Origin: Vulcanimicrobiota bacterium
Lineage (GTDB): Bacteria; Vulcanimicrobiota; Xenobia; Xenobiales; JADMJV01
Direction of reading: 5' to 3'
Assembly (NCBI GenBank): GCA_050250895.1
Contig: JBFWNU010000003.1
Coordinates: 427,302 to 491,301 of the forward strand
Length of the DNA stretch: 64,000 bases
In this document: positions 1 through 64,000 of the stretch, piece after piece
Layout: each line of letters opens with the position of its first letter
How positions within the stretch are numbered: the stretch's first letter is position 1
Program-made: the position numbers and the translations under genes
The notes under the pieces: model-generated
Databases searched by the model: none
What the model was told of the DNA's origin: nothing
The model's input: the letters and a program-made list of their open reading frames with translations, nothing else

Positions 1-264
1 GACGAGGACAACCATTTCAACGCTCTCCAGGGAGCCCTCAACTATCTGGCCTCCAACAGTACGGGCGACAACAAGAAGCTGTTCGACCAGACCCTCGATA
101 TGTTTGCCGACCAGGAAGAACCGGTGGCCAAGTGCGGCCGCCAGGGCCAGAGTCTGCTCGAAATGCTCGACCAGACCCACGGCGGACCGGCCTCGACGGC
201 CGACCTTTCTATCGAGCAAGACTCGGTGCGAGTCGGTGACAACGTCGTTCCGATTCACGACTGA
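1..264 (+). CDS. 3' end of a hypothetical protein (partial, runs off window)
   Basis: Frame 1 open from base 1 to TGA at 262-264 (DEDNHFNALQ...SIEQDSVRVGDNVVPIHD*), with strong GC3 codon bias. Confidence 0.6.
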   Translation, partial: DEDNHFNALQGALNYLASNSTGDNKKLFDQTLDMFADQEEPVAKCGRQGQSLLEMLDQTHGGPASTADLSIEQDSVRVGDNVVPIHD

Positions 265-367
265 CCCCATCCCTTGAGGTGCCCGTAAGCACTCACCGTG
301 GTATGTAGCCATGGGGTCTGAATCCGGGTCATTCTGTTGCTGACACTTAAGGAAAGGAAAGCAACAG

Positions 368-748
368 ATGCAACCCATCCAAGACCATCTTTCAGATACA
401 TCCGAGGTCCTCGAAGAAGCGAAGACCCAGGCCCGTGACCAGGCCGAGAAACAGAAGCTGCGTGCGGCGATTCGCCTCGAGAACCTGAGTCAGGCGCTCG
501 ACCAGACGGCCGAGAGCCTGGAGAGCCCCCTGCTTGAAAAACAGCTAAACAAAGCCTCGAGCGGAGTCGCCCGGGCGGCCAACCGGCTGGCCGACGCCGA
601 CCTGGATGAAATTTATCAGAGCGGCCGCGCCCTGGCGCGCAACCACGCTCCCGGCTTTCTGGCCGGCAGCTTCGTGCTGGGCCTGGCCCTGGGCCGCCTC
701 TTGAAGGCCTCGACCAAATCCAACCTCGGAGGTAACTATGAGCAGTAA
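368..748 (+). CDS. Hypothetical protein, ElaB/DUF883-like, C-terminal membrane anchor
   Basis: Helical body ending in APGFLAGSFVLGLALGRLLK; AAGGAAAGGA RBS. Confidence 0.6.
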   Translation: MQPIQDHLSDTSEVLEEAKTQARDQAEKQKLRAAIRLENLSQALDQTAESLESPLLEKQLNKASSGVARAANRLADADLDEIYQSGRALARNHAPGFLAGSFVLGLALGRLLKASTKSNLGGNYEQ

Positions 749-1415
749 CGGACGAACCCTTTTGGAAGAAGCCCGCGCCATCGAGACGGGCACCTGTCCC
801 CCAAATGGCAAGACCTCGCGCCCCGCGGCCGCGGTCAGTTCATCGCCGGGCAAAAGCTTTTTGCGTGAGAACGCCGGACCGGCCGCCTTGTTCGCCGCCG
901 GCCTGGTCTGGATGGCCATCAACCACGAGCGCGCTCGCGAGCGCAGCCTACCCCAGCGCATGCAGGACCGGGCTCATCAGCTCGAAGCAGCGGCCGCCGA
1001 CGTGCGAATCCAGGCGGCCGAGAGAATGGCCGACCTGCGAAGCTCGGCCAGCGACCGTCTGGAACAGGCTCGTACCCGTGGAAGCGAACGCTTTGAGCAG
1101 GCTCGCGAGCGAGCCCACGAGACCTTCGAACTAGCCCGCAGCCGGGGCGCCGAAACCATCAATATGGCTCGCGAGCGGGCCAGCGAGACTCTGGACAGTT
1201 CCCCGCTGCTGCTGGGCCTGGGAGCCTTCGCTGCCGGTCTGGGTCTGGCCCTATTGGTCCCGGCTACCCGGCCCGAGATGCGCCATCTGGCCACTCCCGG
1301 CCGCGCTATTCTCGAGAGCGCCCGTCAGGTCGCCCAGCAAGCGAGGTCGGTCGCGAACAAAAGCCTCGCGTCGGCTTCGGAGGCTGCTCTCGAGACTCTG
1401 GAAGAGAGCTTCTAA
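738..1415 (+). CDS. Hypothetical DUF3618/ElaB-like protein with 11-residue helical repeats
   Basis: ARERA/ARTRG/ARSRG repeats between two hydrophobic segments; GGAGG RBS; overlaps upstream gene. Confidence 0.6.
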   Translation: MSSNGRTLLEEARAIETGTCPPNGKTSRPAAAVSSSPGKSFLRENAGPAALFAAGLVWMAINHERARERSLPQRMQDRAHQLEAAAADVRIQAAERMADLRSSASDRLEQARTRGSERFEQARERAHETFELARSRGAETINMARERASETLDSSPLLLGLGAFAAGLGLALLVPATRPEMRHLATPGRAILESARQVAQQARSVANKSLASASEAALETLEESF

Positions 1416-1432
1416 AAGCGCCACGCTAGACC

Positions 1433-1459
1433 GCCGGGCCGGGTGATCCCCGGCCCGGC
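1433..1459. terminator. GC-rich intergenic hairpin
   Basis: GCCGGGCCGGG-TGATC-CCCGGCCCGGC; no U tract. Confidence 0.35.
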
Positions 1460-1473
1460 TCGAAGGAACGCCT

Positions 1474-2010
1474 ATGAGTAAAACCATCCTCGGAATTTCG
1501 GGCAGCCTGCGCAAGGGCTCGAATTCCACCGCAATTCTCAACACCCTGGCCGCCCGCCACTGGCAGGGCGCCACCCTCAAGGTCCACGACATCAGCCAGG
1601 TGCCCCTCTACAACGCCGATCTTGACGGTGACGACAAGCCCGCCGCGGTCGAGTCGCTCAAGAATGCCATCGCTCTGGCCGACGGTCTGGTGCTGGTGAG
1701 CCCCGAATACAACTATGGCACCTCGGGAGTGCTCAAGAACGCCCTCGACTGGGCCTCGCGCCCGGGCTATCAGTCGGTGCTAAAGCACAAGCCCACGGTC
1801 ATCATCACCTCGTCCCCCGGCGGAGTGGGCGGAGCCCGCGCTCAAGAACAGCTTCGCAAGACCCTTTTCGCGTGCCTGGCCATTCTCGTGCCCGGCCCTG
1901 AAGTGGCCATTCCCGCTGTGCACGAGAAGCTGACCGATGGGGCCTTGACCGACGAGCAGTCGCTCAAGATGGCGGTCAAGGCGGTCGAGGCCCTGATCAA
2001 CTATTCGTAG
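1474..2010 (+). CDS. NAD(P)H-dependent FMN reductase (ChrR/SsuE family)
   Basis: ISGSLRKGS, SPEYNYG, LKNALDWASRP, GGARAQ motifs. Confidence 0.92.
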   Translation: MSKTILGISGSLRKGSNSTAILNTLAARHWQGATLKVHDISQVPLYNADLDGDDKPAAVESLKNAIALADGLVLVSPEYNYGTSGVLKNALDWASRPGYQSVLKHKPTVIITSSPGGVGGARAQEQLRKTLFACLAILVPGPEVAIPAVHEKLTDGALTDEQSLKMAVKAVEALINYS

Positions 2011-2414
2011 ACACCCCACTGTCCCAACCTGACCTTCAAAGCGCCAAAACCCGGGATACTCGACGGTAACACCCTGGCCCCATAGGCCAGGGTGCTGCCG
2101 TCTTCAAAGCCCACCGCCAACACCCACGAACGCTCACAGTTCCAATAGGTCCAGTCGGTCCGAGCTTTGGCCGGCGGGTCGGGCAGAAAGTCGAACGGCT
2201 TGGGAATCAAAGAACTCAGCGACTCGGGCGGGTGTCCCTGCTCTTTTTCGTATTCTGCCACCGCCGCCACAATGGCGTCGGCTTGCTGTTTTGCCTCGGC
2301 CATCTTCGGCGGCAGCTTGGCCAGGGTCGGGGCCGACACTGGCCCGAATACGGGTTGCTTTTCGGCCATCACCGGCAGGGATAGTAGGAGCAGTGTGAAG
2401 ATGATCCATCTCAT
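2001..2414 (-). CDS. Hypothetical exported protein
   Basis: Signal peptide MRWIIFTLLLLSLPVMA; YEKEQGHPPESLSSLIP resembles a pseudopilin GspG-like segment. Confidence 0.55.
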   Translation of the reverse strand: MRWIIFTLLLLSLPVMAEKQPVFGPVSAPTLAKLPPKMAEAKQQADAIVAAVAEYEKEQGHPPESLSSLIPKPFDFLPDPPAKARTDWTYWNCERSWVLAVGFEDGSTLAYGARVLPSSIPGFGALKVRLGQWGVYE

Positions 2415-2521
2415 GGGGGGAGCCTTTCGCCTCGGGGAGTGGCGGGCCTGCGGGTGGGCTTGGGCGAGGTCAGCCCGGGGCCAGGAATCCGGTTAGCCCT
2501 TTAGTCGGGAGGCCCGGCCAG

Positions 2522-2890
2522 TCAGGGGAAGAAGCCTTCAGGCAGGGGCGCGATGGACCCCGGTCGCGTCAGCTGTCCCGACTTGCCCAGAAAGAAGACC
2601 GCGGTGGCGCCGGGTCCGAGGGGAATGTCGAAGCCGCGAACTCCGCCGCTATGAAGCTCGAGGTGGATGGACTTACCCGGGTTGCCCTTCCAGACGGTCA
2701 CGACCTCGACGGTCGTAGCATAAGTCTTGCCGTACACGGGGTGCTCCTGCCGGCCGGTGTCGACCTTCACGACGCGGCCGAGGAAGACGTGGTGGGACTG
2801 TTGGACCAGCTCTTCGGCCGGCAGGGGGACGATCTGTCCGGCCGCGGCCGGAGCGAACAAAAGCAAGACAAGAAGGAGCCGAATCCACAT
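2522..2890 (-). CDS. Hypothetical exported protein (TIMP/NTR-like OB fold)
   Basis: Signal peptide; SHHVFLGRVVKV and VEVVTVWKG patterns. Confidence 0.55.
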   Translation of the reverse strand: MWIRLLLVLLLFAPAAAGQIVPLPAEELVQQSHHVFLGRVVKVDTGRQEHPVYGKTYATTVEVVTVWKGNPGKSIHLELHSGGVRGFDIPLGPGATAVFFLGKSGQLTRPGSIAPLPEGFFP

Positions 2891-2954
2891 AGAGAGGCAG
2901 TCGTCGGCGCCAGCGGGTTCTTCCGTGTTGCCGGGAATGTGCTACAATTGAACG

Positions 2955-4778
2955 ATGGGTCGTCGGGGAATCGCTCTGGTTTCGGTCTTGCTGCTGGCCT
3001 CTGTATTGCTGGCGATGATGCTGGCTCTATATATCGCCGTCAGGGGAGACCTGTTCTTTAGTCAAGCCCACAACCAGAGCGTGGCCGCCCTCTACGCCGC
3101 CGAGGCTGGACTGGCTGACTGCATGATCGCCCTTGAAGGGGCCGACTACAACCTCACCGGGACCCTGACCCAGACTCTTTCCAACGGTGCCAGCTACACT
3201 ATCGAGTTTAACGACACGGCGCCCTTTACCTCGACCCAGTCCGTCAACAACCTGCTCAATCCGGCCGCCCCGGTCGAGAGTTATCGGGGCCCGGCATCGG
3301 TGCCGGCCAGTGCTGCCCTCATCGTCGTCCGGGGGCGCTCGGGCGGGGTCGAACGCGTGCTCGAAGCGGTTGTCTCCCGAGCCCCCGGAGGGCCGCAGTT
3401 GGATGCCGCCGTCCAGACATCGGGAACCCTCCAGCTGGGGGGCGGGATTGATGTCAATGGCATCACCAGCATGACCGATGCTACCCCGGTGCCGGCTGTG
3501 CTCCACTCCAATGCCCCTTCGGGCCTGGGGGTGGCCTGGGACGGCAGTGGCACGGCCAACATCCAGGGCAGCGTTTCCGCTCGCAGCAGCGACAGCGGGG
3601 CCATCGACCTCGGCGGCTACAACCCCAGTGGCGGAACCCAGACCGGAGCGGCCGGCAAGCCCTTCCCGGCCGTCGACATCCCGAGCAGCGTCAGTTCCAA
3701 AGCGGGCACGGGCACCAGCCCGACCTTTGTAGTGGGCGGCGTTACCACCCTCTCCAGCGACGACTTCTATGTGGATGGCGGCGGCAGCACCACGGTCGTC
3801 CAGGGAGACCTGGTCCTCGACGGCGGCAACCTCTATGTTGAAGGGGACCTGGTGGTGAACGGCTCGATCACGGGCGAGGGAAGCGTCTTCGTCAACGGCA
3901 CCACCGAGTTCAAAGGGGATGCCAGCGTGATCGCCAGCGGCGAAAGCAAGGTCGCTCTTTACAGCGAGAAGAGCGTCACTCTGAGCGGATTCGACGGCAC
4001 CGCCTACCTCAACGGGTTGGCCGCTTCCGATCCGACCATCGACAACTATGTGCAGGCCACCACGAATAGCCTGGCCGAACTTCAGGACACTTTCGTAACC
4101 TATGCGCCGGCCGATTTTCTCGAGCAGCCGGGGTCGCCCGGCTGGAATCGCTTCCATGAGGCGCGCCGGGTGCTCGGCGCCGACAACGCCTATGCCGACG
4201 CCACTTTCAACAACTATCCCGAGAATTCGGTCGGCCTCTTGGCTGACGCCCTGCCGGCCGGCACCACAGCCGACTTCTTGCGCAAGAAGCTCGACAACAT
4301 CAATCTGATCTATCACTCGACTCAGGTCGACATTGACAGCGGCGCGCCGACCGCCGCCACGAACGACGAGCTTCTGGCTCGCTGGATGTCTGGCACCCTG
4401 ACCGGCGACTACGGGGGGATTTTCGACGCCATCGTAGTGATGAGTGGTGGACTCACCCCGGACCGGCTCGATGTCGCCAACCAGCTCATCAATATCACGG
4501 ATCAGGTCGACTATGACCGCATCGGCAGCGCTCACTTCCAAGGCGTGATCTACACCCACGGATTTGTCTATGCCGCCCACGAAATTAGCATCGTGGGAGC
4601 CCTCTACGCCAACGGCGACCCCAGCCAGAACTCGGCCACCATCGATGGCAAGACCATCAAACCGGGCGATGTCTATCTGGCCAACGGCACCAGCGTTACT
4701 TTCGTAAAGGAGTTCTTCGACGATACCGGCGCGCTGACGGTCGGCCCCCTGGGTGTGGAATACTGGTTGGCGCGGTGA
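2955..4778 (+). CDS. PilX-like minor pilin/adhesin with beta-helix-like repeats
   Basis: RRG|IALVS prepilin-type N-terminus; ALYAAEAGL PilX_N motif; LYVEGDLVVNG repeats; TGnTACAAT at 2940-2948. Confidence 0.8.
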   Translation: MGRRGIALVSVLLLASVLLAMMLALYIAVRGDLFFSQAHNQSVAALYAAEAGLADCMIALEGADYNLTGTLTQTLSNGASYTIEFNDTAPFTSTQSVNNLLNPAAPVESYRGPASVPASAALIVVRGRSGGVERVLEAVVSRAPGGPQLDAAVQTSGTLQLGGGIDVNGITSMTDATPVPAVLHSNAPSGLGVAWDGSGTANIQGSVSARSSDSGAIDLGGYNPSGGTQTGAAGKPFPAVDIPSSVSSKAGTGTSPTFVVGGVTTLSSDDFYVDGGGSTTVVQGDLVLDGGNLYVEGDLVVNGSITGEGSVFVNGTTEFKGDASVIASGESKVALYSEKSVTLSGFDGTAYLNGLAASDPTIDNYVQATTNSLAELQDTFVTYAPADFLEQPGSPGWNRFHEARRVLGADNAYADATFNNYPENSVGLLADALPAGTTADFLRKKLDNINLIYHSTQVDIDSGAPTAATNDELLARWMSGTLTGDYGGIFDAIVVMSGGLTPDRLDVANQLINITDQVDYDRIGSAHFQGVIYTHGFVYAAHEISIVGALYANGDPSQNSATIDGKTIKPGDVYLANGTSVTFVKEFFDDTGALTVGPLGVEYWLAR

Positions 4779-5191
4779 CCAGGAAGGGCTTCAGCCTGGT
4801 AGAGATTCTGCTGGCCCTGGCTTTGGTGGCGGTGGCCATTCTGGGCATCCTTGGGGCTTTCATCGCGGGCGTGCGCATGATGGGACGCTCGAACGAGTTG
4901 ACCCAGGCCACCGAAGAGGGCCGTCGGGTCTTGGAACGCATCAAGCTTAACGTGGCTGCCGGCGGATTTGACTATCTTCCCACCGGCACCTACTTGTTTG
5001 ATGGAGCAACCCCAGATCCGCCCCTGGGAGCCGCCCCGCTCGTCTTTCCCCCCGACCCCTATCCGGGCGACGGTCGTTACGTCATTCGCGTGTCCGGCCG
5101 GGAGTTGACCACCGATCTTCGCGAAGTGAGCGTCGAGGTTCGTTGGGGCGAGACGGGGCGGACTCTGTTGGTGACCCGGATGCGCCGATGA
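4775..5191 (+). CDS. Type IV minor pilin (PilV-like)
   Basis: KG|FSLVE class III signal, hydrophobic helix, C-terminal VSVEVRW; 4-nt overlap with upstream gene. Confidence 0.85.
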   Translation: MTRKGFSLVEILLALALVAVAILGILGAFIAGVRMMGRSNELTQATEEGRRVLERIKLNVAAGGFDYLPTGTYLFDGATPDPPLGAAPLVFPPDPYPGDGRYVIRVSGRELTTDLREVSVEVRWGETGRTLLVTRMRR

Positions 5192-5760
5192 GGGGCCATA
5201 CGCTGCTCGAGCTCGTGCTGGGGCTGGGTCTGCTGATCCTCTTGATGGTAACCATGTTCGCCATCTTTCGCCTGGGAGCCAGTGCCTGGAAAAAGGGCGA
5301 GGCTCACGCCGACCTGATGCACGCCCTGCAGATCACCTTGGCCCACTGCACGCGGTCGGTCGAGCAGAGTGTTTACGACGGATTGGCCCTGGACCCGCCG
5401 GGGGCACCGACCGGGCTGTCCCTGATCTCTTCCTGGGACCAGGCCAATTCCGAGTTCGACTTCGATGGAACGGCCGGGGCTCCGGTCTGGCATCGCCACG
5501 TGATCATCTACTATGACGCCGCTCAGCAAGAGGTACTCCAACGCGAGCTGGCCATCCCTCCCACCACCACCGCTGCGCCCCTGGCCACCCTCTCGACCGA
5601 GCGCACGGGAGGCCGCGTCCTGGCCCGAGAAATCACGGCCTTCAACTGCACGCTGGTGGGCCGAGAGCTGACCTTCAACGTGGAAGCACGCAAAAAGCGC
5701 TACGGTTCCAACCAGCCCGAGCTCTTGCGACTGAGCTCGAGCATCGGGTTTCGCAACTGA
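5188..5760 (+). CDS. Type IV minor pilin (PilW-like)
   Basis: True start ATG 5188 (ATGA overlap) gives MRG|HTLLE plus hydrophobic helix. Confidence 0.8.
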   Translation: MRGHTLLELVLGLGLLILLMVTMFAIFRLGASAWKKGEAHADLMHALQITLAHCTRSVEQSVYDGLALDPPGAPTGLSLISSWDQANSEFDFDGTAGAPVWHRHVIIYYDAAQQEVLQRELAIPPTTTAAPLATLSTERTGGRVLAREITAFNCTLVGRELTFNVEARKKRYGSNQPELLRLSSSIGFRN

Positions 5761-5912
5761 GGGCCTGTCAGGGATTGGGATAGGCCCGGTCTTCGCTTCG
5801 AGCGCGTGCGCATCCGGTCCTCGGCTGCGGGCGCGCCTTTCCTGGGAGGTCGCCCGCGCGAGGCATATAGTGTTATGGCAGAATCGGTAGGAGGACGAGA
5901 AGTCTCGATGGG

Positions 5913-5942
5913 AAAAGAAAAAGCCCCGGCTTTCGCCGGGGC
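5913..5942 (-). terminator. Intrinsic terminator
   Basis: Minus strand GCCCCGGC-GAAA-GCCGGGGC followed by TTTTTCTTTT. Confidence 0.7.
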
Positions 5943-6190
5943 GTTAGGTCCAACCAATGCTCATCTCACTGAGGAAACTTTACCGCCCTGGCGTCACAGA
6001 AGCGTTAAAATGGAGTGGCCTTTCTAAATCAGCCTGCTGAAGGCGCGCGAGACCAAGCTATCGCCAGGTCCGCCATCGGCCTGGTTGATTCCGTCGCAAA
6101 GAGCAAGCTCCGGTTAGCCAACCATAGCGCGTGCTCACCAGCCGTCTTCCGGTTGGAAGTCGCTGGTCAAAGCTCGCCCGCGAGAGATAG

Positions 6191-6220
6191 AAAAAGGGCC
6201 GGTGGTAGGACCGGCCCTTT
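6191..6220 (-). terminator. Intrinsic terminator after the repeat-protein gene
   Basis: AAAAAGGGCCGGT-GGTAGG-ACCGGCCCTTT, directly after the stop at 6224. Confidence 0.8.
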
Positions 6221-6223
6221 CGG

Positions 6224-6532
6224 CTAGTGCTGGACTGCGGGGGGCTCAGGCTGAGGGTTGAAGCCCTTCAGCTGGGCTGGGTGGACGAACCCGTTCACGG
6301 CTGGCGGCGGTTCGGGTTGGGGGTTGAAGCCGCGGGTCGACCCGGGCGGATCGGGCTGGGGATTGAAGCCCGCCCGGGCGGCCGGGTGCACGTAGCCGTT
6401 GGCCGGGGGTTCGGGTTGAGGGTCAAAGCCGCGCACCTGGGCGGGGCTGGTGGGCTGTTGCGAGGCGGCCGGCGCGGCCGCCAGGGGCAGGGCCAGGGAC
6501 AGGCCGATGAGCAGGGTAATGACGATTCGCAT
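6224..6532 (-). CDS. Small secreted protein with four GF(N/D)PQP(E/D)PP repeats
   Basis: Signal peptide MRIVITLLIGLSLALPLAA; AAGGAG RBS; four repeats; followed by terminator. Confidence 0.8.
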   Translation of the reverse strand: MRIVITLLIGLSLALPLAAAPAASQQPTSPAQVRGFDPQPEPPANGYVHPAARAGFNPQPDPPGSTRGFNPQPEPPPAVNGFVHPAQLKGFNPQPEPPAVQH

Positions 6533-6542
6533 AGGGTTCTCC

Positions 6543-7259
6543 TTAGTATTGGGGAGCCACGCGCAGGTGGACTCCGTAGTAGCTGGTGCGCGAGCCCGAG
6601 CCGAGCACGAGCTTGAGATTCAGGTCGACCAGCTTGGTGTTGTCGTGGGGGTCACCCTCAGAGGGGTTTTCAGCGGTCAGCTGCTCGGCCCCGTCCTCGC
6701 CGCCGAGGCGGCGCAGGAACTGCACTTCGAAGCCACCCGCGGGGCCGCTGTTGCCGACGCCCGGGATGTCGCTGTTAGGAGCGGCCAGGTTGTGCAAGAC
6801 CACCTTGCGCTTGGCCGCGTCCGAGGGGATAGGGGAGGGCATCAGCGAGCTGGGATGGGGTAAGAAGTCGTGCTCGCTGGCCGGCCAGGGGCGCTCCCAG
6901 CGCACCAGGCTGGCCGTCTTGTCACCGGGCTGGGTCTCGAGGGCGTAGAACACCGTCTTGCTCCATTCGGGAGTGCCGAACTTGCTGATGACCAGTTCCT
7001 GATCCTCGACGGTGCGAGCGGACGCAAACGAGATGCCTTCCGCCTCGGGATGAATCCGGATGCTCGACAGGGCTGTCTCGCGCAGGTCACGGCGCAGCCA
7101 GCGGATGGCCGTTTCGGTATTGCCGCTGACCAGGTAGGCCGAGGTGGTGGCCCGCGAGGCCGAGTTGCCGACGTTGAAGAGGGTGTGCACGGTGAGTGCA
7201 GCCAGCAGGGCGATGAACATGTAGACCATCAATTCGGCCAGGGAAAATCCGCGTCTCAT
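6543..7259 (-). CDS. Type IV minor pilin (PilW-like)
   Basis: MRRG|FSLAE; GGAGGA RBS; overlaps upstream stop. Confidence 0.8.
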   Translation of the reverse strand: MRRGFSLAELMVYMFIALLAALTVHTLFNVGNSASRATTSAYLVSGNTETAIRWLRRDLRETALSSIRIHPEAEGISFASARTVEDQELVISKFGTPEWSKTVFYALETQPGDKTASLVRWERPWPASEHDFLPHPSSLMPSPIPSDAAKRKVVLHNLAAPNSDIPGVGNSGPAGGFEVQFLRRLGGEDGAEQLTAENPSEGDPHDNTKLVDLNLKLVLGSGSRTSYYGVHLRVAPQY

Positions 7260-7708
7260 AACTTCCTCCAAACCGGCACCTCGAGCGAGAGCACCTTGTT
7301 GTCTTGCGGCACCACCACGCCGGTCTGGCGGTCGCCGACGTTCTCGCGCCAGCTGATGGTGATGGTCAGCAGGTCTTCGTTGCCGTTGGTGTTGCCGATG
7401 AAGCTACCGTTGGCATAGTCGATGCGCTTGTGAAAGAGCATTTGTTGGGGGCGGCCGTCGACGATGACCTCGACCGGTTCATCCGACTCGCTGGTCCACC
7501 ACGTCGGGGCCGGCTCGCCGTACGGGTGAGCCTGGATTTCGTCGAAGAGGGTCTCGGCCATCAAGATGGCCACCGTTCGGTTGCGCGACTGCACCGCGTG
7601 GCGCGAGCCGCTCGAGAAGACCGAGAGGAAGGTCACCAGGGCGAGGACCGCCACCAGTAGAGCGATGATGCATTCGGCCAGGCTGAATCCTGACTTGGGG
7701 CGCCTCAT
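7256..7708 (-). CDS. Type IV minor pilin (PilV-like)
   Basis: MRRPKSG|FSLAE; C-terminal LTITISW; ATGA overlap. Confidence 0.82.
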   Translation of the reverse strand: MRRPKSGFSLAECIIALLVAVLALVTFLSVFSSGSRHAVQSRNRTVAILMAETLFDEIQAHPYGEPAPTWWTSESDEPVEVIVDGRPQQMLFHKRIDYANGSFIGNTNGNEDLLTITISWRENVGDRQTGVVVPQDNKVLSLEVPVWRKL

Positions 7709-10701
7709 TTGTGCCACCCCGCTGCCGAGACTCGGAAGCTGACCGGCGGAGGACCGATGTCGACCGCTTCGCCGCTGTTGAGTTTGTCGCCGTAGCGCAG
7801 CTCCATACCACGCTCGAGCCAGTTGTCGGAGGTCTCCATCGGCAAGTAGAGCGAGGCGCGGTTGAAGTAGGGATAGTAGAGCAGCTGGCGGGCTTTTACC
7901 GAACCGTTGCGGCTGAGCATCGTGCCCACGGTGCGCTCGGCGCCGATGTTGATGTCGCCTTCGGCCAGGAACATTCCGGTGGCCAGGCGGGCGGTGTTGT
8001 GGATGTTGATGTTCTGGCCCGAGTAGACCAGCAGGCCAGAGTATTCGCGCAGGTAGTTGTTCTCGACGATGGTGTCGATGTTGCTGGTGAGGCTGTCGAG
8101 GGCGTCTTTGGCGTCGGCGCTAAAAGCGTCGTCGAGCAGTCCGGTCAAGAAGTCTTCGGCCGTGACCAGCTTGTTGCCGCGGTCGACCAGGTTGTCGGTG
8201 ACGGTGTCGATGACGGTGGCTACCGTGCCGATTTCGGCCGGGGCCACCGCGGCGGCGACTTCTTCCACCAGCTCTTGAATGATTTCTTCGGTGACGTATT
8301 TGACCATACCCTCGATGGCCTGGTCTTTGAAGTCGGAGAGAGCCGTTTCGAAATCGATGTCCGGCAGCGAGATGGGGGCAAACGAGACGCTCGAGAGGGC
8401 AGCCGCGGCTTTGACCGGGTCAAGCTTGGGAGCCATCGGCACGCCACCCTGGCCGAAGGGCCACCAGTCGCTCTGCAGATAGAGGTTCTCGCCCAGCGTC
8501 AGGTTGAGGCTGGTGGTGTAGACGTAGCTCAGCGCGTGGGCTACGGGCACCAGGATGTTCTTCTTGGGCAGGGGCACGGGGGTGGGGATGGGGATGGGGG
8601 GATTGAAGATGGTGGGAGGGATGATGGTGAGCTGGAAAGTGGTGGCAAAGCGCGCGAAGTAGGGGTGGCGCAGGTGGAAGGGGCCGGCCGCTTTGGAAGC
8701 GTTGGGAGCCAGTTCGCTGATGAGGGGATAGAGGATGTCGTGAGCCATCGCCTGGAAGGTGGGGAAGTCTTCGAGCAGCGACGAGACCAGGTCGTCGAGG
8801 GGAGCGCCGGCGTAGATGCCGTAAGGGATGGTCACATCGCCGTCGACCATCAGGGCCGAGGTGATGGGGTGCACTTCGCCGGGCTCGGCGCCGACCATCA
8901 TCGAGCCGAATTCCGAGCTGCCCTGGCATTCGAAGTTGCCGCGCACGATGAGGGTGGCTCCCTCTTCGAGAAAGACGCGGCCGCTGGGTTTGAAGGGCGA
9001 GTCGGGGGTGACTCCGGGAGGAGCCACTACGCGCAGGTTGCCGCTGACAGCCATGACCGAGCCGCGTTGCAGCCACAGGTCACCCTGGATTTCCATGTTC
9101 TTGGTGAAGCGCAGGGTGCGACCGCGGGGCACGGTCCAGCTGGCGCGTGAGGTGAAGGTCGAGCCGAAGTCGAAGAACGGCACGTTGTCTTCGTCGCCGA
9201 AGTGGACCAGGCGCACGCGGGCGACCAGGCGGTTGGCGATGTTCTTGAAGTTGCCGGTAAGGGTGTCGGTGAGCAGGCCCAGCATGTTCTCCATCACAGG
9301 AGAGTAGGCCCAACCGAACTGTCCGTCGGTGCCGCTGGGGTCCTGGGCGCGGGTCTGGGGGATGGGGCTCGAGCCCGAGGCCATCATCGCGTCGACGGCC
9401 GATTCGCCTTGAGCCTGCAGGTCCTTGATGGCGTCGATCTGGTCGTCGTAGTCGTCTTTGGCGTCGTCGAGGTTGTTTTCGGCCTCGATGAGTTCAGCCA
9501 GAGCGGCGTCTTTAGCCGAGCCGGTGGCTTCGTCGTATTTCTTTTTGGCTTTGTCGCGCAGGACGGCGGCCTCGTCGACGGCTTTTTTCAGGTCGTTGAG
9601 TTTCTTGGCGGCCTCTTCGCTGGAGGCCATCAGGCTCTCGAATTCGGAGCTGCTGCCGTAGCCGCCGCTGCCGTCGGGAGCGTAGGGCACGTGGAACCAA
9701 AACTGGAAGAACACGCCGGGAACGGTGGCGCTAAAGCCGGGAATCATCGGCAGGGGGAAGTCCATGGCGGAGTGCAGGCCGAGCACGTTCTCGAGGGTGG
9801 CTCCGCCATCGTCGAAGAACAGGTCGAGAATACCGCCGATGGTCAGTTCGGGACCGGCGATCAGGGCCGTTTTGTCACCCGAGACGGTGCGGGCCTCGAG
9901 GGTGTCGCGGGCCGTTTGGACCTGCGAGAAGAGGTCGTTTTCGTAGGGCTCAAGGGGGAGGGGACCGTTGAAGCCGATGGCTTGACCGTCTTCAATGGTG
10001 ACTGCGCCGGCGCTCGAGTGCGCCTCGCCGTAGGGAAAGTTGTCGACATCGATGTTGTTCTTGGCGCCCACGAAGAGTGGGATACCCGAGTAGCTCTCGA
10101 GGGTGTCGCCTTCGTCCTCGAAGGTGGGGTTGGCCCAGGCGTAGGCCTGCTCGAGGTCGACCGAGCCGTTGGGGGCGTAGACGGCATAGCCAGGAATCTG
10201 GCTCAGCACCAGGTCGTATTTGCGGTTGCCCCATACGCGCAGCGACGAATCCGAAGTCTGGGGAGTGACTTCATAGTAGTCGTGGCCGGGCGCGGCTTCG
10301 ATGGTGCGCAAATCGGGTAGACCGGTCCACTCGTTGGGGTTGCGGTCGAAGAGCTTCTGCCCGTAGGCGGGGGGGATGGGGTCGGCTGCTTCAGGAGTGG
10401 TGCTGGTCATGGCCGCTTTGACCGTAGTGGAAGGGGCGTCGCCCTTTCCGATGGCCTCGCGGATGGCGAACTGCTCGCCCTCGCGGTAACGCAGTTCAGC
10501 TTCGGCCTGGGTGTAGGCGCGCCGAGCAACACTCTGCTGATGATGAAGGGCCAATAGGGACGTTAGGAGAATTCCTATTACGACAAGTGTCATCATGAGA
10601 ACGTTGCCGGAACGGCGCCCGCGTCTTCGTTTCGAATGCGCGGGCAGGGTTGTTATCGAATGACAGCCATCCGGCTGTCCGTGGGGATGGTACATAAGCA
10701 C
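7705..10701 (-). CDS. Large PilX-like protein with coiled coil and beta-helix-like segments (start uncertain)
   Basis: RRSG|NVLMM plus hydrophobic helix; coiled coil (AAKKLNDLKKAVDEA); first gene of a pilin cassette. Confidence 0.7.
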   Translation of the reverse strand: MLMYHPHGQPDGCHSITTLPAHSKRRRGRRSGNVLMMTLVVIGILLTSLLALHHQQSVARRAYTQAEAELRYREGEQFAIREAIGKGDAPSTTVKAAMTSTTPEAADPIPPAYGQKLFDRNPNEWTGLPDLRTIEAAPGHDYYEVTPQTSDSSLRVWGNRKYDLVLSQIPGYAVYAPNGSVDLEQAYAWANPTFEDEGDTLESYSGIPLFVGAKNNIDVDNFPYGEAHSSAGAVTIEDGQAIGFNGPLPLEPYENDLFSQVQTARDTLEARTVSGDKTALIAGPELTIGGILDLFFDDGGATLENVLGLHSAMDFPLPMIPGFSATVPGVFFQFWFHVPYAPDGSGGYGSSSEFESLMASSEEAAKKLNDLKKAVDEAAVLRDKAKKKYDEATGSAKDAALAELIEAENNLDDAKDDYDDQIDAIKDLQAQGESAVDAMMASGSSPIPQTRAQDPSGTDGQFGWAYSPVMENMLGLLTDTLTGNFKNIANRLVARVRLVHFGDEDNVPFFDFGSTFTSRASWTVPRGRTLRFTKNMEIQGDLWLQRGSVMAVSGNLRVVAPPGVTPDSPFKPSGRVFLEEGATLIVRGNFECQGSSEFGSMMVGAEPGEVHPITSALMVDGDVTIPYGIYAGAPLDDLVSSLLEDFPTFQAMAHDILYPLISELAPNASKAAGPFHLRHPYFARFATTFQLTIIPPTIFNPPIPIPTPVPLPKKNILVPVAHALSYVYTTSLNLTLGENLYLQSDWWPFGQGGVPMAPKLDPVKAAAALSSVSFAPISLPDIDFETALSDFKDQAIEGMVKYVTEEIIQELVEEVAAAVAPAEIGTVATVIDTVTDNLVDRGNKLVTAEDFLTGLLDDAFSADAKDALDSLTSNIDTIVENNYLREYSGLLVYSGQNINIHNTARLATGMFLAEGDINIGAERTVGTMLSRNGSVKARQLLYYPYFNRASLYLPMETSDNWLERGMELRYGDKLNSGEAVDIGPPPVSFRVSAAGWHK

Positions 10702-11011
10702 ACAACCTTCGCGTGGATTTCCGAGGAGCGACTGTGGCAGGAAGATCCTCGGGTAGTCTCATCATAAATAGGAATGATGTGCTATGCATGTGCTGAGTTT
10801 CACATAGTGAACGGGGCCACATGGGGTTCTGGTGATGGTCTGGGTCAAAAAGAGGACGGCCAAAGGCCGTCCTCTACTGGTTTTTCTAGCTGTCTGCGAC
10901 GTGCTTTTCAGCCGGTCACCTGGCTCGAAAAAGAACCCCTTTCACTTGTCGCCGTCAGGCGAAATCTCGGTGAAGCCGCTCCTTTTCCCAGCGCGCAGCG
11001 CTGCTCCCCGG

Positions 11012-11611
11012 CTAGTATTTTACCGAGCAGCCGTAAGAACGGGTGGTATCTTCGGCCACCGGCTTGCCGGCCATGGCCGAATTCAGGGCGGCGTCGACGT
11101 AGTTGGTCGCCTTGCCGATGTCGCTGGGGTTAGCCGAGGCGATGCTATCGATGGCGCCCTGATAGATCAACTGGCCCTTGGGGTTGACCACGAACATGTG
11201 GGGTGTGGTTTTGGCTCCATACTCGCGCCCTACTTTGCCGTCGGAGTCCAGCAGATAGGCGGTCGAGCTGTTCTTGCGGGAGGTCGACTCTTGCTTGGCC
11301 CCAGCCGCGTCATAATAGCCCTGTTTGCCGGGAGCCGACGAGCAGATGGCCAGCCAGACCACGTCTTTGCCGGTCCAGCGCTTCTGCAGCGACTGCATGT
11401 TGCCCGAGTCGTAGTGCTTCTTCACGAAGGGGCAGCCATAGTTGACCCATTCCAGCACCACATACTTGCCCTTGAAGTCGCTCAGCTTATAGGTCTTGCC
11501 GTCGGTCGCCTTGAGGGCGAAGTCGGGGGCCTGGCTGCCGGTGGACACCTGGGCCGAGGCCGAGGCCGCGCAGACGGCCAACAGTAACAGAGTAGAGAGA
11601 ATTCGTTTCAT
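11012..11611 (-). CDS. Exported redoxin (AhpC/TSA, thioredoxin fold)
   Basis: Signal peptide; [34 protein letters not shown]. Confidence 0.9.
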
Positions 11612-11691
11612 AGGATAGTCCTCGCAATCGAAAAGGGATTAACGGTCTTGGTGGGACCATCCTTCCACGGTTTTTGTTTCGTGGTTTGGTC

Positions 11692-12696
11692 CTAGAATTC
11701 GGGGGGAGGCGGCGGAGCGCCGTTGGGCGGTCCACCCCCGGGCGGCAGAGGAGGCCGCTCCTGACCGGGACCGCCGGGGGGCGGGCCCGGCCAACCCTCG
11801 TCGCCTGAGCGAGGAAAGCGGCGGGTGTGGGTGGATTGACCCGGCCTCTCACGCGGAGGCGGCGGGGGAAATTGTCCCATGCGAGGTCGCGGTCGGTGAG
11901 GTCCGCCCTCGGGTTGCCAGGCCACCGGAGGAGGCCCGGGGGGTCCCGGCGGCGGCCCCGGGGGCTGGAAGTCTGGGGCCGGGGGCCTGAGCGGCAGACT
12001 CTTGTGAGTCGGGTAAGTCGGGCTGGGCAAGGTCAGTTCAGGATTCTTGCTCGGCACCCTGGGCGGAGTCCAGGACGAATCGCTGCTGGCGATCTTAGCG
12101 TCTGACGGCTCGTCGTCGTGCAGGCGCTGGCGACGCAGGTCGAGCATGCACTGGCTCATGAGCCGCAACACCTGGCGGGGCGGGTTTTCGCCCTGGAGCA
12201 GAGGACCCAGGTTGTCGAGGGCCAGCATCGGTTCACCCTGGTCGAGAAATTCTTTGACTTGCTGAACGTCGGCCGGGTCAAAGGGCTGAGGCGAGGGCGA
12301 CTCGCGGATGACTTCGCGCTGGGGAATGGGCAAGGCGGTGGAGGTCGGAGTGGCCGGCCGCAGCTGCCACGCTCCCAGGACCAGAGCCAGGGTGGCCGCC
12401 GCAATGCCTACCTTCTGCCAGGGCATGGCCGGTTTGGAAGCCAGAAATCCCAGGTGCTCGGTAGCCACGGCCCCAACCGGGCGCGCGCCGCGCCGGAGCA
12501 AGAGTTCGCTCAGCTGCATTTTGAGGTCGGGGTCTTTGTCGGCCTGGAAGACCGCCTCGAGAGGCGTGCGGCCGTTGCGATCGGGGAAGTTCGGGTCGGC
12601 ACCCTGCTCGAGCCAGAAACGCACATCCTCGAGCGTTCCGTTCTCGATCGCGCGGATGAGGGGGGTGGATTCGCTTTTTCGGTCTATCTTCGCCAC
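11692..12696 (-). CDS. Ankyrin-repeat membrane protein with Pro-rich C-terminus
   Basis: TPLIRA...LEQGADPN...GRTPL ankyrin repeats; one TM helix; PPGPPPGP tail. Confidence 0.75.
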   Translation of the reverse strand: MAKIDRKSESTPLIRAIENGTLEDVRFWLEQGADPNFPDRNGRTPLEAVFQADKDPDLKMQLSELLLRRGARPVGAVATEHLGFLASKPAMPWQKVGIAAATLALVLGAWQLRPATPTSTALPIPQREVIRESPSPQPFDPADVQQVKEFLDQGEPMLALDNLGPLLQGENPPRQVLRLMSQCMLDLRRQRLHDDEPSDAKIASSDSSWTPPRVPSKNPELTLPSPTYPTHKSLPLRPPAPDFQPPGPPPGPPGPPPVAWQPEGGPHRPRPRMGQFPPPPPRERPGQSTHTRRFPRSGDEGWPGPPPGGPGQERPPLPPGGGPPNGAPPPPPEF

Positions 12697-12770
12697 TCTT
12701 CTACTGTAGCGACGAAATGTGTAAAAAGTGCATCAGTTTGTACAAAGTTCGCACCACACCCTTGCCTGGA

Positions 12771-12792
12771 AATGTTACGCTGATTTAACATT
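12771..12792. promoter_or_regulatory. Candidate operator (inverted repeat)
   Basis: AATGTTA-N8-TAACATT perfect dyad in an AT-rich intergenic segment. Confidence 0.4.
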
Positions 12793-12870
12793 CGCCACTC
12801 CCAACCCAAAGACCTCATCAAGTTCGCGGGGCTAATCTCGGGCTAGCCAGACGAATGCGGGGAGTAGTGT

Positions 12871-13293
12871 GTGAGTCAGCCCGGCCGGTGAGCGCTAAAG
12901 CAGCGAACCCGCCCGGCGGCGTCCGGGCCGGGGCCTGACCGGGCGAGCTTTGCCAGGCCGGACAGCCAGGGCTCGTCCGGTCCGCTTCCCGACATCGCCA
13001 GTTGGGGCCGCCACGGCGAGAACTTCGGACGCCTGACCGAAGAGGCCGTGCGCAACTTCCAGCGTGAGGACGGGGTGGGCGAGGCTAACCAGGGGCAGCG
13101 GGAGGTCAGCCGGGCCCAATCCGTCGCTTCGTCCCAACCTGGGGCGAATTGCCTCGTTCCATGTTCTCGGACTATGCCATCTGGGAGACTTCGGCCGGCC
13201 GGCTCGAAGGACAGGAGAGGCTGGCCGCCCAGCTGGGGATCCGCACGCTGGTTTCGAGCGACACTTACAACTATGCGGCCCGACGCTTTTTAG
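12871..13293 (+). pseudogene. Degraded peptidoglycan-binding-domain gene
   Basis: GENFGRLTEEAVRNFQREDG matches the PG_binding_1 pattern; in-frame TGA at 12889 after a GTG with a GGGGAG RBS. Confidence 0.4.
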
Positions 13294-13333
13294 CCCAGAT
13301 GATGCCTAGCCGGGCCGCTGGGCTTAGTAGGGG

Positions 13334-14422
13334 ATGCCCCTATGGTTGTGGAACCCGGCCCCCATGAGCAGCATGGAGGGGTTTGCCGCTTCCGACCCGA
13401 TCGCTTTCACCAACCTGGCCGTGCCCAGCGCGGAGCTACTTAGTAGCTTCGAAGAATACGGCATGTCGCCTTTCGACGTGCAACACGTCACCCGGCCTCT
13501 GCTGGGAATGTTGGCGGACGAGTCGCCTTTTAAGCTGGTGCGCTACGCCGACGGGGTCTCTTATGACTGGGCCTATCGATTGGCCCTTTCGGTGATGCCC
13601 AAAGGGGGCCTGGTGGTGGGTCAGCTCAACGGCTCGCCGGCAATGTTCGCCGATGGTCTGTCGTGCGAAGACTCCGAGCATATCTATCAGCAGATTAAGC
13701 ACCTGTATGACAATTGGCGCAACACTCCGCGCCTGACCAACGACATTCAACCCGGAGCCAAGACCCACATCGAGGCGCGAGCCAAGGACTTCGTCGCACG
13801 ACTCAAGCAGCCGGCTCGGGTCCTGGATCTCGGCTCGGTGGGGGCCGGGCCGACGCAGTATATGTTCGAGGGCGGCTTCCAAGGGTCATATCTCAAGATC
13901 GATAGCGATACCATCAGCCTGGCCGTGTTGGGTGATATCGCCCGCAAATACCCCGGGGTCAAGTTCGTGGGGGTCTGCGAGTCGTTAGAGAAGCTCGACA
14001 AAAAGAGCTTCAAAGTGCGGGTCGAACAGCGGCTGGGCGGCAAGGCCACAGGCCTGGTCTGCACCCACGTGCTGCACCAGTTGGGGCTGACCAAGATGCC
14101 TCTCGAGGTCTGGTTATCGCACTTCGAGCAGCTGCTTGAGCCGGGCGCACAGGTGCTGTTGGCCGACTTCTACTATCCCGAAAATGTTTCCGACGACGAG
14201 ATCGAACGGTCGCGTCGTATCTTGATGCAGCGGGTCGAGGACCATCCCGAATTAAAGGCCCAGGATTATTATTTCGGTGGGCGCGATGAGTACATCGACC
14301 CTGACGAGGTGCAAGAGATTCTCGAACTGAGTGGCTTTGAAGACTTCAAGCGCTGGTCGACGCCTTCTCTTGACGGGGTGCAGGAAGAGTTCTATGTGCT
14401 GGAGGCCCGGCGCAAGGGTTGA
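13334..14422 (+). CDS. Class I SAM-dependent methyltransferase
   Basis: RVLDLGSVGAG motif I, HVLHQL, LLEPGAQVLLADF; start may be 13364. Confidence 0.75.
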   Translation: MPLWLWNPAPMSSMEGFAASDPIAFTNLAVPSAELLSSFEEYGMSPFDVQHVTRPLLGMLADESPFKLVRYADGVSYDWAYRLALSVMPKGGLVVGQLNGSPAMFADGLSCEDSEHIYQQIKHLYDNWRNTPRLTNDIQPGAKTHIEARAKDFVARLKQPARVLDLGSVGAGPTQYMFEGGFQGSYLKIDSDTISLAVLGDIARKYPGVKFVGVCESLEKLDKKSFKVRVEQRLGGKATGLVCTHVLHQLGLTKMPLEVWLSHFEQLLEPGAQVLLADFYYPENVSDDEIERSRRILMQRVEDHPELKAQDYYFGGRDEYIDPDEVQEILELSGFEDFKRWSTPSLDGVQEEFYVLEARRKG

Positions 14423-14715
14423 GAAAGACATTTTCTGTCGAGCTACCGGCCGAGGTGGTCGATTGGCTCGAGTCCCAGCCAGACCGGGGCGCCGATCTCA
14501 TCGAGGGCGTGGCCCGCGAGAAAATGGCCTTTGCCGTCGAGGTCCCGGTTTCTCCCGAGGTCGACGGCTTGCTGATGGGCGTGACCGACCCCGCCTTGGC
14601 GGGGCGCTTGCGGGCCCTGGCTCGGTATCCCCAGTTGATTCAGGCTGTCACTGCGGATTTGGTGACCATCGAGCGGGCCGAGGCCATGGCCGTCGAGGCC
14701 GACAACCGTCGCTGA
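14419..14715 (+). CDS. Hypothetical protein (possible ribbon-helix-helix N-terminus)
   Basis: Coupled to both neighbours; KTFSVELPAEVVDWLE. Confidence 0.45.
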   Translation: MRKTFSVELPAEVVDWLESQPDRGADLIEGVAREKMAFAVEVPVSPEVDGLLMGVTDPALAGRLRALARYPQLIQAVTADLVTIERAEAMAVEADNRR

Positions 14716-14716
14716 C

Positions 14717-15694
14717 GTGAGGGATTGCTTCCCCAGGCTGGCCCTGGTTCTTCTGCTGGTCGTCGGCCCCGGCTGCCAAAGCGCCGTCACCCCCGAGAGG
14801 CAGTTGACCCCTTTCGCTACGATCGCCCATAAGCCACTCAAAGAGCTGAGCGGAATGGTGGCGAGTCGCACCTATCCCGGCGTGCTCTGGGTCCATAACG
14901 ACAGCGGCAACGAGCCGGCTCTGTTCGCTATCGACTCGGATGGTCGAGTCCTCTTGCCCGAGCCGTGGGCCGAGCGGGGCCACGTCATCGGTGTCAAGAA
15001 ATCCAAGCGCAAGACGCTCTTCGCGGGCGTCCCCGTAGAGGGGGCCTCCAACCGCGACTGGGAGGCCCTGGCTATCGACGGAGATCACCTCTACGTGTGT
15101 GACCTGGGCAACAATGACAACGAACGCCGGGATCTTACGGTTTATGTCGTGGCTGAGCCCCGCCCCGCCACCGCCTCCACCACCCGAGTTCTGAGAAAGT
15201 TACTGGTGGCTTATCCTGACCAGAAAAATTTTCCCCCCGACCGAAACTGGGAGTATGATTGTGAGGCCACATTTGTCTATGACCACAATCTCTATTTTCT
15301 CACCAAGCACCGCCCCAGGACCAAAGCGGAAGGCCCCGTGACCAGCACCAAACTCTACCGGCTGGACACTCAAGACCCCACTCGCGTCAACCAGCTCACC
15401 CTGGTGGAGCGCCAATCCGATCTGGGCGGTTGGGTCACCGACGCCGACCTTTCACCCGACGGCCGCATCCTCGCCGTCCTCTGCGAAGCGCCTGTCCAGT
15501 CGGTGTGGCTTTTCGACACTCCCGCCAGCGGAGATCGATTTCTCTCCTCCCGGGCCAGGCGACTGGTCTTTGCCGGGGCCGGCCAGTGCGAGGCGCTCGC
15601 TTTTGTAGACAATCACCGGCTTCTGATGGGTAACGAGGACAATCAGTTATTCATGCTCGATGTCAAGGCTTTCCCTCCCCACCCCGCTCCGTGA
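14717..15694 (+). CDS. Exported beta-propeller-like (phytase/SdiA-regulated-like) lipoprotein, copy 1
   Basis: ELSGMVASR, WVHNDSG, DWEALA, CDLGNN, YDCEA, QCEAL motifs; paralog at 28829. Confidence 0.75.
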   Translation: MRDCFPRLALVLLLVVGPGCQSAVTPERQLTPFATIAHKPLKELSGMVASRTYPGVLWVHNDSGNEPALFAIDSDGRVLLPEPWAERGHVIGVKKSKRKTLFAGVPVEGASNRDWEALAIDGDHLYVCDLGNNDNERRDLTVYVVAEPRPATASTTRVLRKLLVAYPDQKNFPPDRNWEYDCEATFVYDHNLYFLTKHRPRTKAEGPVTSTKLYRLDTQDPTRVNQLTLVERQSDLGGWVTDADLSPDGRILAVLCEAPVQSVWLFDTPASGDRFLSSRARRLVFAGAGQCEALAFVDNHRLLMGNEDNQLFMLDVKAFPPHPAP

Positions 15695-15840
15695 CCTGCG
15701 GGTTCCTGGTCAACCGGCCTCGGCGCGCTGGAGCGAAAGCCACACCACCGGGCGTAGGCCCTGGCACCGACCCACGGCAGGTTGGCGGCCGGGCTATGGG
15801 CTGGGTTCTCGTGGTAATCCAGTAATTCTGCCTTGGTCAT
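15643..15840 (-). pseudogene. Fragment of an FGE-sulfatase domain gene
   Basis: SPAANLPWVGARAYARWCGFR aligns by eye with [21 protein letters not shown] of the 48473 ORF; only 65 aa. Confidence 0.55.
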
Positions 15841-16688
15841 GGGGCGGTGACGGTCGTCACGAAGCGGCCGAGTTCCTGGTTGTTGGAGTCCACTGCCGTC
15901 CAGGTCAGACTGTCGCCTGGTTCGAGACTCCCGTCGGTCGAGAACTGGATGGTGAGGAGCTCGTCGGAAGTCAACGGGACGGTTCGGCGGAATCGAATCG
16001 AGCCGTCAGGCACCTGCTCTTGGTCAAATCCGGCGTCTCCATTGTCGGGGGTTACGAAGTTCGTGTAGCCTGTGACCACCGTATTTAGGTTGTGTTCGGG
16101 ATTTTCAGACTGATTCAACTGGAGGCCCGAGATCTGGTTGTTTAAGGTGCTCGTGGGCTTGAGTTGAAAGTTGAACGACAAGAAATTTGTGTCTACGCTG
16201 ATCGCCACAGCTGCCAGAAACTGGTCCGCCAAATCCTGGGCGATATCCATGAAGTCAGGGTCGTTAATCACTACGTCGCCCATGGGGCTTACCATCACGC
16301 CGAGTCTCGCAATGCCAATCAATCTTCCGGTCGCGGAGAATTGGATCACCAGATCGGTGAGGTCCGTGGGAACATTGTCAAGAATAATCGTGGGTTCCTT
16401 CGGGACGTCGTTTCTAGTAAAGACTGTCGTCGTTACTGGGCTAGAATTCCCGCTTTCGTCCTGAACGACATCGGTCCGCGTCCCGATAAAATTGAAGCTC
16501 GTTACCTCCGCCGGCACTTCGCGATTCAGCAAGTTGAAATTGATCGTGATCCGGCCGAATTGGGGCTGAACCGCCCCAGGGTTGGGATTGCCCTGTAGAT
16601 TGCTACCTTCACCAAAATCGGTGCCTTCTTCGCAACCGGCGAGTCCCAACAGAAACGCGCAAAGCAAGAGTTGAAGAATCCTCTTCAT
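15837..16688 (-). CDS. Hypothetical lipoprotein
   Basis: Lipobox LAG|C; GAGGA RBS; beta-rich; lower GC than flanks. Confidence 0.75.
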   Translation of the reverse strand: MKRILQLLLCAFLLGLAGCEEGTDFGEGSNLQGNPNPGAVQPQFGRITINFNLLNREVPAEVTSFNFIGTRTDVVQDESGNSSPVTTTVFTRNDVPKEPTIILDNVPTDLTDLVIQFSATGRLIGIARLGVMVSPMGDVVINDPDFMDIAQDLADQFLAAVAISVDTNFLSFNFQLKPTSTLNNQISGLQLNQSENPEHNLNTVVTGYTNFVTPDNGDAGFDQEQVPDGSIRFRRTVPLTSDELLTIQFSTDGSLEPGDSLTWTAVDSNNQELGRFVTTVTAP

Positions 16689-16886
16689 GGTTGTTCCTCT
16701 CTGGTGTGGCTTGGATTTGCCGATGAAGCTGCATCCTCGTCCTCAAGGAGTTCACCGGGACGTAACTCTGAGCGCCTGGTCGACATCGACCCATGATACA
16801 GGTGCAGACCTTCGCAAGACTTTCCATTTTGTCCGAATTTTGGAGTGTTTTCTCCCATAGCAATGGGCGGGCCGGCCTGACGGGGC

Positions 16887-17834
16887 TCAGGATGGAAACA
16901 TCGAGCGGGTGGCTTCGGTTTTGTCCGATTCGCCATCGAGGACGGGGAGACAAAGGTCGAGGGAGAGCCCGCCGAGAGTCGCGACCACAAGCTTACGGAA
17001 GTCCGTCTTGCTTATGAACTGCTCGGGGTATTCCTCGAGGCCGAACGATGTGCGCAGCCGGAAGGGTGAGGCAGGAAGCCACTTCTCGTAGAACCGTCGC
17101 CAGGCGGCCTCGAGGGCGACGACGCTGCCCTGGGCGTGATGGATCGCCATCAGCCCGGCGGGCAACTCGCGCAGGTGAAAGTGGTTGGGAATGTCGCTAG
17201 AAGTGAACTCTGGCACGAGGACGGCGCTTTCATAGCGATACGTTGGCTCGGTGCAGTTCCAGTCGTCAAACCATAGTCCGAAGTAGCGAACACCGACCTG
17301 GGGAGGCCTGCTCTCGAGCCAGTTCACCAGTTCGGTCCAGGCTTTCGTGATGTCAGAGAGTGTCGAGTAGGTTCGCAGGCAGATGAGCCGCTGCCCTGGC
17401 CAGCGTTCGACCCTCACCGAGGTGGCCTCGCCGCCCTTTGCTTGATAACGCCCCTGGTCGCTTACGAGCAGGGCGCGTCTTCGGAAGAGGTTTGGGGAGA
17501 GGCCAAACAGCTTGCCGAAGGCCCGGGTGAAGCTCGATGGAGTCGAAAACCCGCAGGTGACGGCCACTTCCGAACATGACATCTCGGACGAGAGCAGAAA
17601 GCTGGCCGCCGCCTCCAGACGGAGCCGCATGACGTGGTTCTTGTAGGACTCACCGACAATGGTTCGAAAGGCCAGGTGGAAATGAGAGCGTGACAGCCCG
17701 ACGAGAGCCGCCATCTTGGCGGCGGACGGGGGGTTCGAAAGCCCGGACTCCAGGATCCGCACCGCTTGCAAGACTGAGGACCGAAGCTCAAGTTGAGTCG
17801 TATTCTTCTTGGCCAGATGCGAAAGGTCGAGCAC
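16887..17834 (-). CDS. AraC-family regulator with GyrI-like effector domain
   Basis: LSRSHFHLAF, RLRLEAAA, CGFSTPSSFTRAF; C-terminal YEKWLPAS. Confidence 0.88.
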   Translation of the reverse strand: MLDLSHLAKKNTTQLELRSSVLQAVRILESGLSNPPSAAKMAALVGLSRSHFHLAFRTIVGESYKNHVMRLRLEAAASFLLSSEMSCSEVAVTCGFSTPSSFTRAFGKLFGLSPNLFRRRALLVSDQGRYQAKGGEATSVRVERWPGQRLICLRTYSTLSDITKAWTELVNWLESRPPQVGVRYFGLWFDDWNCTEPTYRYESAVLVPEFTSSDIPNHFHLRELPAGLMAIHHAQGSVVALEAAWRRFYEKWLPASPFRLRTSFGLEEYPEQFISKTDFRKLVVATLGGLSLDLCLPVLDGESDKTEATRSMFPS

Positions 17835-17980
17835 TCCCCCAGGTCCCCCCGGGGAGACTACTCGACTTTTTATCCCGTTCCTTCTGGAGTGACCGCCGAA
17901 GTGTTAGAGTTGTTGGTTGATGGCGGCCACGGACCTCCACTGAGCCACAGCTCTTTCAGACAACGCGGCCACAGGCCTGG

Positions 17981-18733
17981 TCAAGCTCCTTTGAGGGGCA
18001 GCGACCTTAGAGTTCCTAGGTGAGACGCCTGGGGCGGAGCGTCTAACCAGCGAATATTGAGTAAGCCTCCTGGAAAGCTGTAGCCCGTCTGCCGTTGGCA
18101 CATTTGGGCCAGGCACAGACTCCAGCCCTCGAGCCACATCGACAACTCCCTACGCTTTTCGGCAGTCCCCTCCCACCAGACATAAAGATCGATGTCGCTG
18201 CAGGGACCCGCCTCACCGCTCTCGGTGCTCCCACCTAGATAAAGCGCACTGACGCCGAAACGTTCAGCATCAAGACTTGAGGCGAGTAATTCTGCGTAGG
18301 TCTGGCGCCACCGCCAGTGACCATTGGTTCGATCGGCGGCCGGTCGGTAGAGGAGATCAACCTGCTTCCACTCGAGATATTCCGAGAGCCTCGCAGCGAT
18401 GGTCCGCAGCAGCTCGACCTCTTCGGGCAAGAAAGCCGTCTTTCCCTCGTGGGTGGTGCTGACCTCGACCAGTCCCACCACGACCCCGCCTACCCGCAGT
18501 GGCTCAGAGATCAAAGGGTGGCCCGAGTGAAAACCCGGGCCCGCATAGGTTCGGCCCAGATACTCGATTCGCCCCGCGGTAGCCTCGGGCGCGAGCCACC
18601 CAGTAGGTAGGTGCTCCAACACGCGGGTAAACACTTCGACGGGGGGTAGGTCTCGGCGGACCACGACCTTGTGAACCTCGTACAGACAGGTGAGTTCCTT
18701 GGCTCGCTCTCGGAGGGAAAAGAGCTCGGTCAT
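17981..18733 (-). CDS. GAF-like plus nucleotidyltransferase-domain protein
   Basis: LRERAKELTCLY N-terminus; LYLGGST...SDIDL Pol-beta NTase motif; ATGA overlap at 18730-18733. Confidence 0.7.
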   Translation of the reverse strand: MTELFSLRERAKELTCLYEVHKVVVRRDLPPVEVFTRVLEHLPTGWLAPEATAGRIEYLGRTYAGPGFHSGHPLISEPLRVGGVVVGLVEVSTTHEGKTAFLPEEVELLRTIAARLSEYLEWKQVDLLYRPAADRTNGHWRWRQTYAELLASSLDAERFGVSALYLGGSTESGEAGPCSDIDLYVWWEGTAEKRRELSMWLEGWSLCLAQMCQRQTGYSFPGGLLNIRWLDAPPQASHLGTLRSLPLKGA

Positions 18734-19626
18734 AGGTGCTCTTCCCCTTCTGGATACAGTCGTCGATGCTCCTGCATGGCGCATCGATCGCTGACGACGT
18801 TGATGCCCACAGCTCGCAGAGAGCCAGCGAACAACTCGTTGCTGATCCCTTCCTGCAACCAGACGGTAGCCGGTCGCGGGTCCAAACTCAGGACATCGTC
18901 CAGATGATCGCCAAGAGCCTGGCTGCGACGAAAAAAGATGACCAGGTCGAGAGGCTCCTCGAGATCCTGAAGAGTGGGGGCGGTCCTTTCAGCAATAGGG
19001 TTGCGGCCCGCCGGCGTAACTCCCAGTAATCGAAATCCGTGGTCACGCAGATACTTGGGGACGTAACGCCCGGGTCGCTCGGGCTTATCGCTGATGCCCA
19101 CCACGGCTACGGTTCTGGTAGACTTAAAAATATGGTCGTACTCCTCTTGTTCGTCGAGCCGTGAGAGAACCGAGACGAGTCCCGAGGCCCGCTCTTGGGC
19201 TGCCTGCCAGGGAATTGGGAACAGTCGCAAGTTAGCCTGGACCAGGTGGAGGCAACACTGAGCAGCCGCCTGCAGAAGGCGCTTACCGACATAGAGATCG
19301 GCGAGCATCGAACTGGGGCAAGACCGGCGCGCCAGCCAGTAGTGTGAGGCCAGTTCCAGACACAACTCGGCGGCCCGCAAAGGACTGGAGGTCGAGGTCC
19401 GAAGTGGTTCCTCAAAAGGTTCTCCCGCCCGGCGCGCCCGCAGATATTCGGCGAAGGCGAAGCCATCGCTGGCGGCCAAAATGCTTAACGCATCCAACAC
19501 CTCGGCAGCCGGTCGGTGGCGACACTTTTGGAAGAGAGCTGCACCCGCTGCTCCCGAACTGATGCTAGCTAGACCAGCCGCGTGGGCAGGGGATGGTCCC
19601 CTCAAGTCCTCAAGCAGTTGTTGCAT
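18730..19626 (-). CDS. Cyclodeaminase-like (FTCD_C) plus CoA-binding domain fusion
   Basis: C-terminal VAVVGISDKPERPG...VWLQEGI...DRC (YccU-type); helical N-terminus resembles FTCD_C; TGATG overlap with Rrf2 gene. Confidence 0.7.
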   Translation of the reverse strand: MQQLLEDLRGPSPAHAAGLASISSGAAGAALFQKCRHRPAAEVLDALSILAASDGFAFAEYLRARRAGEPFEEPLRTSTSSPLRAAELCLELASHYWLARRSCPSSMLADLYVGKRLLQAAAQCCLHLVQANLRLFPIPWQAAQERASGLVSVLSRLDEQEEYDHIFKSTRTVAVVGISDKPERPGRYVPKYLRDHGFRLLGVTPAGRNPIAERTAPTLQDLEEPLDLVIFFRRSQALGDHLDDVLSLDPRPATVWLQEGISNELFAGSLRAVGINVVSDRCAMQEHRRLYPEGEEHL

Positions 19627-20060
19627 CAGAACCCTTTCGTTTCGACCATGGGTATCGGTCGGGTGTCGTCGGCCAGTAGTTCGGCTACTGTCGAGGCGGC
19701 CAGGACGGATTCGACCTCGGCCATCGCCTTGTCCAGTCGCGCGTGCATCGGGCAGAGTACTCGGCAGTGGGATTTGAGCTTGAGAGGACAACCCCGGACG
19801 CGTGGAATTGGGTCGACGGCCTGCACCACATCCAGGATCGTGATATCCTCGGGGGAGCGACAGAGGGCGGCCCCCCCGCCCACTCCTCGGCGGGACTTGA
19901 CCAGCCCCGCGCGTGCAAGACTCTGCAGGATCTTGGGCAGATAACTCACCGGTACCTGAGACTTGGTCGCCAACGTGCGGTTATCGATCGGTGCCTGCTG
20001 CCCTAGATGGGCCAGCATTACGACGGCCCTGATGGCGTATTCAGCTGTTTGCGAGAACAT
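19626..20060 (-). CDS. Rrf2-family transcriptional regulator (likely Fe-S)
   Basis: MFSQTAEYAIRA, YLPKILQSL, SRRGVGGG, CPLKLKSHCRVLCPMH. Confidence 0.92.
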   Translation of the reverse strand: MFSQTAEYAIRAVVMLAHLGQQAPIDNRTLATKSQVPVSYLPKILQSLARAGLVKSRRGVGGGAALCRSPEDITILDVVQAVDPIPRVRGCPLKLKSHCRVLCPMHARLDKAMAEVESVLAASTVAELLADDTRPIPMVETKGF

Positions 20061-20206
20061 AGATCCCTTCGTCCGCCGAGCGGAGGTTCGTTCAATTGTG
20101 GATAATGTTGTAAGATATGTAAATTATTACTCGACCTCAGGACACTGGTCAAGTCATACGATCACTGGTCGAGGACGGCTTGGGCCGGCCATCGACGACT
20201 TGTAGT

Positions 20207-20220
20207 TTGATCCAGGTCAA
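20207..20220 (+). promoter_or_regulatory. FNR/DNR box
   Basis: TTGATCCAGGTCAA; -10 TACCCT at 20244-20249. Confidence 0.75.
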
Positions 20221-20273
20221 GTTTCCAACCGTCCGGCGTGATCTACCCTGGGAAGGCACCGAGGAGGTTCACC

Positions 20274-21836
20274 ATGGATACGGATATACTCATTGTCGGT
20301 GCCGGTCCAACGGGTCTGCTGCTAGCCATCGAGTTGGCCCGGCGCGCAATACCGCACAGGCTGATCGACAAGGCCATTTTGCGGACCCAAGAAAGCCAGG
20401 CTCTGGGCCTACATCCTAGGACACTAGAAGTGCTCGAGAACGTAGGCGTGATTCGGGATTGTCTCAGAGACAGTGTCGCTCTCAAGGCCACCAGCGTCTA
20501 TACTCCTGGGTGCAGCCCGCGACGAATCTCGCTGGAACTCGCGTCGGATTCGAGAATTCCATACCCTGAAATCAGGGTTCTTCCCCAGAAGCGCTTGGAG
20601 TCGATCCTGACAAGACGGCTGGAACAACTGGGGGGTTGTGTCGAGCGCGGCGTGGCTTTCCAGAAGGGGTGGGTGAGTGATGATCTGGTGACGGCTGTCC
20701 TCTCTCATCAGGACGGCGCGGTCGAGAATCTGGCCTGCCGTTTCTTGGTGGGATGCGACGGTCCCTACAGTCGGGTTCGCGCCTCCACCGGAATTGGTTT
20801 CCCGGGCCATACTGAGGAGCTCGTCTACACCCTGGGAGAAGCCTCTGTCGATTGGGCACTCCCGCACGGGGAGAGCTACCAATTCGTGGGCGCAACACGC
20901 TACCTGCTGGCGATTCCCTTGCCACAGCCAAACCGTTTCCGCCTGGCTACATGGGAATCGGCTCCACCCAGTCGCTGTCCAGAACGGGTGCAACACGGCC
21001 CCCTGGTATCTAGTCCATGCTTGGAGGACTTTCAAGCTATCGTTCGGGAGGTAGTGCCGGTGCCAACCCGACTCTCGGACGCGGCCCGACTCACGAGCTA
21101 TCGTGTCGGCGCCAGGCTGGCCCAACGCTTTCGTCAAGGGCCGGTCTTCCTGGCCGGCGACGCGGCCCACATCCTTCCTCCTATCGGTGCTCAAGGCATG
21201 AATCTTGGCCTGCAGGACGCCTTCAATTTAGGCTGGAAGCTAGCAGCGGGAGCGCCCGAAGAGCTTCTGGATAGCTACGAACAGGAACGCCGCCCGATCG
21301 CCGCCGTCATGCTCGAGCAAGCCGGTCGGGCTCTGTCGAGCCTTGACTCTTGGAATGAGCCTCGAGGTTGGGCCAACTTGGAGCGACTCATGCTGGCGAG
21401 GCGCTGGTCTCACCTGGACGCCAACTATCGCACCAGTCCCGCAGTGTGCGATCTGGATATGGATCTGCCGGAGGCCGCCATCCGCGCCGGCGACCGGGCA
21501 CCGGATGGCTGGCTGAAAGAGCCTGCAACCAAGGGCAAAGTTCGCTTGTTCGAACTCTTTCGCGAGCCTATCTATCATCTTCTGACGTTCGGAGACCTCG
21601 AGGAGGTGGCAAACAGGCTTCGCCGCGAGTTTGCGGATCAGATCAAGGTTCACTCGCTTGGGCAGGAGCCCAATCAGGACACGGAAGCATTACTGTCTGC
21701 CTATGGCTTTCGGGGCGCCGGTATGGTGTTGATTCGACCCGATGGGTACGTTGCCTTCCGTGGGCCCGCCAGCCAGGCCCCCGAACTGTTTCGGTTTTTA
21801 GGGTCGTTGCAACTGGGCGGGGAGGTGGCCGTCTGA
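20274..21836 (+). CDS. FAD-dependent monooxygenase (PheA/TfdB family)
   Basis: GAGPTG, VGCDG, LAGDAAH, QGMNLGLQDAFNLGWKLA, LIRPDGYV; GAGGAGG RBS. Confidence 0.92.
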   Translation: MDTDILIVGAGPTGLLLAIELARRAIPHRLIDKAILRTQESQALGLHPRTLEVLENVGVIRDCLRDSVALKATSVYTPGCSPRRISLELASDSRIPYPEIRVLPQKRLESILTRRLEQLGGCVERGVAFQKGWVSDDLVTAVLSHQDGAVENLACRFLVGCDGPYSRVRASTGIGFPGHTEELVYTLGEASVDWALPHGESYQFVGATRYLLAIPLPQPNRFRLATWESAPPSRCPERVQHGPLVSSPCLEDFQAIVREVVPVPTRLSDAARLTSYRVGARLAQRFRQGPVFLAGDAAHILPPIGAQGMNLGLQDAFNLGWKLAAGAPEELLDSYEQERRPIAAVMLEQAGRALSSLDSWNEPRGWANLERLMLARRWSHLDANYRTSPAVCDLDMDLPEAAIRAGDRAPDGWLKEPATKGKVRLFELFREPIYHLLTFGDLEEVANRLRREFADQIKVHSLGQEPNQDTEALLSAYGFRGAGMVLIRPDGYVAFRGPASQAPELFRFLGSLQLGGEVAV

Positions 21837-23035
21837 GGACAACCGGAGCCAGGATTGTCAGGCCCGGCCACGTCAGCCTGACCGCCGCAAGTGGGCTGGT
21901 CAAGCTCGTTTGCGATCGCCTCGAAGTGATGGTCTTTGACCAGGCCGGGCGTTTGCTCTCGGCAACCATGAACGGAGGCGTCTATCGTCGGGGAACGGAT
22001 GGGAGCATCTTGCGGATCGAGCGTCAGGAGTCAGGCACGGTTCGTTACCATGACACACGCCGGCTGGATGTGGGCGAGGCCGACCAATTGTTACACCAGA
22101 TTCACCTCCGACTGCATGCGGCGCGAAGCCTTTTGGGGGATGGGTTCACGCCTCTGATGCCGGCCACGACCATCAATCTGAAGGCCGATGCAGCGATCTT
22201 CCAAAAACTCTACCGAGAGGTCGGAATTCTCCCTCCCGATCGTTATCGAGCTCTGGTGCTCAACCTTACCGAGGGCTGTTCCTACAACCGCTGCAGTTTT
22301 TGCAGCTTCTATCGCAACAAGACGTACAGAGTGCGTTCTACGGAGGTGTTTCGCCGCCACGTCCAAAGCATCGTGGCGGCTTTCGGTGCTGGTCTCGCTT
22401 ATCGACGTGGCATTTTCCTGGGGCAGGCCAACGCAGCCAGTCTTGCCCTTGATTCTCTGCTGGGCGCGCTGGCGACTATTCGGGAGATGTTTCCCTGCAA
22501 GTGGACAGACCTGTCGGGCCGACCTCGCCATCCCCTCGATTTCGAGCGAGTCTCGGCTTTTTTGGATACCTTCACGCGACCCCGTCGCTCGGTCCAGGAC
22601 TGGGTGTTATTGCGCCGAGCTGGATTGGATTCTGTCTATCTCGGGGTCGAGAGCGGTTCGCCCCGGGCCTTGAAACTGCTGGGCAAGCCCGGAGCGCCTC
22701 GCCATGTTGGAGAGCTGGTGTCGCGACTAAAACAAGCTGGCGTGAAGGTGAACGTCATCATTATGAGCGGCGTAGGGGGACGAGAGATGGCTCAAGAGCA
22801 CATGGCTGCCACCACGGCCCTGCTCAACTCGCTTCCACTGGTTGGCGAGGATAGGATCCATATCTCCGAGATGGTTGTGCAGCCCGGATCCAAATATTCT
22901 CGCACCGACTTGGAGCACCTCGACCGTGTCGCTTGCCGACTACAGACCCGAGCAATTAGGGCCGGGTTGAGCTTTCCTCAACCACCTCGGGGCCCTGCGG
23001 TAACTTTGTATGACATCCGCCAATTTGTCTATTGA
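21833..23035 (+). CDS. Radical SAM protein, probable CTG start
   Basis: GCSYNRCSFC, YLGVESG; GGAGGT 6 nt before in-frame CTG overlapping the upstream TGA. Confidence 0.8.
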   Translation: MRTTGARIVRPGHVSLTAASGLVKLVCDRLEVMVFDQAGRLLSATMNGGVYRRGTDGSILRIERQESGTVRYHDTRRLDVGEADQLLHQIHLRLHAARSLLGDGFTPLMPATTINLKADAAIFQKLYREVGILPPDRYRALVLNLTEGCSYNRCSFCSFYRNKTYRVRSTEVFRRHVQSIVAAFGAGLAYRRGIFLGQANAASLALDSLLGALATIREMFPCKWTDLSGRPRHPLDFERVSAFLDTFTRPRRSVQDWVLLRRAGLDSVYLGVESGSPRALKLLGKPGAPRHVGELVSRLKQAGVKVNVIIMSGVGGREMAQEHMAATTALLNSLPLVGEDRIHISEMVVQPGSKYSRTDLEHLDRVACRLQTRAIRAGLSFPQPPRGPAVTLYDIRQFVY

Positions 23036-23270
23036 TTGGTCGATGCTGTTTGCGTCCCGCTACCTCAGGGTCTCGTAATACGGGCTAGAGGGAATGCTCT
23101 TCCATTGGGGGCCTTGCCTCCTGGCCTCTCTTTCCGGCGTCTGCCAAGCGCTCCGGTTCACGGCCGGAATCGACTATGAGTTGTTGTCTGTCCGGCTTGG
23201 CTGTAGGGACCAACAATGGATGGCCGTCTAACCAGCCATTTCGTCAAGATTATTTGGCCGTCTTGGCCGA

Positions 23271-23729
23271 GTGATGAAAAGAGAGAAGGGTCTCTGGTAT
23301 TCTCTAAAGTGTCCAAACCCAAGAGAAGAAAGAGAACCCTTCGTCACGATTTTATCCGTCAGCGGCATCGACAGCAAGACGTATCTGCAAAACCCGTCCC
23401 TGGTTCGCGACGGTGTTGGGTTTTGTCCGGTTTGCCCTCGGCCAACGCGGCTTGCCAACAACGGAGGCTACGCACGGAGGATACCCGTGGCTCCGGGAAA
23501 GTGGGAAGTCAGCTGGATTTATCGCAAGTATTGCTGCCGCTGTCGTGTCTCTTTCTCTCTACTCCCGCAGTTTCTGCTCCGGCGCCAAAGCTATAGCCTG
23601 TCGCTGGTGGCGGCCTGGCTCTGGGCCTGGCTGAACGGTGCTTCCACCCGGCAGCGTGAGTTCTACCTCAGCAACCAGGTCGAGTTGCCTGCCGTCGATC
23701 AAAAGCTTTCCTGGTCGGATTTGTTCTAA
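23271..23729 (+). mobile_element. DUF6431-like zinc-finger ORF of an IS/transposon, orphaned
   Basis: CPVC...GGYAR...CCRC..FSLLPQFL; no transposase follows. Confidence 0.6.
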
Positions 23730-23967
23730 CCGTGATCGAGGCCAGCGCGCGCTGGCCTCGATCTTGCTTTCGGCCTCACTTTCGCGGACAGATAAACTTG
23801 ATCGCAGGCGGCCAAATAATCTTAGCGGCGACACTTGGCATTCTCTCTTAAGAAGCCCGTCGCAGGAATAAGGGAGGCAGGCTTGAATGGGAGCCACGCC
23901 GCTATGCAGCTCGCCCCCTGACCCCCATTCGACTGCAGCGGCCGCCTCGGCCTCGCCGGGGCTTTTG

Positions 23968-24177
23968 TCATGCTGAGCTGGGCACCTCAACGGTAGAGCA
24001 GAGCGCCTCATAAGTCCGACCGGCCTGACTCAGGAGGATGTGGGCCTGGTGAATCTGGTGGGCTGCTTTGCAGACGCCCTCGATTTTTCGAAGCTCGGGG
24101 TGGGTCATCTCGAGAGCGGCCAGTTCGTCGATGGCGGCCGATAGGTTGGAGGTGACGAACTTGAGTGGGTCAGTCAT
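23968..24177 (-). CDS. Small phage-like hypothetical protein
   Basis: MTDPLKFV start with GGAGGA RBS; downstream of phage-like HTH gene. Confidence 0.45.
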   Translation of the reverse strand: MTDPLKFVTSNLSAAIDELAALEMTHPELRKIEGVCKAAHQIHQAHILLSQAGRTYEALCSTVEVPSSA

Positions 24178-24250
24178 CGGGTCCTCCCAAGGCGGCGGGC
24201 AGGGCGGGGGACATCTACTTGCCTCGGCGTCCAAGCCTCCGCCCTTTGTA

Positions 24251-24604
24251 TCAGGCCGGCCTAGCGCCCGTTCCTGACTCACCACCGATGATGATTTGGT
24301 CGACGTTAGTCAGGGTCGGCAGATAGATGGGAGCGAGCATGCTACGGCCCGATGGGGAAGCCTCAGACCCAGCGGGGCGGGGGGAGTTGACCAAGCCCCG
24401 CTCGAAGCGCTCGACTTCATCGAGTGTTATGGCCCATTTGTCGCCTTGCCTACCCCCGAAGCCACGGATTAAGCCAGTTTGTAACCAATGCAGGGTCGTG
24501 GGGTGTGAGAAAGGCCGACGTCCAGGCAGTTCCTGAGAAGTGAGATATTTCAACAGCGCTAAGCTCCGTCTAAGGGGAAAGGGGTGCGCAAACCACGAAG
24601 TCAC
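24251..24604 (-). pseudogene. Excisionase/Cro-like HTH fused to a DUF5131 (phage Gp37/Gp68) fragment
   Basis: KYLTSQE...TTLHWLQTGLIRG...WAITLDEVERF, then VDQIIIGGESGTGARP. Confidence 0.6.
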
Positions 24605-24708
24605 TTAACTGACGCTTGTAGAGTAACCCCCGACGGCGTCAGCGTTGCTCTCAGTGGCTAGCTTGCCAACAGAATATATCAAATCAAATTTGAAGTCAAG
24701 GCGTCAAA

Positions 24709-25101
24709 TTGAATTCATCATCATTGAGAGTGCTAGGTAGCAGAATAAAAGAGGCCAGGGAATCCCTCGGCTTCACTCAACAAGAATTCGCCGATCACCT
24801 CGGGAAGAAGAGCTACCAGATTGTCAGCCGGTGGGAGTCAAACCTTTCTTATCCACCTCTGCCAACGCTTGACGAGATCGCAGTGCTGACCAGAAGACCA
24901 ATTGGCTGGTTTTTCAATGATGCTGTAGGCGCCTCCTTTGAGAAGGCCGGGCCGCCGATTCATGAAATATCGGCGGCGCTGCGCAAGCTCGAGGCGGCGG
25001 AGGTGCTAGCGGCTCAGGCTCGCGATGAACTCGCGGCCGTCGTTGCCCAGCACAGCGACCGGACAGATTCACTCTGCAGAAAGGAGTCGACTAGCAAATG
25101 A
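24709..25101 (+). CDS. Xre/CI-like HTH repressor
   Basis: LGSRIKEARESLGFTQQEFA...VSRWE...P; divergent from the HTH gene. Confidence 0.82.
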   Translation: MNSSSLRVLGSRIKEARESLGFTQQEFADHLGKKSYQIVSRWESNLSYPPLPTLDEIAVLTRRPIGWFFNDAVGASFEKAGPPIHEISAALRKLEAAEVLAAQARDELAAVVAQHSDRTDSLCRKESTSK

Positions 25102-25678
25102 AGATCGGGGTCGAAACTCAACTCGGTCTATCTTGAAGTCGAAGCTTGACGGAGCTAGCCACGACCGTCTTGAGATTTAGGCACTGATGGGTATAGAGAT
25201 CTTGGCGCATCAGGGTGAAGAACCCGAGGCTCTCAAGGAGCGCCGCCCGATACTCAGGGCAATCACGGGTCGGGACTATGACGACGCCGCGATGTGCATG
25301 TAGGGTCGGCCTTCCTCGGCGAAAGCCGCCGCGACCCAGGGTAGATCCGTGGGGTCGGGTGGCAAATACTCCTGCTCTAATTCTGGATCTACGCACGGCT
25401 CAAGACCGTTGGCGCCCAATCGGTAGACAAACATGCTGCCGTAGATAGCCCTTTGAAAACGGATAGTGTATGCATAGTTTGCTCGCCAGTTCATCCACCG
25501 CGCATCGGCGAGACTGGTTATCGGATTACCGAAATTGACCACTCGGCAAGCCGGAGAACGGCCGCCCCGTGAGCATCGAAGAACGGCGTGCCACTGGTGA
25601 ACGGCGCCGTGCCCCGACTTGAGCAGGTTGAAGGGATCGTCTGGAGAAGGCCGCCCCGTGGACTCCATCTTGGTCACG

Positions 25679-26920
25679 ATGCAATGGCCCTACGCGGATG
25701 CGATCTTTCGTCTGGTCCTGGCGCTGGCGCTGGGCCTCTTCATAGGGCTAGAACGCGAGCGTAGACACAAAGAGGCCGGCGTTCGGACCTTTGCGTTCGC
25801 CGCCTTGCTCGGGGGCCTTGGAGCGCTTCTAGGAGAAGACTTCGCTCTGGCGAGTTTGGCCTTGCTAGGCCTTATGGCTGTCTTGCTGAACATTTCGTCC
25901 TTGCGGGACGGCCACGGGGCCGAGTTGACCACGACGGCTGCGATGCTGGTGACTGGGTACACGGGGCTTTTGTGCGGGCAGGGTCATACCTTCACTCCGG
26001 TCGCCATTGCGATGTTATCGGCTGGGTTGCTGGCCTGGAAGAATCCGCTGAGCGGTTTTAGTCTGGGCCTCACTGAAACCGAACTTCGCTCGGCGATTTT
26101 GCTGGGGATATTGGCTTTTGTCATCTATCCGGCCTTACCCACTTCTACTATCGATCCGTGGGGGGCCATCGACCCCCGAGCAGCCTGGGTGACGGTGATT
26201 CTCATCGCTGGCATCGGTTTCGTCAACTATATCCTGCTCAAGCTCTACGGCTCTCGAGGGTTTGCTATCAGTGGATTTCTGGGTGGGCTCGTGAACAGCA
26301 GCGTGACTGTGAGCGAGATGGCGGCCAGGGTTCAAGAGAATGAGGCTCTCGGTCCTACCGCCTACCGGGCGGTTCTGCTAGCAACGGCGGCTATGCTGGT
26401 GCGCAATGCAGTCATCCTTGGACTTCTCTCTCCACTTTGTCTGGTCAAGACCGTGATGCCGATGGTTTTCATGTTGCTGTGTTGCGGTGGACTGTCGCTA
26501 TGGGAGCGGTCCCGTCCCCCTGCGGCCATGGAAGCACCTGTGCTCGACATCGACTCGCCTTTTTCTCTATTCTCGGCCCTGAAGTTTGGCGTTCTTTTTC
26601 TCGTTCTCGAAGTGCTGGGGGAGACCGGTCAACGCCATCTCGGCCAATTCGGTCTTTACGGGGTCAGCCTCCTGGGGGGGGCCGTTTCCAGTTCTAGTGC
26701 CGTAGCCTCGGCGGGGCTGCTGGTGTCCCACGGTAGTGTTTCGGCGACGCTTGGAGCGAATGCCGCTGTGGTGGCGTCGGTGGTAAGCGCGATGGTAAAT
26801 GTTCCTTTGGTGATGCGGAGTGGAAACAAGCTTCTGGTCCGCCGACTGGCGGCGGCCCTTGTTCTATTAGCGATAGCGGCGGGCTTGGGGGTGATCGTGC
26901 AGGCCCGGCTTCGATGGTGA
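25679..26920 (+). CDS. MgtC/SapB family protein with DUF4010
   Basis: LFIGLERER, AGVRTF, GLVNSSVT; many TM helices; start may be GTG 25658. Confidence 0.88.
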   Translation: MQWPYADAIFRLVLALALGLFIGLERERRHKEAGVRTFAFAALLGGLGALLGEDFALASLALLGLMAVLLNISSLRDGHGAELTTTAAMLVTGYTGLLCGQGHTFTPVAIAMLSAGLLAWKNPLSGFSLGLTETELRSAILLGILAFVIYPALPTSTIDPWGAIDPRAAWVTVILIAGIGFVNYILLKLYGSRGFAISGFLGGLVNSSVTVSEMAARVQENEALGPTAYRAVLLATAAMLVRNAVILGLLSPLCLVKTVMPMVFMLLCCGGLSLWERSRPPAAMEAPVLDIDSPFSLFSALKFGVLFLVLEVLGETGQRHLGQFGLYGVSLLGGAVSSSSAVASAGLLVSHGSVSATLGANAAVVASVVSAMVNVPLVMRSGNKLLVRRLAAALVLLAIAAGLGVIVQARLRW

Positions 26921-27088
26921 TTGCATTGGCAGGCCGTTTGATCTCAAAGAAGACGGTCTCGACCTGGTTGTCGGTGCAGCCACCTCACCGGGATCGCGAT
27001 CGGGTCACGCCAGGCGGTAAAGGACCTCCCGAGGGGATGACCTCCTAGCCCGCAGGTTCGGTCCTGGAGGAGAAAGGGCTGGAGGCTG

Positions 27089-28381
27089 TCAATCTTTGGT
27101 GCGAAAATAGGAGAGAAATTCCCCCCACCTGGAGGGGGAGGCTTCCGTCTCCACCGGCACCCGGTAGCCCCCTCGATAGTCCTCGATGGCCGTATGATAG
27201 ACGTCTTCCATCAGTAAGGCTTGGTGGCGCAGATCAAAATCTTTGGCTCGGACGCGACCGGCGTGGCCCATCTGATGCCTCTTTTCGGGATCCTGGAGCA
27301 GTCCTCTGAGTGCACGGCTCAAAGCCGCCGCCTCACAGGCTACCATCAGCCCCTCGCGGCCGTCGGTGAGCACGTCCCGGGTCCCGTTGGCGTCGACAGC
27401 CGCAATCGGCAGTCCGGAAGCCATGGCTTCGAGGGTCACCAAACCTTGAGTCTCGGTTACGGAGGCGAAACAAAAGAGATCGGCCGCCGCGTAGTAATCG
27501 GCCATTCGACTGTTGTCGACCATCCCGATGAAACTCACCTTCTCCGCGATGTTGCGCTCGCGACACACCTGCTCTAGGTTGGGACGCTCCTCGCCACCGC
27601 CAACGACCAATAACCGCACATCCTCCGCATCTCGGACCGCTGTTTGAAAAGCTTCCAATACGATATCCCAGTTTTTCTCTCGAGCTAGACGTCCGACGGA
27701 CAGCACCAGGGTTTCCCGCGGGTCCAAGCCCAACTTGATTCTGGCTTCCAGGCGTGTAAGTCTGCCAAACCGGGTCGCGTCGATGCCGGTCGCGACGACC
27801 GATACCCGCTTGCCGATCCCGTAGCTCTCCTCCAAGACAAGCCGAATACTGTCGCTGGGCACGACGATATGATGGCACTTGCGCATGAAGTGGAGCAACC
27901 AGTGTTCCAGGAATTCTTTGACGAGATTGGGTGGCAGGTGTCTGACGTAGTGGGAATACTCACGATAGAGGGTGTGATAGGTGAAGACCAAGGGCACGTC
28001 CAGGGAACGAGACTTGTTCGCGGCCACATTCCCCAACAAGGCGGGGTGATTGGTGTGGATCACGTCGAGCTTGAGGCACGGCAAGAGGGCGTCGACGAAC
28101 GGTGATACAGGCAATGTCAGGGGATAACTTTGCAAAGGTAACTCCCACGAGGGGTAACGGAAAACGAAGGGCAATAGATCGTGATACTCTTCACGAGCAT
28201 GGGGCGCGAAGGTGAATACGATGTGGCCGGCTTGGGTTAGTCCTTGATGAAAAGCGCGAACCGACGTCACCACGCCGTTCGTCGAAGGCAGAAACACGTT
28301 CGTGAACATGGCGATGTGAAGTCGGCTGATCGCGGCAGCATCCTGACTCTTGCGTGAGAAACTCCCCGTTGGTGTGTCCAT
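27089..28381 (-). CDS. Glycosyltransferase family 4 (glycolipid synthase-like)
   Basis: NGVVTS, FTYHT, VGRLAREKN, SVTETQGLVTLEAMASGLP. Confidence 0.9.
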   Translation of the reverse strand: MDTPTGSFSRKSQDAAAISRLHIAMFTNVFLPSTNGVVTSVRAFHQGLTQAGHIVFTFAPHAREEYHDLLPFVFRYPSWELPLQSYPLTLPVSPFVDALLPCLKLDVIHTNHPALLGNVAANKSRSLDVPLVFTYHTLYREYSHYVRHLPPNLVKEFLEHWLLHFMRKCHHIVVPSDSIRLVLEESYGIGKRVSVVATGIDATRFGRLTRLEARIKLGLDPRETLVLSVGRLAREKNWDIVLEAFQTAVRDAEDVRLLVVGGGEERPNLEQVCRERNIAEKVSFIGMVDNSRMADYYAAADLFCFASVTETQGLVTLEAMASGLPIAAVDANGTRDVLTDGREGLMVACEAAALSRALRGLLQDPEKRHQMGHAGRVRAKDFDLRHQALLMEDVYHTAIEDYRGGYRVPVETEASPSRWGEFLSYFRTKD

Positions 28382-28425
28382 GAGCTGACTGAAGCAGACT
28401 ATAAGGCCTCGCACGTAGAGGTTCA

Positions 28426-28439
28426 TTGATTCAGGTCAA
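28426..28439 (-). promoter_or_regulatory. FNR/DNR box
   Basis: TTGATTCAGGTCAA; minus-strand -10 TATAGT at 28403-28398 places the box at -41.5. Confidence 0.8.
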
Positions 28440-28828
28440 AGAGCGTTGCGACCGCAGGAACGGGCGAGTAAGCCCCACCTGCAGGTCCGCGTCGGCCCTG
28501 GCCAATCGGGGGCCTTCCACTCGTACATTCCGGGCATCGCTTGGGCCCCGCCACCGTGTTCGCAAGCCTCTCCTTCACCCGCTCCCCAGCCATTTGACGG
28601 CCCATGTCCCTCGTGATGGCGCGCCCTGGGCACCGCGACCTGTTTTTCGGTAGTGAAGACCTTGGCAGGTTTTGTGCGGGGAAGGCCGAATCCCATGGTA
28701 GCTTCCCGTTGCCCCCCGCGATGGGTTTTAGTCGATCGGGGAGCTTCTCCAACTCACGAAGGCACCTTGCGGTCAAGAGGATCAGATTCACATGAAATCG
28801 GGGTTGTACCGGAGATAGAAGGAGCTTC

Positions 28829-29851
28829 ATGGGTGGACACAGCAAGACCCGTTTGAGGCTTCTTGGCAGGCTAACGACGCTGCTCGTTCTGCTTGGTGTT
28901 ATCAATGTCGCCTGCAACCCTCAGGAGTTGCCGACACCCGCTCCCGTCGGGAGGCACCTGCCCTCTTTCGCTTCCATTGCCCACAAACCGCTCAAAGAGT
29001 TGAGTGGAATGGTAGCCAGCCGCACCTATCCCGACGTGGTCTGGGTCAACAACGACAGCGGCCACGAACCGGCCCTTTTCGCCATCGACACAAACGGTCG
29101 GGTTCTTTTACCCGAACCCTGGGCCCAGCGAGGCTACATCATCGGCCCCAAGAAGTCCAAGCGCAGAACTCTCTTTGAAGGCATTCCCCTCGAAGAGGCT
29201 GTCAACCGGGACTGGGAGGCTCTGGCAAGCGACGGCGACCGGCTCTACGTGTGCGATCTCGGCAACAACGACAACGAGCGGCGGGATCTAACGGTTTACG
29301 TGGTGGCTGAACCAAACCCCCGCACCGCCACCTCAGCCAGGGTTTTGAAGAAGCTGCTGGTGGCTTACCCCGACCAGGAGGCTTTCCCCCCCGCCCTACG
29401 GGAATACGACTGTGAGGCCACTTTCGTGTACGGGCACAAACTCTACTTTCTGACCAAGCATCGCCCCACATCCAAAAAGGGGGGACCCGTTACCAGCACC
29501 AAGCTCTACCGCCTGGATACCGAAGACGCTTCTCGGGTCAACCAGCTCACGCTGGTGGAACGACATGCTGATCTGGGCGGATGGGTCACCGATGCCGACC
29601 TTTCAACCGATGGCCGCACCCTGGCCGTGCTTTGTGAAGCGCCCATCCAGTCGGTGTGGCTTTTTGACGCTCCCCCTAGTGGGGACCGTTTCTTATCGTC
29701 CCACGCCCGTCGCCTGGTATTTTCTGGCGCCGGCCAGTGCGAGGCGATCGCCTTTCTGGACGACCACCGAATCTTGATGGGGAATGAGGATAACCAGTTG
29801 TTCATGCTCGAAACCGAGGACTTCCAGACCCAGCTGCGGTCGACGCCCTGA
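28829..29851 (+). CDS. Exported beta-propeller-like lipoprotein, copy 2
   Basis: Collinear and highly similar to 14717..15694; lipobox-like NVA|C; AAGGAG RBS. Confidence 0.78.
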   Translation: MGGHSKTRLRLLGRLTTLLVLLGVINVACNPQELPTPAPVGRHLPSFASIAHKPLKELSGMVASRTYPDVVWVNNDSGHEPALFAIDTNGRVLLPEPWAQRGYIIGPKKSKRRTLFEGIPLEEAVNRDWEALASDGDRLYVCDLGNNDNERRDLTVYVVAEPNPRTATSARVLKKLLVAYPDQEAFPPALREYDCEATFVYGHKLYFLTKHRPTSKKGGPVTSTKLYRLDTEDASRVNQLTLVERHADLGGWVTDADLSTDGRTLAVLCEAPIQSVWLFDAPPSGDRFLSSHARRLVFSGAGQCEAIAFLDDHRILMGNEDNQLFMLETEDFQTQLRSTP

Positions 29852-29929
29852 CCTGGTCTCCTTGTTTGCAGTCGGACAACATTGTTGAGGCCTCGCGGCT
29901 ATTGAGGGTGCCGCCAGATTAGGCGAAGA

Positions 29930-30349
29930 CTACCGCTCCGTGGTCGCCTCGGCGGCTGGAAACAATAACGCGACGGCTTGCTCTAGCCGCGTTTTGAAAG
30001 CGTACTCCAGTTCGCTGTCGCATTCAGGGTCATGGCGGCGTACGGTTTCGCAGACCGTCTCGAGCCAAAGGGTATAATTCTGCTTCGAGCCGCGTGTGTG
30101 CCGCTGACGGTGTTCGCGACGGACCGCCTCGACCTCGGGGGCATCGGGCTCGAGCAATGGGAGCAAGATGAGCCGGGGCAGACTGGTGGCCAGTTTGCGT
30201 TTTTGTTCGTCCATATCGACCATTTCAAACCGGGTCCGGAAGTGGGGTGATTTGACAAACAGAAGGCGATAGAAGGTGTCTAGATAGTCTCCTGAGCGGG
30301 CACAACGCTCCAGGCTCGCCAGCAGCCTATGGGTGGAATCGGCCTTCAT
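29930..30349 (-). CDS. Single-domain globin
   Basis: SLERC...TFYRLLF...RF...DMDEQKRKL...Y.LW...HDP globin pattern. Confidence 0.75.
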   Translation of the reverse strand: MKADSTHRLLASLERCARSGDYLDTFYRLLFVKSPHFRTRFEMVDMDEQKRKLATSLPRLILLPLLEPDAPEVEAVRREHRQRHTRGSKQNYTLWLETVCETVRRHDPECDSELEYAFKTRLEQAVALLFPAAEATTER

Positions 30350-30462
30350 TGCTCACGTCCAATCTGCTCTCGACGAGAGCAAAAGAAGATGGTTTTGTCT
30401 TCTATAGAAATACAGTATCCTGAGCTCGAAATCAAGTGCCTCACTGGCTTATGCATCTTGAC

Positions 30463-30476
30463 CTGACCAGGATCAT
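30463..30476 (+). promoter_or_regulatory. Degenerate FNR/DNR box
   Basis: CTGACCAGGATCAT; -10 TAGGAT at 30499-30504 at the canonical spacing. Confidence 0.5.
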
Positions 30477-30502
30477 TCTGGCCGCTGGGGCGCAGTAGTA
30501 GG

Positions 30503-32392
30503 ATGGACCCTATGTCCAAAGATATCGATGTGAATGCGCTTTTCCTCGGACCCAAGTCTGAGAATCGCAAGTTTTTCAAAGAGATGCTCGAGTTCGTGAT
30601 GGACGAGCATATCCATTGGCGGCGGGACTTTCATCCGTCGGACCGGCCGGTGGTCTCGCCTCAGGAGCAGCGGAGCGCCCCCTATCAGGACACTCTGGTG
30701 CGCACCGAAGAGGTCTTGCTCGAGTTGTCCTCGCGACTCAAGGCGAGTTCGATCCCAGCCTTCAGTCCTCGCTACCTGGGGCACATGGTCTCGGACACTT
30801 TGATGGCCGCCAACCTGGGCTACCTGGCCACGATTTTATATAACCCCAACAACTGTTCCTTTGATGCCTCGTCGGCTTCGACGATGCTCGAACTGGAGGT
30901 GGGACAGGACCTTTGCCGCTTGTTCGGCTTTGAGCCGACTGAGGGTTGGGGACATATTACGGCGGGCGGCACCATCGCCAACTACGAGGCGCTGTGGGTG
31001 GCCCGCAATCTAAAGTCGCTGGTGAGAGCGATAGAGATGACCCGGCCCGACCTGCTTCAAGGTTACGACGCCTCTCGGCGAGCGAATCTGCCCGTCGGCG
31101 AAGCTCTCACGCTGCTGGCCAGAGTCAAGGCCGAGGGCCTGCTCGACACGGTCCGCCGCCAGACCGTGCAGTACCGAGGAACAGGACCCGGACTGGGCAA
31201 GTTGATCGTGCCCGAATCCAAGCACTATTCCTGGACCAAAGCGGCTGACATCCTGGGCCTGGGCCAGGACTCTCTGGTCGACATACCGGTGGGAGACGAC
31301 TTTCGCATGGACATCCAGGCTTTGCGGACCATCGTCGAGAGGATGGTCCAAGACGGCACACCGATTCTGGCGGTCGTGGCAGTGGTCGGCACCACCGAGG
31401 TCGGCGCCGTGGACCCTGTGCACGAGATCGTGGCTCTTCGTCAGCAACTAGAGCAGGAACGCGGAGTCGGATTCTATCTGCATCTTGATGCGGCCTACGG
31501 AGGATACGCCCGGGCCGTCTTTCTGGACGAGGATGGGCGTTTCTTGGAGTCAGCCAGTTTTCAGGATGAATGGCCGAGTTCTGATGTCTACCTAGCCTTT
31601 CGAGCCATGGAGCGGGCCGATTCGGTCACGGTCGACCCCCACAAACTCGGTTACGTGCCATATTCCGCAGGGGCCATCGTTATGCGCGACCGGAGGGTCT
31701 TGGACCTGATCTCCCACTTTGCCGCCTATGTCTTTGAGCAAGACGAGATGGGTCCCCAGATGCTGGGCAGCTTCGTCATGGAGGGTTCTAAACCGGGGGC
31801 CAGCGCGGCGGCGGTGTGGATGGCCCACCGCCTGTTACCTTTAAACGCTGAGGGTTATGGACGTCTGATCGGTCACAGTATCGCGGGGGCACAACGTCTC
31901 CATCAGGCCATGAGCCAACATTCTCAGGTCCAGGTGGGGTCGACCACCTATCGACTGGAGCCCCTGACATCGCCAGACCTCAACATAGTAGATTTCGCTT
32001 GCAACACCCTTGGAAACACTGACCTGACCGAGGCCAACCACCTCAACCGCTACCTCTACGAACAATGCTCCTATCGGTCTGGACCGGTTTATCTCGAAGA
32101 TTTCATTCTTTCCAAGACGGTGCTGAGCACGACATACACCAGCGCCCCCCTGAATCTGGTCAGCCGACTCGGCCTCGATACGCGGCAATGGCGGCGAGAC
32201 GGCGGAGTGTTTGTGCTCAGGTCTTGTTTGATGACACCGTTTCTGACCTCGAGCCAAAGCTTCGAAGAATACCAGGCCAAGCTTTTCGCGGCCCTGGCGG
32301 CCCAGCTGGCAAAATATCGGGGGTCGGCGGGTGCTCAGGCATCTTGTAGCTCGGAGACGGACAGTCGGTTGCGTTTGGATCGGACATCGTAA
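30503..32392 (+). CDS. Group II PLP-dependent decarboxylase (tyrosine decarboxylase-like)
   Basis: NALFLGPKSEN, GGTIANYEALW, KHYSW, HLDAAYGGY, VDPHK (PLP lysine); start probably 30512. Confidence 0.88.
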   Translation: MDPMSKDIDVNALFLGPKSENRKFFKEMLEFVMDEHIHWRRDFHPSDRPVVSPQEQRSAPYQDTLVRTEEVLLELSSRLKASSIPAFSPRYLGHMVSDTLMAANLGYLATILYNPNNCSFDASSASTMLELEVGQDLCRLFGFEPTEGWGHITAGGTIANYEALWVARNLKSLVRAIEMTRPDLLQGYDASRRANLPVGEALTLLARVKAEGLLDTVRRQTVQYRGTGPGLGKLIVPESKHYSWTKAADILGLGQDSLVDIPVGDDFRMDIQALRTIVERMVQDGTPILAVVAVVGTTEVGAVDPVHEIVALRQQLEQERGVGFYLHLDAAYGGYARAVFLDEDGRFLESASFQDEWPSSDVYLAFRAMERADSVTVDPHKLGYVPYSAGAIVMRDRRVLDLISHFAAYVFEQDEMGPQMLGSFVMEGSKPGASAAAVWMAHRLLPLNAEGYGRLIGHSIAGAQRLHQAMSQHSQVQVGSTTYRLEPLTSPDLNIVDFACNTLGNTDLTEANHLNRYLYEQCSYRSGPVYLEDFILSKTVLSTTYTSAPLNLVSRLGLDTRQWRRDGGVFVLRSCLMTPFLTSSQSFEEYQAKLFAALAAQLAKYRGSAGAQASCSSETDSRLRLDRTS

Positions 32393-32601
32393 CGAGGAGC
32401 CGGAGGAGCGCCGGGAACATGCTCGATGACGAAGTCAGCGACGAAGGAGACTCCGACTTGTGCATCGCGTGGAGCGGTCTCTTTTCCGATGCAAAATTCC
32501 GAGTGCGAGCTAAGAAATCGGCACGACCAGAGCCCCTGGCGCTTGAACTCGCCCACTATCTCGACACGTCGCCGAAAACAATCCACGATGGGTTGTGGCA
32601 T
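32335..32601 (-). CDS. Hypothetical protein
   Basis: ATG with GAGGAG RBS downstream of the ClC gene; 3' end overlaps the decarboxylase. Confidence 0.35.
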   Translation of the reverse strand: MPQPIVDCFRRRVEIVGEFKRQGLWSCRFLSSHSEFCIGKETAPRDAQVGVSFVADFVIEHVPGAPPAPRYDVRSKRNRLSVSELQDA

Positions 32602-32661
32602 TACAGTCTCCTCATTTCTTTTCGACACGCGGATTTCCTCGTGGGGCCGCTGACTTCAAGC

Positions 32662-34443
32662 TCAGGTCGTGACCCTTTCGAGCCAACCAGCATCTCGCTT
32701 CAAATCGTCGTGCAGTTTGGTTCGATAAGCCGTCACCAGGTTTCGCCTTTCGAGCAGTCCCAAAAGCCTGTCCGGGGCTGAAGCCGTAACCACGGGAAAG
32801 CAGCCCACATCCCTTTCCAGAATTCGGCGCATCACGTCGCGTATCGATTCGTGAGGAAAGGCGACAAAAAGTTGGCGGCTGCCTATTTCGGCTACCGGGA
32901 GGTCCAGGTTCGATGGGTTGGCCAGGGCTCTCAAGACATCGCCCCGACTCAGGACGGCTACTAGCTTTCGATGTTCGTCAACGACCGGGGCCAGCGATTG
33001 TCTTTCCCATAATGGGTGCCCAAGGGTTTGGCGCAATGGCGTCTCGGCCAGAAGAACCTCCACTTCTTCGTCCATCATCTCCTCCACCTTCGCATGTCGC
33101 CAAACATCTGGCTCATAGTCGTGCGAGATACGCAGGCCGCGCCGAGCCAGTTTCTCGGTCATGATCGAATTGCGCAAGTAAACCAGAGCCACCCCATCGG
33201 CAATCACGCTGGTCAGCATCAGGGGCAACACGGCATTGTAGTTTCGAGTGATCTCGAAGGCGAAGACGAAGAACGCGAACGTCGACCTGGATGCCGCGCC
33301 GAATACAGCCGCCATGGCGGCCAGTGCGTATGCCCCGGGGGAAAGATGCAGCCAGGGGAACAGGTGGTTCATGCCCGTGGCGTAGAGCGAACCCATGGCC
33401 GCGCTGCCCATAAAGGTCGGCGCTAGCAGACCCCCCGATGTCCCCGAGCCTAGAGTGATCAGCATGGCGGCCAATTTGCCCACCATGATGGCGAGCAGCA
33501 AGCCCACCGTAAGGTTGTCGTTGAGGATGTCCGTGATGGTCTGATAGCCCACCCCCAACACTCGAGGCACGAACCAACCGATGACACCCAGAATCAATCC
33601 GCCCAGGGCGGGCCACCACATCGGGTCAAAGGGCAACCTTTCGAACCCATCCTCAATCCAGTAAAGGGAGCGGGTAATGAACACGGCCAGGAGCCCCGAC
33701 AGTATTCCGAGACCGAGGTAGAACGGCAATTGTTCGGGTAACCCAAACGATGTCTCGCCGACTTCGAACAAAGGACCCCGGCCAAAAAGTAGCAGATGAA
33801 CATTGGTGGCCAGGGTGCTGGCCACCACCAGCGGGATGAAAGAACGAGATTTGAACTCGAAGAGCAACAGCTCGATAGCCACGATAACGGCTGCGATTGG
33901 TGTGCTAAATGTGGCCGCCATTCCAGCCGCGGCCCCGCAGGCTAACAGGACTTTGCGTTCGCTGGCGGTGGTGGTCAGGACCTGACCAACCAATGAGCCC
34001 ACGGCGCCACCGGTTTGAATGATGGGGCCTTCGGCACCGAACGGACCCCCACTTCCGATGGCTAATGCCGCAGACAAGGGTTTCCAAACAGCTACCTTGG
34101 GAGCGATCCGACTCTTACCCACGCTGACCGCCTCCATGGCCTCAGGAATGCCATGTCCGCGGATTTGAGGCACAAAGCGTGCGATGTAACCCACAACCAG
34201 GCCGCCTGCCGCAGGCACCAGTGGTAACCAGAGGCCCAGGGGATTGGTCTCGAACGAAGGCAAGACGCCCGAAACTTTGTGATAGAAAAAGAGGTTCGTC
34301 AGCACCGCGATCAGCTTCAAGAGCAGAAAAGCGACCGAGCCCGCTACGATGCCGATAACGGCCGCGAGCGCCGAAATCAGCAACAGCCGAAAGTCCGGGT
34401 CGGGCCCTGAGGCCCACGGCGCACGATTTCTAAAGTCAAGCAT
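32662..34443 (-). CDS. ClC chloride channel/H+ antiporter with CBS domains
   Basis: GHGIPE, GPFGAEGP, GGLLAP signatures; C-terminal CBS pair. Confidence 0.93.
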   Translation of the reverse strand: MLDFRNRAPWASGPDPDFRLLLISALAAVIGIVAGSVAFLLLKLIAVLTNLFFYHKVSGVLPSFETNPLGLWLPLVPAAGGLVVGYIARFVPQIRGHGIPEAMEAVSVGKSRIAPKVAVWKPLSAALAIGSGGPFGAEGPIIQTGGAVGSLVGQVLTTTASERKVLLACGAAAGMAATFSTPIAAVIVAIELLLFEFKSRSFIPLVVASTLATNVHLLLFGRGPLFEVGETSFGLPEQLPFYLGLGILSGLLAVFITRSLYWIEDGFERLPFDPMWWPALGGLILGVIGWFVPRVLGVGYQTITDILNDNLTVGLLLAIMVGKLAAMLITLGSGTSGGLLAPTFMGSAAMGSLYATGMNHLFPWLHLSPGAYALAAMAAVFGAASRSTFAFFVFAFEITRNYNAVLPLMLTSVIADGVALVYLRNSIMTEKLARRGLRISHDYEPDVWRHAKVEEMMDEEVEVLLAETPLRQTLGHPLWERQSLAPVVDEHRKLVAVLSRGDVLRALANPSNLDLPVAEIGSRQLFVAFPHESIRDVMRRILERDVGCFPVVTASAPDRLLGLLERRNLVTAYRTKLHDDLKRDAGWLERVTT

Positions 34444-34471
34444 CGTCCCTCCAGGAGAAGATGCTCTACTT

Positions 34472-34490
34472 TATATCGTAGTACGACACA
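34472..34490. promoter_or_regulatory. Candidate operator upstream of ClC
   Basis: TATATCGTA-G-TACGACACA near-palindrome. Confidence 0.45.
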
Positions 34491-34515
34491 ATATTCAAGG
34501 CCCCCCTGTAGCTCG

Positions 34516-34887
34516 TCACCTCTTTCCACCGATGAGCAAGAGCAGCAAGGATTCTTGCAAAGCCTCGACTTCGTGTTCCAGTTGGCTAGAGAAGACCCCG
34601 CTTTCCAGTGGCCCTAGTTCGCGGCGTTCAAGAACCGAGGCGAAATTGATGCACCCCTCCAGCACCACGACGGTGGCCGTGGCCGGGGCGTGGTGCTCCT
34701 TTAAGCACGCACCTTCGTTCAAGGCCATCAACACCATGCTGAGAGCGGTGCTTTTCACCAAACTGCGCGAACTCTTGCCGGTTCTTGCATAGGCCGTGTC
34801 GGCGCGCAGCTCGCACGCAATCTGGAGAAAGGAGTAGGCGGCAAAGAAGGTGTCGTCGGGATTGATGGGGCGATTCTGGTCGGTCAA
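34516..34887 (-). CDS. Cupin-domain protein
   Basis: LKEHHAP, VVVLEG, EHEVEALQES; AAGGAG RBS. Confidence 0.8.
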   Translation of the reverse strand: MTDQNRPINPDDTFFAAYSFLQIACELRADTAYARTGKSSRSLVKSTALSMVLMALNEGACLKEHHAPATATVVVLEGCINFASVLERRELGPLESGVFSSQLEHEVEALQESLLLLLIGGKR

Positions 34888-35036
34888 TGTGGAACTCCTT
34901 CATCTTGGGATCGATGCAACAAGGGCATCGGTCCCAATCTTCCGAATGATTGGGGATAGGTGTGTCTTTTATCTAGATTAATACTGGAAGTCGGGCCGAA
35001 GGTCAAGCCCGTAACCTACGCTCACGGAGGAGTCTC

Positions 35037-36185
35037 ATGCGGCCAGAACCCGATTGGCATCCCTTCTCTCCTGAAGTGATGAGAAACCCGCTCGATGCTT
35101 ATGATGACCTGCGCTTAAGGTGCCCGGTGGCTTATAGCCCAGAGCTCGGCTGGTCGTTTTTGCGCCACCAAGATGTTCGAAACGCTGCGCTAAGCCCCCA
35201 CGTTTTTAGCAGTGTCGTCTCCTCATATCCAGCCATTCCGAGTGGCATGGATCCGCCACGGCACGGTCGCTATCGAAGATTGGTCGAGGGCTATTTTACC
35301 CCCCACGCGATCGCGTCATTCGAGGCCGACTGCCGCCGATTAGCCAGCCAACTCGTGCAACAGTTGCCCAGGCGGGTGACGGTGGACATCATGGCCGCGC
35401 TGGCACATCCCTTCACTCTACAGGCTCAATGTGCTTTTGTGGGCTGGCCACTTGAAGTAGCGAGAATCCTAGGTGGCTGGCTGGCCAGAAGCCAGCAGGC
35501 AACCTTGGCCGGGGACCGGGAGGCCACGACGTGTCTGGCCCGAGAGTTCGAGTCTCTGGTGGACGCGCAGCTAGAAGAACGACGCGCGGCCGGCTCACGA
35601 GCCCCGGACGACCCCACTACACGCTTGCTCCGAGAGGCCATCGACGGCCGCCCCCTGTCGCTTGAGGAACTCACCAGCATTCTTCGCAACTGGACGGCCG
35701 GAGAGTTGGCGACGCTCGCCGCGGCCATCGGTATCCTGGTAGAGTTTCTTGCTCGAAGGAACGATTTGTGCAACCAGTTGCGCCGAGCCCCAGAACAACT
35801 GCCACTCTTCATCGAGGAGGTTTTGAGGCTGCATGGACCCCTCGTCTGCAATCGGAGAAAGCTTCTCCAAGACGCTGTCATCAGGGGGCGCAGGTTGCGA
35901 GCCGGCGAGCGCGTTACCCTGATGTGGAGCGCAGCCAATCGGGACGAGACAGCCTTCGAGGCGTCCCGGGAATTTCGATTGGCTCGCGAACAAAGCGCTA
36001 ACTTGCTGTGGGGGGCCGGCATTCACATCTGTCCCGGCGCGGCGCTGGCTAAAATGGAGCTGAGCGTCGTTCTGGAATGCTTGTTGTCCAACCTTTCTGA
36101 TTGGCGGTTGTGCGGCAGCGCGCCTCCGTCTCCGGCAACTTATCCGGCCGCAGGATTCGCCAGTCTGCCGCTCTACATCGAGTGA
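35037..36185 (+). CDS. Cytochrome P450
   Basis: MDPPRH, EEVLR (ExxR), ANRD, WGAGIHICPG heme cysteine; GGAGGAG RBS. Confidence 0.93.
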   Translation: MRPEPDWHPFSPEVMRNPLDAYDDLRLRCPVAYSPELGWSFLRHQDVRNAALSPHVFSSVVSSYPAIPSGMDPPRHGRYRRLVEGYFTPHAIASFEADCRRLASQLVQQLPRRVTVDIMAALAHPFTLQAQCAFVGWPLEVARILGGWLARSQQATLAGDREATTCLAREFESLVDAQLEERRAAGSRAPDDPTTRLLREAIDGRPLSLEELTSILRNWTAGELATLAAAIGILVEFLARRNDLCNQLRRAPEQLPLFIEEVLRLHGPLVCNRRKLLQDAVIRGRRLRAGERVTLMWSAANRDETAFEASREFRLAREQSANLLWGAGIHICPGAALAKMELSVVLECLLSNLSDWRLCGSAPPSPATYPAAGFASLPLYIE

Positions 36186-36198
36186 AGGAGGCAAGCGG

Positions 36199-36212
36199 TT
36201 GACACAGATCAA
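36199..36212 (+). promoter_or_regulatory. FNR/DNR box
   Basis: TTGACACAGATCAA; predicted +1 coincides with ATG 36247. Confidence 0.8.
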
Positions 36213-36246
36213 TGGCTCGGGTAGGCCTAAGAGCGACGATGCTCCT

Positions 36247-37407
36247 ATGGAACCGAAGGCCGGCCACCTTTTTTTTGCGCCCCATCGCGCTTTCATCGGT
36301 ACCTCTTTATGCCTGGCCGCTGGGGCCGGCACGCCTCTCGGGTTGTGGATGGCTCTGGTTTGGGCTGGGTGGGCCACGACCGACCGCTTCTCGTCGCTTT
36401 TGGCAGCTCACGGCCAACTTCAGGTTTATGGGTTTGTGTGCCTCTACACTATGGGAGTGGCCATGATGGTTCTGCCAGGCACACTCAAGGCGACCCTTCA
36501 ACCTCGATGGCTTGCGTTTGCCAGCCTGGTTCTGATGCTCACCGGCATTGCCGCGAATTCAGCCTCGCCCAACCTTCTGGGCGCCGCGCTCGAGTCCGGG
36601 TCGGTAATCGCCTATCTTTTCGTGCTCGGTCGAACTCGTCGGTCGGCCAAATCCACCGCCAGCACCGATACTTTGTCCCGCCAGCATGCCTTCTTCCTGG
36701 CCACGGGCTCGCTCTGGCTGTTGGCCTGCCCCTGGTTGGCTCTGCTGGATTCGACTCGAGCTCTTGAGACCGTGTTGTGGGGATTCGCGGGCCTTCACAT
36801 CGCCGGCATCGGCCTGAGGATCCACCCGTCTCTGCTAGGGATCAAAGGCATTCAAAAACAGTGGTTACTTCCATCCGCCGTCTGCTGGAATGTCGGCCTC
36901 CTGCTCTTCTGGCTGGGGCCTGAGGGCTTGTGGTCGTGGTTCTTGGCGCTGGGGGTCGGATGCTTTCTATGGGCCCTTCGCCCTTTTCGCCGACCGCGCA
37001 TCGGGCCTGGTGGTGGGGCCTGGGTGCGTTACTACATCCAAACTTCGTATCTCGGCCTCTTCCTGGCTGTCTGTTTCACTTGCGCCACCGCCAGTGGGTA
37101 TCCCACCCTGGCCGGAGCGGCACGCCATCTGCTGGCCACCGGGTTCGTGATCATGATGATGGTAGGGATGGGTCTGAGAATGATACCTGCCTACGAGACG
37201 CGACGCTTGCCTTGGCGCTCGGGGCCCTGGGCAATCTATTTTATCCTCGTCCTGGGGACGGCCGTCCGCGTGACCACCCAGGCCTTTTATTCCTTCACCT
37301 GGCTGGCCGTTGGGGCGGTCCTTCAGACGGTGGCCATCGTGCTCTTCGCCTGCCTGACCTTGGGAATGTATGCTTTTGGACAAACCGTGGTTTGCGAACA
37401 GGGTTGA
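36247..37407 (+). CDS. NnrS-like multi-pass membrane protein
   Basis: AHGQLQVYGF and RHLLATGF His motifs; many TM helices; own DNR box. Confidence 0.7.
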   Translation: MEPKAGHLFFAPHRAFIGTSLCLAAGAGTPLGLWMALVWAGWATTDRFSSLLAAHGQLQVYGFVCLYTMGVAMMVLPGTLKATLQPRWLAFASLVLMLTGIAANSASPNLLGAALESGSVIAYLFVLGRTRRSAKSTASTDTLSRQHAFFLATGSLWLLACPWLALLDSTRALETVLWGFAGLHIAGIGLRIHPSLLGIKGIQKQWLLPSAVCWNVGLLLFWLGPEGLWSWFLALGVGCFLWALRPFRRPRIGPGGGAWVRYYIQTSYLGLFLAVCFTCATASGYPTLAGAARHLLATGFVIMMMVGMGLRMIPAYETRRLPWRSGPWAIYFILVLGTAVRVTTQAFYSFTWLAVGAVLQTVAIVLFACLTLGMYAFGQTVVCEQG

Positions 37408-37417
37408 TTTATGTCAA
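37404..37417 (+). promoter_or_regulatory. FNR/DNR box
   Basis: TTGATTTATGTCAA; -10 TAGAAT at 37440-37445. Confidence 0.82.
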
Positions 37418-37496
37418 TGGGATCTCATCAGCAAGGCTCTAGAATCTGCCAGGAACCCGGGCCGAGCCTACAAAAGCAGGCTGAGAGGAGGCCGTG

Positions 37497-40064
37497 ATGG
37501 TCAAAAGATGGCTGTGTCTTTGTCTTGTACTTTGGACGACTGGCGCCGGGGCGGCCCCACTCTTTCCCGACGTTTCCGACGCCCATTGGGCCAGCGACGC
37601 GGTTGCCGCCCTGGCCTCCAAAGGTCTGGTGGAGGGCTATCCCGATGGCACCTTCAAGGGCGACCGGGCGGCCTCGCGCTGGGAGGTGGCCATGGTGGTT
37701 GCTCGTCTGCTCGCCAAGATGGAGCAGCAACATCAGACCTTCGCCAGCAAAGCCGAACTCGATCAGATCCGCCAACTGGCCCTGGCCTTGCGCGAAGAAC
37801 TCGACGCTCTCGGGGTGCGGGTGACCAATCTAGAGGAGAAGGTGGGCCGGCTCGATCGGCGGGTGAGCGAACTCGAGCGCATCACCTTCTATGGTTCGGT
37901 GGATGCGCGCTATGTCGGTCAAACCTTCAGCAACGCGGGCATCGGCGACAACGACGACCTGCGCAATGGAGGCGGCAACGCCTCGAACGTGCCCTTTCTC
38001 AACTATCACACCGTGGTGGGAACGGGGCTGGCGGCCACCCGCCGACCTCAGCTGCAGGGTCTGATTCCGGTGGTGGACTTCAAGCAGGGCAAAGCCCTGA
38101 CGAACGGCAGCAGCTTTACCATGCGGACCACCCTCGGCCTCAACCTCAGGGTCAGCGACGACCTCGACGCCGGCGCTGAATTCTCGGCCTTTGCCAGCCA
38201 GGGCGACACTTTCGTGGATGCCTACTGGGGCGTGTCGGCTCCCTGGCTTTCCAACCTGTTCACCGCCAACGCAACCGCCGGGGCCGGCACCCAACCCCTC
38301 AACCACGTACCCTACACCCGGATGAACCTGGACAAGTTCTGGGTTTATCACAAACCTTCCAAGACCCGACTTACCCTGGGAGAGATCGTGAAGTCTCGGA
38401 TGGACGCTCTGGTCTATGCCGGACAACCGAACCTGGGCGTCTACGGCCCCCGGCGCTGGGCCGGATATGGCTTCGACCTGCAAGGGCAGATCGACCTGAC
38501 CGAGCCAGACCGCCTCGAGTGGGAACTGTTGGGGACGCGCTTTGGCAATGGCAACACCTTTCTCGGCACCAACTACGAGAACTATGTGCTGGCCGGCAAT
38601 CTGGCCTATCATTTTCACCAGGACGCCGGCAAGATTCAGCTCAATTACGCTCGAGTGGCGGAAGAAGCGGCCGCCGGCAGCGCTCTGCTGGTGGGTCTGG
38701 GCGGAGCGGGAATGAACGTCGCTTACGGCGCCTCGCCCGGTTGGAGCATCCGCCAGTGGGTCAACCCGCCCGGCTACTTCGCCGGTCAGCGAAGCCTGTT
38801 CGAGCAACTCAATAGCGGGCAACTGGCGGGAGGCGTGCTGGTCCCGAACACGGTGGATCGCCGCCCCATTGCCGGCTGGAACGGGGCCGCCGACAACGCC
38901 ATCGGCCTGGCCAGCGGAGGTGGCAACTTTGGACCTCAATCCCAGGACACCTACGGCCTCACCGGTCGCTACCGCTGGGACTTCGGCGAGGCAGCCGAGG
39001 CGCCCAGCCTCACCGCCTTCGGCGAATGGGGCCACAGCCAGTATCGGCCCAACCGCAACTCACCCTACTCGGCCAGCGGCGATGGTCTGCGGGTGGGAGT
39101 GTCAGCCAATCTGCTGGACGACGCCCTCGAACTGGGACTCGAATACCTGTCCATCGACCCCGACTACAACCCCGCCGCCTGGCCCGGCACAGCTCTCGGG
39201 GCTCGTTTTCCCCGCACCATGAACTTCACCGGGGTCTGGCATCCCCACGACTTCGCCACCTATCCCCACAACCGAGAGGGCGTTCGTCTGGACGGCACCT
39301 GGAGGTTCGACCAGAAACGCGGCTCTCTGTGGGCCAAAGCCTCTTTCCTCGACCAGAAGCAGACCTCGCTCTATGATGTGCGGGTCTTGCCGGGCGGGGC
39401 TGGCAACGGTGCGCCGACCTTCGCGGTGCTCGGCTTCTCGCCAGGCTTCGTCGATCCCATCTTCTATGGCTATGCCCATCCCAATCTCTATGGAGCGGGT
39501 AGCGGCAACTCTTTCACCACCAACCTGCAGCCCCTGGAGGACCCTCGTGGCAGCGAGAACAGCTATTCTCTGGGAGCCTCCTACCACTGGACGGATCCCG
39601 GAGTCCGCTTGAGCGGTTCCTACGGATACAACGATTTCGTTCGGCGCACCTCGCTGTCACCCGGACTGGGGGGTGACCAGAATCACGTCGACATCGACGT
39701 CGATGTTTTCAACCTGGAAGCTCAATGGGACATCGACAAGCAGTGGAAACTCACGGGCGGACTGGATTACACCCGGTCGGCCGGCCATCTCGACCCGGGA
39801 GGCCTGTACCACTCCTACGCCGTGGCCACCAGCAGCAGCACCTTCGACAACCTCGACTCCACCCAGACCTCGCCCTACGTCAGTGTGGACTGGGCTATCA
39901 ACGACAAGAGCGACTGGAACCTCAGCCTGCGGCGCTACGACACCACGGACGGCATCGATCGCCAGGTGCGGGCGGGGACGGCGCTCGACGCCATCGGCGT
40001 GACCACCCATCCCTTCGAATGGGAAGGTTGGCAGGTGAGTTCAGAGTTTAGATTGCGCTTCTGA
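37497..40064 (+). CDS. SLH-domain outer-membrane beta-barrel (OmpM/porin-like)
   Basis: Signal peptide; FPDV..HWA..AV...GLVEGYPDGTFKGD SLH; coiled coil; C-terminal Phe; GAGGAGG RBS. Confidence 0.85.
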   Translation: MVKRWLCLCLVLWTTGAGAAPLFPDVSDAHWASDAVAALASKGLVEGYPDGTFKGDRAASRWEVAMVVARLLAKMEQQHQTFASKAELDQIRQLALALREELDALGVRVTNLEEKVGRLDRRVSELERITFYGSVDARYVGQTFSNAGIGDNDDLRNGGGNASNVPFLNYHTVVGTGLAATRRPQLQGLIPVVDFKQGKALTNGSSFTMRTTLGLNLRVSDDLDAGAEFSAFASQGDTFVDAYWGVSAPWLSNLFTANATAGAGTQPLNHVPYTRMNLDKFWVYHKPSKTRLTLGEIVKSRMDALVYAGQPNLGVYGPRRWAGYGFDLQGQIDLTEPDRLEWELLGTRFGNGNTFLGTNYENYVLAGNLAYHFHQDAGKIQLNYARVAEEAAAGSALLVGLGGAGMNVAYGASPGWSIRQWVNPPGYFAGQRSLFEQLNSGQLAGGVLVPNTVDRRPIAGWNGAADNAIGLASGGGNFGPQSQDTYGLTGRYRWDFGEAAEAPSLTAFGEWGHSQYRPNRNSPYSASGDGLRVGVSANLLDDALELGLEYLSIDPDYNPAAWPGTALGARFPRTMNFTGVWHPHDFATYPHNREGVRLDGTWRFDQKRGSLWAKASFLDQKQTSLYDVRVLPGGAGNGAPTFAVLGFSPGFVDPIFYGYAHPNLYGAGSGNSFTTNLQPLEDPRGSENSYSLGASYHWTDPGVRLSGSYGYNDFVRRTSLSPGLGGDQNHVDIDVDVFNLEAQWDIDKQWKLTGGLDYTRSAGHLDPGGLYHSYAVATSSSTFDNLDSTQTSPYVSVDWAINDKSDWNLSLRRYDTTDGIDRQVRAGTALDAIGVTTHPFEWEGWQVSSEFRLRF

Positions 40065-41608
40065 TGGCTTCTCGTTCTCCGTTGGCCGCCCAGCTCGAGC
40101 GGCTGATGCGACCGCTCGATTGGCTCTTCAATCGGGTCTACACGTCTCGATGGAATCCTCTCTACCAAAGTGGAGCGCTGGCCCTATTTCTGGTCCTGCT
40201 CACCCTGGTGAGTGGGATCTACCTAATCTTTTGTTACAGCATCTCGGCTCCCTATGAATCGGTTTCCTCCATTCATCAGGCCTACCCTGGTGTCTGGATC
40301 CGCTCCCTGCATCGCTATGCCTCGGATCTCGCCGTGGTGGCAATAGTGTTCCACATCCTCAAGATGCTGACCACGGATCGTACTTGGGGACCGCGAATGA
40401 GAGCCTGGATGTCGGGCTGGGTCGTTTTTGGCGCCATGCTCGTCTGTGGCTGGACCGGTTTGGCCCTGATTTGGGATGAACAGGCTCAGCTACTGGTCCT
40501 GGAAGTGGTCCGCCTGCTCGATTGCCTCCCCTTCTTCCCCGAGCCTCTGGCGCGGCTTCTGGTTGGACCCGAGATGCCTCGGGGCTTCTTTTTCAGCCTC
40601 CTCTTTCTTCATGTAGCCGCCCCACTGGGATTGGGCGGTCTCTATCTTCTTCACGTCTCGTCGGTGGCCAGGCCTACTCACCAGCCACCCAGGCCGATTA
40701 GACTCTACACGTTTGCCTTGCTGGCAGTACTGGCTGCGCTCGTACCCGCTCCGCTCGGGCCTGCGGCCGACCTCTCGAAGCTCCCTGGTCGAGTCCCGGT
40801 CGACTTCTTCTACTCCGGCTGGCTGATCGTCAGCCCCTGGTTGACAGGCTGGGCGATGTGGGCGGCTTTGCTGCTGACCGCTCTGTTGGCCTTGAGTGTC
40901 CCCTGGTGGTGGAGACCCACTGGGGAGCCTCCCCAGGCCAGCTGGGTGGATTGGGAGAGCTGCACGGGATGCACTACCTGTTATTTGGATTGTCCTTACG
41001 AGGCGATCTCGATGGTCGAACGGACGGGTCCAACGGCGGATGAGCGTCACTCGAAGTACGTCGCCCTGGTGAACGCGGATGCTTGCGTCAGCTGCGGCAT
41101 CTGTTCTGGCTCGTGCGCCCCGATGGGGGTCGGCCCGCCCGACCGGACGGGTAAAGCCCAATTGCTCCATGTGAAGGGCTGGTTCGACGAGCATCGGCCC
41201 ATTGGCAAACTGGTGGTGGTGGCCTGCACCAAGTCGCCAACCCCTAGCCAGGGGGTTCTCTTCCCGGTTAGCTGTGCTGGGGCTGTCCACACTTCTGTTT
41301 TGGAGTATCTTCTTAAAAGAGGAGCCCTCGGGGTCTATCTACTTAGCTGCCCCCAGCGCGATTGCTGGAACCGTGAAGGTCCTCGTTGGGCCCATGAACG
41401 GATCTACAATCAGCGCGAGGCCGAACTGCAGGCCAGGGTAGATCGGCGGCGCATCGCCACCGGCGCCTTTGCCTTTACCGAGGCGAGACCGGCCCGGGCG
41501 GCCATCGATGCGTTCGCCGCTAGCCTCGCTCCGTTCGAGCGACCGCTCGCGACCGAGGAAGTGGCCATGCCCACGCCAGAATGCGAGGAGAAGCAGATCG
41601 ATGGCTAG
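40064..41608 (+). CDS. Cytochrome b N-terminal + 2x[4Fe-4S] + MvhD/FlpD-like fusion protein
   Basis: Two His pairs 14 residues apart (RSLH..FH, FLH..LH); CTGCTTCYLDCP; CVSCGICSGSC; VAC..SCAG..CPQRDCWNREG. Confidence 0.85.
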   Translation: MASRSPLAAQLERLMRPLDWLFNRVYTSRWNPLYQSGALALFLVLLTLVSGIYLIFCYSISAPYESVSSIHQAYPGVWIRSLHRYASDLAVVAIVFHILKMLTTDRTWGPRMRAWMSGWVVFGAMLVCGWTGLALIWDEQAQLLVLEVVRLLDCLPFFPEPLARLLVGPEMPRGFFFSLLFLHVAAPLGLGGLYLLHVSSVARPTHQPPRPIRLYTFALLAVLAALVPAPLGPAADLSKLPGRVPVDFFYSGWLIVSPWLTGWAMWAALLLTALLALSVPWWWRPTGEPPQASWVDWESCTGCTTCYLDCPYEAISMVERTGPTADERHSKYVALVNADACVSCGICSGSCAPMGVGPPDRTGKAQLLHVKGWFDEHRPIGKLVVVACTKSPTPSQGVLFPVSCAGAVHTSVLEYLLKRGALGVYLLSCPQRDCWNREGPRWAHERIYNQREAELQARVDRRRIATGAFAFTEARPARAAIDAFAASLAPFERPLATEEVAMPTPECEEKQIDG

Positions 41609-42128
41609 GTTGATACTCCGTGGTTTGTTTGGTTTGGTCTGCCTTCTCGGGCTGGCCCAATTGTCTGCCTGCCCTGCGGGCAAGCAGACCGACAGGGGCA
41701 TCTTAAGGCTGAGCTGGCGACTCACGGGCGCCCGGATCGAGAGAATGCTCACGCCAGAGGAGTTAGAGAAGCTTCCCCCACACATGCGGCCCCGTGATGG
41801 CGTGGCCGAAACCACCGAGTTGCCCTATCGGCTCAGCATCGCCATCGATACTCGGCGTGACTCGTTTCGAGTCACGCCCGCAGGCTGGCGGGGCGACCGC
41901 CCGCTCTTCGTGCTACGCGACTACCCGTTGGCTCCCGGTCACCACCAGGTTGTGGTCGAATTCGGGCCAGAAGACACGGAAGTCGAGGCCACCCGCTACA
42001 GCTTCGCTCAGAGCATTGAATCTAGAGCCGGTCAGATCCTTACGGTCAGGCTCTCTCCCGAACAAGATCAGCTAATTCTCACAGCCGCTCCAGAGCCTGA
42101 ACGATCCAAGCGGTCGGCGGATCGGTGA
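41601..42128 (+). CDS. Hypothetical membrane-anchored exported protein
   Basis: ATG 41601 with GAGGAG upstream; LRLSWR and LEKLPPHMR motifs. Confidence 0.65.
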   Translation: MARLILRGLFGLVCLLGLAQLSACPAGKQTDRGILRLSWRLTGARIERMLTPEELEKLPPHMRPRDGVAETTELPYRLSIAIDTRRDSFRVTPAGWRGDRPLFVLRDYPLAPGHHQVVVEFGPEDTEVEATRYSFAQSIESRAGQILTVRLSPEQDQLILTAAPEPERSKRSADR

Positions 42129-42963
42129 AGGAATAGGCCAGCCGCCCCCGAGAGTCCAGCACAAAGATCATGCCTGGATGATTCACGTCGCCGTTTTGGG
42201 GATTGCGGGAGATCGGTAGTTTGTAGGCCTCGATGACCCGAAGGACATCCTCTACGGGTCCTGAGAGAACGTGGTCTTTGGGTCCGAGCCTGAAGGTTTG
42301 CGCTAGTCCGGGCAAGGCACCCGGAGTGTCACGCCAGGGGTCTAAGGTGACCACGACCAGGGCCGGCCGAGACCGGGTGTCTGCCAGGGCGTGATCCAGC
42401 GTTGCCAGCAAACGTGGGCAGACGCTTTGACAGTGGGCAAAGGCGAAGGTCAAGATGACCTTTTGGCCGAGCAGCATCTGGTTGGTCACCGTCTGCCCGT
42501 GTTGGTCCACCAGAACGAACGGGGGGGCTGCCTGGGTTCCACGGGGATAGTCCCGGGGGAGTTCGCTGTCCTCGAGGTTGGCGGAGAAGATTGAGGCGGA
42601 GTCTCTAGTGACGGTCACGACCCGTTGGACACCCCAGAGCAAGAGCCAGGCGGGAAGGATGGTCAGCGCCACCAGGACGCCACGCCCGGGGGCACTGGCC
42701 TTGAGGCGACGGAAATCGGCAATCAGCTCCTGCGGCCACAAGAATACCAGGGCGGTCAGCATCAGCAGAGGGCTGCCGACCAGGGTCAACCAGCCGTAGC
42801 CTTCTGGCAAACCGTTGGGCAGGCTGCCAAAGCAGGTCGACCGCGCCGCCTGAATCCATTCCGGTGTCGTCTCGGGCAAGGGGGCCAGGGCGAACCACCA
42901 CCACCACAGCCCGACGACCAACCAGGCCATCAAGAGGTGGCCTGCTAGCGACAGTCGCCTCAA
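42079..42963 (-). CDS. SCO-family copper chaperone with N-terminal TM region
   Basis: FAHCQSVCP, TLDPWRDTP, VNHPG. Confidence 0.88.
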   Translation of the reverse strand: MRRLSLAGHLLMAWLVVGLWWWWFALAPLPETTPEWIQAARSTCFGSLPNGLPEGYGWLTLVGSPLLMLTALVFLWPQELIADFRRLKASAPGRGVLVALTILPAWLLLWGVQRVVTVTRDSASIFSANLEDSELPRDYPRGTQAAPPFVLVDQHGQTVTNQMLLGQKVILTFAFAHCQSVCPRLLATLDHALADTRSRPALVVVTLDPWRDTPGALPGLAQTFRLGPKDHVLSGPVEDVLRVIEAYKLPISRNPQNGDVNHPGMIFVLDSRGRLAYSFTDPPTAWIVQALERL

Positions 42964-42964
42964 A

Positions 42965-44683
42965 TCAACCCACCTTCCATAACAACGAGAGCAGCTTCCA
43001 GTTGGTGAAGTAGTAAAGTACGAACGCGCCCAAGAATACGAACACCAGCACCATGGTCCCTGGACAGCCCTGATCGTGAACCGCCTGCAACTCGTCCTGG
43101 CTGTAATCGCAGATGCGTTTGGGTGGATTGGCCACCCCCTGGGGCACGCCGGTCAACGCCGGACCGAACTCTTCAGGGCGAATCTTCTTGCCGAAAAAGA
43201 CCGAGATCACGGCCACGACGATAAAGCAGAGGGCACCGGTGGCGGCCAATAAACCGCCGATGCCCAGGCCGGCCAGGAACAGGTCCACGATGGCCGGATA
43301 CTGTAGAGAGAAGTCGGCTTTGGTGAACGAGATATCGTAGTGCCGGCGGGGCACGCCAAAGATGCCGCTAAAGATCATGCTCATTCCCATCATGGAAATG
43401 CCACCGCCAAAGAGGTAGGGTTGGATTTTGGCCAGGGGCCAGAGGGCTACACGCTTGCGGAAGATCAGTGGCAGCAAGTAGTAGGTGACTCCCATGAAGG
43501 CCAGAGCCGTGCCACCGGCCACGGTCACATGGAAGTGGCCAGGAACCCTCAGTGTATTGTGGGCCGTGATGTTGATTTGCTCGGTCCCGAGGGTCACACC
43601 AGTGATGCCTCCTAAGAATCCGAAGATCACCAGGGATAGGAACATCGCCGAGAAGCCAGGATCTCCCCACGGGGCCTTGATGAGCCACTCGAATCTGCCT
43701 TTCACGTAGCCGCGCAAGCGCTGCCCGGCTTCGATACCTGCGGGCACCGTAAAGCCGTGGACCATGCTGGCCAGAACGGCCAGATACATGGCGTAACTGG
43801 TGTTCCACACCTTCCAGGCCGGGCCCATGCCGGGATCCACCAACAGATGGTGGGCGGATGCCATAGAGATGAAAAGGACGTAAAGAAAGAAGGCGCCGCG
43901 GCTGACTTTCTGGTTGAGAACCACTCCTCCGACCGAGAGAGCGGCCAGGAGATACCAAATGGACACATGAGCAGCTACGTTAATCTGTTGTGAAGAATGC
44001 CCCAGGCCCCACCAAACCATGCGATAGATTTGCGGGTCGACCTCCATCAATCCGAGAGACCAGAGGAAGGTCGGGATGTAGATCAAAGCACCATGAAGCA
44101 AAGTGATTACCGCGATCACAGCGGCCGTGAGGGCCCCATAGGTTACCAGGGGGATGGCACCATCTCCATAGGTCTTTTCGCGCTTTGCCACGACCAGGGC
44201 GGCAAAGAAGAGACTCACCACCACCAGAGCGCCCACAGCGAACAGGATGATGCCCAGGTAAAAGGCCGGATGGGCTTTTAAGGGCACATAGGAAGTAAAG
44301 AGTACATCTGCTTTGCCGGCAAAAATGACGCTGTCGGTCATGAGTGCGCCACCAAGCATCAGGGCATAGGACGCCCAGGCCAATCTGGGAGCCGGCACCC
44401 GGCAACCAAGCAATACCGGACCGGCGAAGTAGAGTACGGCCATTTCGAAGAATAGGATGAAAAAGATCAGCATGTTCAGGCCGTGGAGGGTCAGCACCCG
44501 ATAATACCATTCAGCCGACAGCAGGTGGACCGCTTGCCAACGCGTCAGCGCCAGTCCGATTGCGGCGAGCACTCCCACCAGGAAGAAGACCACGGCAGTC
44601 ACGGCGTTGACCTTGATCAGCCACTCGGCATCCCGATGAATTCGGGCCCCGGTGACGGGACAGATGCGAAAAAGCTCGGTCAT
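42965..44683 (-). CDS. Heme-copper oxidoreductase subunit I, eNOR-type nitric oxide reductase
   Basis: Metal-ligand His motifs TLHG, GHSSQQIN, AHH, GHFH; Gln in place of the cross-linked Tyr of the GHPxVY motif. Confidence 0.85.
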   Translation of the reverse strand: MTELFRICPVTGARIHRDAEWLIKVNAVTAVVFFLVGVLAAIGLALTRWQAVHLLSAEWYYRVLTLHGLNMLIFFILFFEMAVLYFAGPVLLGCRVPAPRLAWASYALMLGGALMTDSVIFAGKADVLFTSYVPLKAHPAFYLGIILFAVGALVVVSLFFAALVVAKREKTYGDGAIPLVTYGALTAAVIAVITLLHGALIYIPTFLWSLGLMEVDPQIYRMVWWGLGHSSQQINVAAHVSIWYLLAALSVGGVVLNQKVSRGAFFLYVLFISMASAHHLLVDPGMGPAWKVWNTSYAMYLAVLASMVHGFTVPAGIEAGQRLRGYVKGRFEWLIKAPWGDPGFSAMFLSLVIFGFLGGITGVTLGTEQINITAHNTLRVPGHFHVTVAGGTALAFMGVTYYLLPLIFRKRVALWPLAKIQPYLFGGGISMMGMSMIFSGIFGVPRRHYDISFTKADFSLQYPAIVDLFLAGLGIGGLLAATGALCFIVVAVISVFFGKKIRPEEFGPALTGVPQGVANPPKRICDYSQDELQAVHDQGCPGTMVLVFVFLGAFVLYYFTNWKLLSLLWKVG

Positions 44684-45219
44684 GGCGTGTCCTCCACGAT
44701 GATCTTACCGACCATCTGGTGATGGCCGATTCCGCAATATTCGTTGCATACGATAAAGAACTCACCAGCCTCGTTAGGGGTGATGCGCAGACCATAGTCG
44801 TAGCCAGGCACGACCTGGAAGTTCAGGTTGATGGGCATCAGACTGAAACCGTGGTTGACGTCAGCCGAGGAGAGATGCAGGGTGTAGGTCACCCCTTTCT
44901 CGAGCTTGAGGATAGGTGACCAGCGCCACATTTGACCCAAGAGATAGATGTCCGCGCCCGGCGGTGGGGCCACGATATGATAACCCTTTTCCTTGCCGAT
45001 AGAGTATTCTTTTTCGAATCGGCTGACGCGAGCCCGGAATTCCTTCTTGTCGACCTTACGCCGAATACCAGACGGGTTCTGCCCTCCCTTGAGATGCCAA
45101 AGCGGCATCATTGCAAAGAGGACGAGACACCATATAAAGGCAACCGTTACCCAGAGCTTCTCCTGGGGACCTACCGGCTGCCACCAATTACCCTCAACGG
45201 GAGCAATGGGCGAGTCCAT
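44680..45219 (-). CDS. Heme-copper oxidoreductase subunit II (CuA)
   Basis: DVNHGF and CNEYCGIGHHQM; one TM helix. Confidence 0.92.
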   Translation of the reverse strand: MDSPIAPVEGNWWQPVGPQEKLWVTVAFIWCLVLFAMMPLWHLKGGQNPSGIRRKVDKKEFRARVSRFEKEYSIGKEKGYHIVAPPPGADIYLLGQMWRWSPILKLEKGVTYTLHLSSADVNHGFSLMPINLNFQVVPGYDYGLRITPNEAGEFFIVCNEYCGIGHHQMVGKIIVEDTP

Positions 45220-45231
45220 ATCAGTCTCTTT

Positions 45232-45381
45232 CTAGGGTAGTTCCGCCGGGGGCAGGCTCCACACCTCGATGGCCCCCCAAACGGTGTAGAACAAAAACAT
45301 GACAAAAAGGCCAGCAGCCAGTAAGAAGAATGGGTTATCCATCAAGCGTTGCGCCAACGGGGCTTTCGAATCATCGTTCAT
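45232..45381 (-). CDS. Small single-TM subunit (IIa-like), missing from the ORF track
   Basis: MNDDSKAPLAQRLMDNPFFLLAAGLFVMFLFYTVWGAIEVWSLPPAELP (49 aa); GGGAGG RBS. Confidence 0.8.
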   Translation of the reverse strand: MNDDSKAPLAQRLMDNPFFLLAAGLFVMFLFYTVWGAIEVWSLPPAELP

Positions 45382-45436
45382 GACGAGCCTCCCGACTAGA
45401 TATGTCCCACTCTAGAAGGCTCGCACGATGTCAACA

Positions 45437-45450
45437 TTGATCCATGTCAA
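45437..45450 (-). promoter_or_regulatory. FNR/DNR box of the eNOR operon
   Basis: TTGATCCATGTCAA; -10 TAGAGT at 45414-45409. Confidence 0.82.
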
Positions 45451-45469
45451 CCTGACCGGCGGGCACTGC

Positions 45470-45892
45470 TCACAGATCGAACTGCGCCAAAAGGCGCTCG
45501 AGGGCGGGTCTTAGGCGGCGAAGTTCGTTGCGATGCACCGAGGAGAGCCGGTCCAGGACCGCCAGGCCTCGGGGGGTAATCTCCAACCAGATCTGCCGAG
45601 CGTCCTCGTGGTTGGTCCGCCGAGTCACCAGGCCGTCTCTCTCCATGCGTGTGACCAGTTCGCTGGTGCTTTGCGGTTTACTACAGAGGCTCTTAGCCAG
45701 GCTGCCGATGCTGACCTGTTGACCCAGCGGCGCTCCCCGTATGGCCAACAACGCCTGATGCTGCATAGGGGGAAGCCCTTCACGCCGGGCCGCCTGGCGG
45801 CTAAAATCGGTGAACAACCTCAAAGCTAGCCTGAACTCGGCCAGCGCCTCATAATCCGCCTGACTGACTCGCGCACGACCGTCCCCATCCAT
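45470..45892 (-). CDS. MarR-family transcriptional regulator
   Basis: DYEALAEFR, QHQALLAIRG, ELVTRMERDGLV, DARQIWLEITPRG; true start ATG 45892. Confidence 0.85.
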   Translation of the reverse strand: MDGDGRARVSQADYEALAEFRLALRLFTDFSRQAARREGLPPMQHQALLAIRGAPLGQQVSIGSLAKSLCSKPQSTSELVTRMERDGLVTRRTNHEDARQIWLEITPRGLAVLDRLSSVHRNELRRLRPALERLLAQFDL

Positions 45893-45899
45893 GGCCCTC

Positions 45900-46874
45900 T
45901 CAGCTTCGCTCCAACTGAGCGCAAGCCTGCCCCCCGAGCTGAGAATAGAAATCAGCCCGAGCCGATTGCCAGTCGCGACAATCGCGGCATACCACTGGCA
46001 GTTCGTCCCAGCGGGCCTCGCGGTGTTTCCGGCGAAAGTCCGCCAACGGCCCATTCCAGATCTCGGCCAGAGTCGAGGTGTTAGCGTCGCCAGCCACAAA
46101 CCTGGCGTCGAGATCCACGGCACAGGCCACCACCTGGCCTCGATCGGTAACCGACAAACTTTGCATGGCCCAGTAGCAGGGCCAACGCTCCTCCTGGCCC
46201 AGAACCAGATTCGAAGCCTCCACTTTGCCCGCCCAGCTGACTTTAGGCCGGATCTTGACCTGTGCTCCATGGCTGGTCCAAAAGTCGATAAAGAGCTGTG
46301 TCTCCTGGCTATTCTCTTCCATTTCAACGAACTGAACATAGACTTGAAGAGGTGAGGCCTTCTGATCGCGCAGGCGCAGAAGATGCTTCACATTCTTGAC
46401 CACTTTGGTGTAGTCTCCTCCAACTCGGATTTTCTCGTAGGTCTCTGGCAAGAAGGCGTCGATGCCGATATAGATGGCGTCGAGTTTTGAACCGATTAGC
46501 GCGTCGGCAGCAGCCTCGTCAAGAAGGTTGGCGTTCGAGTTGAGGACTACGTCGGTGAGCCCACGCTCCTTTGCGTAACGGATCCGGTGGAAGATCCCGT
46601 CGGGTTGGCGCCGGGTAATCAGGGCTTCGCCAAAAAACACCATCCAAACCCTGATGCCCGGGTCGGTGGCGGCGATCTCGTCAATGATCTTGACGAAAAG
46701 CTCCTCGGCCATGTAGCCTCGGGGCCGGGCCATTTGAGAATGGAAACACATCGAGCACTTGAGATTACAGAAACTCACGGTATCGATGAGCACCACTCGA
46801 GGAAATCCCCCCGCCGATTCATCCAGTCGGCCCTGTTTGCGTTGTTGAAGATATACTGCAGACTCTCGAGTCAT
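45900..46874 (-). CDS. Radical SAM/SPASM(twitch) protein
   Basis: CNLKCSMC; C-terminal PC...GQVVAC...CRDC; AAGGAG RBS before ATG 46874. Confidence 0.88.
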   Translation of the reverse strand: MTRESAVYLQQRKQGRLDESAGGFPRVVLIDTVSFCNLKCSMCFHSQMARPRGYMAEELFVKIIDEIAATDPGIRVWMVFFGEALITRRQPDGIFHRIRYAKERGLTDVVLNSNANLLDEAAADALIGSKLDAIYIGIDAFLPETYEKIRVGGDYTKVVKNVKHLLRLRDQKASPLQVYVQFVEMEENSQETQLFIDFWTSHGAQVKIRPKVSWAGKVEASNLVLGQEERWPCYWAMQSLSVTDRGQVVACAVDLDARFVAGDANTSTLAEIWNGPLADFRRKHREARWDELPVVCRDCRDWQSARADFYSQLGGQACAQLERS

Positions 46875-46930
46875 AGCGGTTGCTCCTTGGGTAGATCCTC
46901 CGATTTTGAGCCGTGGTTCGAGCGGGCACA

Positions 46931-46979
46931 TTGATGTGGATCAACACCGACCTCCTCGACTGCGGTTGATCCACATCAA
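46931..46979. promoter_or_regulatory. Two consensus FNR/DNR boxes serving divergent promoters
   Basis: TTGATGTGGATCAA (46931-46944) and TTGATCCACATCAA (46966-46979); -10 CAAAAT on minus and TAGAAT at 47002-47007. Confidence 0.88.
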
Positions 46980-47036
46980 GGAATGGATCGGCCTGGCCAT
47001 CTAGAATAGCCACCAACAAAGAAGGGGACATGTTGT

Positions 47037-48476
47037 ATGAAAAGATTACTGCTCGGGGTGTGCTTGGCGCTTTTATGCGCTTGTCAGACTCCTCCACCTA
47101 AGACTACTCCGGAAACGAATACGCCGGCCGTGGAGACTTCGTCGAACATTCAGGGCGAAGAGGATGCGGTGCTGACAGACGCGCCTAACGTACCCCCGCC
47201 CATCACTCGTAAACATGCCGCCAAAGTCAAGGTACATCTTGAGGTGGTCGAGGTCGAGGGGCGCCTGGCAGATGGGGTTCGCTACACTTTCTGGACCTTC
47301 GGCGGCCACGTGCCTGGCAAGTTCATTCGCATCCGAGAAGGTGATCAGGTCGAGTTCCACCTCAAGAATCGTCCCGATAACAAGATGCCTCACAACATCG
47401 ACCTGCACGCTGTCACCGGTCCTGGCGGCGGGGCTGCCGCCTCCTTGACCGCTCCCGGACACGAATCGGTCTTTTCTTTTCAAGCTCTCAATCCTGGCCT
47501 CTACGTTTATCACTGCGCTACGGCCCCGGTCGGTATGCACATCGCCAACGGCATGTACGGCCTGATCCTGGTCGAACCCAAAGAAGGCTTGCCGCCGGTG
47601 GACCGGGAGTATTACGTGATGCAGAGTGAGTTTTATACCGAGGGAAAATACGGTGCTGAAGGGCTGCAACCATTTAGCATGGAAAAGGCGCTGACCGAGA
47701 TCCCCGATTACGTAGTCTTCAACGGCTCGGTTGGCGCCATGGCCGGCGACAACGCCGTTAAAGCCAAAGTGGGAGAGACCGTCCGTCTCTATGTGGGCAA
47801 TGGTGGGCCCAACCTGGTCTCCTCCTTCCATGCCATCGGAGAGATCTTCGACACCGTCTATCAGGAAGGGGGTTCTGAGCCCACTCACGATGTCCAGACA
47901 ACTCTCGTTCCAGCGGGTGGCTCAGCCATCGTCGAGTTCAAATTGGAGGCCCCTGGTCGGTTTATCCTGGTGGACCACTCCATCTTTCGCGCCTTCAACA
48001 AAGGAGCAATCGCGATGGTCGCGGCCGAAGGAGAAGAAAACCAGCTCGTCTACTCTGGCAAAACGGCCGACAACGTGTATCTGGCGGAGGGGTCGACTAT
48101 CCAGAGTATGCCTGAGCGAACGGTTCCTGAGCAACCCAAAGCCCGGACCAAGGCCGAACGTATCGAAATGGGCGCAGCCGTTTTCAAACGCAACTGCGTG
48201 GCCTGCCACCAGGCTGAAGGCCAGGGTGTGAAAGGAGCCTTCCCACCGCTGGCAGAGTCGGATTTTCTCAATCAGAATCCAGAGAAGGCCATTTCGGCGG
48301 TGACCAACGGTCTGACCGGCGAGATTACCGTCAACGGAGCAAAGTACAATAACGTCATGCCCAAGCTGGGTCTGAGCGATGAAGACATCGCCAACGTGAT
48401 GACCTACGTCTTCAACAACTGGAAGAACAAGGGGAATGAAGTCACCCCTGCCCAGGTGGCCAAGTTACGCCAGTGA
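47037..48476 (+). CDS. nirK: Copper nitrite reductase with C-terminal cytochrome c (lipoprotein)
   Basis: [37 protein letters not shown]; CVACH; lipobox LCA|C. Confidence 0.95.
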
Positions 48477-49231
48477 TCCGTAGCTTGCTTCTGAGCCTGT
48501 TGCTCCTGGTGCCGGTCGCGGCCCAGGAGATGCGACCGATCAAGGGCGGGGTCTACACTCCACTCTATCGGGTCGGTGACCAGAAGCAGGTGGCGGTGGC
48601 CGACTTCGAGTTGTCGGCCTATCCGGTGACCAATTCCGATTTCCTGGCGTTTGTGCGCGCCAACCCAGAGTGGCGACGTTCGCGGGTGAAACGTATCTTC
48701 GCGGAGCCTCAGTATCTCAAGCATTGGAACGACGATTCGAACTTTGATGAAAGGCTATCCGACAGCCCGGTGGTCAACGTCTCATGGTTTGCTGCTCGAG
48801 CCTACGCTCGCTGGCGAGGGTGTCGCCTGCCGACTCAAGACGAGTGGGAATTGGCAGCCCGCGCTGACGAGACCAGCCTCGACGCCACGCGAAAGGAAGC
48901 CTTTCGGGGCCGCATCCTCGACTGGTACAGTCGCACCACTCCTTCGGCCCTGCCATCTGTCGGGCGTTGGCGCAACGTCTATGGTCTCTACGACATGCAT
49001 GGCCTGATTTGGGAGTGGGTGAGCGACTTCAATACCGTATTGGTGACAGGCGAGTCCCGTGAAGACGGGGGCATCAGCCGCAATCTCTATTGCGCCGCGG
49101 GTGCCCTGAATTCGACCGACCCTTCTGACTACGCCGCTTACATGCGCTATGCTTTCCGTTCGAGTCTCAAAGCAAACTATACCGTGAACAATCTCGGTTT
49201 TCGTTTAGCTCGCAGCAAAGGGGAACGTTGA
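48473..49231 (+). CDS. FGE-sulfatase domain protein (NirV-like)
   Basis: [30 protein letters not shown]; directly after nirK. Confidence 0.85.
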
Positions 49232-49875
49232 TGAAGAAGAATTTGCTCTATGTCCTATTTGCGCTGAGTCTTGGCCTCGTCGCCAGCTGTAGTCGAACCC
49301 AGCCCAGCCCATCGGCAACTCCGTCAGGCGACGAGCAGCACGCCCATCACCATCACCAGGCAGTCGAGGCCGGCCCCCCCAGTCAGGATTCGATCTACAA
49401 TCTAGACGCCAGCTGGCAAGACCAGAATGGGCACCAACGACGCCTTGTCGAGGACCGCGGGCAGGTGGTAGTGCTGGCTATGATCTACTCCTCGTGCAAA
49501 GGGGCCTGCCCCCGGATCGTGGCGGACATGCAAGCCATCGAGCAGACGGTCGCGTCTGCGCATCCCGGCAAGGTGGCGTTTCGTCTGGTCAGCTTCGATC
49601 CGCAGGTCGACAGTCCAGAGCGATTGCGCCAATATGCTCAAGAGGCGAAGCTAGGCTCCGACTGGGCGCTTCTCTGCGGCCCCGAGGACCAGGTGTTGGA
49701 GTTGGCCGCGCTGCTGGGCGTGAAGTATCGCCGCACAGGACCCTCTGATTTTGCTCACTCTAATCTAATCACGGTGCTCGATCATCAGGGCGAGATCGTC
49801 TATCAGCAGGAGGGCCTGGGTGTGGACCCGGCCGCCATGCTGGCCGCCATCGAGCAACTCCTGGCCGGCCACTGA
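49228..49875 (+). CDS. SCO-family copper chaperone lipoprotein
   Basis: CKGACP, SFDP, FAHSN; His-rich linker HAHHHH. Confidence 0.9.
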   Translation: MMKKNLLYVLFALSLGLVASCSRTQPSPSATPSGDEQHAHHHHQAVEAGPPSQDSIYNLDASWQDQNGHQRRLVEDRGQVVVLAMIYSSCKGACPRIVADMQAIEQTVASAHPGKVAFRLVSFDPQVDSPERLRQYAQEAKLGSDWALLCGPEDQVLELAALLGVKYRRTGPSDFAHSNLITVLDHQGEIVYQQEGLGVDPAAMLAAIEQLLAGH

Positions 49876-49972
49876 AAAGCCATCGGGGGACGGAACATGC
49901 CTGTCGGTGGAGGAAGGTCGGCTCGCCGCAAGGCGTCGATCCTGTCTCCGCAGAACGACGACGCGCTGCGGT

Positions 49973-49997
49973 CCCCGGCTTCAAAGCCCGGGGTTTC
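49973..49997 (+). terminator. Possible terminator of the nirK operon
   Basis: CCCCGG-CTTCAAAGC-CCGGGG followed by TTTC. Confidence 0.4.
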
Positions 49998-50006
49998 AGT
50001 CGCTTG

Positions 50007-50020
50007 ATGATTTGGATCAG
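50007..50020 (+). promoter_or_regulatory. Degenerate FNR/DNR box
   Basis: ATGATTTGGATCAG; -10 TATGCT at 50043-50048; +1 equals GTG 50055. Confidence 0.6.
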
Positions 50021-50054
50021 TGTCACCCCTCCCAGATGATGATATGCTCGGCCG

Positions 50055-50453
50055 GTGAGGGATGGCCGCCGGCCGAATCATATTCTCGCCGTCGATGATG
50101 AGCCTCAGGTGGCGCACGTGCTCGAGAGGTTATTGCTGCGGCTGGGCTACCAAGTGTCGATGTTCACCACTGCCGCCGAAGCCCTGGCTGCCTTTACACT
50201 CAGGCCCGAAGACTATCAGCTCTTAATCACCGATGAAGAAATGCCGGTCATGAAGGGCCACGAACTGGTTGCTTCTGCCCGTCTGCTCAGGCCGGATTTG
50301 AAGGTTCTGCTGGTATCTGGCAGCGCGTTGCACAGCACGATGCTAAGCGAACGCCATTTGGCCAAGCCTTATTCGCTCGTTGCCTTGGGCGAGGCGATTG
50401 GGCAAGTCCTCATCAGCTCTCCACCAGCGGATCCCCGAGAGCTGCTTCTCTGA
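50055..50453 (+). CDS. Single-domain response regulator
   Basis: ILAVDDE, LLITDEEMP, LVSG, AKPY. Confidence 0.88.
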   Translation: MRDGRRPNHILAVDDEPQVAHVLERLLLRLGYQVSMFTTAAEALAAFTLRPEDYQLLITDEEMPVMKGHELVASARLLRPDLKVLLVSGSALHSTMLSERHLAKPYSLVALGEAIGQVLISSPPADPRELLL

Positions 50454-50868
50454 CGGCGCTAGTCGACAATCTAAGCGTTACGTCGGGTCTCGCCCCAGCC
50501 GCGTCGGAAAGGTCTTTGAGCGACGTCAGCTTTTCGACGGCACTGCGAATTCGGGTGACGCAGTCGGACAATCCGTCCCTTCAAGGCTGCCAGGAGCCGA
50601 TCGCGTGAGATCTGTGCTCGAGACCAGCGAACCGTGACCTACTTGATACTGGGACATCACACGTCGATGACGAATCGCTACGCATACCGATAGTGGTCAG
50701 CAAGTCGGCCAGCCACGCTTTGGTTCATAGCGTTCCCGAGATGGCAGCGCAGCAGGGCCGTGCCAGCTGGTGCGTGGCCCGGGTACTGTCGGTGAGAATA
50801 GGTACAGGCAGTCAAATTGTATCCCTCCTGGTGCGGCACAACGAATCCCATTCCCGCCCATGGTTGGC

Positions 50869-52095
50869 CTAGTTGCTCCTGGTCGTCTCGGGCATTTCAG
50901 TGCGCAAACGCCGAGCGAGTGCCTCGGGGAAAGGGAAGCTGCCGGGCCGATAGGCGCAGTAAGGGTCCTCGTCGTGGGGGTCGCCGCTAAAAGCGAAGGC
51001 ACGCGAACGAGAACCCGCACATAGTCGTTTAAACTCGCAGGCACCACAGCGGCCCTTCAGGCGGTCGGGATCGCGGAGTTCGTGAAAGAGGGGAGCGCTT
51101 CGATAGATGTCAGCCAGGGGTTGCCGGCGCACGTTGCCGGCCGACAGGGGTAGAAACCCGCTGGGAAAGACGTCTCCTCGATGAGAGATGAACACAAACC
51201 CGTTGGCCGCGTTGATGTGCATGGGAGTCCTCTGGAGTTCCACTCGCGAAGACAGCCCCCGGGTCTTGACGATTACTTCCAGTCGAGAGTGCAGGCGTCG
51301 ATAGAGAGGGTGCAGCCCCTCAGAAGCGTCCTTCCCGTGTTCCTCAAAGATGGCCCTCTGTACTAGTACCCTTTTGAAGTGATGACCCTCGGTCGTCTTG
51401 ACGCTCAGGTAGCGCCCGCAGTCCGCCAGGAAGTGCATCACGGCCTCGCATCACGGCCTCGCATTCATCGGGCCTGAGATCCTGTTCGGCTCGGCCGCGG
51501 CCGGTGGGCACCAGGAAGAAGACGCTCCAGGTCATGGCGCCCAATTCCTTGACAAGCGCGAAGAGGTCGAATAGATCATCAAGGTTGTGGCGCGTCACCG
51601 TGCTGTTGATCTGAACCCTCAGTCCCACTTGCCGAGCCGCTCTCCATCCCTCGAGGGTGAGTTGGAACGAGCCCGACACCCACGGAATGCGTCGTGGGAG
51701 TCGGCCGTCGAACCGTCGAGGCTGAGAGAAACGGCCTTTGCGCCAGCCTGGTGAATCAACTTTAGATTGGTTTGGTTCAGCAGGGGAGTGCCCGACGGAG
51801 AGACGGCCGCCGCTAGGCCGAGCTTTGAAGCATAGCCCACCAGGTCGGTGAGATCCGACCGCTTGAACGGATCCCCGCCCGTAAAAACGACGATCGGTGA
51901 AGGTTTGCCAAAGTCGAGAATTTGCTTCAGAAGACGATGCCCCTCCTGGTTGGTCAAGGCCAGAGGGTCGTGGTTCGGCCGGGCACTAGCTCGGCAATGC
52001 CCACAGACCAGGTCGCAGGCTTGGGTTACCTCCCAGATGATCATGAAGGGCCGCTCCTGGCGAGCTGCTCGAGGATGACGAATTAGCTTTCTCAC
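50869..52095 (-). pseudogene. AhbD/NirJ-like radical SAM/SPASM gene broken by two frameshifts
   Basis: WEVTQACDLVCGHCRA, FFLVPTGRG and KGRCGACEF lie in three separate ORFs; 13-bp tandem duplication at 51435-51460; apparent lost G near 51680. Confidence 0.85.
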
Positions 52096-52129
52096 CCGAG
52101 CAGCATGACAGGGCCAGGACGATCCGCCA

Positions 52130-52143
52130 TTGACCTGGGTCAA
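52130..52143 (-). promoter_or_regulatory. FNR/DNR box
   Basis: TTGACCTGGGTCAA; -10 CATGCT at 52107-52102; +1 equals GTG 52095. Confidence 0.8.
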
Positions 52144-52147
52144 CCCG

Positions 52148-52441
52148 TCAATCGATGTGGTTGATCACGAGAATCATCACCGCGAAGAGAATATAGAACA
52201 ACCAAACTGGCAGGAAGAACAGTTGGGCTCCGGCGTGGGAGTCCATCAGCTTGTCTACCAGTCGCCCCTGCTCGCGGCGTAGACGGTAGCCAAGATCAAG
52301 GATAATGGAGGCCAGATAGCCCCAAAGCCCGATAAAGTCTGGGCCTTTGAAAAAGAACACCTCGCGGAGGATGGTCCAAATCACCAGGCCACCAAACACC
52401 AGGGCGATGGCGCCAAAGCCCAGAGCATTTCCGAAGATCAT
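52148..52441 (-). CDS. Small hypothetical membrane protein
   Basis: 97 aa with about 3 hydrophobic segments. Confidence 0.5.
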   Translation of the reverse strand: MIFGNALGFGAIALVFGGLVIWTILREVFFFKGPDFIGLWGYLASIILDLGYRLRREQGRLVDKLMDSHAGAQLFFLPVWLFYILFAVMILVINHID

Positions 52442-52489
52442 TCAACTGCATTCGGTGGCACGGATGCTCTCCCTGGGGGACCGGGCCGG

Positions 52490-52503
52490 TTGACCTATGT
52501 CAA
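52490..52503 (+). promoter_or_regulatory. FNR/DNR box of the nos operon
   Basis: TTGACCTATGTCAA; -10 TACTCT at 52526-52531. Confidence 0.82.
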
Positions 52504-52582
52504 GGTCGCCCCTCCGCGATAGCCCTACTCTGAAGCTGCGACCCGGCCAGCAGGTCGGAGCCTTCGCAGAAGAGGAGAAGCT

Positions 52583-54604
52583 ATGAAGAAGAAAACATTC
52601 GGCTTCCACGCATCCTCCTGGATCAACACCCTGATGATCGTCATTGCCCTGGTAGCTATAGGGCTGGTGGTCTTCCGGGCCCGGCAGCATAAGACCACCC
52701 CGGCTGCGGCTGCGGGAGGAGACGTGTTGGCCGTGGCCCAGGCACGCGGGCTGACCCCGGATGATGTGCTGGCGGCCGTGAAGACATACACCCCCAGCGG
52801 CAAGCTCGATGACTACGTGATGTTCTCATCGGGCGGCCACTCTGGCCAGGTCTACGCCATCGGCTTGCCGTCGATGCGCTTGTTGAAGTCCATCGCGGTA
52901 TTTACGCCTGAACCCTGGCAGGGCTGGGGCTACGGAGCCCTCGAGTCGATGGAGACCCTGGCTGGCGGAGACTATCAAGGTAAGCCGCTGACCTGGGGCG
53001 ACACCCATCATCCCGCTCTCAGCGAGACCGACGGCGACTATGACGGCGAGTTCTTGTTCGTCAACGACAAGGGCAACGCCCGTATCGCCACCATCAGCCT
53101 CAAGGACTTCGAGACCAAGCAGATCATCAAGAACCCGCTGGTCCTCAACGACCATGGTGGAACGATGGTGACGCCCGACACCGAGTGGGTCATCGAAGGT
53201 GGCCAGTATGCGGCGCCCCTCGATGGCAACTACCAGTCGATGGACGATTACGCCGACGCCTATCGAGGCCTGGTGACCCTGTGGAAGTTCGACCGCAAGG
53301 CGGGCAAAATCGACCCGGCCCGTTCGTTTGCCATCGAGCTGCCCCCCTATTGGCAAGACCTGTTTGATGCCGGCAAGGGAGTCAGCAAAGGCTGGATCTT
53401 CGGCAACTCCTTCAACACCGAGATGTCGACCGGAGGAACCCTCGAGAAACAGCCTCCTTTCGAGGCCGGCGCCTCTCAGCGTGACATGGACTATCTCCAC
53501 ATCATTGACCTGGAGAAGGCTGTCAAAGTGGCCGAGGCTGGCCAGACCGAGACCATTCAGGGGTTCAAAGTGATTAGCCTCAAGACCGCGGTGGAAGAAG
53601 GCTTGCTCTTTTTTGCACCCGAGCCCAAGAGCCCTCACGGGGTCGATGTCACCCCCGGCGGCGAGTACATCGTCATCTCGGGCAAGCTCGACCCTCACGT
53701 TACCGTCTACAGCTTCGAGAAGATTCGCCAGGCCATCGCCGCCGGGCCCACCGAGAAGGATGCCTACGGCGTGCCGATTCTCGATTTCGACCAGGTCAAA
53801 GAGGCCCAGATCGAGGTCGGCCTCGGACCTCTCCATACCCAGTTCGACGACAAAGGCTATGCCTACACCAGTCTGTTTCTCGATAGCGCGGTGGCGCGCT
53901 GGAGCCTGGGCGGGCCCTATGCTGAAAAGCATCCCGAAGAAGGCTGGACACTGGTGGGGACCATTCCCGTCCATTACAACGTCGGTCACATCTCGTGCGC
54001 CGAGGGTGACACCGCCAGCCCCGACGGCAAGTATCTGGTCTCGATGAACAAGTGGTCGGTAGACCGCTTCGCCAACGTAGGACCGCTCTTGCCCCAGAAC
54101 TTCCAACTCATCGACATCGAGCAGCCCGGCCAAACGATGCAACTTCTCTACGACATGCCCATCGGCTTTGGCGAGCCCCACTACGCTCAGATCTGCAAGG
54201 CCGACAAGCTGCACCCCTTCGAGGTCTATCCAGAAGTCGGCTACAATCCCCACACCGGGGCCAAAGATCCGTACACCACCATGCCGGGCCAGGAGAAGGT
54301 CGTGCGCCAGGGTACTACCGTCGAGATCTGGTCGACGGTTGTGCGCAGCCACTTCACTCCTGACCGGGTCGAGGTCAAACGCGGCGAGCGGGTCATCTGG
54401 CACCTGACCAACATCGAGCAAGCCAAAGATGCCACCCACGGGTTCGCCATCGCCGGCTACAACATCAACCTCAGCCTGGAGCCGGGCGAAGCCAGCACCA
54501 TCGACTTCGTGGCCGATACCCCGGGCGTCTACCCCTTCTACTGCACCGAGTTCTGCTCCGCTCTCCACCTGGAGATGATGGGCTACCTGCTAGTCAAGCC
54601 GTAA
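52583..54604 (+). CDS. nosZ: Nitrous oxide reductase, clade II (Sec-type)
   Basis: SGGHSGQ, DTHHP, NDHG, SPHG, GPLHT, VGH, EPH; CuA YCTEFCSALHLEM; no Tat twin-Arg. Confidence 0.96.
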   Translation: MKKKTFGFHASSWINTLMIVIALVAIGLVVFRARQHKTTPAAAAGGDVLAVAQARGLTPDDVLAAVKTYTPSGKLDDYVMFSSGGHSGQVYAIGLPSMRLLKSIAVFTPEPWQGWGYGALESMETLAGGDYQGKPLTWGDTHHPALSETDGDYDGEFLFVNDKGNARIATISLKDFETKQIIKNPLVLNDHGGTMVTPDTEWVIEGGQYAAPLDGNYQSMDDYADAYRGLVTLWKFDRKAGKIDPARSFAIELPPYWQDLFDAGKGVSKGWIFGNSFNTEMSTGGTLEKQPPFEAGASQRDMDYLHIIDLEKAVKVAEAGQTETIQGFKVISLKTAVEEGLLFFAPEPKSPHGVDVTPGGEYIVISGKLDPHVTVYSFEKIRQAIAAGPTEKDAYGVPILDFDQVKEAQIEVGLGPLHTQFDDKGYAYTSLFLDSAVARWSLGGPYAEKHPEEGWTLVGTIPVHYNVGHISCAEGDTASPDGKYLVSMNKWSVDRFANVGPLLPQNFQLIDIEQPGQTMQLLYDMPIGFGEPHYAQICKADKLHPFEVYPEVGYNPHTGAKDPYTTMPGQEKVVRQGTTVEIWSTVVRSHFTPDRVEVKRGERVIWHLTNIEQAKDATHGFAIAGYNINLSLEPGEASTIDFVADTPGVYPFYCTEFCSALHLEMMGYLLVKP

Positions 54605-54615
54605 GGAGACCGACC

Positions 54616-55266
54616 ATGTTAGAGAAGCTCCTGGGACCTCGTGTCCCCAGCCGGGAGATGGCCCGGCACCGGGCCCGCTACCTGCTGCCGACGCTTCTCC
54701 TGTTGCTGGCCAGCGGGATGCTGCTGGGCTCTACCCGGCTGCCGTACTGGCGAATGGAATTGCAAGCCCCGCAGTATCCTGGCGGCCTGGCCGTGACCGT
54801 GTTCGTCGACCACACCGAAGGCGACGTCAAGGAGATCGACGGCCTCAACCACTACATCGGTATGCGTCCTCTCGACGAGGCGGCCCGTCTCGAGCGAGAG
54901 CTAGGGCTAGAGGCCATCATGGCCATGGCGCTGCTGGTCTTGCTGGCGACCTTACTGCACAACCGACTGGCCGTGCTGATGACCGTCCCCGGGCTGCTGT
55001 TTCCGGCCATCTTCCTGGCCGACCTTGGCTGGTGGCTGTGGTACTTCGGTACCCACCTCGACCCGCACGCTCCACTGAGCAGTTCTATCAAGCCGTTCGT
55101 GCCCCCGGTGCTGGGGGCAGGCAAAGTGGGACAGTTTCAGACGGTGGCCACTCCCGAGACGGGCCTGTGGCTGGCCATGCTCGCCTCGCTGGTGATGGTG
55201 ACCGGACTCTACTTTCACTGGCGGGCCTACCGGCCGCTCTGTCGACGACAGGAGAACCCAGCATGA
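54616..55266 (+). CDS. Clade II nos membrane protein (NosB-like)
   Basis: LPYW...APQYP..L, EIDGLNHYIGM, LDPHAPL; directly after nosZ. Confidence 0.8.
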   Translation: MLEKLLGPRVPSREMARHRARYLLPTLLLLLASGMLLGSTRLPYWRMELQAPQYPGGLAVTVFVDHTEGDVKEIDGLNHYIGMRPLDEAARLERELGLEAIMAMALLVLLATLLHNRLAVLMTVPGLLFPAIFLADLGWWLWYFGTHLDPHAPLSSSIKPFVPPVLGAGKVGQFQTVATPETGLWLAMLASLVMVTGLYFHWRAYRPLCRRQENPA

Positions 55267-57533
55267 GAACGACCTTGCTACTCATCTTACTAGCTCTTCC
55301 GGTCTGGCCCTCGCCGGTCGTGGTGGTCAACCCGTCCGACGATCTGGCGGCCGCCCTGGCCGGGGCTCCTCCGGGAGCCCGGGTCGAGGTTCGCGGAGGA
55401 ATTCACCCTGGCAACTTTCGCCTCGACCGTCCGGTGAGGCTGGTTGGTCTGGACCGGCCGGTGCTCGACGGGCAGGGGCATGGTACGGTGGTGCGGGTCA
55501 CGGCCTCCGACGTTACGGTGACAGGCTTCGTGGTGCGCGGCAGTGGCGACTCGCTGGATGCCGAGAATTCCGGCATCGCGGTCGAAGCGCCTCGGGCCAC
55601 CATTGAGGATAACCGACTCGAGGACACTCTTTTTGGAGTCTACTTACGCAAGGCTCCGGCCAGCCTGATTCGAGCCAATCGCATCACCAGCAAAGACCTG
55701 CCTTTGCCGCGCCGGGGGGATCCCATCCGCATCTGGTATAGCAACCGGGTACGGGTCGAAGACAACCTGGTCGAGCGCGGACGCGATGTGGTGTTGTGGT
55801 ATTCCGAGCATCTCGACGTGCATCGCAATTCGGTCAAGGACGGCCGCTACGGCCTGCACTTTATGTATTGCGACGACGCCCGGGTCGAGAGCAACATTCT
55901 GCGCAACAATTCGGTGGGAGCCTTCATGATGTATAGCCGCCGGGTCCAATTGCGCCGCAACCGGATCACTGGCAATCGCGGTCCCAGCGGCTACGGGGTA
56001 GGCCTCAAGGACATGGACGACGCGGTGTTAGAGGGCAATCTGCTGGCGGATAATCGCATCGGTGCTTCCCTCGATAACTCGCCTCGCGAAATCCGCAGTA
56101 CCGCCCTCTTTCGTCGCAACCTGTTTGCCTATAACGATGTCGGCGTCAAGCTGCTGCCCTCGGCTCGTCGCACCATGTATACCGAGAACAGCTTCCTCGA
56201 CAACCAGGAGCAAGTGCGTGTCGACGGTGGCGGCCGGCTTGAAGACAATTGCTGGGCTGTCGGCGGGCGCGGCAACTATTGGAGTGACTATCACGGCTTC
56301 GACCGCGACGGGGACGGTCTGGGTGATCTGCCCTATCGTTCCGAGAGGCTGTTCGAAGACCTGACTACAGCCCACCCCAGCTTGCGCCTGTTTCTGATGA
56401 GTCCGGCCAGCCAGGCCATCGATTTCGCGGCCAAAGCCTTTCCGGTGGTCAAGCCGGTCCCTAAACTGGCCGACGCCAGCCCGATGATGGAGCCGGTCTG
56501 GCCCGAGGTGCCGTCGGCGCAAGCCCAAGCGCCCGAGCGACTGGCTCTGGCCGGAGCCGGCCTGTTACTCAGCGGGCTGCTGCTCTCGGGCCTGGGGCGG
56601 CTCAACTTCAAGTTCTCGGTCGTCAGTGACGCGACGGCCCCGCGGGTCCGCCAGATGGTGGCGATGCGAGGGGTCACCATGCGGTTTGGCCCTACCCGCG
56701 TGCTGGACGAACTGACACTTTCCCTCGAGAGCGGGGCGTCGCTGGCCCTGTGGGGCATGAATGGCGCCGGCAAGACTACGGCCATCCGCTGTCTGCTCGG
56801 GCTCTACCGCTTCGGTGGCGAGATCGTGGTGGACGGCATCGAGGTCGCCCGGGACGGCCGCCTGGCTCGCGAACGTATCGGCTTCGTGCCTCAGGAGATC
56901 TCGTTCCACGATGATCTTTCGGTCACCGAGACGCTCGACTTCTACAGCTTGCTCAGACGAGCTCCTGAAGAACGCTCCGAAGCCTTGCTGCGGCGGGTGG
57001 GCCTGGGGGACCACCGCGACAAGTTGGTGCAGCACCTCTCGGGCGGTCTCAAACAGCGGTTGGCTCTGGCCGTGGCGCTCCTGTCGGACCCGCCTTTGCT
57101 GGTGCTCGACGAGCCTACGGCCAACCTGGACAGTGTGGCTCGCGAGGGGTTTCTCGAGTTGCTGCTCGAGTTCAAAGCGGCCGGCAAGACCCTGTTGTTC
57201 ACCTCGCATCGGCCCGAAGAGATCCAGACCCTGGCCGACCGAGTGGTGGTGCTCGAGGCGGGTCGAGTGCGAGCCGATGGTAGCCCCCGAGAAGTGGCCT
57301 ATCAGCTCGGCTGGGCCGTGGCTGTCAGGTTTCGCCTCGATGACCCAGAATCGGCTGCCCGTGTGCTCGAACAGGCCGGCTACAGGGTCTGCCCCGCGCG
57401 CCAGAGTCTGGTGGTCGAGGTGCCCTATCACGATAAGGCTCGCCTCTTGCAGCACCTGTATCAGGCCGGCCTGAGCTTTGGCGACTTCGAGCTCACTCCA
57501 CTGCTAGGAAGGAATCGCGACAATGTTCTTTGA
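55263..57533 (+). CDS. nosD: NosD-NosF fusion (beta-helix + TM helix + ABC ATPase)
   Basis: RYGLHFMY, GNYWSDY (NosD); TM helix; GMNGAGKT, LSGG, LVLDEPT (ABC); one continuous frame from ATG 55263. Confidence 0.88.
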   Translation: MRTTLLLILLALPVWPSPVVVVNPSDDLAAALAGAPPGARVEVRGGIHPGNFRLDRPVRLVGLDRPVLDGQGHGTVVRVTASDVTVTGFVVRGSGDSLDAENSGIAVEAPRATIEDNRLEDTLFGVYLRKAPASLIRANRITSKDLPLPRRGDPIRIWYSNRVRVEDNLVERGRDVVLWYSEHLDVHRNSVKDGRYGLHFMYCDDARVESNILRNNSVGAFMMYSRRVQLRRNRITGNRGPSGYGVGLKDMDDAVLEGNLLADNRIGASLDNSPREIRSTALFRRNLFAYNDVGVKLLPSARRTMYTENSFLDNQEQVRVDGGGRLEDNCWAVGGRGNYWSDYHGFDRDGDGLGDLPYRSERLFEDLTTAHPSLRLFLMSPASQAIDFAAKAFPVVKPVPKLADASPMMEPVWPEVPSAQAQAPERLALAGAGLLLSGLLLSGLGRLNFKFSVVSDATAPRVRQMVAMRGVTMRFGPTRVLDELTLSLESGASLALWGMNGAGKTTAIRCLLGLYRFGGEIVVDGIEVARDGRLARERIGFVPQEISFHDDLSVTETLDFYSLLRRAPEERSEALLRRVGLGDHRDKLVQHLSGGLKQRLALAVALLSDPPLLVLDEPTANLDSVAREGFLELLLEFKAAGKTLLFTSHRPEEIQTLADRVVVLEAGRVRADGSPREVAYQLGWAVAVRFRLDDPESAARVLEQAGYRVCPARQSLVVEVPYHDKARLLQHLYQAGLSFGDFELTPLLGRNRDNVL

Positions 57534-58359
57534 TGCACGACGGGTCGGAATTCTGGCCCAGAAAGAGCTGGTGGACGCGCACCGCAATCGCTGGTTCGTG
57601 CTCTATACCCTGGGATTTGCGCTGCTGTCGCTGGCTATGGCCTGGTTTGGCCTGTCAGGGCCGGCTGCTCTCGAGGTCTCGGGCTTCGGGCGAACGGCCG
57701 CCAGTATGGTCAACCTGGTGCTGTTGGTGGTCTCCTTGATGGGTCTTTGCCTGGGAGCGCTGAGCCTGGCCGGCGAACGAGAGCGAGGCACGTTGCTCTA
57801 TCTGCTGGCCCAACCGGTGGACCAGGGAGAGGTCGTGCTGGGCAAGTTTCTGGGGCTGGCGACGGCGCTGGCTTCGACGCTCGCCCTCGGCTTTGGAGTC
57901 AGCGGCCTGGTGCTGGCACTCGGGGGCGGAGCGGGCCAGTTGAGCCAATACTTGTGGTTGACCGGGCTTTCTTTGCTGCTGGCCCTGGCCACCCTCGGAC
58001 TCGGGTTTCTCATCTCGACGCTGGCTCGCAAAGCCTCGACAGCGGTGGGATTGGCCCTGTTTTTATGGCTGGCTCTGGTCTTCCTTAGCGACCTGGGCTT
58101 GATGGGGGCCACCATCGCCTTTCATCTGCGGCCGGAGGGGCTGTTTCTGGCCACCCTGCTCAACCCGCTTCAGGTCTTCAAGACCTCGGCCGTGCTGTCT
58201 CTGCGCGGGACGCTCGAGTTACTAGGTCCGGCCGGCGAGTACGCGGCCCGCCAGTTCGGGCAGGGACTACTGCCCGTTCTGGTCGCCGCCCTGGCAGCCT
58301 GGACCATCATTCCAATGACCTGCACCGGACTGGTGCTAAGAAAGAAGGGCGCTTTATGA
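57523..58359 (+). CDS. nosY: NosY ABC permease
   Basis: KELVDA.RNRW, GERERGTL.YLLAQP, LGKFLG, LNPLQVF. Confidence 0.88.
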   Translation: MFFDARRVGILAQKELVDAHRNRWFVLYTLGFALLSLAMAWFGLSGPAALEVSGFGRTAASMVNLVLLVVSLMGLCLGALSLAGERERGTLLYLLAQPVDQGEVVLGKFLGLATALASTLALGFGVSGLVLALGGGAGQLSQYLWLTGLSLLLALATLGLGFLISTLARKASTAVGLALFLWLALVFLSDLGLMGATIAFHLRPEGLFLATLLNPLQVFKTSAVLSLRGTLELLGPAGEYAARQFGQGLLPVLVAALAAWTIIPMTCTGLVLRKKGAL

Positions 58360-58787
58360 AACGCGCATTAGCAATGACTCTACTACTTGCCCTGGCGGCC
58401 TGCGGGGCCTCGGCGGGGCCTCCCGAAATCCGTTACGGGGAGGACGCCTGCCAGGAGTGCCAGATGACCATCGACCAGGCCCGCTATGCCGCCGCCTATA
58501 GGCTCGCCAATGGCGATACGCTACGTTTCGACGACCTGGGCGACATGCTGGTGCACCTGGCGAGCACCGGCCACCGACCGACCGAGCTCTGGGTCGGCAA
58601 CTATCAGCACGACGGTTGGCTGCGGGCCGAGAAGGCCAGCTTCGTTCGCTCGTCGGCCCTCGAGACGCCGATGGGTCACGGCCTCGTCGCTCTGCCCGAC
58701 CGGCAGGCCGCGGCCGCCCTGGCGGCCACCAAAGACGGACAAGTCTTGTCCTGGCAACAGCTTCAGGACCTAGGAGGAAAACTATGA
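58356..58787 (+). CDS. nosL: NosL copper chaperone lipoprotein
   Basis: Lipobox LAA|C; CQECQMTI, FDDLGDM, TPMGHGL. Confidence 0.9.
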   Translation: MKRALAMTLLLALAACGASAGPPEIRYGEDACQECQMTIDQARYAAAYRLANGDTLRFDDLGDMLVHLASTGHRPTELWVGNYQHDGWLRAEKASFVRSSALETPMGHGLVALPDRQAAAALAATKDGQVLSWQQLQDLGGKL

Positions 58788-59185
58788 AACGACTCATCCT
58801 ATTGGCCGTGGCCGCCCTGGCGGTCGGTTGTGGCCAACCTCAAACCCCTGCTACCGCTACCGCCCCCGCCAATAGCTCGGCCGCGGCCCCGTCAGCGGCT
58901 GCCATCGACCTCGACAAGGCTGCTCAGGATTACAAGCAGTCCTGTGCGGCCTGCCACGGGCAGGACGCCAAAGGAGTGCCCAACCTCGGTAAAGACCTGG
59001 TCGACAGCGAGTTTGTAGTCAAGACCTCTGATGACGACCTGGTGGCTTTCGTGAAGAAGGGGCGCGGGACCGACGACCCGGCCAATACGTCCGGGGTGGC
59101 CATGCCTCCCAAAGGCGGCAACCCGGCTTTGCAAGACACGCAGCTTCGGGGCATTGTGGCCTATCTGAGGTCGCTGCACCCATGA
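58784..59185 (+). CDS. Monoheme cytochrome c lipoprotein
   Basis: ATG 58784 with AGGAGG RBS; AVG|C lipobox; CAACH; MPPKGG. Confidence 0.9.
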   Translation: MKRLILLAVAALAVGCGQPQTPATATAPANSSAAAPSAAAIDLDKAAQDYKQSCAACHGQDAKGVPNLGKDLVDSEFVVKTSDDDLVAFVKKGRGTDDPANTSGVAMPPKGGNPALQDTQLRGIVAYLRSLHP

Positions 59186-59718
59186 TGTACGTTCAGATCG
59201 GCGCAAGTCCCGAGCACGACTTCGAGCAGCCCTTGGGGTTGCTGAGCGACTGCCATCGGCGTATCGAGCATTTTCTCGGGGTGCTGCTCAAGGTGGCTCG
59301 TGAGGCACCACCGGGCGAGACCCTGGCGGAACCGTTCCGCCGGGCGCTCGAGGTGGCCCTGACCTACTTTCGCGAGGCCGCTCCCAGACATACCCAGGAC
59401 GAAGAGGAATCGCTCTTCCCCCGGTTGCGCCGGGCAGGAGGGCAGCATCCAGCCCTGGATACCCTGGAGTCTGACCATCAAGAGGCCGAAGCCATGCACT
59501 ACCTGGTCGACGGCCTGGCTTCCCTCTGGCTGGACGCTGGGCGATTGCAGCTCGTCCAGCGGGCTTTGCTGGCGGCGACCTTGAGCAGGCTCGAACGACT
59601 CTATGCCGACCACATTCGACTGGAGGACGAGGGGTTGTTTCCCCTGGCCGCCGAGTTGCTCGATCCCGGTCAGTTGGCTGAAATCGGGCGCGAGATGGCT
59701 CAAAGACGCGGCCTCTGA
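59182..59718 (+). CDS. Hemerythrin-domain protein
   Basis: CHRRIE, HTQDEE, DHQEAE..H, HIRLED. Confidence 0.88.
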   Translation: MMYVQIGASPEHDFEQPLGLLSDCHRRIEHFLGVLLKVAREAPPGETLAEPFRRALEVALTYFREAAPRHTQDEEESLFPRLRRAGGQHPALDTLESDHQEAEAMHYLVDGLASLWLDAGRLQLVQRALLAATLSRLERLYADHIRLEDEGLFPLAAELLDPGQLAEIGREMAQRRGL

Positions 59719-59744
59719 GCCTCAGAGGGGACGGTCGGCCATGG

Positions 59745-60434
59745 ATGGAAGGACCCTCCATGGCGAATTTCGACGAGCTCAGGGACTTCCCGTTCTTTAG
59801 CGGCCTCGGTCGCGACGAACTGACCCACGTGCTGCCGGCCGTGCACCGTCGGCAGGTCGCCGCGGGCACTTTCCTGTTCCAGGCCGGTGACCCCCCGGTG
59901 GGGTTCTATCTGGTGGTCTCGGGCCGGGTGAAGGTGTTTCGCGAGTCGGCCGACGGGCAAGAGCAAGCTCTGGGCTTCTTCGGTCCAGGCGAGTCGTTTG
60001 CCGAGGCTGCCCTTTTTCAAGAGGGCTATCCAGCCTCGGCCATTACCCTCGACGACTCGGAACTGTTCCTGGTGCAGCGTGATACTTTTATCCGCCAACT
60101 AGGCGACAATCCCAGCCTGGCGCTGCGGGTGATCGTGACGCTATCGACCAAGCAGCGTCGACTGGTGCGGCTGCTCGAGGATCTCACCCTGCGCGACGCC
60201 CGGGGCCGCTTCTGTCACTATCTGGCCCAACTCCTCGACGACCATCCCCAGGCACCCGTCACGGTAGCCCTGCCCGTGGCCCAGGTCACCCTGGCCAGGC
60301 TGCTGGGCGTCACCGAAGAGACGCTCTCGCGCACCATCCGCAGTCTGCGCAAGGACGGCATCCTGGGAGCGGCCGAGAAGGGCCAGTTCGTGGTCGAAAA
60401 CGTCGAACAGCTGAAGAAGGCCTACTCGATCTGA
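59745..60434 (+). CDS. Crp/Fnr regulator, DNR/NnrR-like
   Basis: cNMP-like domain (GESFAE); recognition helix EETLSR; no N-terminal Cys cluster. Confidence 0.9.
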   Translation: MEGPSMANFDELRDFPFFSGLGRDELTHVLPAVHRRQVAAGTFLFQAGDPPVGFYLVVSGRVKVFRESADGQEQALGFFGPGESFAEAALFQEGYPASAITLDDSELFLVQRDTFIRQLGDNPSLALRVIVTLSTKQRRLVRLLEDLTLRDARGRFCHYLAQLLDDHPQAPVTVALPVAQVTLARLLGVTEETLSRTIRSLRKDGILGAAEKGQFVVENVEQLKKAYSI

Positions 60435-60448
60435 TTGAGATAGATCAA
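60435..60448 (+). promoter_or_regulatory. FNR/DNR box
   Basis: TTGAGATAGATCAA; predicted +1 equals ATG 60483; -10 is weak. Confidence 0.7.
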
Positions 60449-60482
60449 GGCCGGCCTCTCGTTTTCCTGGCTTCATGCAGGT

Positions 60483-61595
60483 ATGAAAGCTCTCTTTTCG
60501 GCCGGTTTCCGGCCCTTCTTCCTGGCCGCCGGTCTAACCGCGGCCGGCCTGGTTCCGGCCTGGCTGGCGGTGCTCTCCGGTCATCTGCCCGCGCCCGGCT
60601 ACTACGGCCCACTTTACTGGCACAGCCATGAGATGGTCTTCGGCTTCGGCACGGCGATGCTGGCCGGCTTCCTGCTCACCGCCGTCCCGAACTGGACCGG
60701 GGCCCGCCCGCTGCAGGGCTGGCCTTTGGTGCTGCTCGTCGCCGCCTGGGGGGCGGCCCGGTTGGGGCCGTTCTTTGGCAGTGGGATCGCCCTGGCCGTG
60801 GTCGACCTGGCCTTTCTGCCCATGCTGGGGGTGGCGGTGGCTCTGCCGGTGGTGCGCCAGGGCAATCCGCGAACCCTCATCTTTCTTCCGATCCTGGCAG
60901 CCCTCTGGCTGTGCGATCTGGGTCTTCATCTCGAGCTCTCGGGCCTCACCACGGCCGGCGGCCTGGTGGCCGTCCGGGCCGGGGTGGGCTTGTTCGTCTT
61001 GCTGATCGCAATCATCGGCGGGCGGGTTATCCCGTTCTTCACCCGGGCGGCCCTGCCGCAAGCGCCGGTAAAAAGCTGGCCGCTGGTCGAGGGGGTGGCC
61101 TTGGCCACGGCGGCCCTGGTGCCGGTGCTGCAGGTCTATCGACCCGACCCGGTCCTGGTGGTGGTCTGGGCGGCTCTAGCGGTGGCCGCCCACGGCGCGC
61201 GGCTGTGGGGCTGGTGGTCAAGACCGGTGGCCCGGCTGCCCTTGCTCTGGGTGCTCTTCACCGGCTATCTTTGGCTGCTGGTGGGCATCGGCTTGCAGGG
61301 TGCTCTGGCCGTGCAGGTGGTCAGCCCTGGCGCGGCCCTGCACGCCTTCACCGCCGGTGCTATGGGGGTGGTCGGGCTGGCCATTATGGCTCGGGCCTCG
61401 CTGGGCCATAGCGGTCGCGCCCTGGTGCCCAGTCGGGTCATCGTGTTGGCTTTCGTCCTCGCCAATGGGGCGGCCCTGGCTAGAGTGGGCGGCTGGTTGA
61501 ACCTGGCGGGAGCCCTGTGGACCGTGACGTTTCTACTGTTCGTGGCTGTCTACCTGCCCATCTGGTGCTCGCCCCGGGCCGACGGTAAAGCCTAG
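60483..61595 (+). CDS. nnrS: NnrS protein
   Basis: GFRPFFL, WHSHEMVFGF, GFLLTAVPNWTG, GGRVIPFFT, RASLGHSGR. Confidence 0.93.
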   Translation: MKALFSAGFRPFFLAAGLTAAGLVPAWLAVLSGHLPAPGYYGPLYWHSHEMVFGFGTAMLAGFLLTAVPNWTGARPLQGWPLVLLVAAWGAARLGPFFGSGIALAVVDLAFLPMLGVAVALPVVRQGNPRTLIFLPILAALWLCDLGLHLELSGLTTAGGLVAVRAGVGLFVLLIAIIGGRVIPFFTRAALPQAPVKSWPLVEGVALATAALVPVLQVYRPDPVLVVVWAALAVAAHGARLWGWWSRPVARLPLLWVLFTGYLWLLVGIGLQGALAVQVVSPGAALHAFTAGAMGVVGLAIMARASLGHSGRALVPSRVIVLAFVLANGAALARVGGWLNLAGALWTVTFLLFVAVYLPIWCSPRADGKA

Positions 61596-62167
61596 CCGTT
61601 AGGCTGCAGGCGCGCGGCAAAGCGCGTCTCGGCGAAGAAGCGGTTGAGCCAGCGACATTCCCAGTCGCGCAACGTCTCGAAGTGAAAGCCCGATTCGAAC
61701 TTTTTGTAGCCGACCTGGCGAGTCCACACGCAGGTGGCTCTGACCTGCAGCCGGGTTACCGACTGGGGATTGCTCAGTTTGAGGGTGACCTGTTGATGCA
61801 CGTCGAGGGGGGCTCCGTGGACCAGACGCGCGCCGGTTACCGAGACATCCTCGGGCTGGGCCGGGCCGAAAGGCGAGGCGATTTCGAGAGGGCACTCATG
61901 GCGCTCGCTCTTTCTGCGGTCGGCGCCGTGCGCCTTGAGCCGGGTGGTCAGGCTGGCCTCATAGACGCCGTCCTCGACTCCGTGAACTTCGATGGTGACC
62001 TTCAGGGCACCGAGCGGACCCTCGATCAACACCCGATGGCGACCGGGAGCAAGGGGGCGCAGCGAGCGAAAGGTCAGGCGGCCGTCGTTAAGTTCGATGG
62101 GTCGAATGGTCTGACGGACCAGCAACTTTTCGAGCTTCGAACAGACTTTCCAGAGCAATCGTTTCAC
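61592..62167 (-). CDS. PilZ-domain protein
   Basis: DRRKSER (RxxxR) and DVSVTGA (DxSxxG); CVW...GFHF. Confidence 0.8.
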   Translation of the reverse strand: MKRLLWKVCSKLEKLLVRQTIRPIELNDGRLTFRSLRPLAPGRHRVLIEGPLGALKVTIEVHGVEDGVYEASLTTRLKAHGADRRKSERHECPLEIASPFGPAQPEDVSVTGARLVHGAPLDVHQQVTLKLSNPQSVTRLQVRATCVWTRQVGYKKFESGFHFETLRDWECRWLNRFFAETRFAARLQPNG

Positions 62168-62229
62168 GATCTTAATATATTAACGAACCCTCAAAAAGAG
62201 CTGAAGCCGGTCAGGGCGAACGGGCCGAG

Positions 62230-63309
62230 ATGAAGGAAGAGATCCTGCGCCACTACGAGGCTTGTCGGCTCGATCTCGAGACGGTCAAGAGAGCCCTGGA
62301 GCACGATTTGCTAGCCCGCCTCAAAGAGGCCAGGTTGGACGTGAGCGGGATCATCGCCCGGGTCAAGAGCCTCGACAGCCTGCGCGGCAAATTGCAGCGT
62401 CCTGACCGAACCTACTCGCGTCTGGATCAGGTCCACGACCTGCTGGGGCTGCGGGTGGTGACCTACTTCGAGGATGGGGTCGAAGACGTGGCCGACGTCA
62501 TCGAGAAAAGCTATGAGGTTGACTGGCAGCACTCCATCGATAAAGGCCGCCAACTCGACCCGACCCAGTTCGGCTACCGGTCGCTTCACTACGTCTGTGC
62601 GTTCCCCCGCGCGCTCGCGGGCGGATTCGAAAATCTGCGCTTCGAGATTCAGGTGCGCTCGCTGCTGCAACATGCCTGGGCCCAGATGGAGCACGACCTG
62701 GGTTATAAGTCGAAAGAATCGATCCCCCTGGCTTTTCGCCGCCGCTTCTCGCGGCTGGCCGGGCTGCTCGAGATCGTAGACGAAGAGTTCGTCAGCCTGC
62801 GTCGCTCGCTGGAAGGCTACAGTCGCGAACTGCAAGAGGGGCTCGAGACGGTCAGCGTCGATAGCCTGTCGCTGACTTCGTTCATCCGCACCGACCGGAT
62901 GCGTGAGGTGGACCAGTTAGTGGCCGACTGGCTGGGAGTCGGTCTCTCGGAGCTGGTCTTCTATCCCGAATACCTGGTCCGCATGCTCAATTTCCTCGAG
63001 GTCAAAGACATCGGCCAGCTGTCTTGTGCCCTCGAGCGCTCGAAGGCATCGCTGGGGGCCGTGCTCGAGCCGTATTTCCGCTTTGCCGAGTCGGTCTGGG
63101 GTTTGAGTCGCCAGCAGATTCGCTCGGTCGAGCGAGGCTACAGCCTGTTGTTTCTGGGTCACTTGCTGTTGCTCGAAGAGTCGCGCCTCGAGATCGAGCG
63201 CATCGAGCGCCTGACCGCCTTCTATCGGACCCTTGATTATCCCGACAATCCCGAGGTGGCTCGCCAGGTGGCGTTGGGCTTGCTCGAGACCTTCTCGGGC
63301 TGGCCCTAG
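62230..63309 (+). CDS. RelA/SpoT-domain small alarmone synthetase with C-terminal extension
   Basis: RVKS..S, HDLLGLRV, GYRSLHY, EIQVRS..QHAWA..EHDLGYK. Confidence 0.9.
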   Translation: MKEEILRHYEACRLDLETVKRALEHDLLARLKEARLDVSGIIARVKSLDSLRGKLQRPDRTYSRLDQVHDLLGLRVVTYFEDGVEDVADVIEKSYEVDWQHSIDKGRQLDPTQFGYRSLHYVCAFPRALAGGFENLRFEIQVRSLLQHAWAQMEHDLGYKSKESIPLAFRRRFSRLAGLLEIVDEEFVSLRRSLEGYSRELQEGLETVSVDSLSLTSFIRTDRMREVDQLVADWLGVGLSELVFYPEYLVRMLNFLEVKDIGQLSCALERSKASLGAVLEPYFRFAESVWGLSRQQIRSVERGYSLLFLGHLLLLEESRLEIERIERLTAFYRTLDYPDNPEVARQVALGLLETFSGWP

Positions 63310-63716
63310 AGCCGGTCCTGCACCGACTCGAGGTAGCCAACCCAAAGGGGCAGAGATTTGTCGAGTTCCGCATAGAGGTCTTCCAGGCTGACGGTCTGGT
63401 AGCGTTGGACCAGCACGTTGCGCAGCGAAGCCATTTCGGCCAGGCCCCGAGCCACTTCGTCCGAGATCCAGCCAGCCTGTTGCAAGCAAAAAAACGAGCT
63501 GTAGTAATCGGTTGGGGGGGTCTTGGCCACGGCTTGCCCTACCTCGATGTTGATCTTGGCGGCGTGTTCGACCATCAGCTCCAGCAGGCGCTCGCCAGTG
63601 TGGTGATGGAGAAAGCTCGCCAAGAACCCAGGCCTGTCCACGTTCAAGACCTCCCGCAGTTTTGCCAGACATCCGGCCAAAGCGGCGAGGTTCTCGCTGA
63701 CTAAATCTTGATTCAA
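63306..63716 (-). CDS. HepT/DUF86 HEPN ribonuclease-like protein, catalytic His substituted
   Basis: ERLLELMVE, P.DYYSSF, MASLRNVLVQRY (RxxxxH to RxxxxQ); TTG 63716 with GGGAG RBS. Confidence 0.75.
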   Translation of the reverse strand: MNQDLVSENLAALAGCLAKLREVLNVDRPGFLASFLHHHTGERLLELMVEHAAKINIEVGQAVAKTPPTDYYSSFFCLQQAGWISDEVARGLAEMASLRNVLVQRYQTVSLEDLYAELDKSLPLWVGYLESVQDRL

Positions 63717-64000
63717 GACAAATCTCCCTCGCAAGGTCCGCTGGACGAAATCCCGATTTCGCTCCCTCCACAGGCCGCTATCCCAGCTTCGGGTCAGAGC
63801 CTCCAGTTGGAGGGAACGGAACAAGTTAGGACGCGCCTCGTAAAGCGGAATCCCACTCCGCGAGACCTCCTGCCACAGAGCGGGACTGGCCGTCCCCGGC
63901 CAAACTCGCGCGGCCAGGCCCGGGCCAGTCGCAAGAAGCCAGCACTCGACGGTGTATCCGGCATCACCGCCAGGTCGAGATCGGCCGGCCGGGGTGCTCC
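63717..64000 (-). pseudogene. MntA-like nucleotidyltransferase antitoxin, frameshifted and partial
   Basis: ADLDLAV in one frame; ASPALWQEVSRSGIPLYE in another frame that reads into the HEPN ORF. Confidence 0.6.

Follow-up and report, generated by a model that had tools for sequence, protein, structure and literature searches.

Quinol-linked membrane di-haem cytochromes b wired to cytoplasmic Fe-S clusters are found in NarI-NarH, HdrE-HdrD and QmoC, and QmoB has an MvhD-like domain. These cytochromes b belong to the NarI-like family, whereas that of the fusion protein described here is a member of PF00033. A second comparison is with CcoG (FixG), which acts in a copper route that includes a SenC/SCO homologue. 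The available text of PMC7558416 describes CcoG as a membrane-bound cupric reductase that helps to assemble cbb3 oxidase; the protein has two [4Fe-4S] clusters and an Ig-like domain in the periplasm, and its gene lies next to those of the haem-copper enzyme. An operon of Ferrigenium straubiae, as given in the accessible part of a 2026 preprint, comprises genes for eNOR II, eNOR I, haem o synthase, sco1, a protein of unknown function and a cytochrome b plus [Fe-S] protein, and its proteins were detected in denitrifying cells (bioRxiv 10.64898/2026.01.22.701106). The same part of the preprint calls the cytochrome b/[Fe-S] genes “rather unusual” and possible Ferrigenium markers. A cytochrome b plus [Fe-S] protein thus stands beside eNOR there as it does here, and the published description suggests orthology; one Ferrigenium paralogue is described with FAD and NADH domains, which our fusion lacks. 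The pairing was therefore not wholly unnoticed. The statement in the preliminary description of the present locus that it knew of no characterised function for the fusion agrees with our literature search, which found none.

In the window, i.e., the whole 64,000-nucleotide stretch of DNA that was analysed, a gene cluster that very probably encodes an eNOR-type, N2O-producing NO reductase from the GH[SAC]SQQIN subclade sits inside a NirK-eNOR-NosZ denitrification island. The genes form two convergent operons, each with a TTGAT-N4-GTCAA box ahead of it. Operon 1, on the minus strand, has the order small subunit, CuA subunit II, subunit I and SCO; operon 2, on the plus strand, has the order SLH porin, fusion and exported beta-sandwich protein. 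The last genes of the converging operons, for SCO and the exported protein, overlap by about 50 nt (42079-42128). Every part of this layout lies where the preliminary description had placed it. The features are as follows.

37404..37417: DNR/FNR-type box TTGATTTATGTCAA, centred about 86 nt before the start codon of the porin gene
37497..40064, plus strand: SLH-domain outer-membrane porin, 855 aa, with signal peptide, first gene of operon 2 (PF00395, E 2.2e-11)
40064-41608, plus strand: fusion, whole gene (PF00033, E 8e-13; Fer4 families; PF02662 FlpD, E 1e-9)
40064..40918, plus strand: membrane part of the fusion, residues 1-285, a bc1/b6-type six-helix di-haem cytochrome b (PF00033)
40931..41608, plus strand: C-terminal arm of the fusion, residues 290-514 (Fer4 families, PF02662)
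41601..42128, plus strand: exported partner, 175 aa, N-terminal membrane helix or lipobox (LSAC), then a predicted periplasmic beta-sandwich
42079..42963, minus strand: SCO1/SenC-type copper chaperone with N-terminal membrane region, last gene of the eNOR operon (PF02630, E 1.7e-22)
42965..44683, minus strand: eNOR subunit I, 572 aa, motif GHSSQQIN (PF00115, E 3e-63)
44680..45219, minus strand: eNOR subunit II, 179 aa, cupredoxin with CuA motif CNEYCGIGHHQM (PF00116)
45232..45381, minus strand: small subunit, 49 aa, single helix, first gene of the eNOR operon (read from the sequence)
45437..45450: DNR/FNR-type box TTGATCCATGTCAA, centred about 62 nt before the start codon of the small-subunit gene
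59745..60434, plus strand: Crp/FNR-family regulator, DNR-like (PF00027, PF13545)

In an alignment to ba3 chains, the second Gln of GHSSQQIN in subunit I falls at Tyr237, the cross-linked Tyr, of T. thermophilus ba3, and the His residues that bind haem and metal are retained. A tree places 57 Gln-type sequences in one clade (SH-aLRT 100), separate from 10 Tyr-type B-family sequences, and the window's subunit I lies in the Gln-type clade and not with the B-family oxidases. Both results bear out the eNOR assignment made earlier. Subunit I is also the only non-A-type haem-copper enzyme that a PF00115 search found in the genome. Subunit II matches TIGR02866 CoxB below the cut-off. The small subunit has homologues in the same place, and SCO follows subunit I, in the relatives' loci and in most metagenome loci.

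The membrane part of the fusion, whose helices are seen in the AF2 model, matches bc-type cytochrome b in hhalign (probability 98%, residues 34-289 to 31-315), b6 in a PDB sequence search (E 7e-11) and bc1 cytochrome b in Foldseek (280-350 columns). It shares with the cytochromes b of bc1 and b6f the helices A-F, the four haem-ligand His residues of helices B and D (His83, His97, His183 and His197, invariant in a 20-sequence alignment) and, by hhalign, a bc1-like ef-loop region. Unlike them, it stops after helix F, has D-F-F-Y in the place of PEWY, with Asn for Asp in some members, is fused to an Fe-S arm, and is encoded in a cluster with no Rieske or cytochrome c1/f partner. The arm consists of a 2x[4Fe-4S] ferredoxin domain with eight Cys, followed by an MvhD/FlpD-like domain with four (388, 404, 429 and 434), all invariant in the same alignment; the cluster of the latter domain is probably of the [2Fe-2S] type. 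The same order of domains, with the four Cys, is found in the C-terminal ferredoxin domain of HdrA/HdrA2 plus MvhD: residues 290-488 match 569-768 of the 777 of NCBIfam HdrA2 (E 1.7e-10, below cut-off), and Foldseek aligns the arm with MvhD chain 5odc_D over 132 columns (rmsd 3.6). In the fusion, however, this module is attached to a cytochrome b in the membrane. The arm is predicted to lie in the cytoplasm, both from the positive-inside pattern and from the homology of the membrane part to cytochrome b. A Pfam scan of 60 window ORFs found no heterodisulfide reductase or hydrogenase, in agreement with the preliminary description. A search of the genome found no other FlpD domain and, for the [NiFe] hydrogenase family, only a weak partial match that we read as NuoD-like.

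The last 8 nt of the fusion gene are also the first 8 of the exported gene. Its product, probably periplasmic and membrane-anchored, is modelled by AF2 with a pLDDT of 91.7, matches no Pfam family, and has homologues in 1309 cluster representatives at E <= 0.001. Arg36, His61, Met62, Gly95, Arg100 and Gly113 are invariant among 30 aligned homologues; neither this alignment nor Pfam reveals a haem c, cupredoxin or Rieske motif. An exported homologue is found in 59 of the 80 metagenome loci retrieved with the fusion, and the two occur as single polypeptides in P0103 (722 aa) and P0263 (748 aa).

The co-occurrence of fusion and eNOR across genomes, a check that the preliminary description had proposed, is very tight. 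Among 301 genomes of the window's phylum, the 11 with a full-length fusion are identical to the 11 with intact eNOR I, while none of 120 genomes with only a B-family homologue of about 30% identity has it. Acidobacteriota have eNOR in 4 of 251 genomes, with the fusion within about 1 kb in 4/4, and in Gemmatimonadota (251 genomes) all 58 genomes with the fusion are among the 59 with eNOR. No fusion without eNOR was found in the two fully cross-tabulated genome samples. In the metagenome sample, eNOR genes adjoin the fusion in 63/80 loci, the remainder being nearly all truncated, and all 47 readable subunit I motifs are GH[SA]SQQIN. The commonest arrangement is divergent (52/80). In co-directional clusters the pair comes after the assembly genes CtaB/CyoE and SCO, and on a Defluviimonas plasmid the genes run small-II-I-CyoE-SCO-fusion-exported. 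The fusion and the beta-sandwich protein are fixed companions of one eNOR subclade, GH[SAC]SQQIN, general for it in at least three phyla plus an alphaproteobacterial plasmid; here both have been relocated to a second, convergent DNR-box operon led by an SLH porin paralogue.

The window also encodes a Sec-type (clade II) NosZ with NosDF and NosY, and no NosR- or NapH-like protein is present among its scanned ORFs, as had been stated earlier for nosR. The pair might on these grounds replace NosR/NosGH and serve NosZ, or denitrification generally, instead of eNOR specifically. We consider this very improbable, and the NosZ link suggested earlier is not borne out: NosZ occurs in 1/80 metagenome loci (NosDF in 2) and in 2/10 relatives' loci, and no genome with the fusion and NosZ but without eNOR was found in the samples searched. 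Within the order to which the window belongs, the genomes with the fusion are precisely those with intact eNOR. The fusion tracks eNOR rather than NosZ.

Strict 1:1 co-occurrence and adjacency are the pattern of dedicated donor modules. The pair could accordingly be an electron-input module for eNOR, in the manner in which NosR, NosGH and NapGH serve other N-oxide reductases; quinol, bound in a Qo-like pocket, or a reductant in the cytoplasm would supply electrons that travel through the b haems to the periplasmic face and on to the CuA of subunit II. Cytoplasmic [4Fe-4S] clusters also occur in NapH- and NosR-type proteins, the fusion retains helices A-F and the ef-loop region of cytochrome b, and the accessible portions of the eNOR literature hold no description of a physiological donor. 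Contigs from wastewater RNA libraries that carry eNOR genes together with the exported gene and the 3' portion of the fusion count for less, because such libraries can contain DNA. We nevertheless regard this role as somewhat doubtful. No redox-cofactor motif can be recognised in the periplasmic partner, and an Fe-S/MvhD arm on the cytoplasmic side is unnecessary for transfer from quinol to CuA. The quinol-linked supply put forward in the preliminary description is not borne out; the arm is probably cytoplasmic and the CuA entry of eNOR is periplasmic. Moreover, the Gln-type clusters of Thermus, Thermomicrobium and a Gemmatimonadota genome (G743) have CuA subunits and lack the fusion, and the purified two-subunit R. 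marinus eNOR is, in the available part of PMC11214002, active with TMPD/ascorbate.

An architecture like that of a bc1-type cytochrome b which lacks a return path on the Qi side and ends in a connector of the HdrA-C-terminal/MvhD type would also suit electron bifurcation or a redox loop. The Qo-like site would oxidise quinol and send one electron into the very oxidising eNOR branch, and the other would pass through b haems and clusters across the membrane to a low-potential cytoplasmic acceptor, NAD(P)+ or ferredoxin, docked at the MvhD-like domain. For the Ferrigenium paralogue with FAD/NADH domains, NAD+ reduction coupled to NO reduction is proposed in the accessible part of the preprint (bioRxiv 10.64898/2026.01.22.701106). 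For our fusion we think such an output improbable: the cluster has no Rieske protein or other first acceptor and no conserved cytoplasmic partner, and D-F-F-Y, with Asn for its Asp in some members, stands in the place of PEWY. Forms of 901-2570 aa were not found, which is weak evidence, and most hosts are apparently heterotrophs that do not obviously require reverse electron flow.

Over turnover electron supply we tentatively favour, by analogy, a CcoG-like assembly or maintenance reductase for the eNOR metal centres. We infer the cluster types, topology, direction of electron flow and role of the pair as follows: two haems and three clusters would form an electron wire across the membrane, joining the quinone pool and/or a cytoplasmic partner to the periplasmic face, where the beta-sandwich would be sited, and would there reduce Cu(II) (or Fe(III)) or keep the SCO/CuA route reduced. 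The position of the pair after CtaB/CyoE and SCO points this way, as do its shared operon with the porin in the window and the lack of SCO from all three fusion-less Gln-type clusters, an argument drawn from only three clusters. His and Met, of which the beta-sandwich has an invariant pair, are typical Cu(I) ligands. The precedent is CcoG itself, as described in the available text of PMC7558416. The likeness is architectural only: CcoG has neither b haems nor an MvhD-like domain, and no CcoG/FixG family is among the Pfam or NCBIfam matches of the fusion. Against assembly or maintenance stand also the beta-sandwich, which has no Pfam match and whose single His-Met pair is an incomplete metal site, and the divergent loci, in which a separate promoter region serves the pair and SCO remains with the structural genes. 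A five-cofactor wire with a bc1-like ef-loop region resembles a respiratory module more than a chaperone, and the known role of MvhD-type domains is to pass electrons between proteins rather than to reduce metals. The Ferrigenium proteins, according to the accessible part of the preprint, belong to the proteome of denitrifying cells (bioRxiv 10.64898/2026.01.22.701106).

The SLH porin, listed in the preliminary description beside the redox module, is a local addition outside the conserved module. Its stop overlaps the fusion start by 1 nt. A homologue (49%) adjoins eNOR in only one relative (L008), and the genome has at least four more full-length paralogues of 40-56% identity. NCBIfam por_somb covers only its N-terminal 100 residues, below the cut-off. 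As to regulation, the box pattern with at most one mismatch is found 10 times in the window, whereas shuffles average 0.63 and 0/100 of them reach 10. The eNOR cluster is probably under DNR control, and the Crp/FNR-family regulator at 59745..60434 is a candidate reader of the boxes, to which it would bind.

The preliminary description placed two convergent gene sets at this site, each behind a DNR box of its own, and both the open reading frame listing and the Pfam and NCBIfam scans agree with that layout, as follows.

45232–45381, − strand, small one-helix protein of 49 amino acids, eNOR operon
44680–45219, − strand, subunit II, cupredoxin (PF00116), CuA motif CNEYCGIGHHQM
42965–44683, − strand, subunit I, haem-copper (PF00115, E 3e-63), motif GHSSQQIN
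42079–42963, − strand, SCO1/SenC protein, eNOR operon
37497–40064, + strand, SLH-domain porin, second operon
40064–41608, + strand, fusion protein of 514 amino acids with a PF00033 cytochrome b, two 4Fe-4S motifs, and an FlpD/MvhD domain
41601–42128, + strand, exported partner of 175 amino acids with an N-terminal hydrophobic helix

The + strand genes overlap, porin and fusion by 1 nt (TGATG) and fusion and partner by 8 nt (ATGGCTAG), and the trio is therefore taken as one operon. The partner and SCO genes, which are the convergent last genes, share about 50 nt at their 3′ ends (42079–42128). A DNR-type box, TTGAT-N4-GTCAA, precedes each operon, at 37404–37417 and at 45437–45450. With one mismatch allowed, this box occurs 10 times in the window, against a shuffle mean of 0.63 and with none of 100 shuffles reaching 10; further copies precede NirK, a radical SAM gene, and two NnrS-like genes, and a Crp/FNR-family regulator is encoded at 59745–60434. 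In other loci, exact matches upstream of the cluster are found only at L010 and L094, at the expected place. The genome has at least five SLH porin paralogues, the window copy included, and a porin homologue stands beside the eNOR cluster in one relative only (L008) and in none of the best 80 metagenome loci. We read the porin as a DNR-controlled paralogue recruited locally.

Subunit I is, on its residues and tree position, an eNOR-type enzyme. Its best solved relatives are the chains of the T. thermophilus ba3 oxidase (E about 1e-47), and the His ligands of the superfamily’s haems and active-site metal are retained, with LTLHG, GH(233), SAHHLL, and PGHFHV matching ba3 motifs. The claim that Gln replaces the cross-linked Tyr is confirmed by the alignment of GHSSQQ over the ba3 GHPIVY, in which the second Gln falls on the Tyr. 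This replacement is the eNOR diagnostic in section 2.7.1 of PMC8756737. The CuA-type cupredoxin subunit II of eNORs is present as well (PF00116 and CNEYCGIGHHQM). A quick IQ-TREE run (LG+G4) was made on 68 subunit I sequences, none of them a biochemically characterised eNOR: 57 Gln-type rows, taken from three plasmid records and metagenome loci as well as from the window and its relatives; 10 B-family rows of Tyr type from the window’s phylum; and one A-family row from the window’s genome, whose two other A-family genes fell to the length and completeness filter. The column of the cross-linked Tyr reads Q in all 57 of the first group and Y in the other 11. The 57 Gln-type rows lie on one side of a branch with an SH-aLRT of 100, and the B-family rows have a support of 99, so that subunit I stands where the preliminary description expected it. 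A PF00115 scan of the genome returned three A-type enzymes and this subunit I, with no cNOR- or qNOR-like match, which leaves subunit I as the sole haem-copper NO reductase candidate found in the genome. In PMC11214002, the R. marinus eNOR has NO reductase and no O2 reductase activity, and that enzyme is the only one for which NO-only activity and haem As cofactors are established there.

A second Gln-type subclade, with the motif GHG[AT]QQ[IV]N and without SCO or the fusion–partner pair, is seen at L096 (a Thermus thermophilus plasmid, 7989–9671), L095, and L111. In the Thermus enzyme, Lys replaces one low-spin haem His (VGHFKATV), a replacement noted for some eNORs in PMC11214002.

The fusion protein was aligned with its family (20 members, 44–58% identical). 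The four His of the di-haem cytochrome b (83, 97, 183, and 197), the eight Cys of the two [4Fe-4S] sites, and Cys388, Cys404, Cys429, and Cys434 of the FlpD domain (PF02662, E 1e-9) are invariant in all 20 sequences; the last four would hold a [2Fe-2S] cluster. The AF2 model (pLDDT 75) has six long membrane helices. Foldseek matches the fusion to entire bc1 cytochromes b over 280–350 columns and its C-terminal domain to MvhD (5odc_D), and phmmer against the PDB with residues 193–290 alone gave chance matches only. In a profile comparison with a bc-type cytochrome b of the same phylum, residues 34–289 align with 31–315 at a probability of 98%, spanning helices A–F and the ef loop; the chain ends after helix F, and the place of PEWY reads D-F-F-Y in the window protein versus P-A-W-Y in one bc-type template. 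The NCBIfam model HdrA2 matches residues 290–488, on the C-terminal ferredoxin and MvhD part, at an E of 1.7e-10 that is below its cut-off. Established cytochrome b topology, together with the loops rich in Arg and Lys in the sequence, predicts a cytoplasmic position for the N-terminus, loops B–C and D–E, and the whole Fe-S arm.

The fusion thus shares the di-haem cytochrome b and its four His ligands with the Rieske/cytochrome b complexes (bc1, b6f) but lacks their Rieske and c- or f-type cytochrome partner: neither a Rieske nor a cytochrome c1/f domain occurs in the cluster genes or the window reading frames scanned, and none recurs beside the fusion in the relatives’ loci, which were searched by tblastn with the window proteins only. 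Likewise, it shares the four-Cys FlpD domain and the 5odc_D fold with MvhD/FlpD of the Hdr-Mvh type but not the accompanying enzyme. As the preliminary description had said, no heterodisulfide reductase or [NiFe] hydrogenase is seen among the window reading frames scanned with Pfam. The hydrogenase family PF00374 has two weak partial matches in the genome, within a single 453-residue frame, and the FlpD domain of the fusion is the only one in the genome. The homologue search returned no fusion forms of 901–2570 amino acids at E ≤ 1e-20, which is weak evidence. At L097, in an acidobacterial genome (G305; 5374–8433, − strand), the fusion lies within a 1019-residue open frame, a frame length with the start codon not fixed, with about 360 residues lacking assignment before the cytochrome b and about 185 after FlpD. 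That frame directly follows eNOR subunit I, with no separate SCO gene.

The exported partner is modeled (pLDDT 91.7) as one membrane helix and a β-sandwich. Among 30 homologues, with a mean column identity of about 31%, Arg36, His61, Met62, Gly95, Arg100, and Gly113 are invariant, and a Cys pair flanking the His-Met loop is present in most but not in the window protein. Neither the window protein nor these homologues match a Pfam family, and a profile search of 1.84 billion representatives gave 1309 members at E ≤ 0.001. Foldseek returned generic β-sandwiches only (best E 1.6e-3), and the best VIA score, a Z of 6.7 against AlgF-C, has many unrelated rows within 1 Z, so no family assignment follows from the fold. 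In two single-chain forms, P0103 (722 amino acids) and P0263 (748 amino acids), the order is cytochrome b, Fer4, FlpD, one extra membrane helix, and the partner domain. These forms support both a physical link between the members of the pair and the predicted in-to-out topology.

The pair is strictly coupled to one eNOR subclade. Co-occurrence of the fusion with eNOR, which had been suggested as a check, holds in genome samples of four kinds, and the counts are given without a statistical test since kin are not independent. Among the window’s genome and its 40 nearest relatives, the fusion is present in 11 and an eNOR subunit I match in 12, the twelfth (G018) having just a 300-residue remnant of subunit I. 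In 10/10 fusion-bearing relatives, the order small protein, II, I, SCO, fusion, exported partner runs on one strand; the window’s convergent split, with a box for each half, is a rearrangement of this ancestral single operon. Across 301 genomes of the phylum, a count that includes the unpublished genome G247, a full-length fusion is confined to these 11 genomes and is missing from all 120 whose only homologue is of the B family (about 30% identity). Four of 251 Acidobacteriota genomes have eNOR subunit I, and the fusion search, restricted to these four, found it in each, on the same contig and within about 1 kb. Of 251 Gemmatimonadota genomes, 59 have eNOR subunit I and 58 the fusion, all of them within the 59, and 56 of the 58 pairings are on one contig, divergent and 0.9–1.5 kb apart (read off two tables). 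The exception, G743, has a GHGTQQIN enzyme, 47% identical, with SCO, fusion, and CtaA absent within 9 kb.

Metagenomes gave 467 confirmed loci matched by the fusion alignment. In the best 80, at least one eNOR gene is present at 63, arranged divergently at 52, co-directionally at 5, in tandem at 4, and convergently, as in the window, at 2. Of the remaining 17, 15 have less than 810 nt of upstream flank and two break off at the SCO gene; at L053, 3.0 kb upstream and 2.1 kb downstream of the fusion are free of eNOR. Every readable motif (47/47) is GH[SA]SQQIN. A Defluviimonas plasmid carries small protein, II, I, CyoE, SCO, fusion, exported partner, and hemerythrin. Thermus thermophilus plasmids and the Thermomicrobium roseum megaplasmid carry Gln-type GHGAQQVN enzymes without SCO or the pair; the Thermus enzymes have His/Lys at the low-spin haem place, and a CtaA-CtaB fusion adjoins the T. 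roseum enzyme. The tree joins 55 rows, each accompanied by the fusion, in one clade (support 96) and places these fusion-less sequences outside it. Most of the 55 were found through the fusion, so that direction holds by construction, and the unbiased direction comes from the relatives, phylum, Acidobacteriota, and Gemmatimonadota samples.

The ligand set for two haems and three clusters is conserved and the partner is periplasmic; beyond this, we infer. We lean, tentatively and at less than even confidence, toward a role of the pair in the assembly or maintenance of eNOR. In this reading, electrons from quinol or the cytoplasm would come through the b haems, and Cu(I) could be bound by the partner’s invariant His-Met. 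This is supported by the co-directional clusters, in which the pair comes after assembly genes, namely CtaB/CyoE (7 loci) and SCO, and by the three fusion-less Gln-type clusters that also lack SCO. CcoG/FixG provides an architectural precedent: according to PMC7558416, CcoG lies in the membrane, carries two [4Fe-4S] clusters and an Ig-like domain on the periplasmic side, is encoded next to a haem-copper enzyme, and reduces Cu(II) for the assembly of that enzyme. The CcoG/FixG family is absent from the fusion’s Pfam and 22 NCBIfam matches and from those of the 30 β-sandwich homologues at E ≤ 5.

An O2-independent substitute for CtaA (haem a synthase) is kept only as a long shot within maturation. 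Seven fusion-bearing loci have CtaB/CyoE and lack the CtaA part, which the fusion-less T. roseum has in its CtaA-CtaB fusion. Against it, a CtaA is encoded elsewhere in the window’s own genome, a cytochrome b fold has no site for hydroxylation, and CtaA was seen in only one fusion-less cluster.

The same chain of cofactors looks like a respiratory wire, and the pair could instead supply electrons to CuA during turnover, a possibility that we hold in some doubt. The accessible eNOR literature contains no description of the enzyme’s physiological electron donor, which favors such a supply, or of its assembly pathway. Yet the partner has no periplasmic redox motif, eNORs without the fusion exist, and the two-subunit R. 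marinus enzyme is active with artificial donors. We regard a bifurcating output, with its acceptor in the cytoplasm, as improbable; the Ferrigenium preprint suggests such an output for a paralogue. In the fullest form of this reading, which we also consider improbable, fusion, β-sandwich, and eNOR would together oxidise quinol as a supercomplex that has no Rieske protein. One quinol electron would be drawn off by NO reduction with its very high potential, and the other would be driven inward, by way of the b haems and the three clusters, to a low-potential acceptor in the cytoplasm. If true, such NO-driven bifurcation would be a new way to conserve energy or make reductant in denitrification. 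That the module serves NosZ, encoded in the same island, is very improbable, and what is left of our expectation goes to something else.

The preliminary description knew of no characterised function for the fusion. This stands to the extent that the accessible eNOR literature has no description of the partner, although the supplements of PMC11214002 show eNOR neighborhoods and may depict the gene; it needs amending in that the Ferrigenium preprint notes cytochrome b/[Fe-S] genes in that genus’s eNOR operon. Table A3 of PMC8756737 lists a single Chloroflexi accession with cytochrome b6, DMSOR-beta-like, and FlpD domains; the table concerns another domain and makes no comment on eNOR. According to PMC11214002, eNOR-type enzymes occur in nature as widely as the classical NO reductases do, which makes them a major N2O source. 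Across phyla, one large eNOR subclade is accompanied by a five-cofactor membrane protein and its periplasmic partner, and in the samples searched the two never occurred in the absence of eNOR; the pair is therefore an obvious handle on how eNOR is fed and built. Its members are currently labeled “hydrogenase iron-sulfur subunit”, “cytochrome b N-terminal domain-containing protein”, or “hypothetical”. A practical annotation rule is that the pair marks eNOR clusters, themselves mislabeled as cytochrome oxidases.

Four RNA libraries made from wastewater in two studies yield contigs that match window segments at 95–99%; this places close relatives, not the same strain, in an RNA library and is not proof of transcription. 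The contigs cover 41354–41818 (the end of the fusion and start of the partner), 41666–42295 (across the convergent junction), 42033–45389 (SCO to the small subunit), and NirK. At 95% likeness, the contigs leave the greater part of the porin uncovered, as they do the initial 1.3 kb of the fusion gene, and pieces at about 37245 and 38728 continue into unlike sequence; no conclusion is drawn from these holes. DNA runs labeled activated sludge, wastewater, or bioreactor sludge contain up to half of the sampled words, and we make no firm statement of habitat.

The window is a denitrification island, which also holds a NirK-cytochrome c, an NirV-like protein, a second SCO, a Sec-type NosZ, NosDF, NosY, a cytochrome c, and NnrS. 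The NosZ is of the Sec-dependent (clade II) type, and NosD and the ABC ATPase NosF form one 833-residue frame (PF05048 and PF00005, 55032–57533). The absence of nosR, also claimed previously, holds among the window reading frames scanned, in which no NosR-, NapH-, or NosB-like gene was seen. NirK with its fused C-terminal cytochrome c, an FGE-sulfatase-family (NirV-like) protein, and the second SCO follow one another at 47037–49875, and the trio recurs near the eNOR cluster in relatives and metagenome loci (L008, L009, L011, L073, and L085).

A radical SAM/SPASM gene upstream of nosZ (50869–52143, − strand) is split over three open reading frames in different phases (51619–52143, 51344–51679, and 50869–51441). 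Both of its ends are matched, at 42–43% identity, by a single intact gene of the TIGR04053 family that neighbors NirK on a Thermus plasmid; the probable explanation is either a frameshifted pseudogene or an error of assembly. Another radical SAM/SPASM gene, this one intact (45900–46931), is located between eNOR and NirK and is preceded by two perfect TTGAT-N4-ATCAA boxes (46931 and 46966).

Just upstream of the porin operon are a cytochrome P450 gene (35037–36185) and a gene for a divergent NnrS-like membrane protein (36199–37407; PF05940 only at E 1e-6), with a DNR-type box between them (36199–36212). A P450 of the DNR regulon could act on NO or a nitro compound. P450 and NnrS-like genes recur in relatives, beside the eNOR cluster at L007, L009, and L012 and next to the eNOR remnant at L100.
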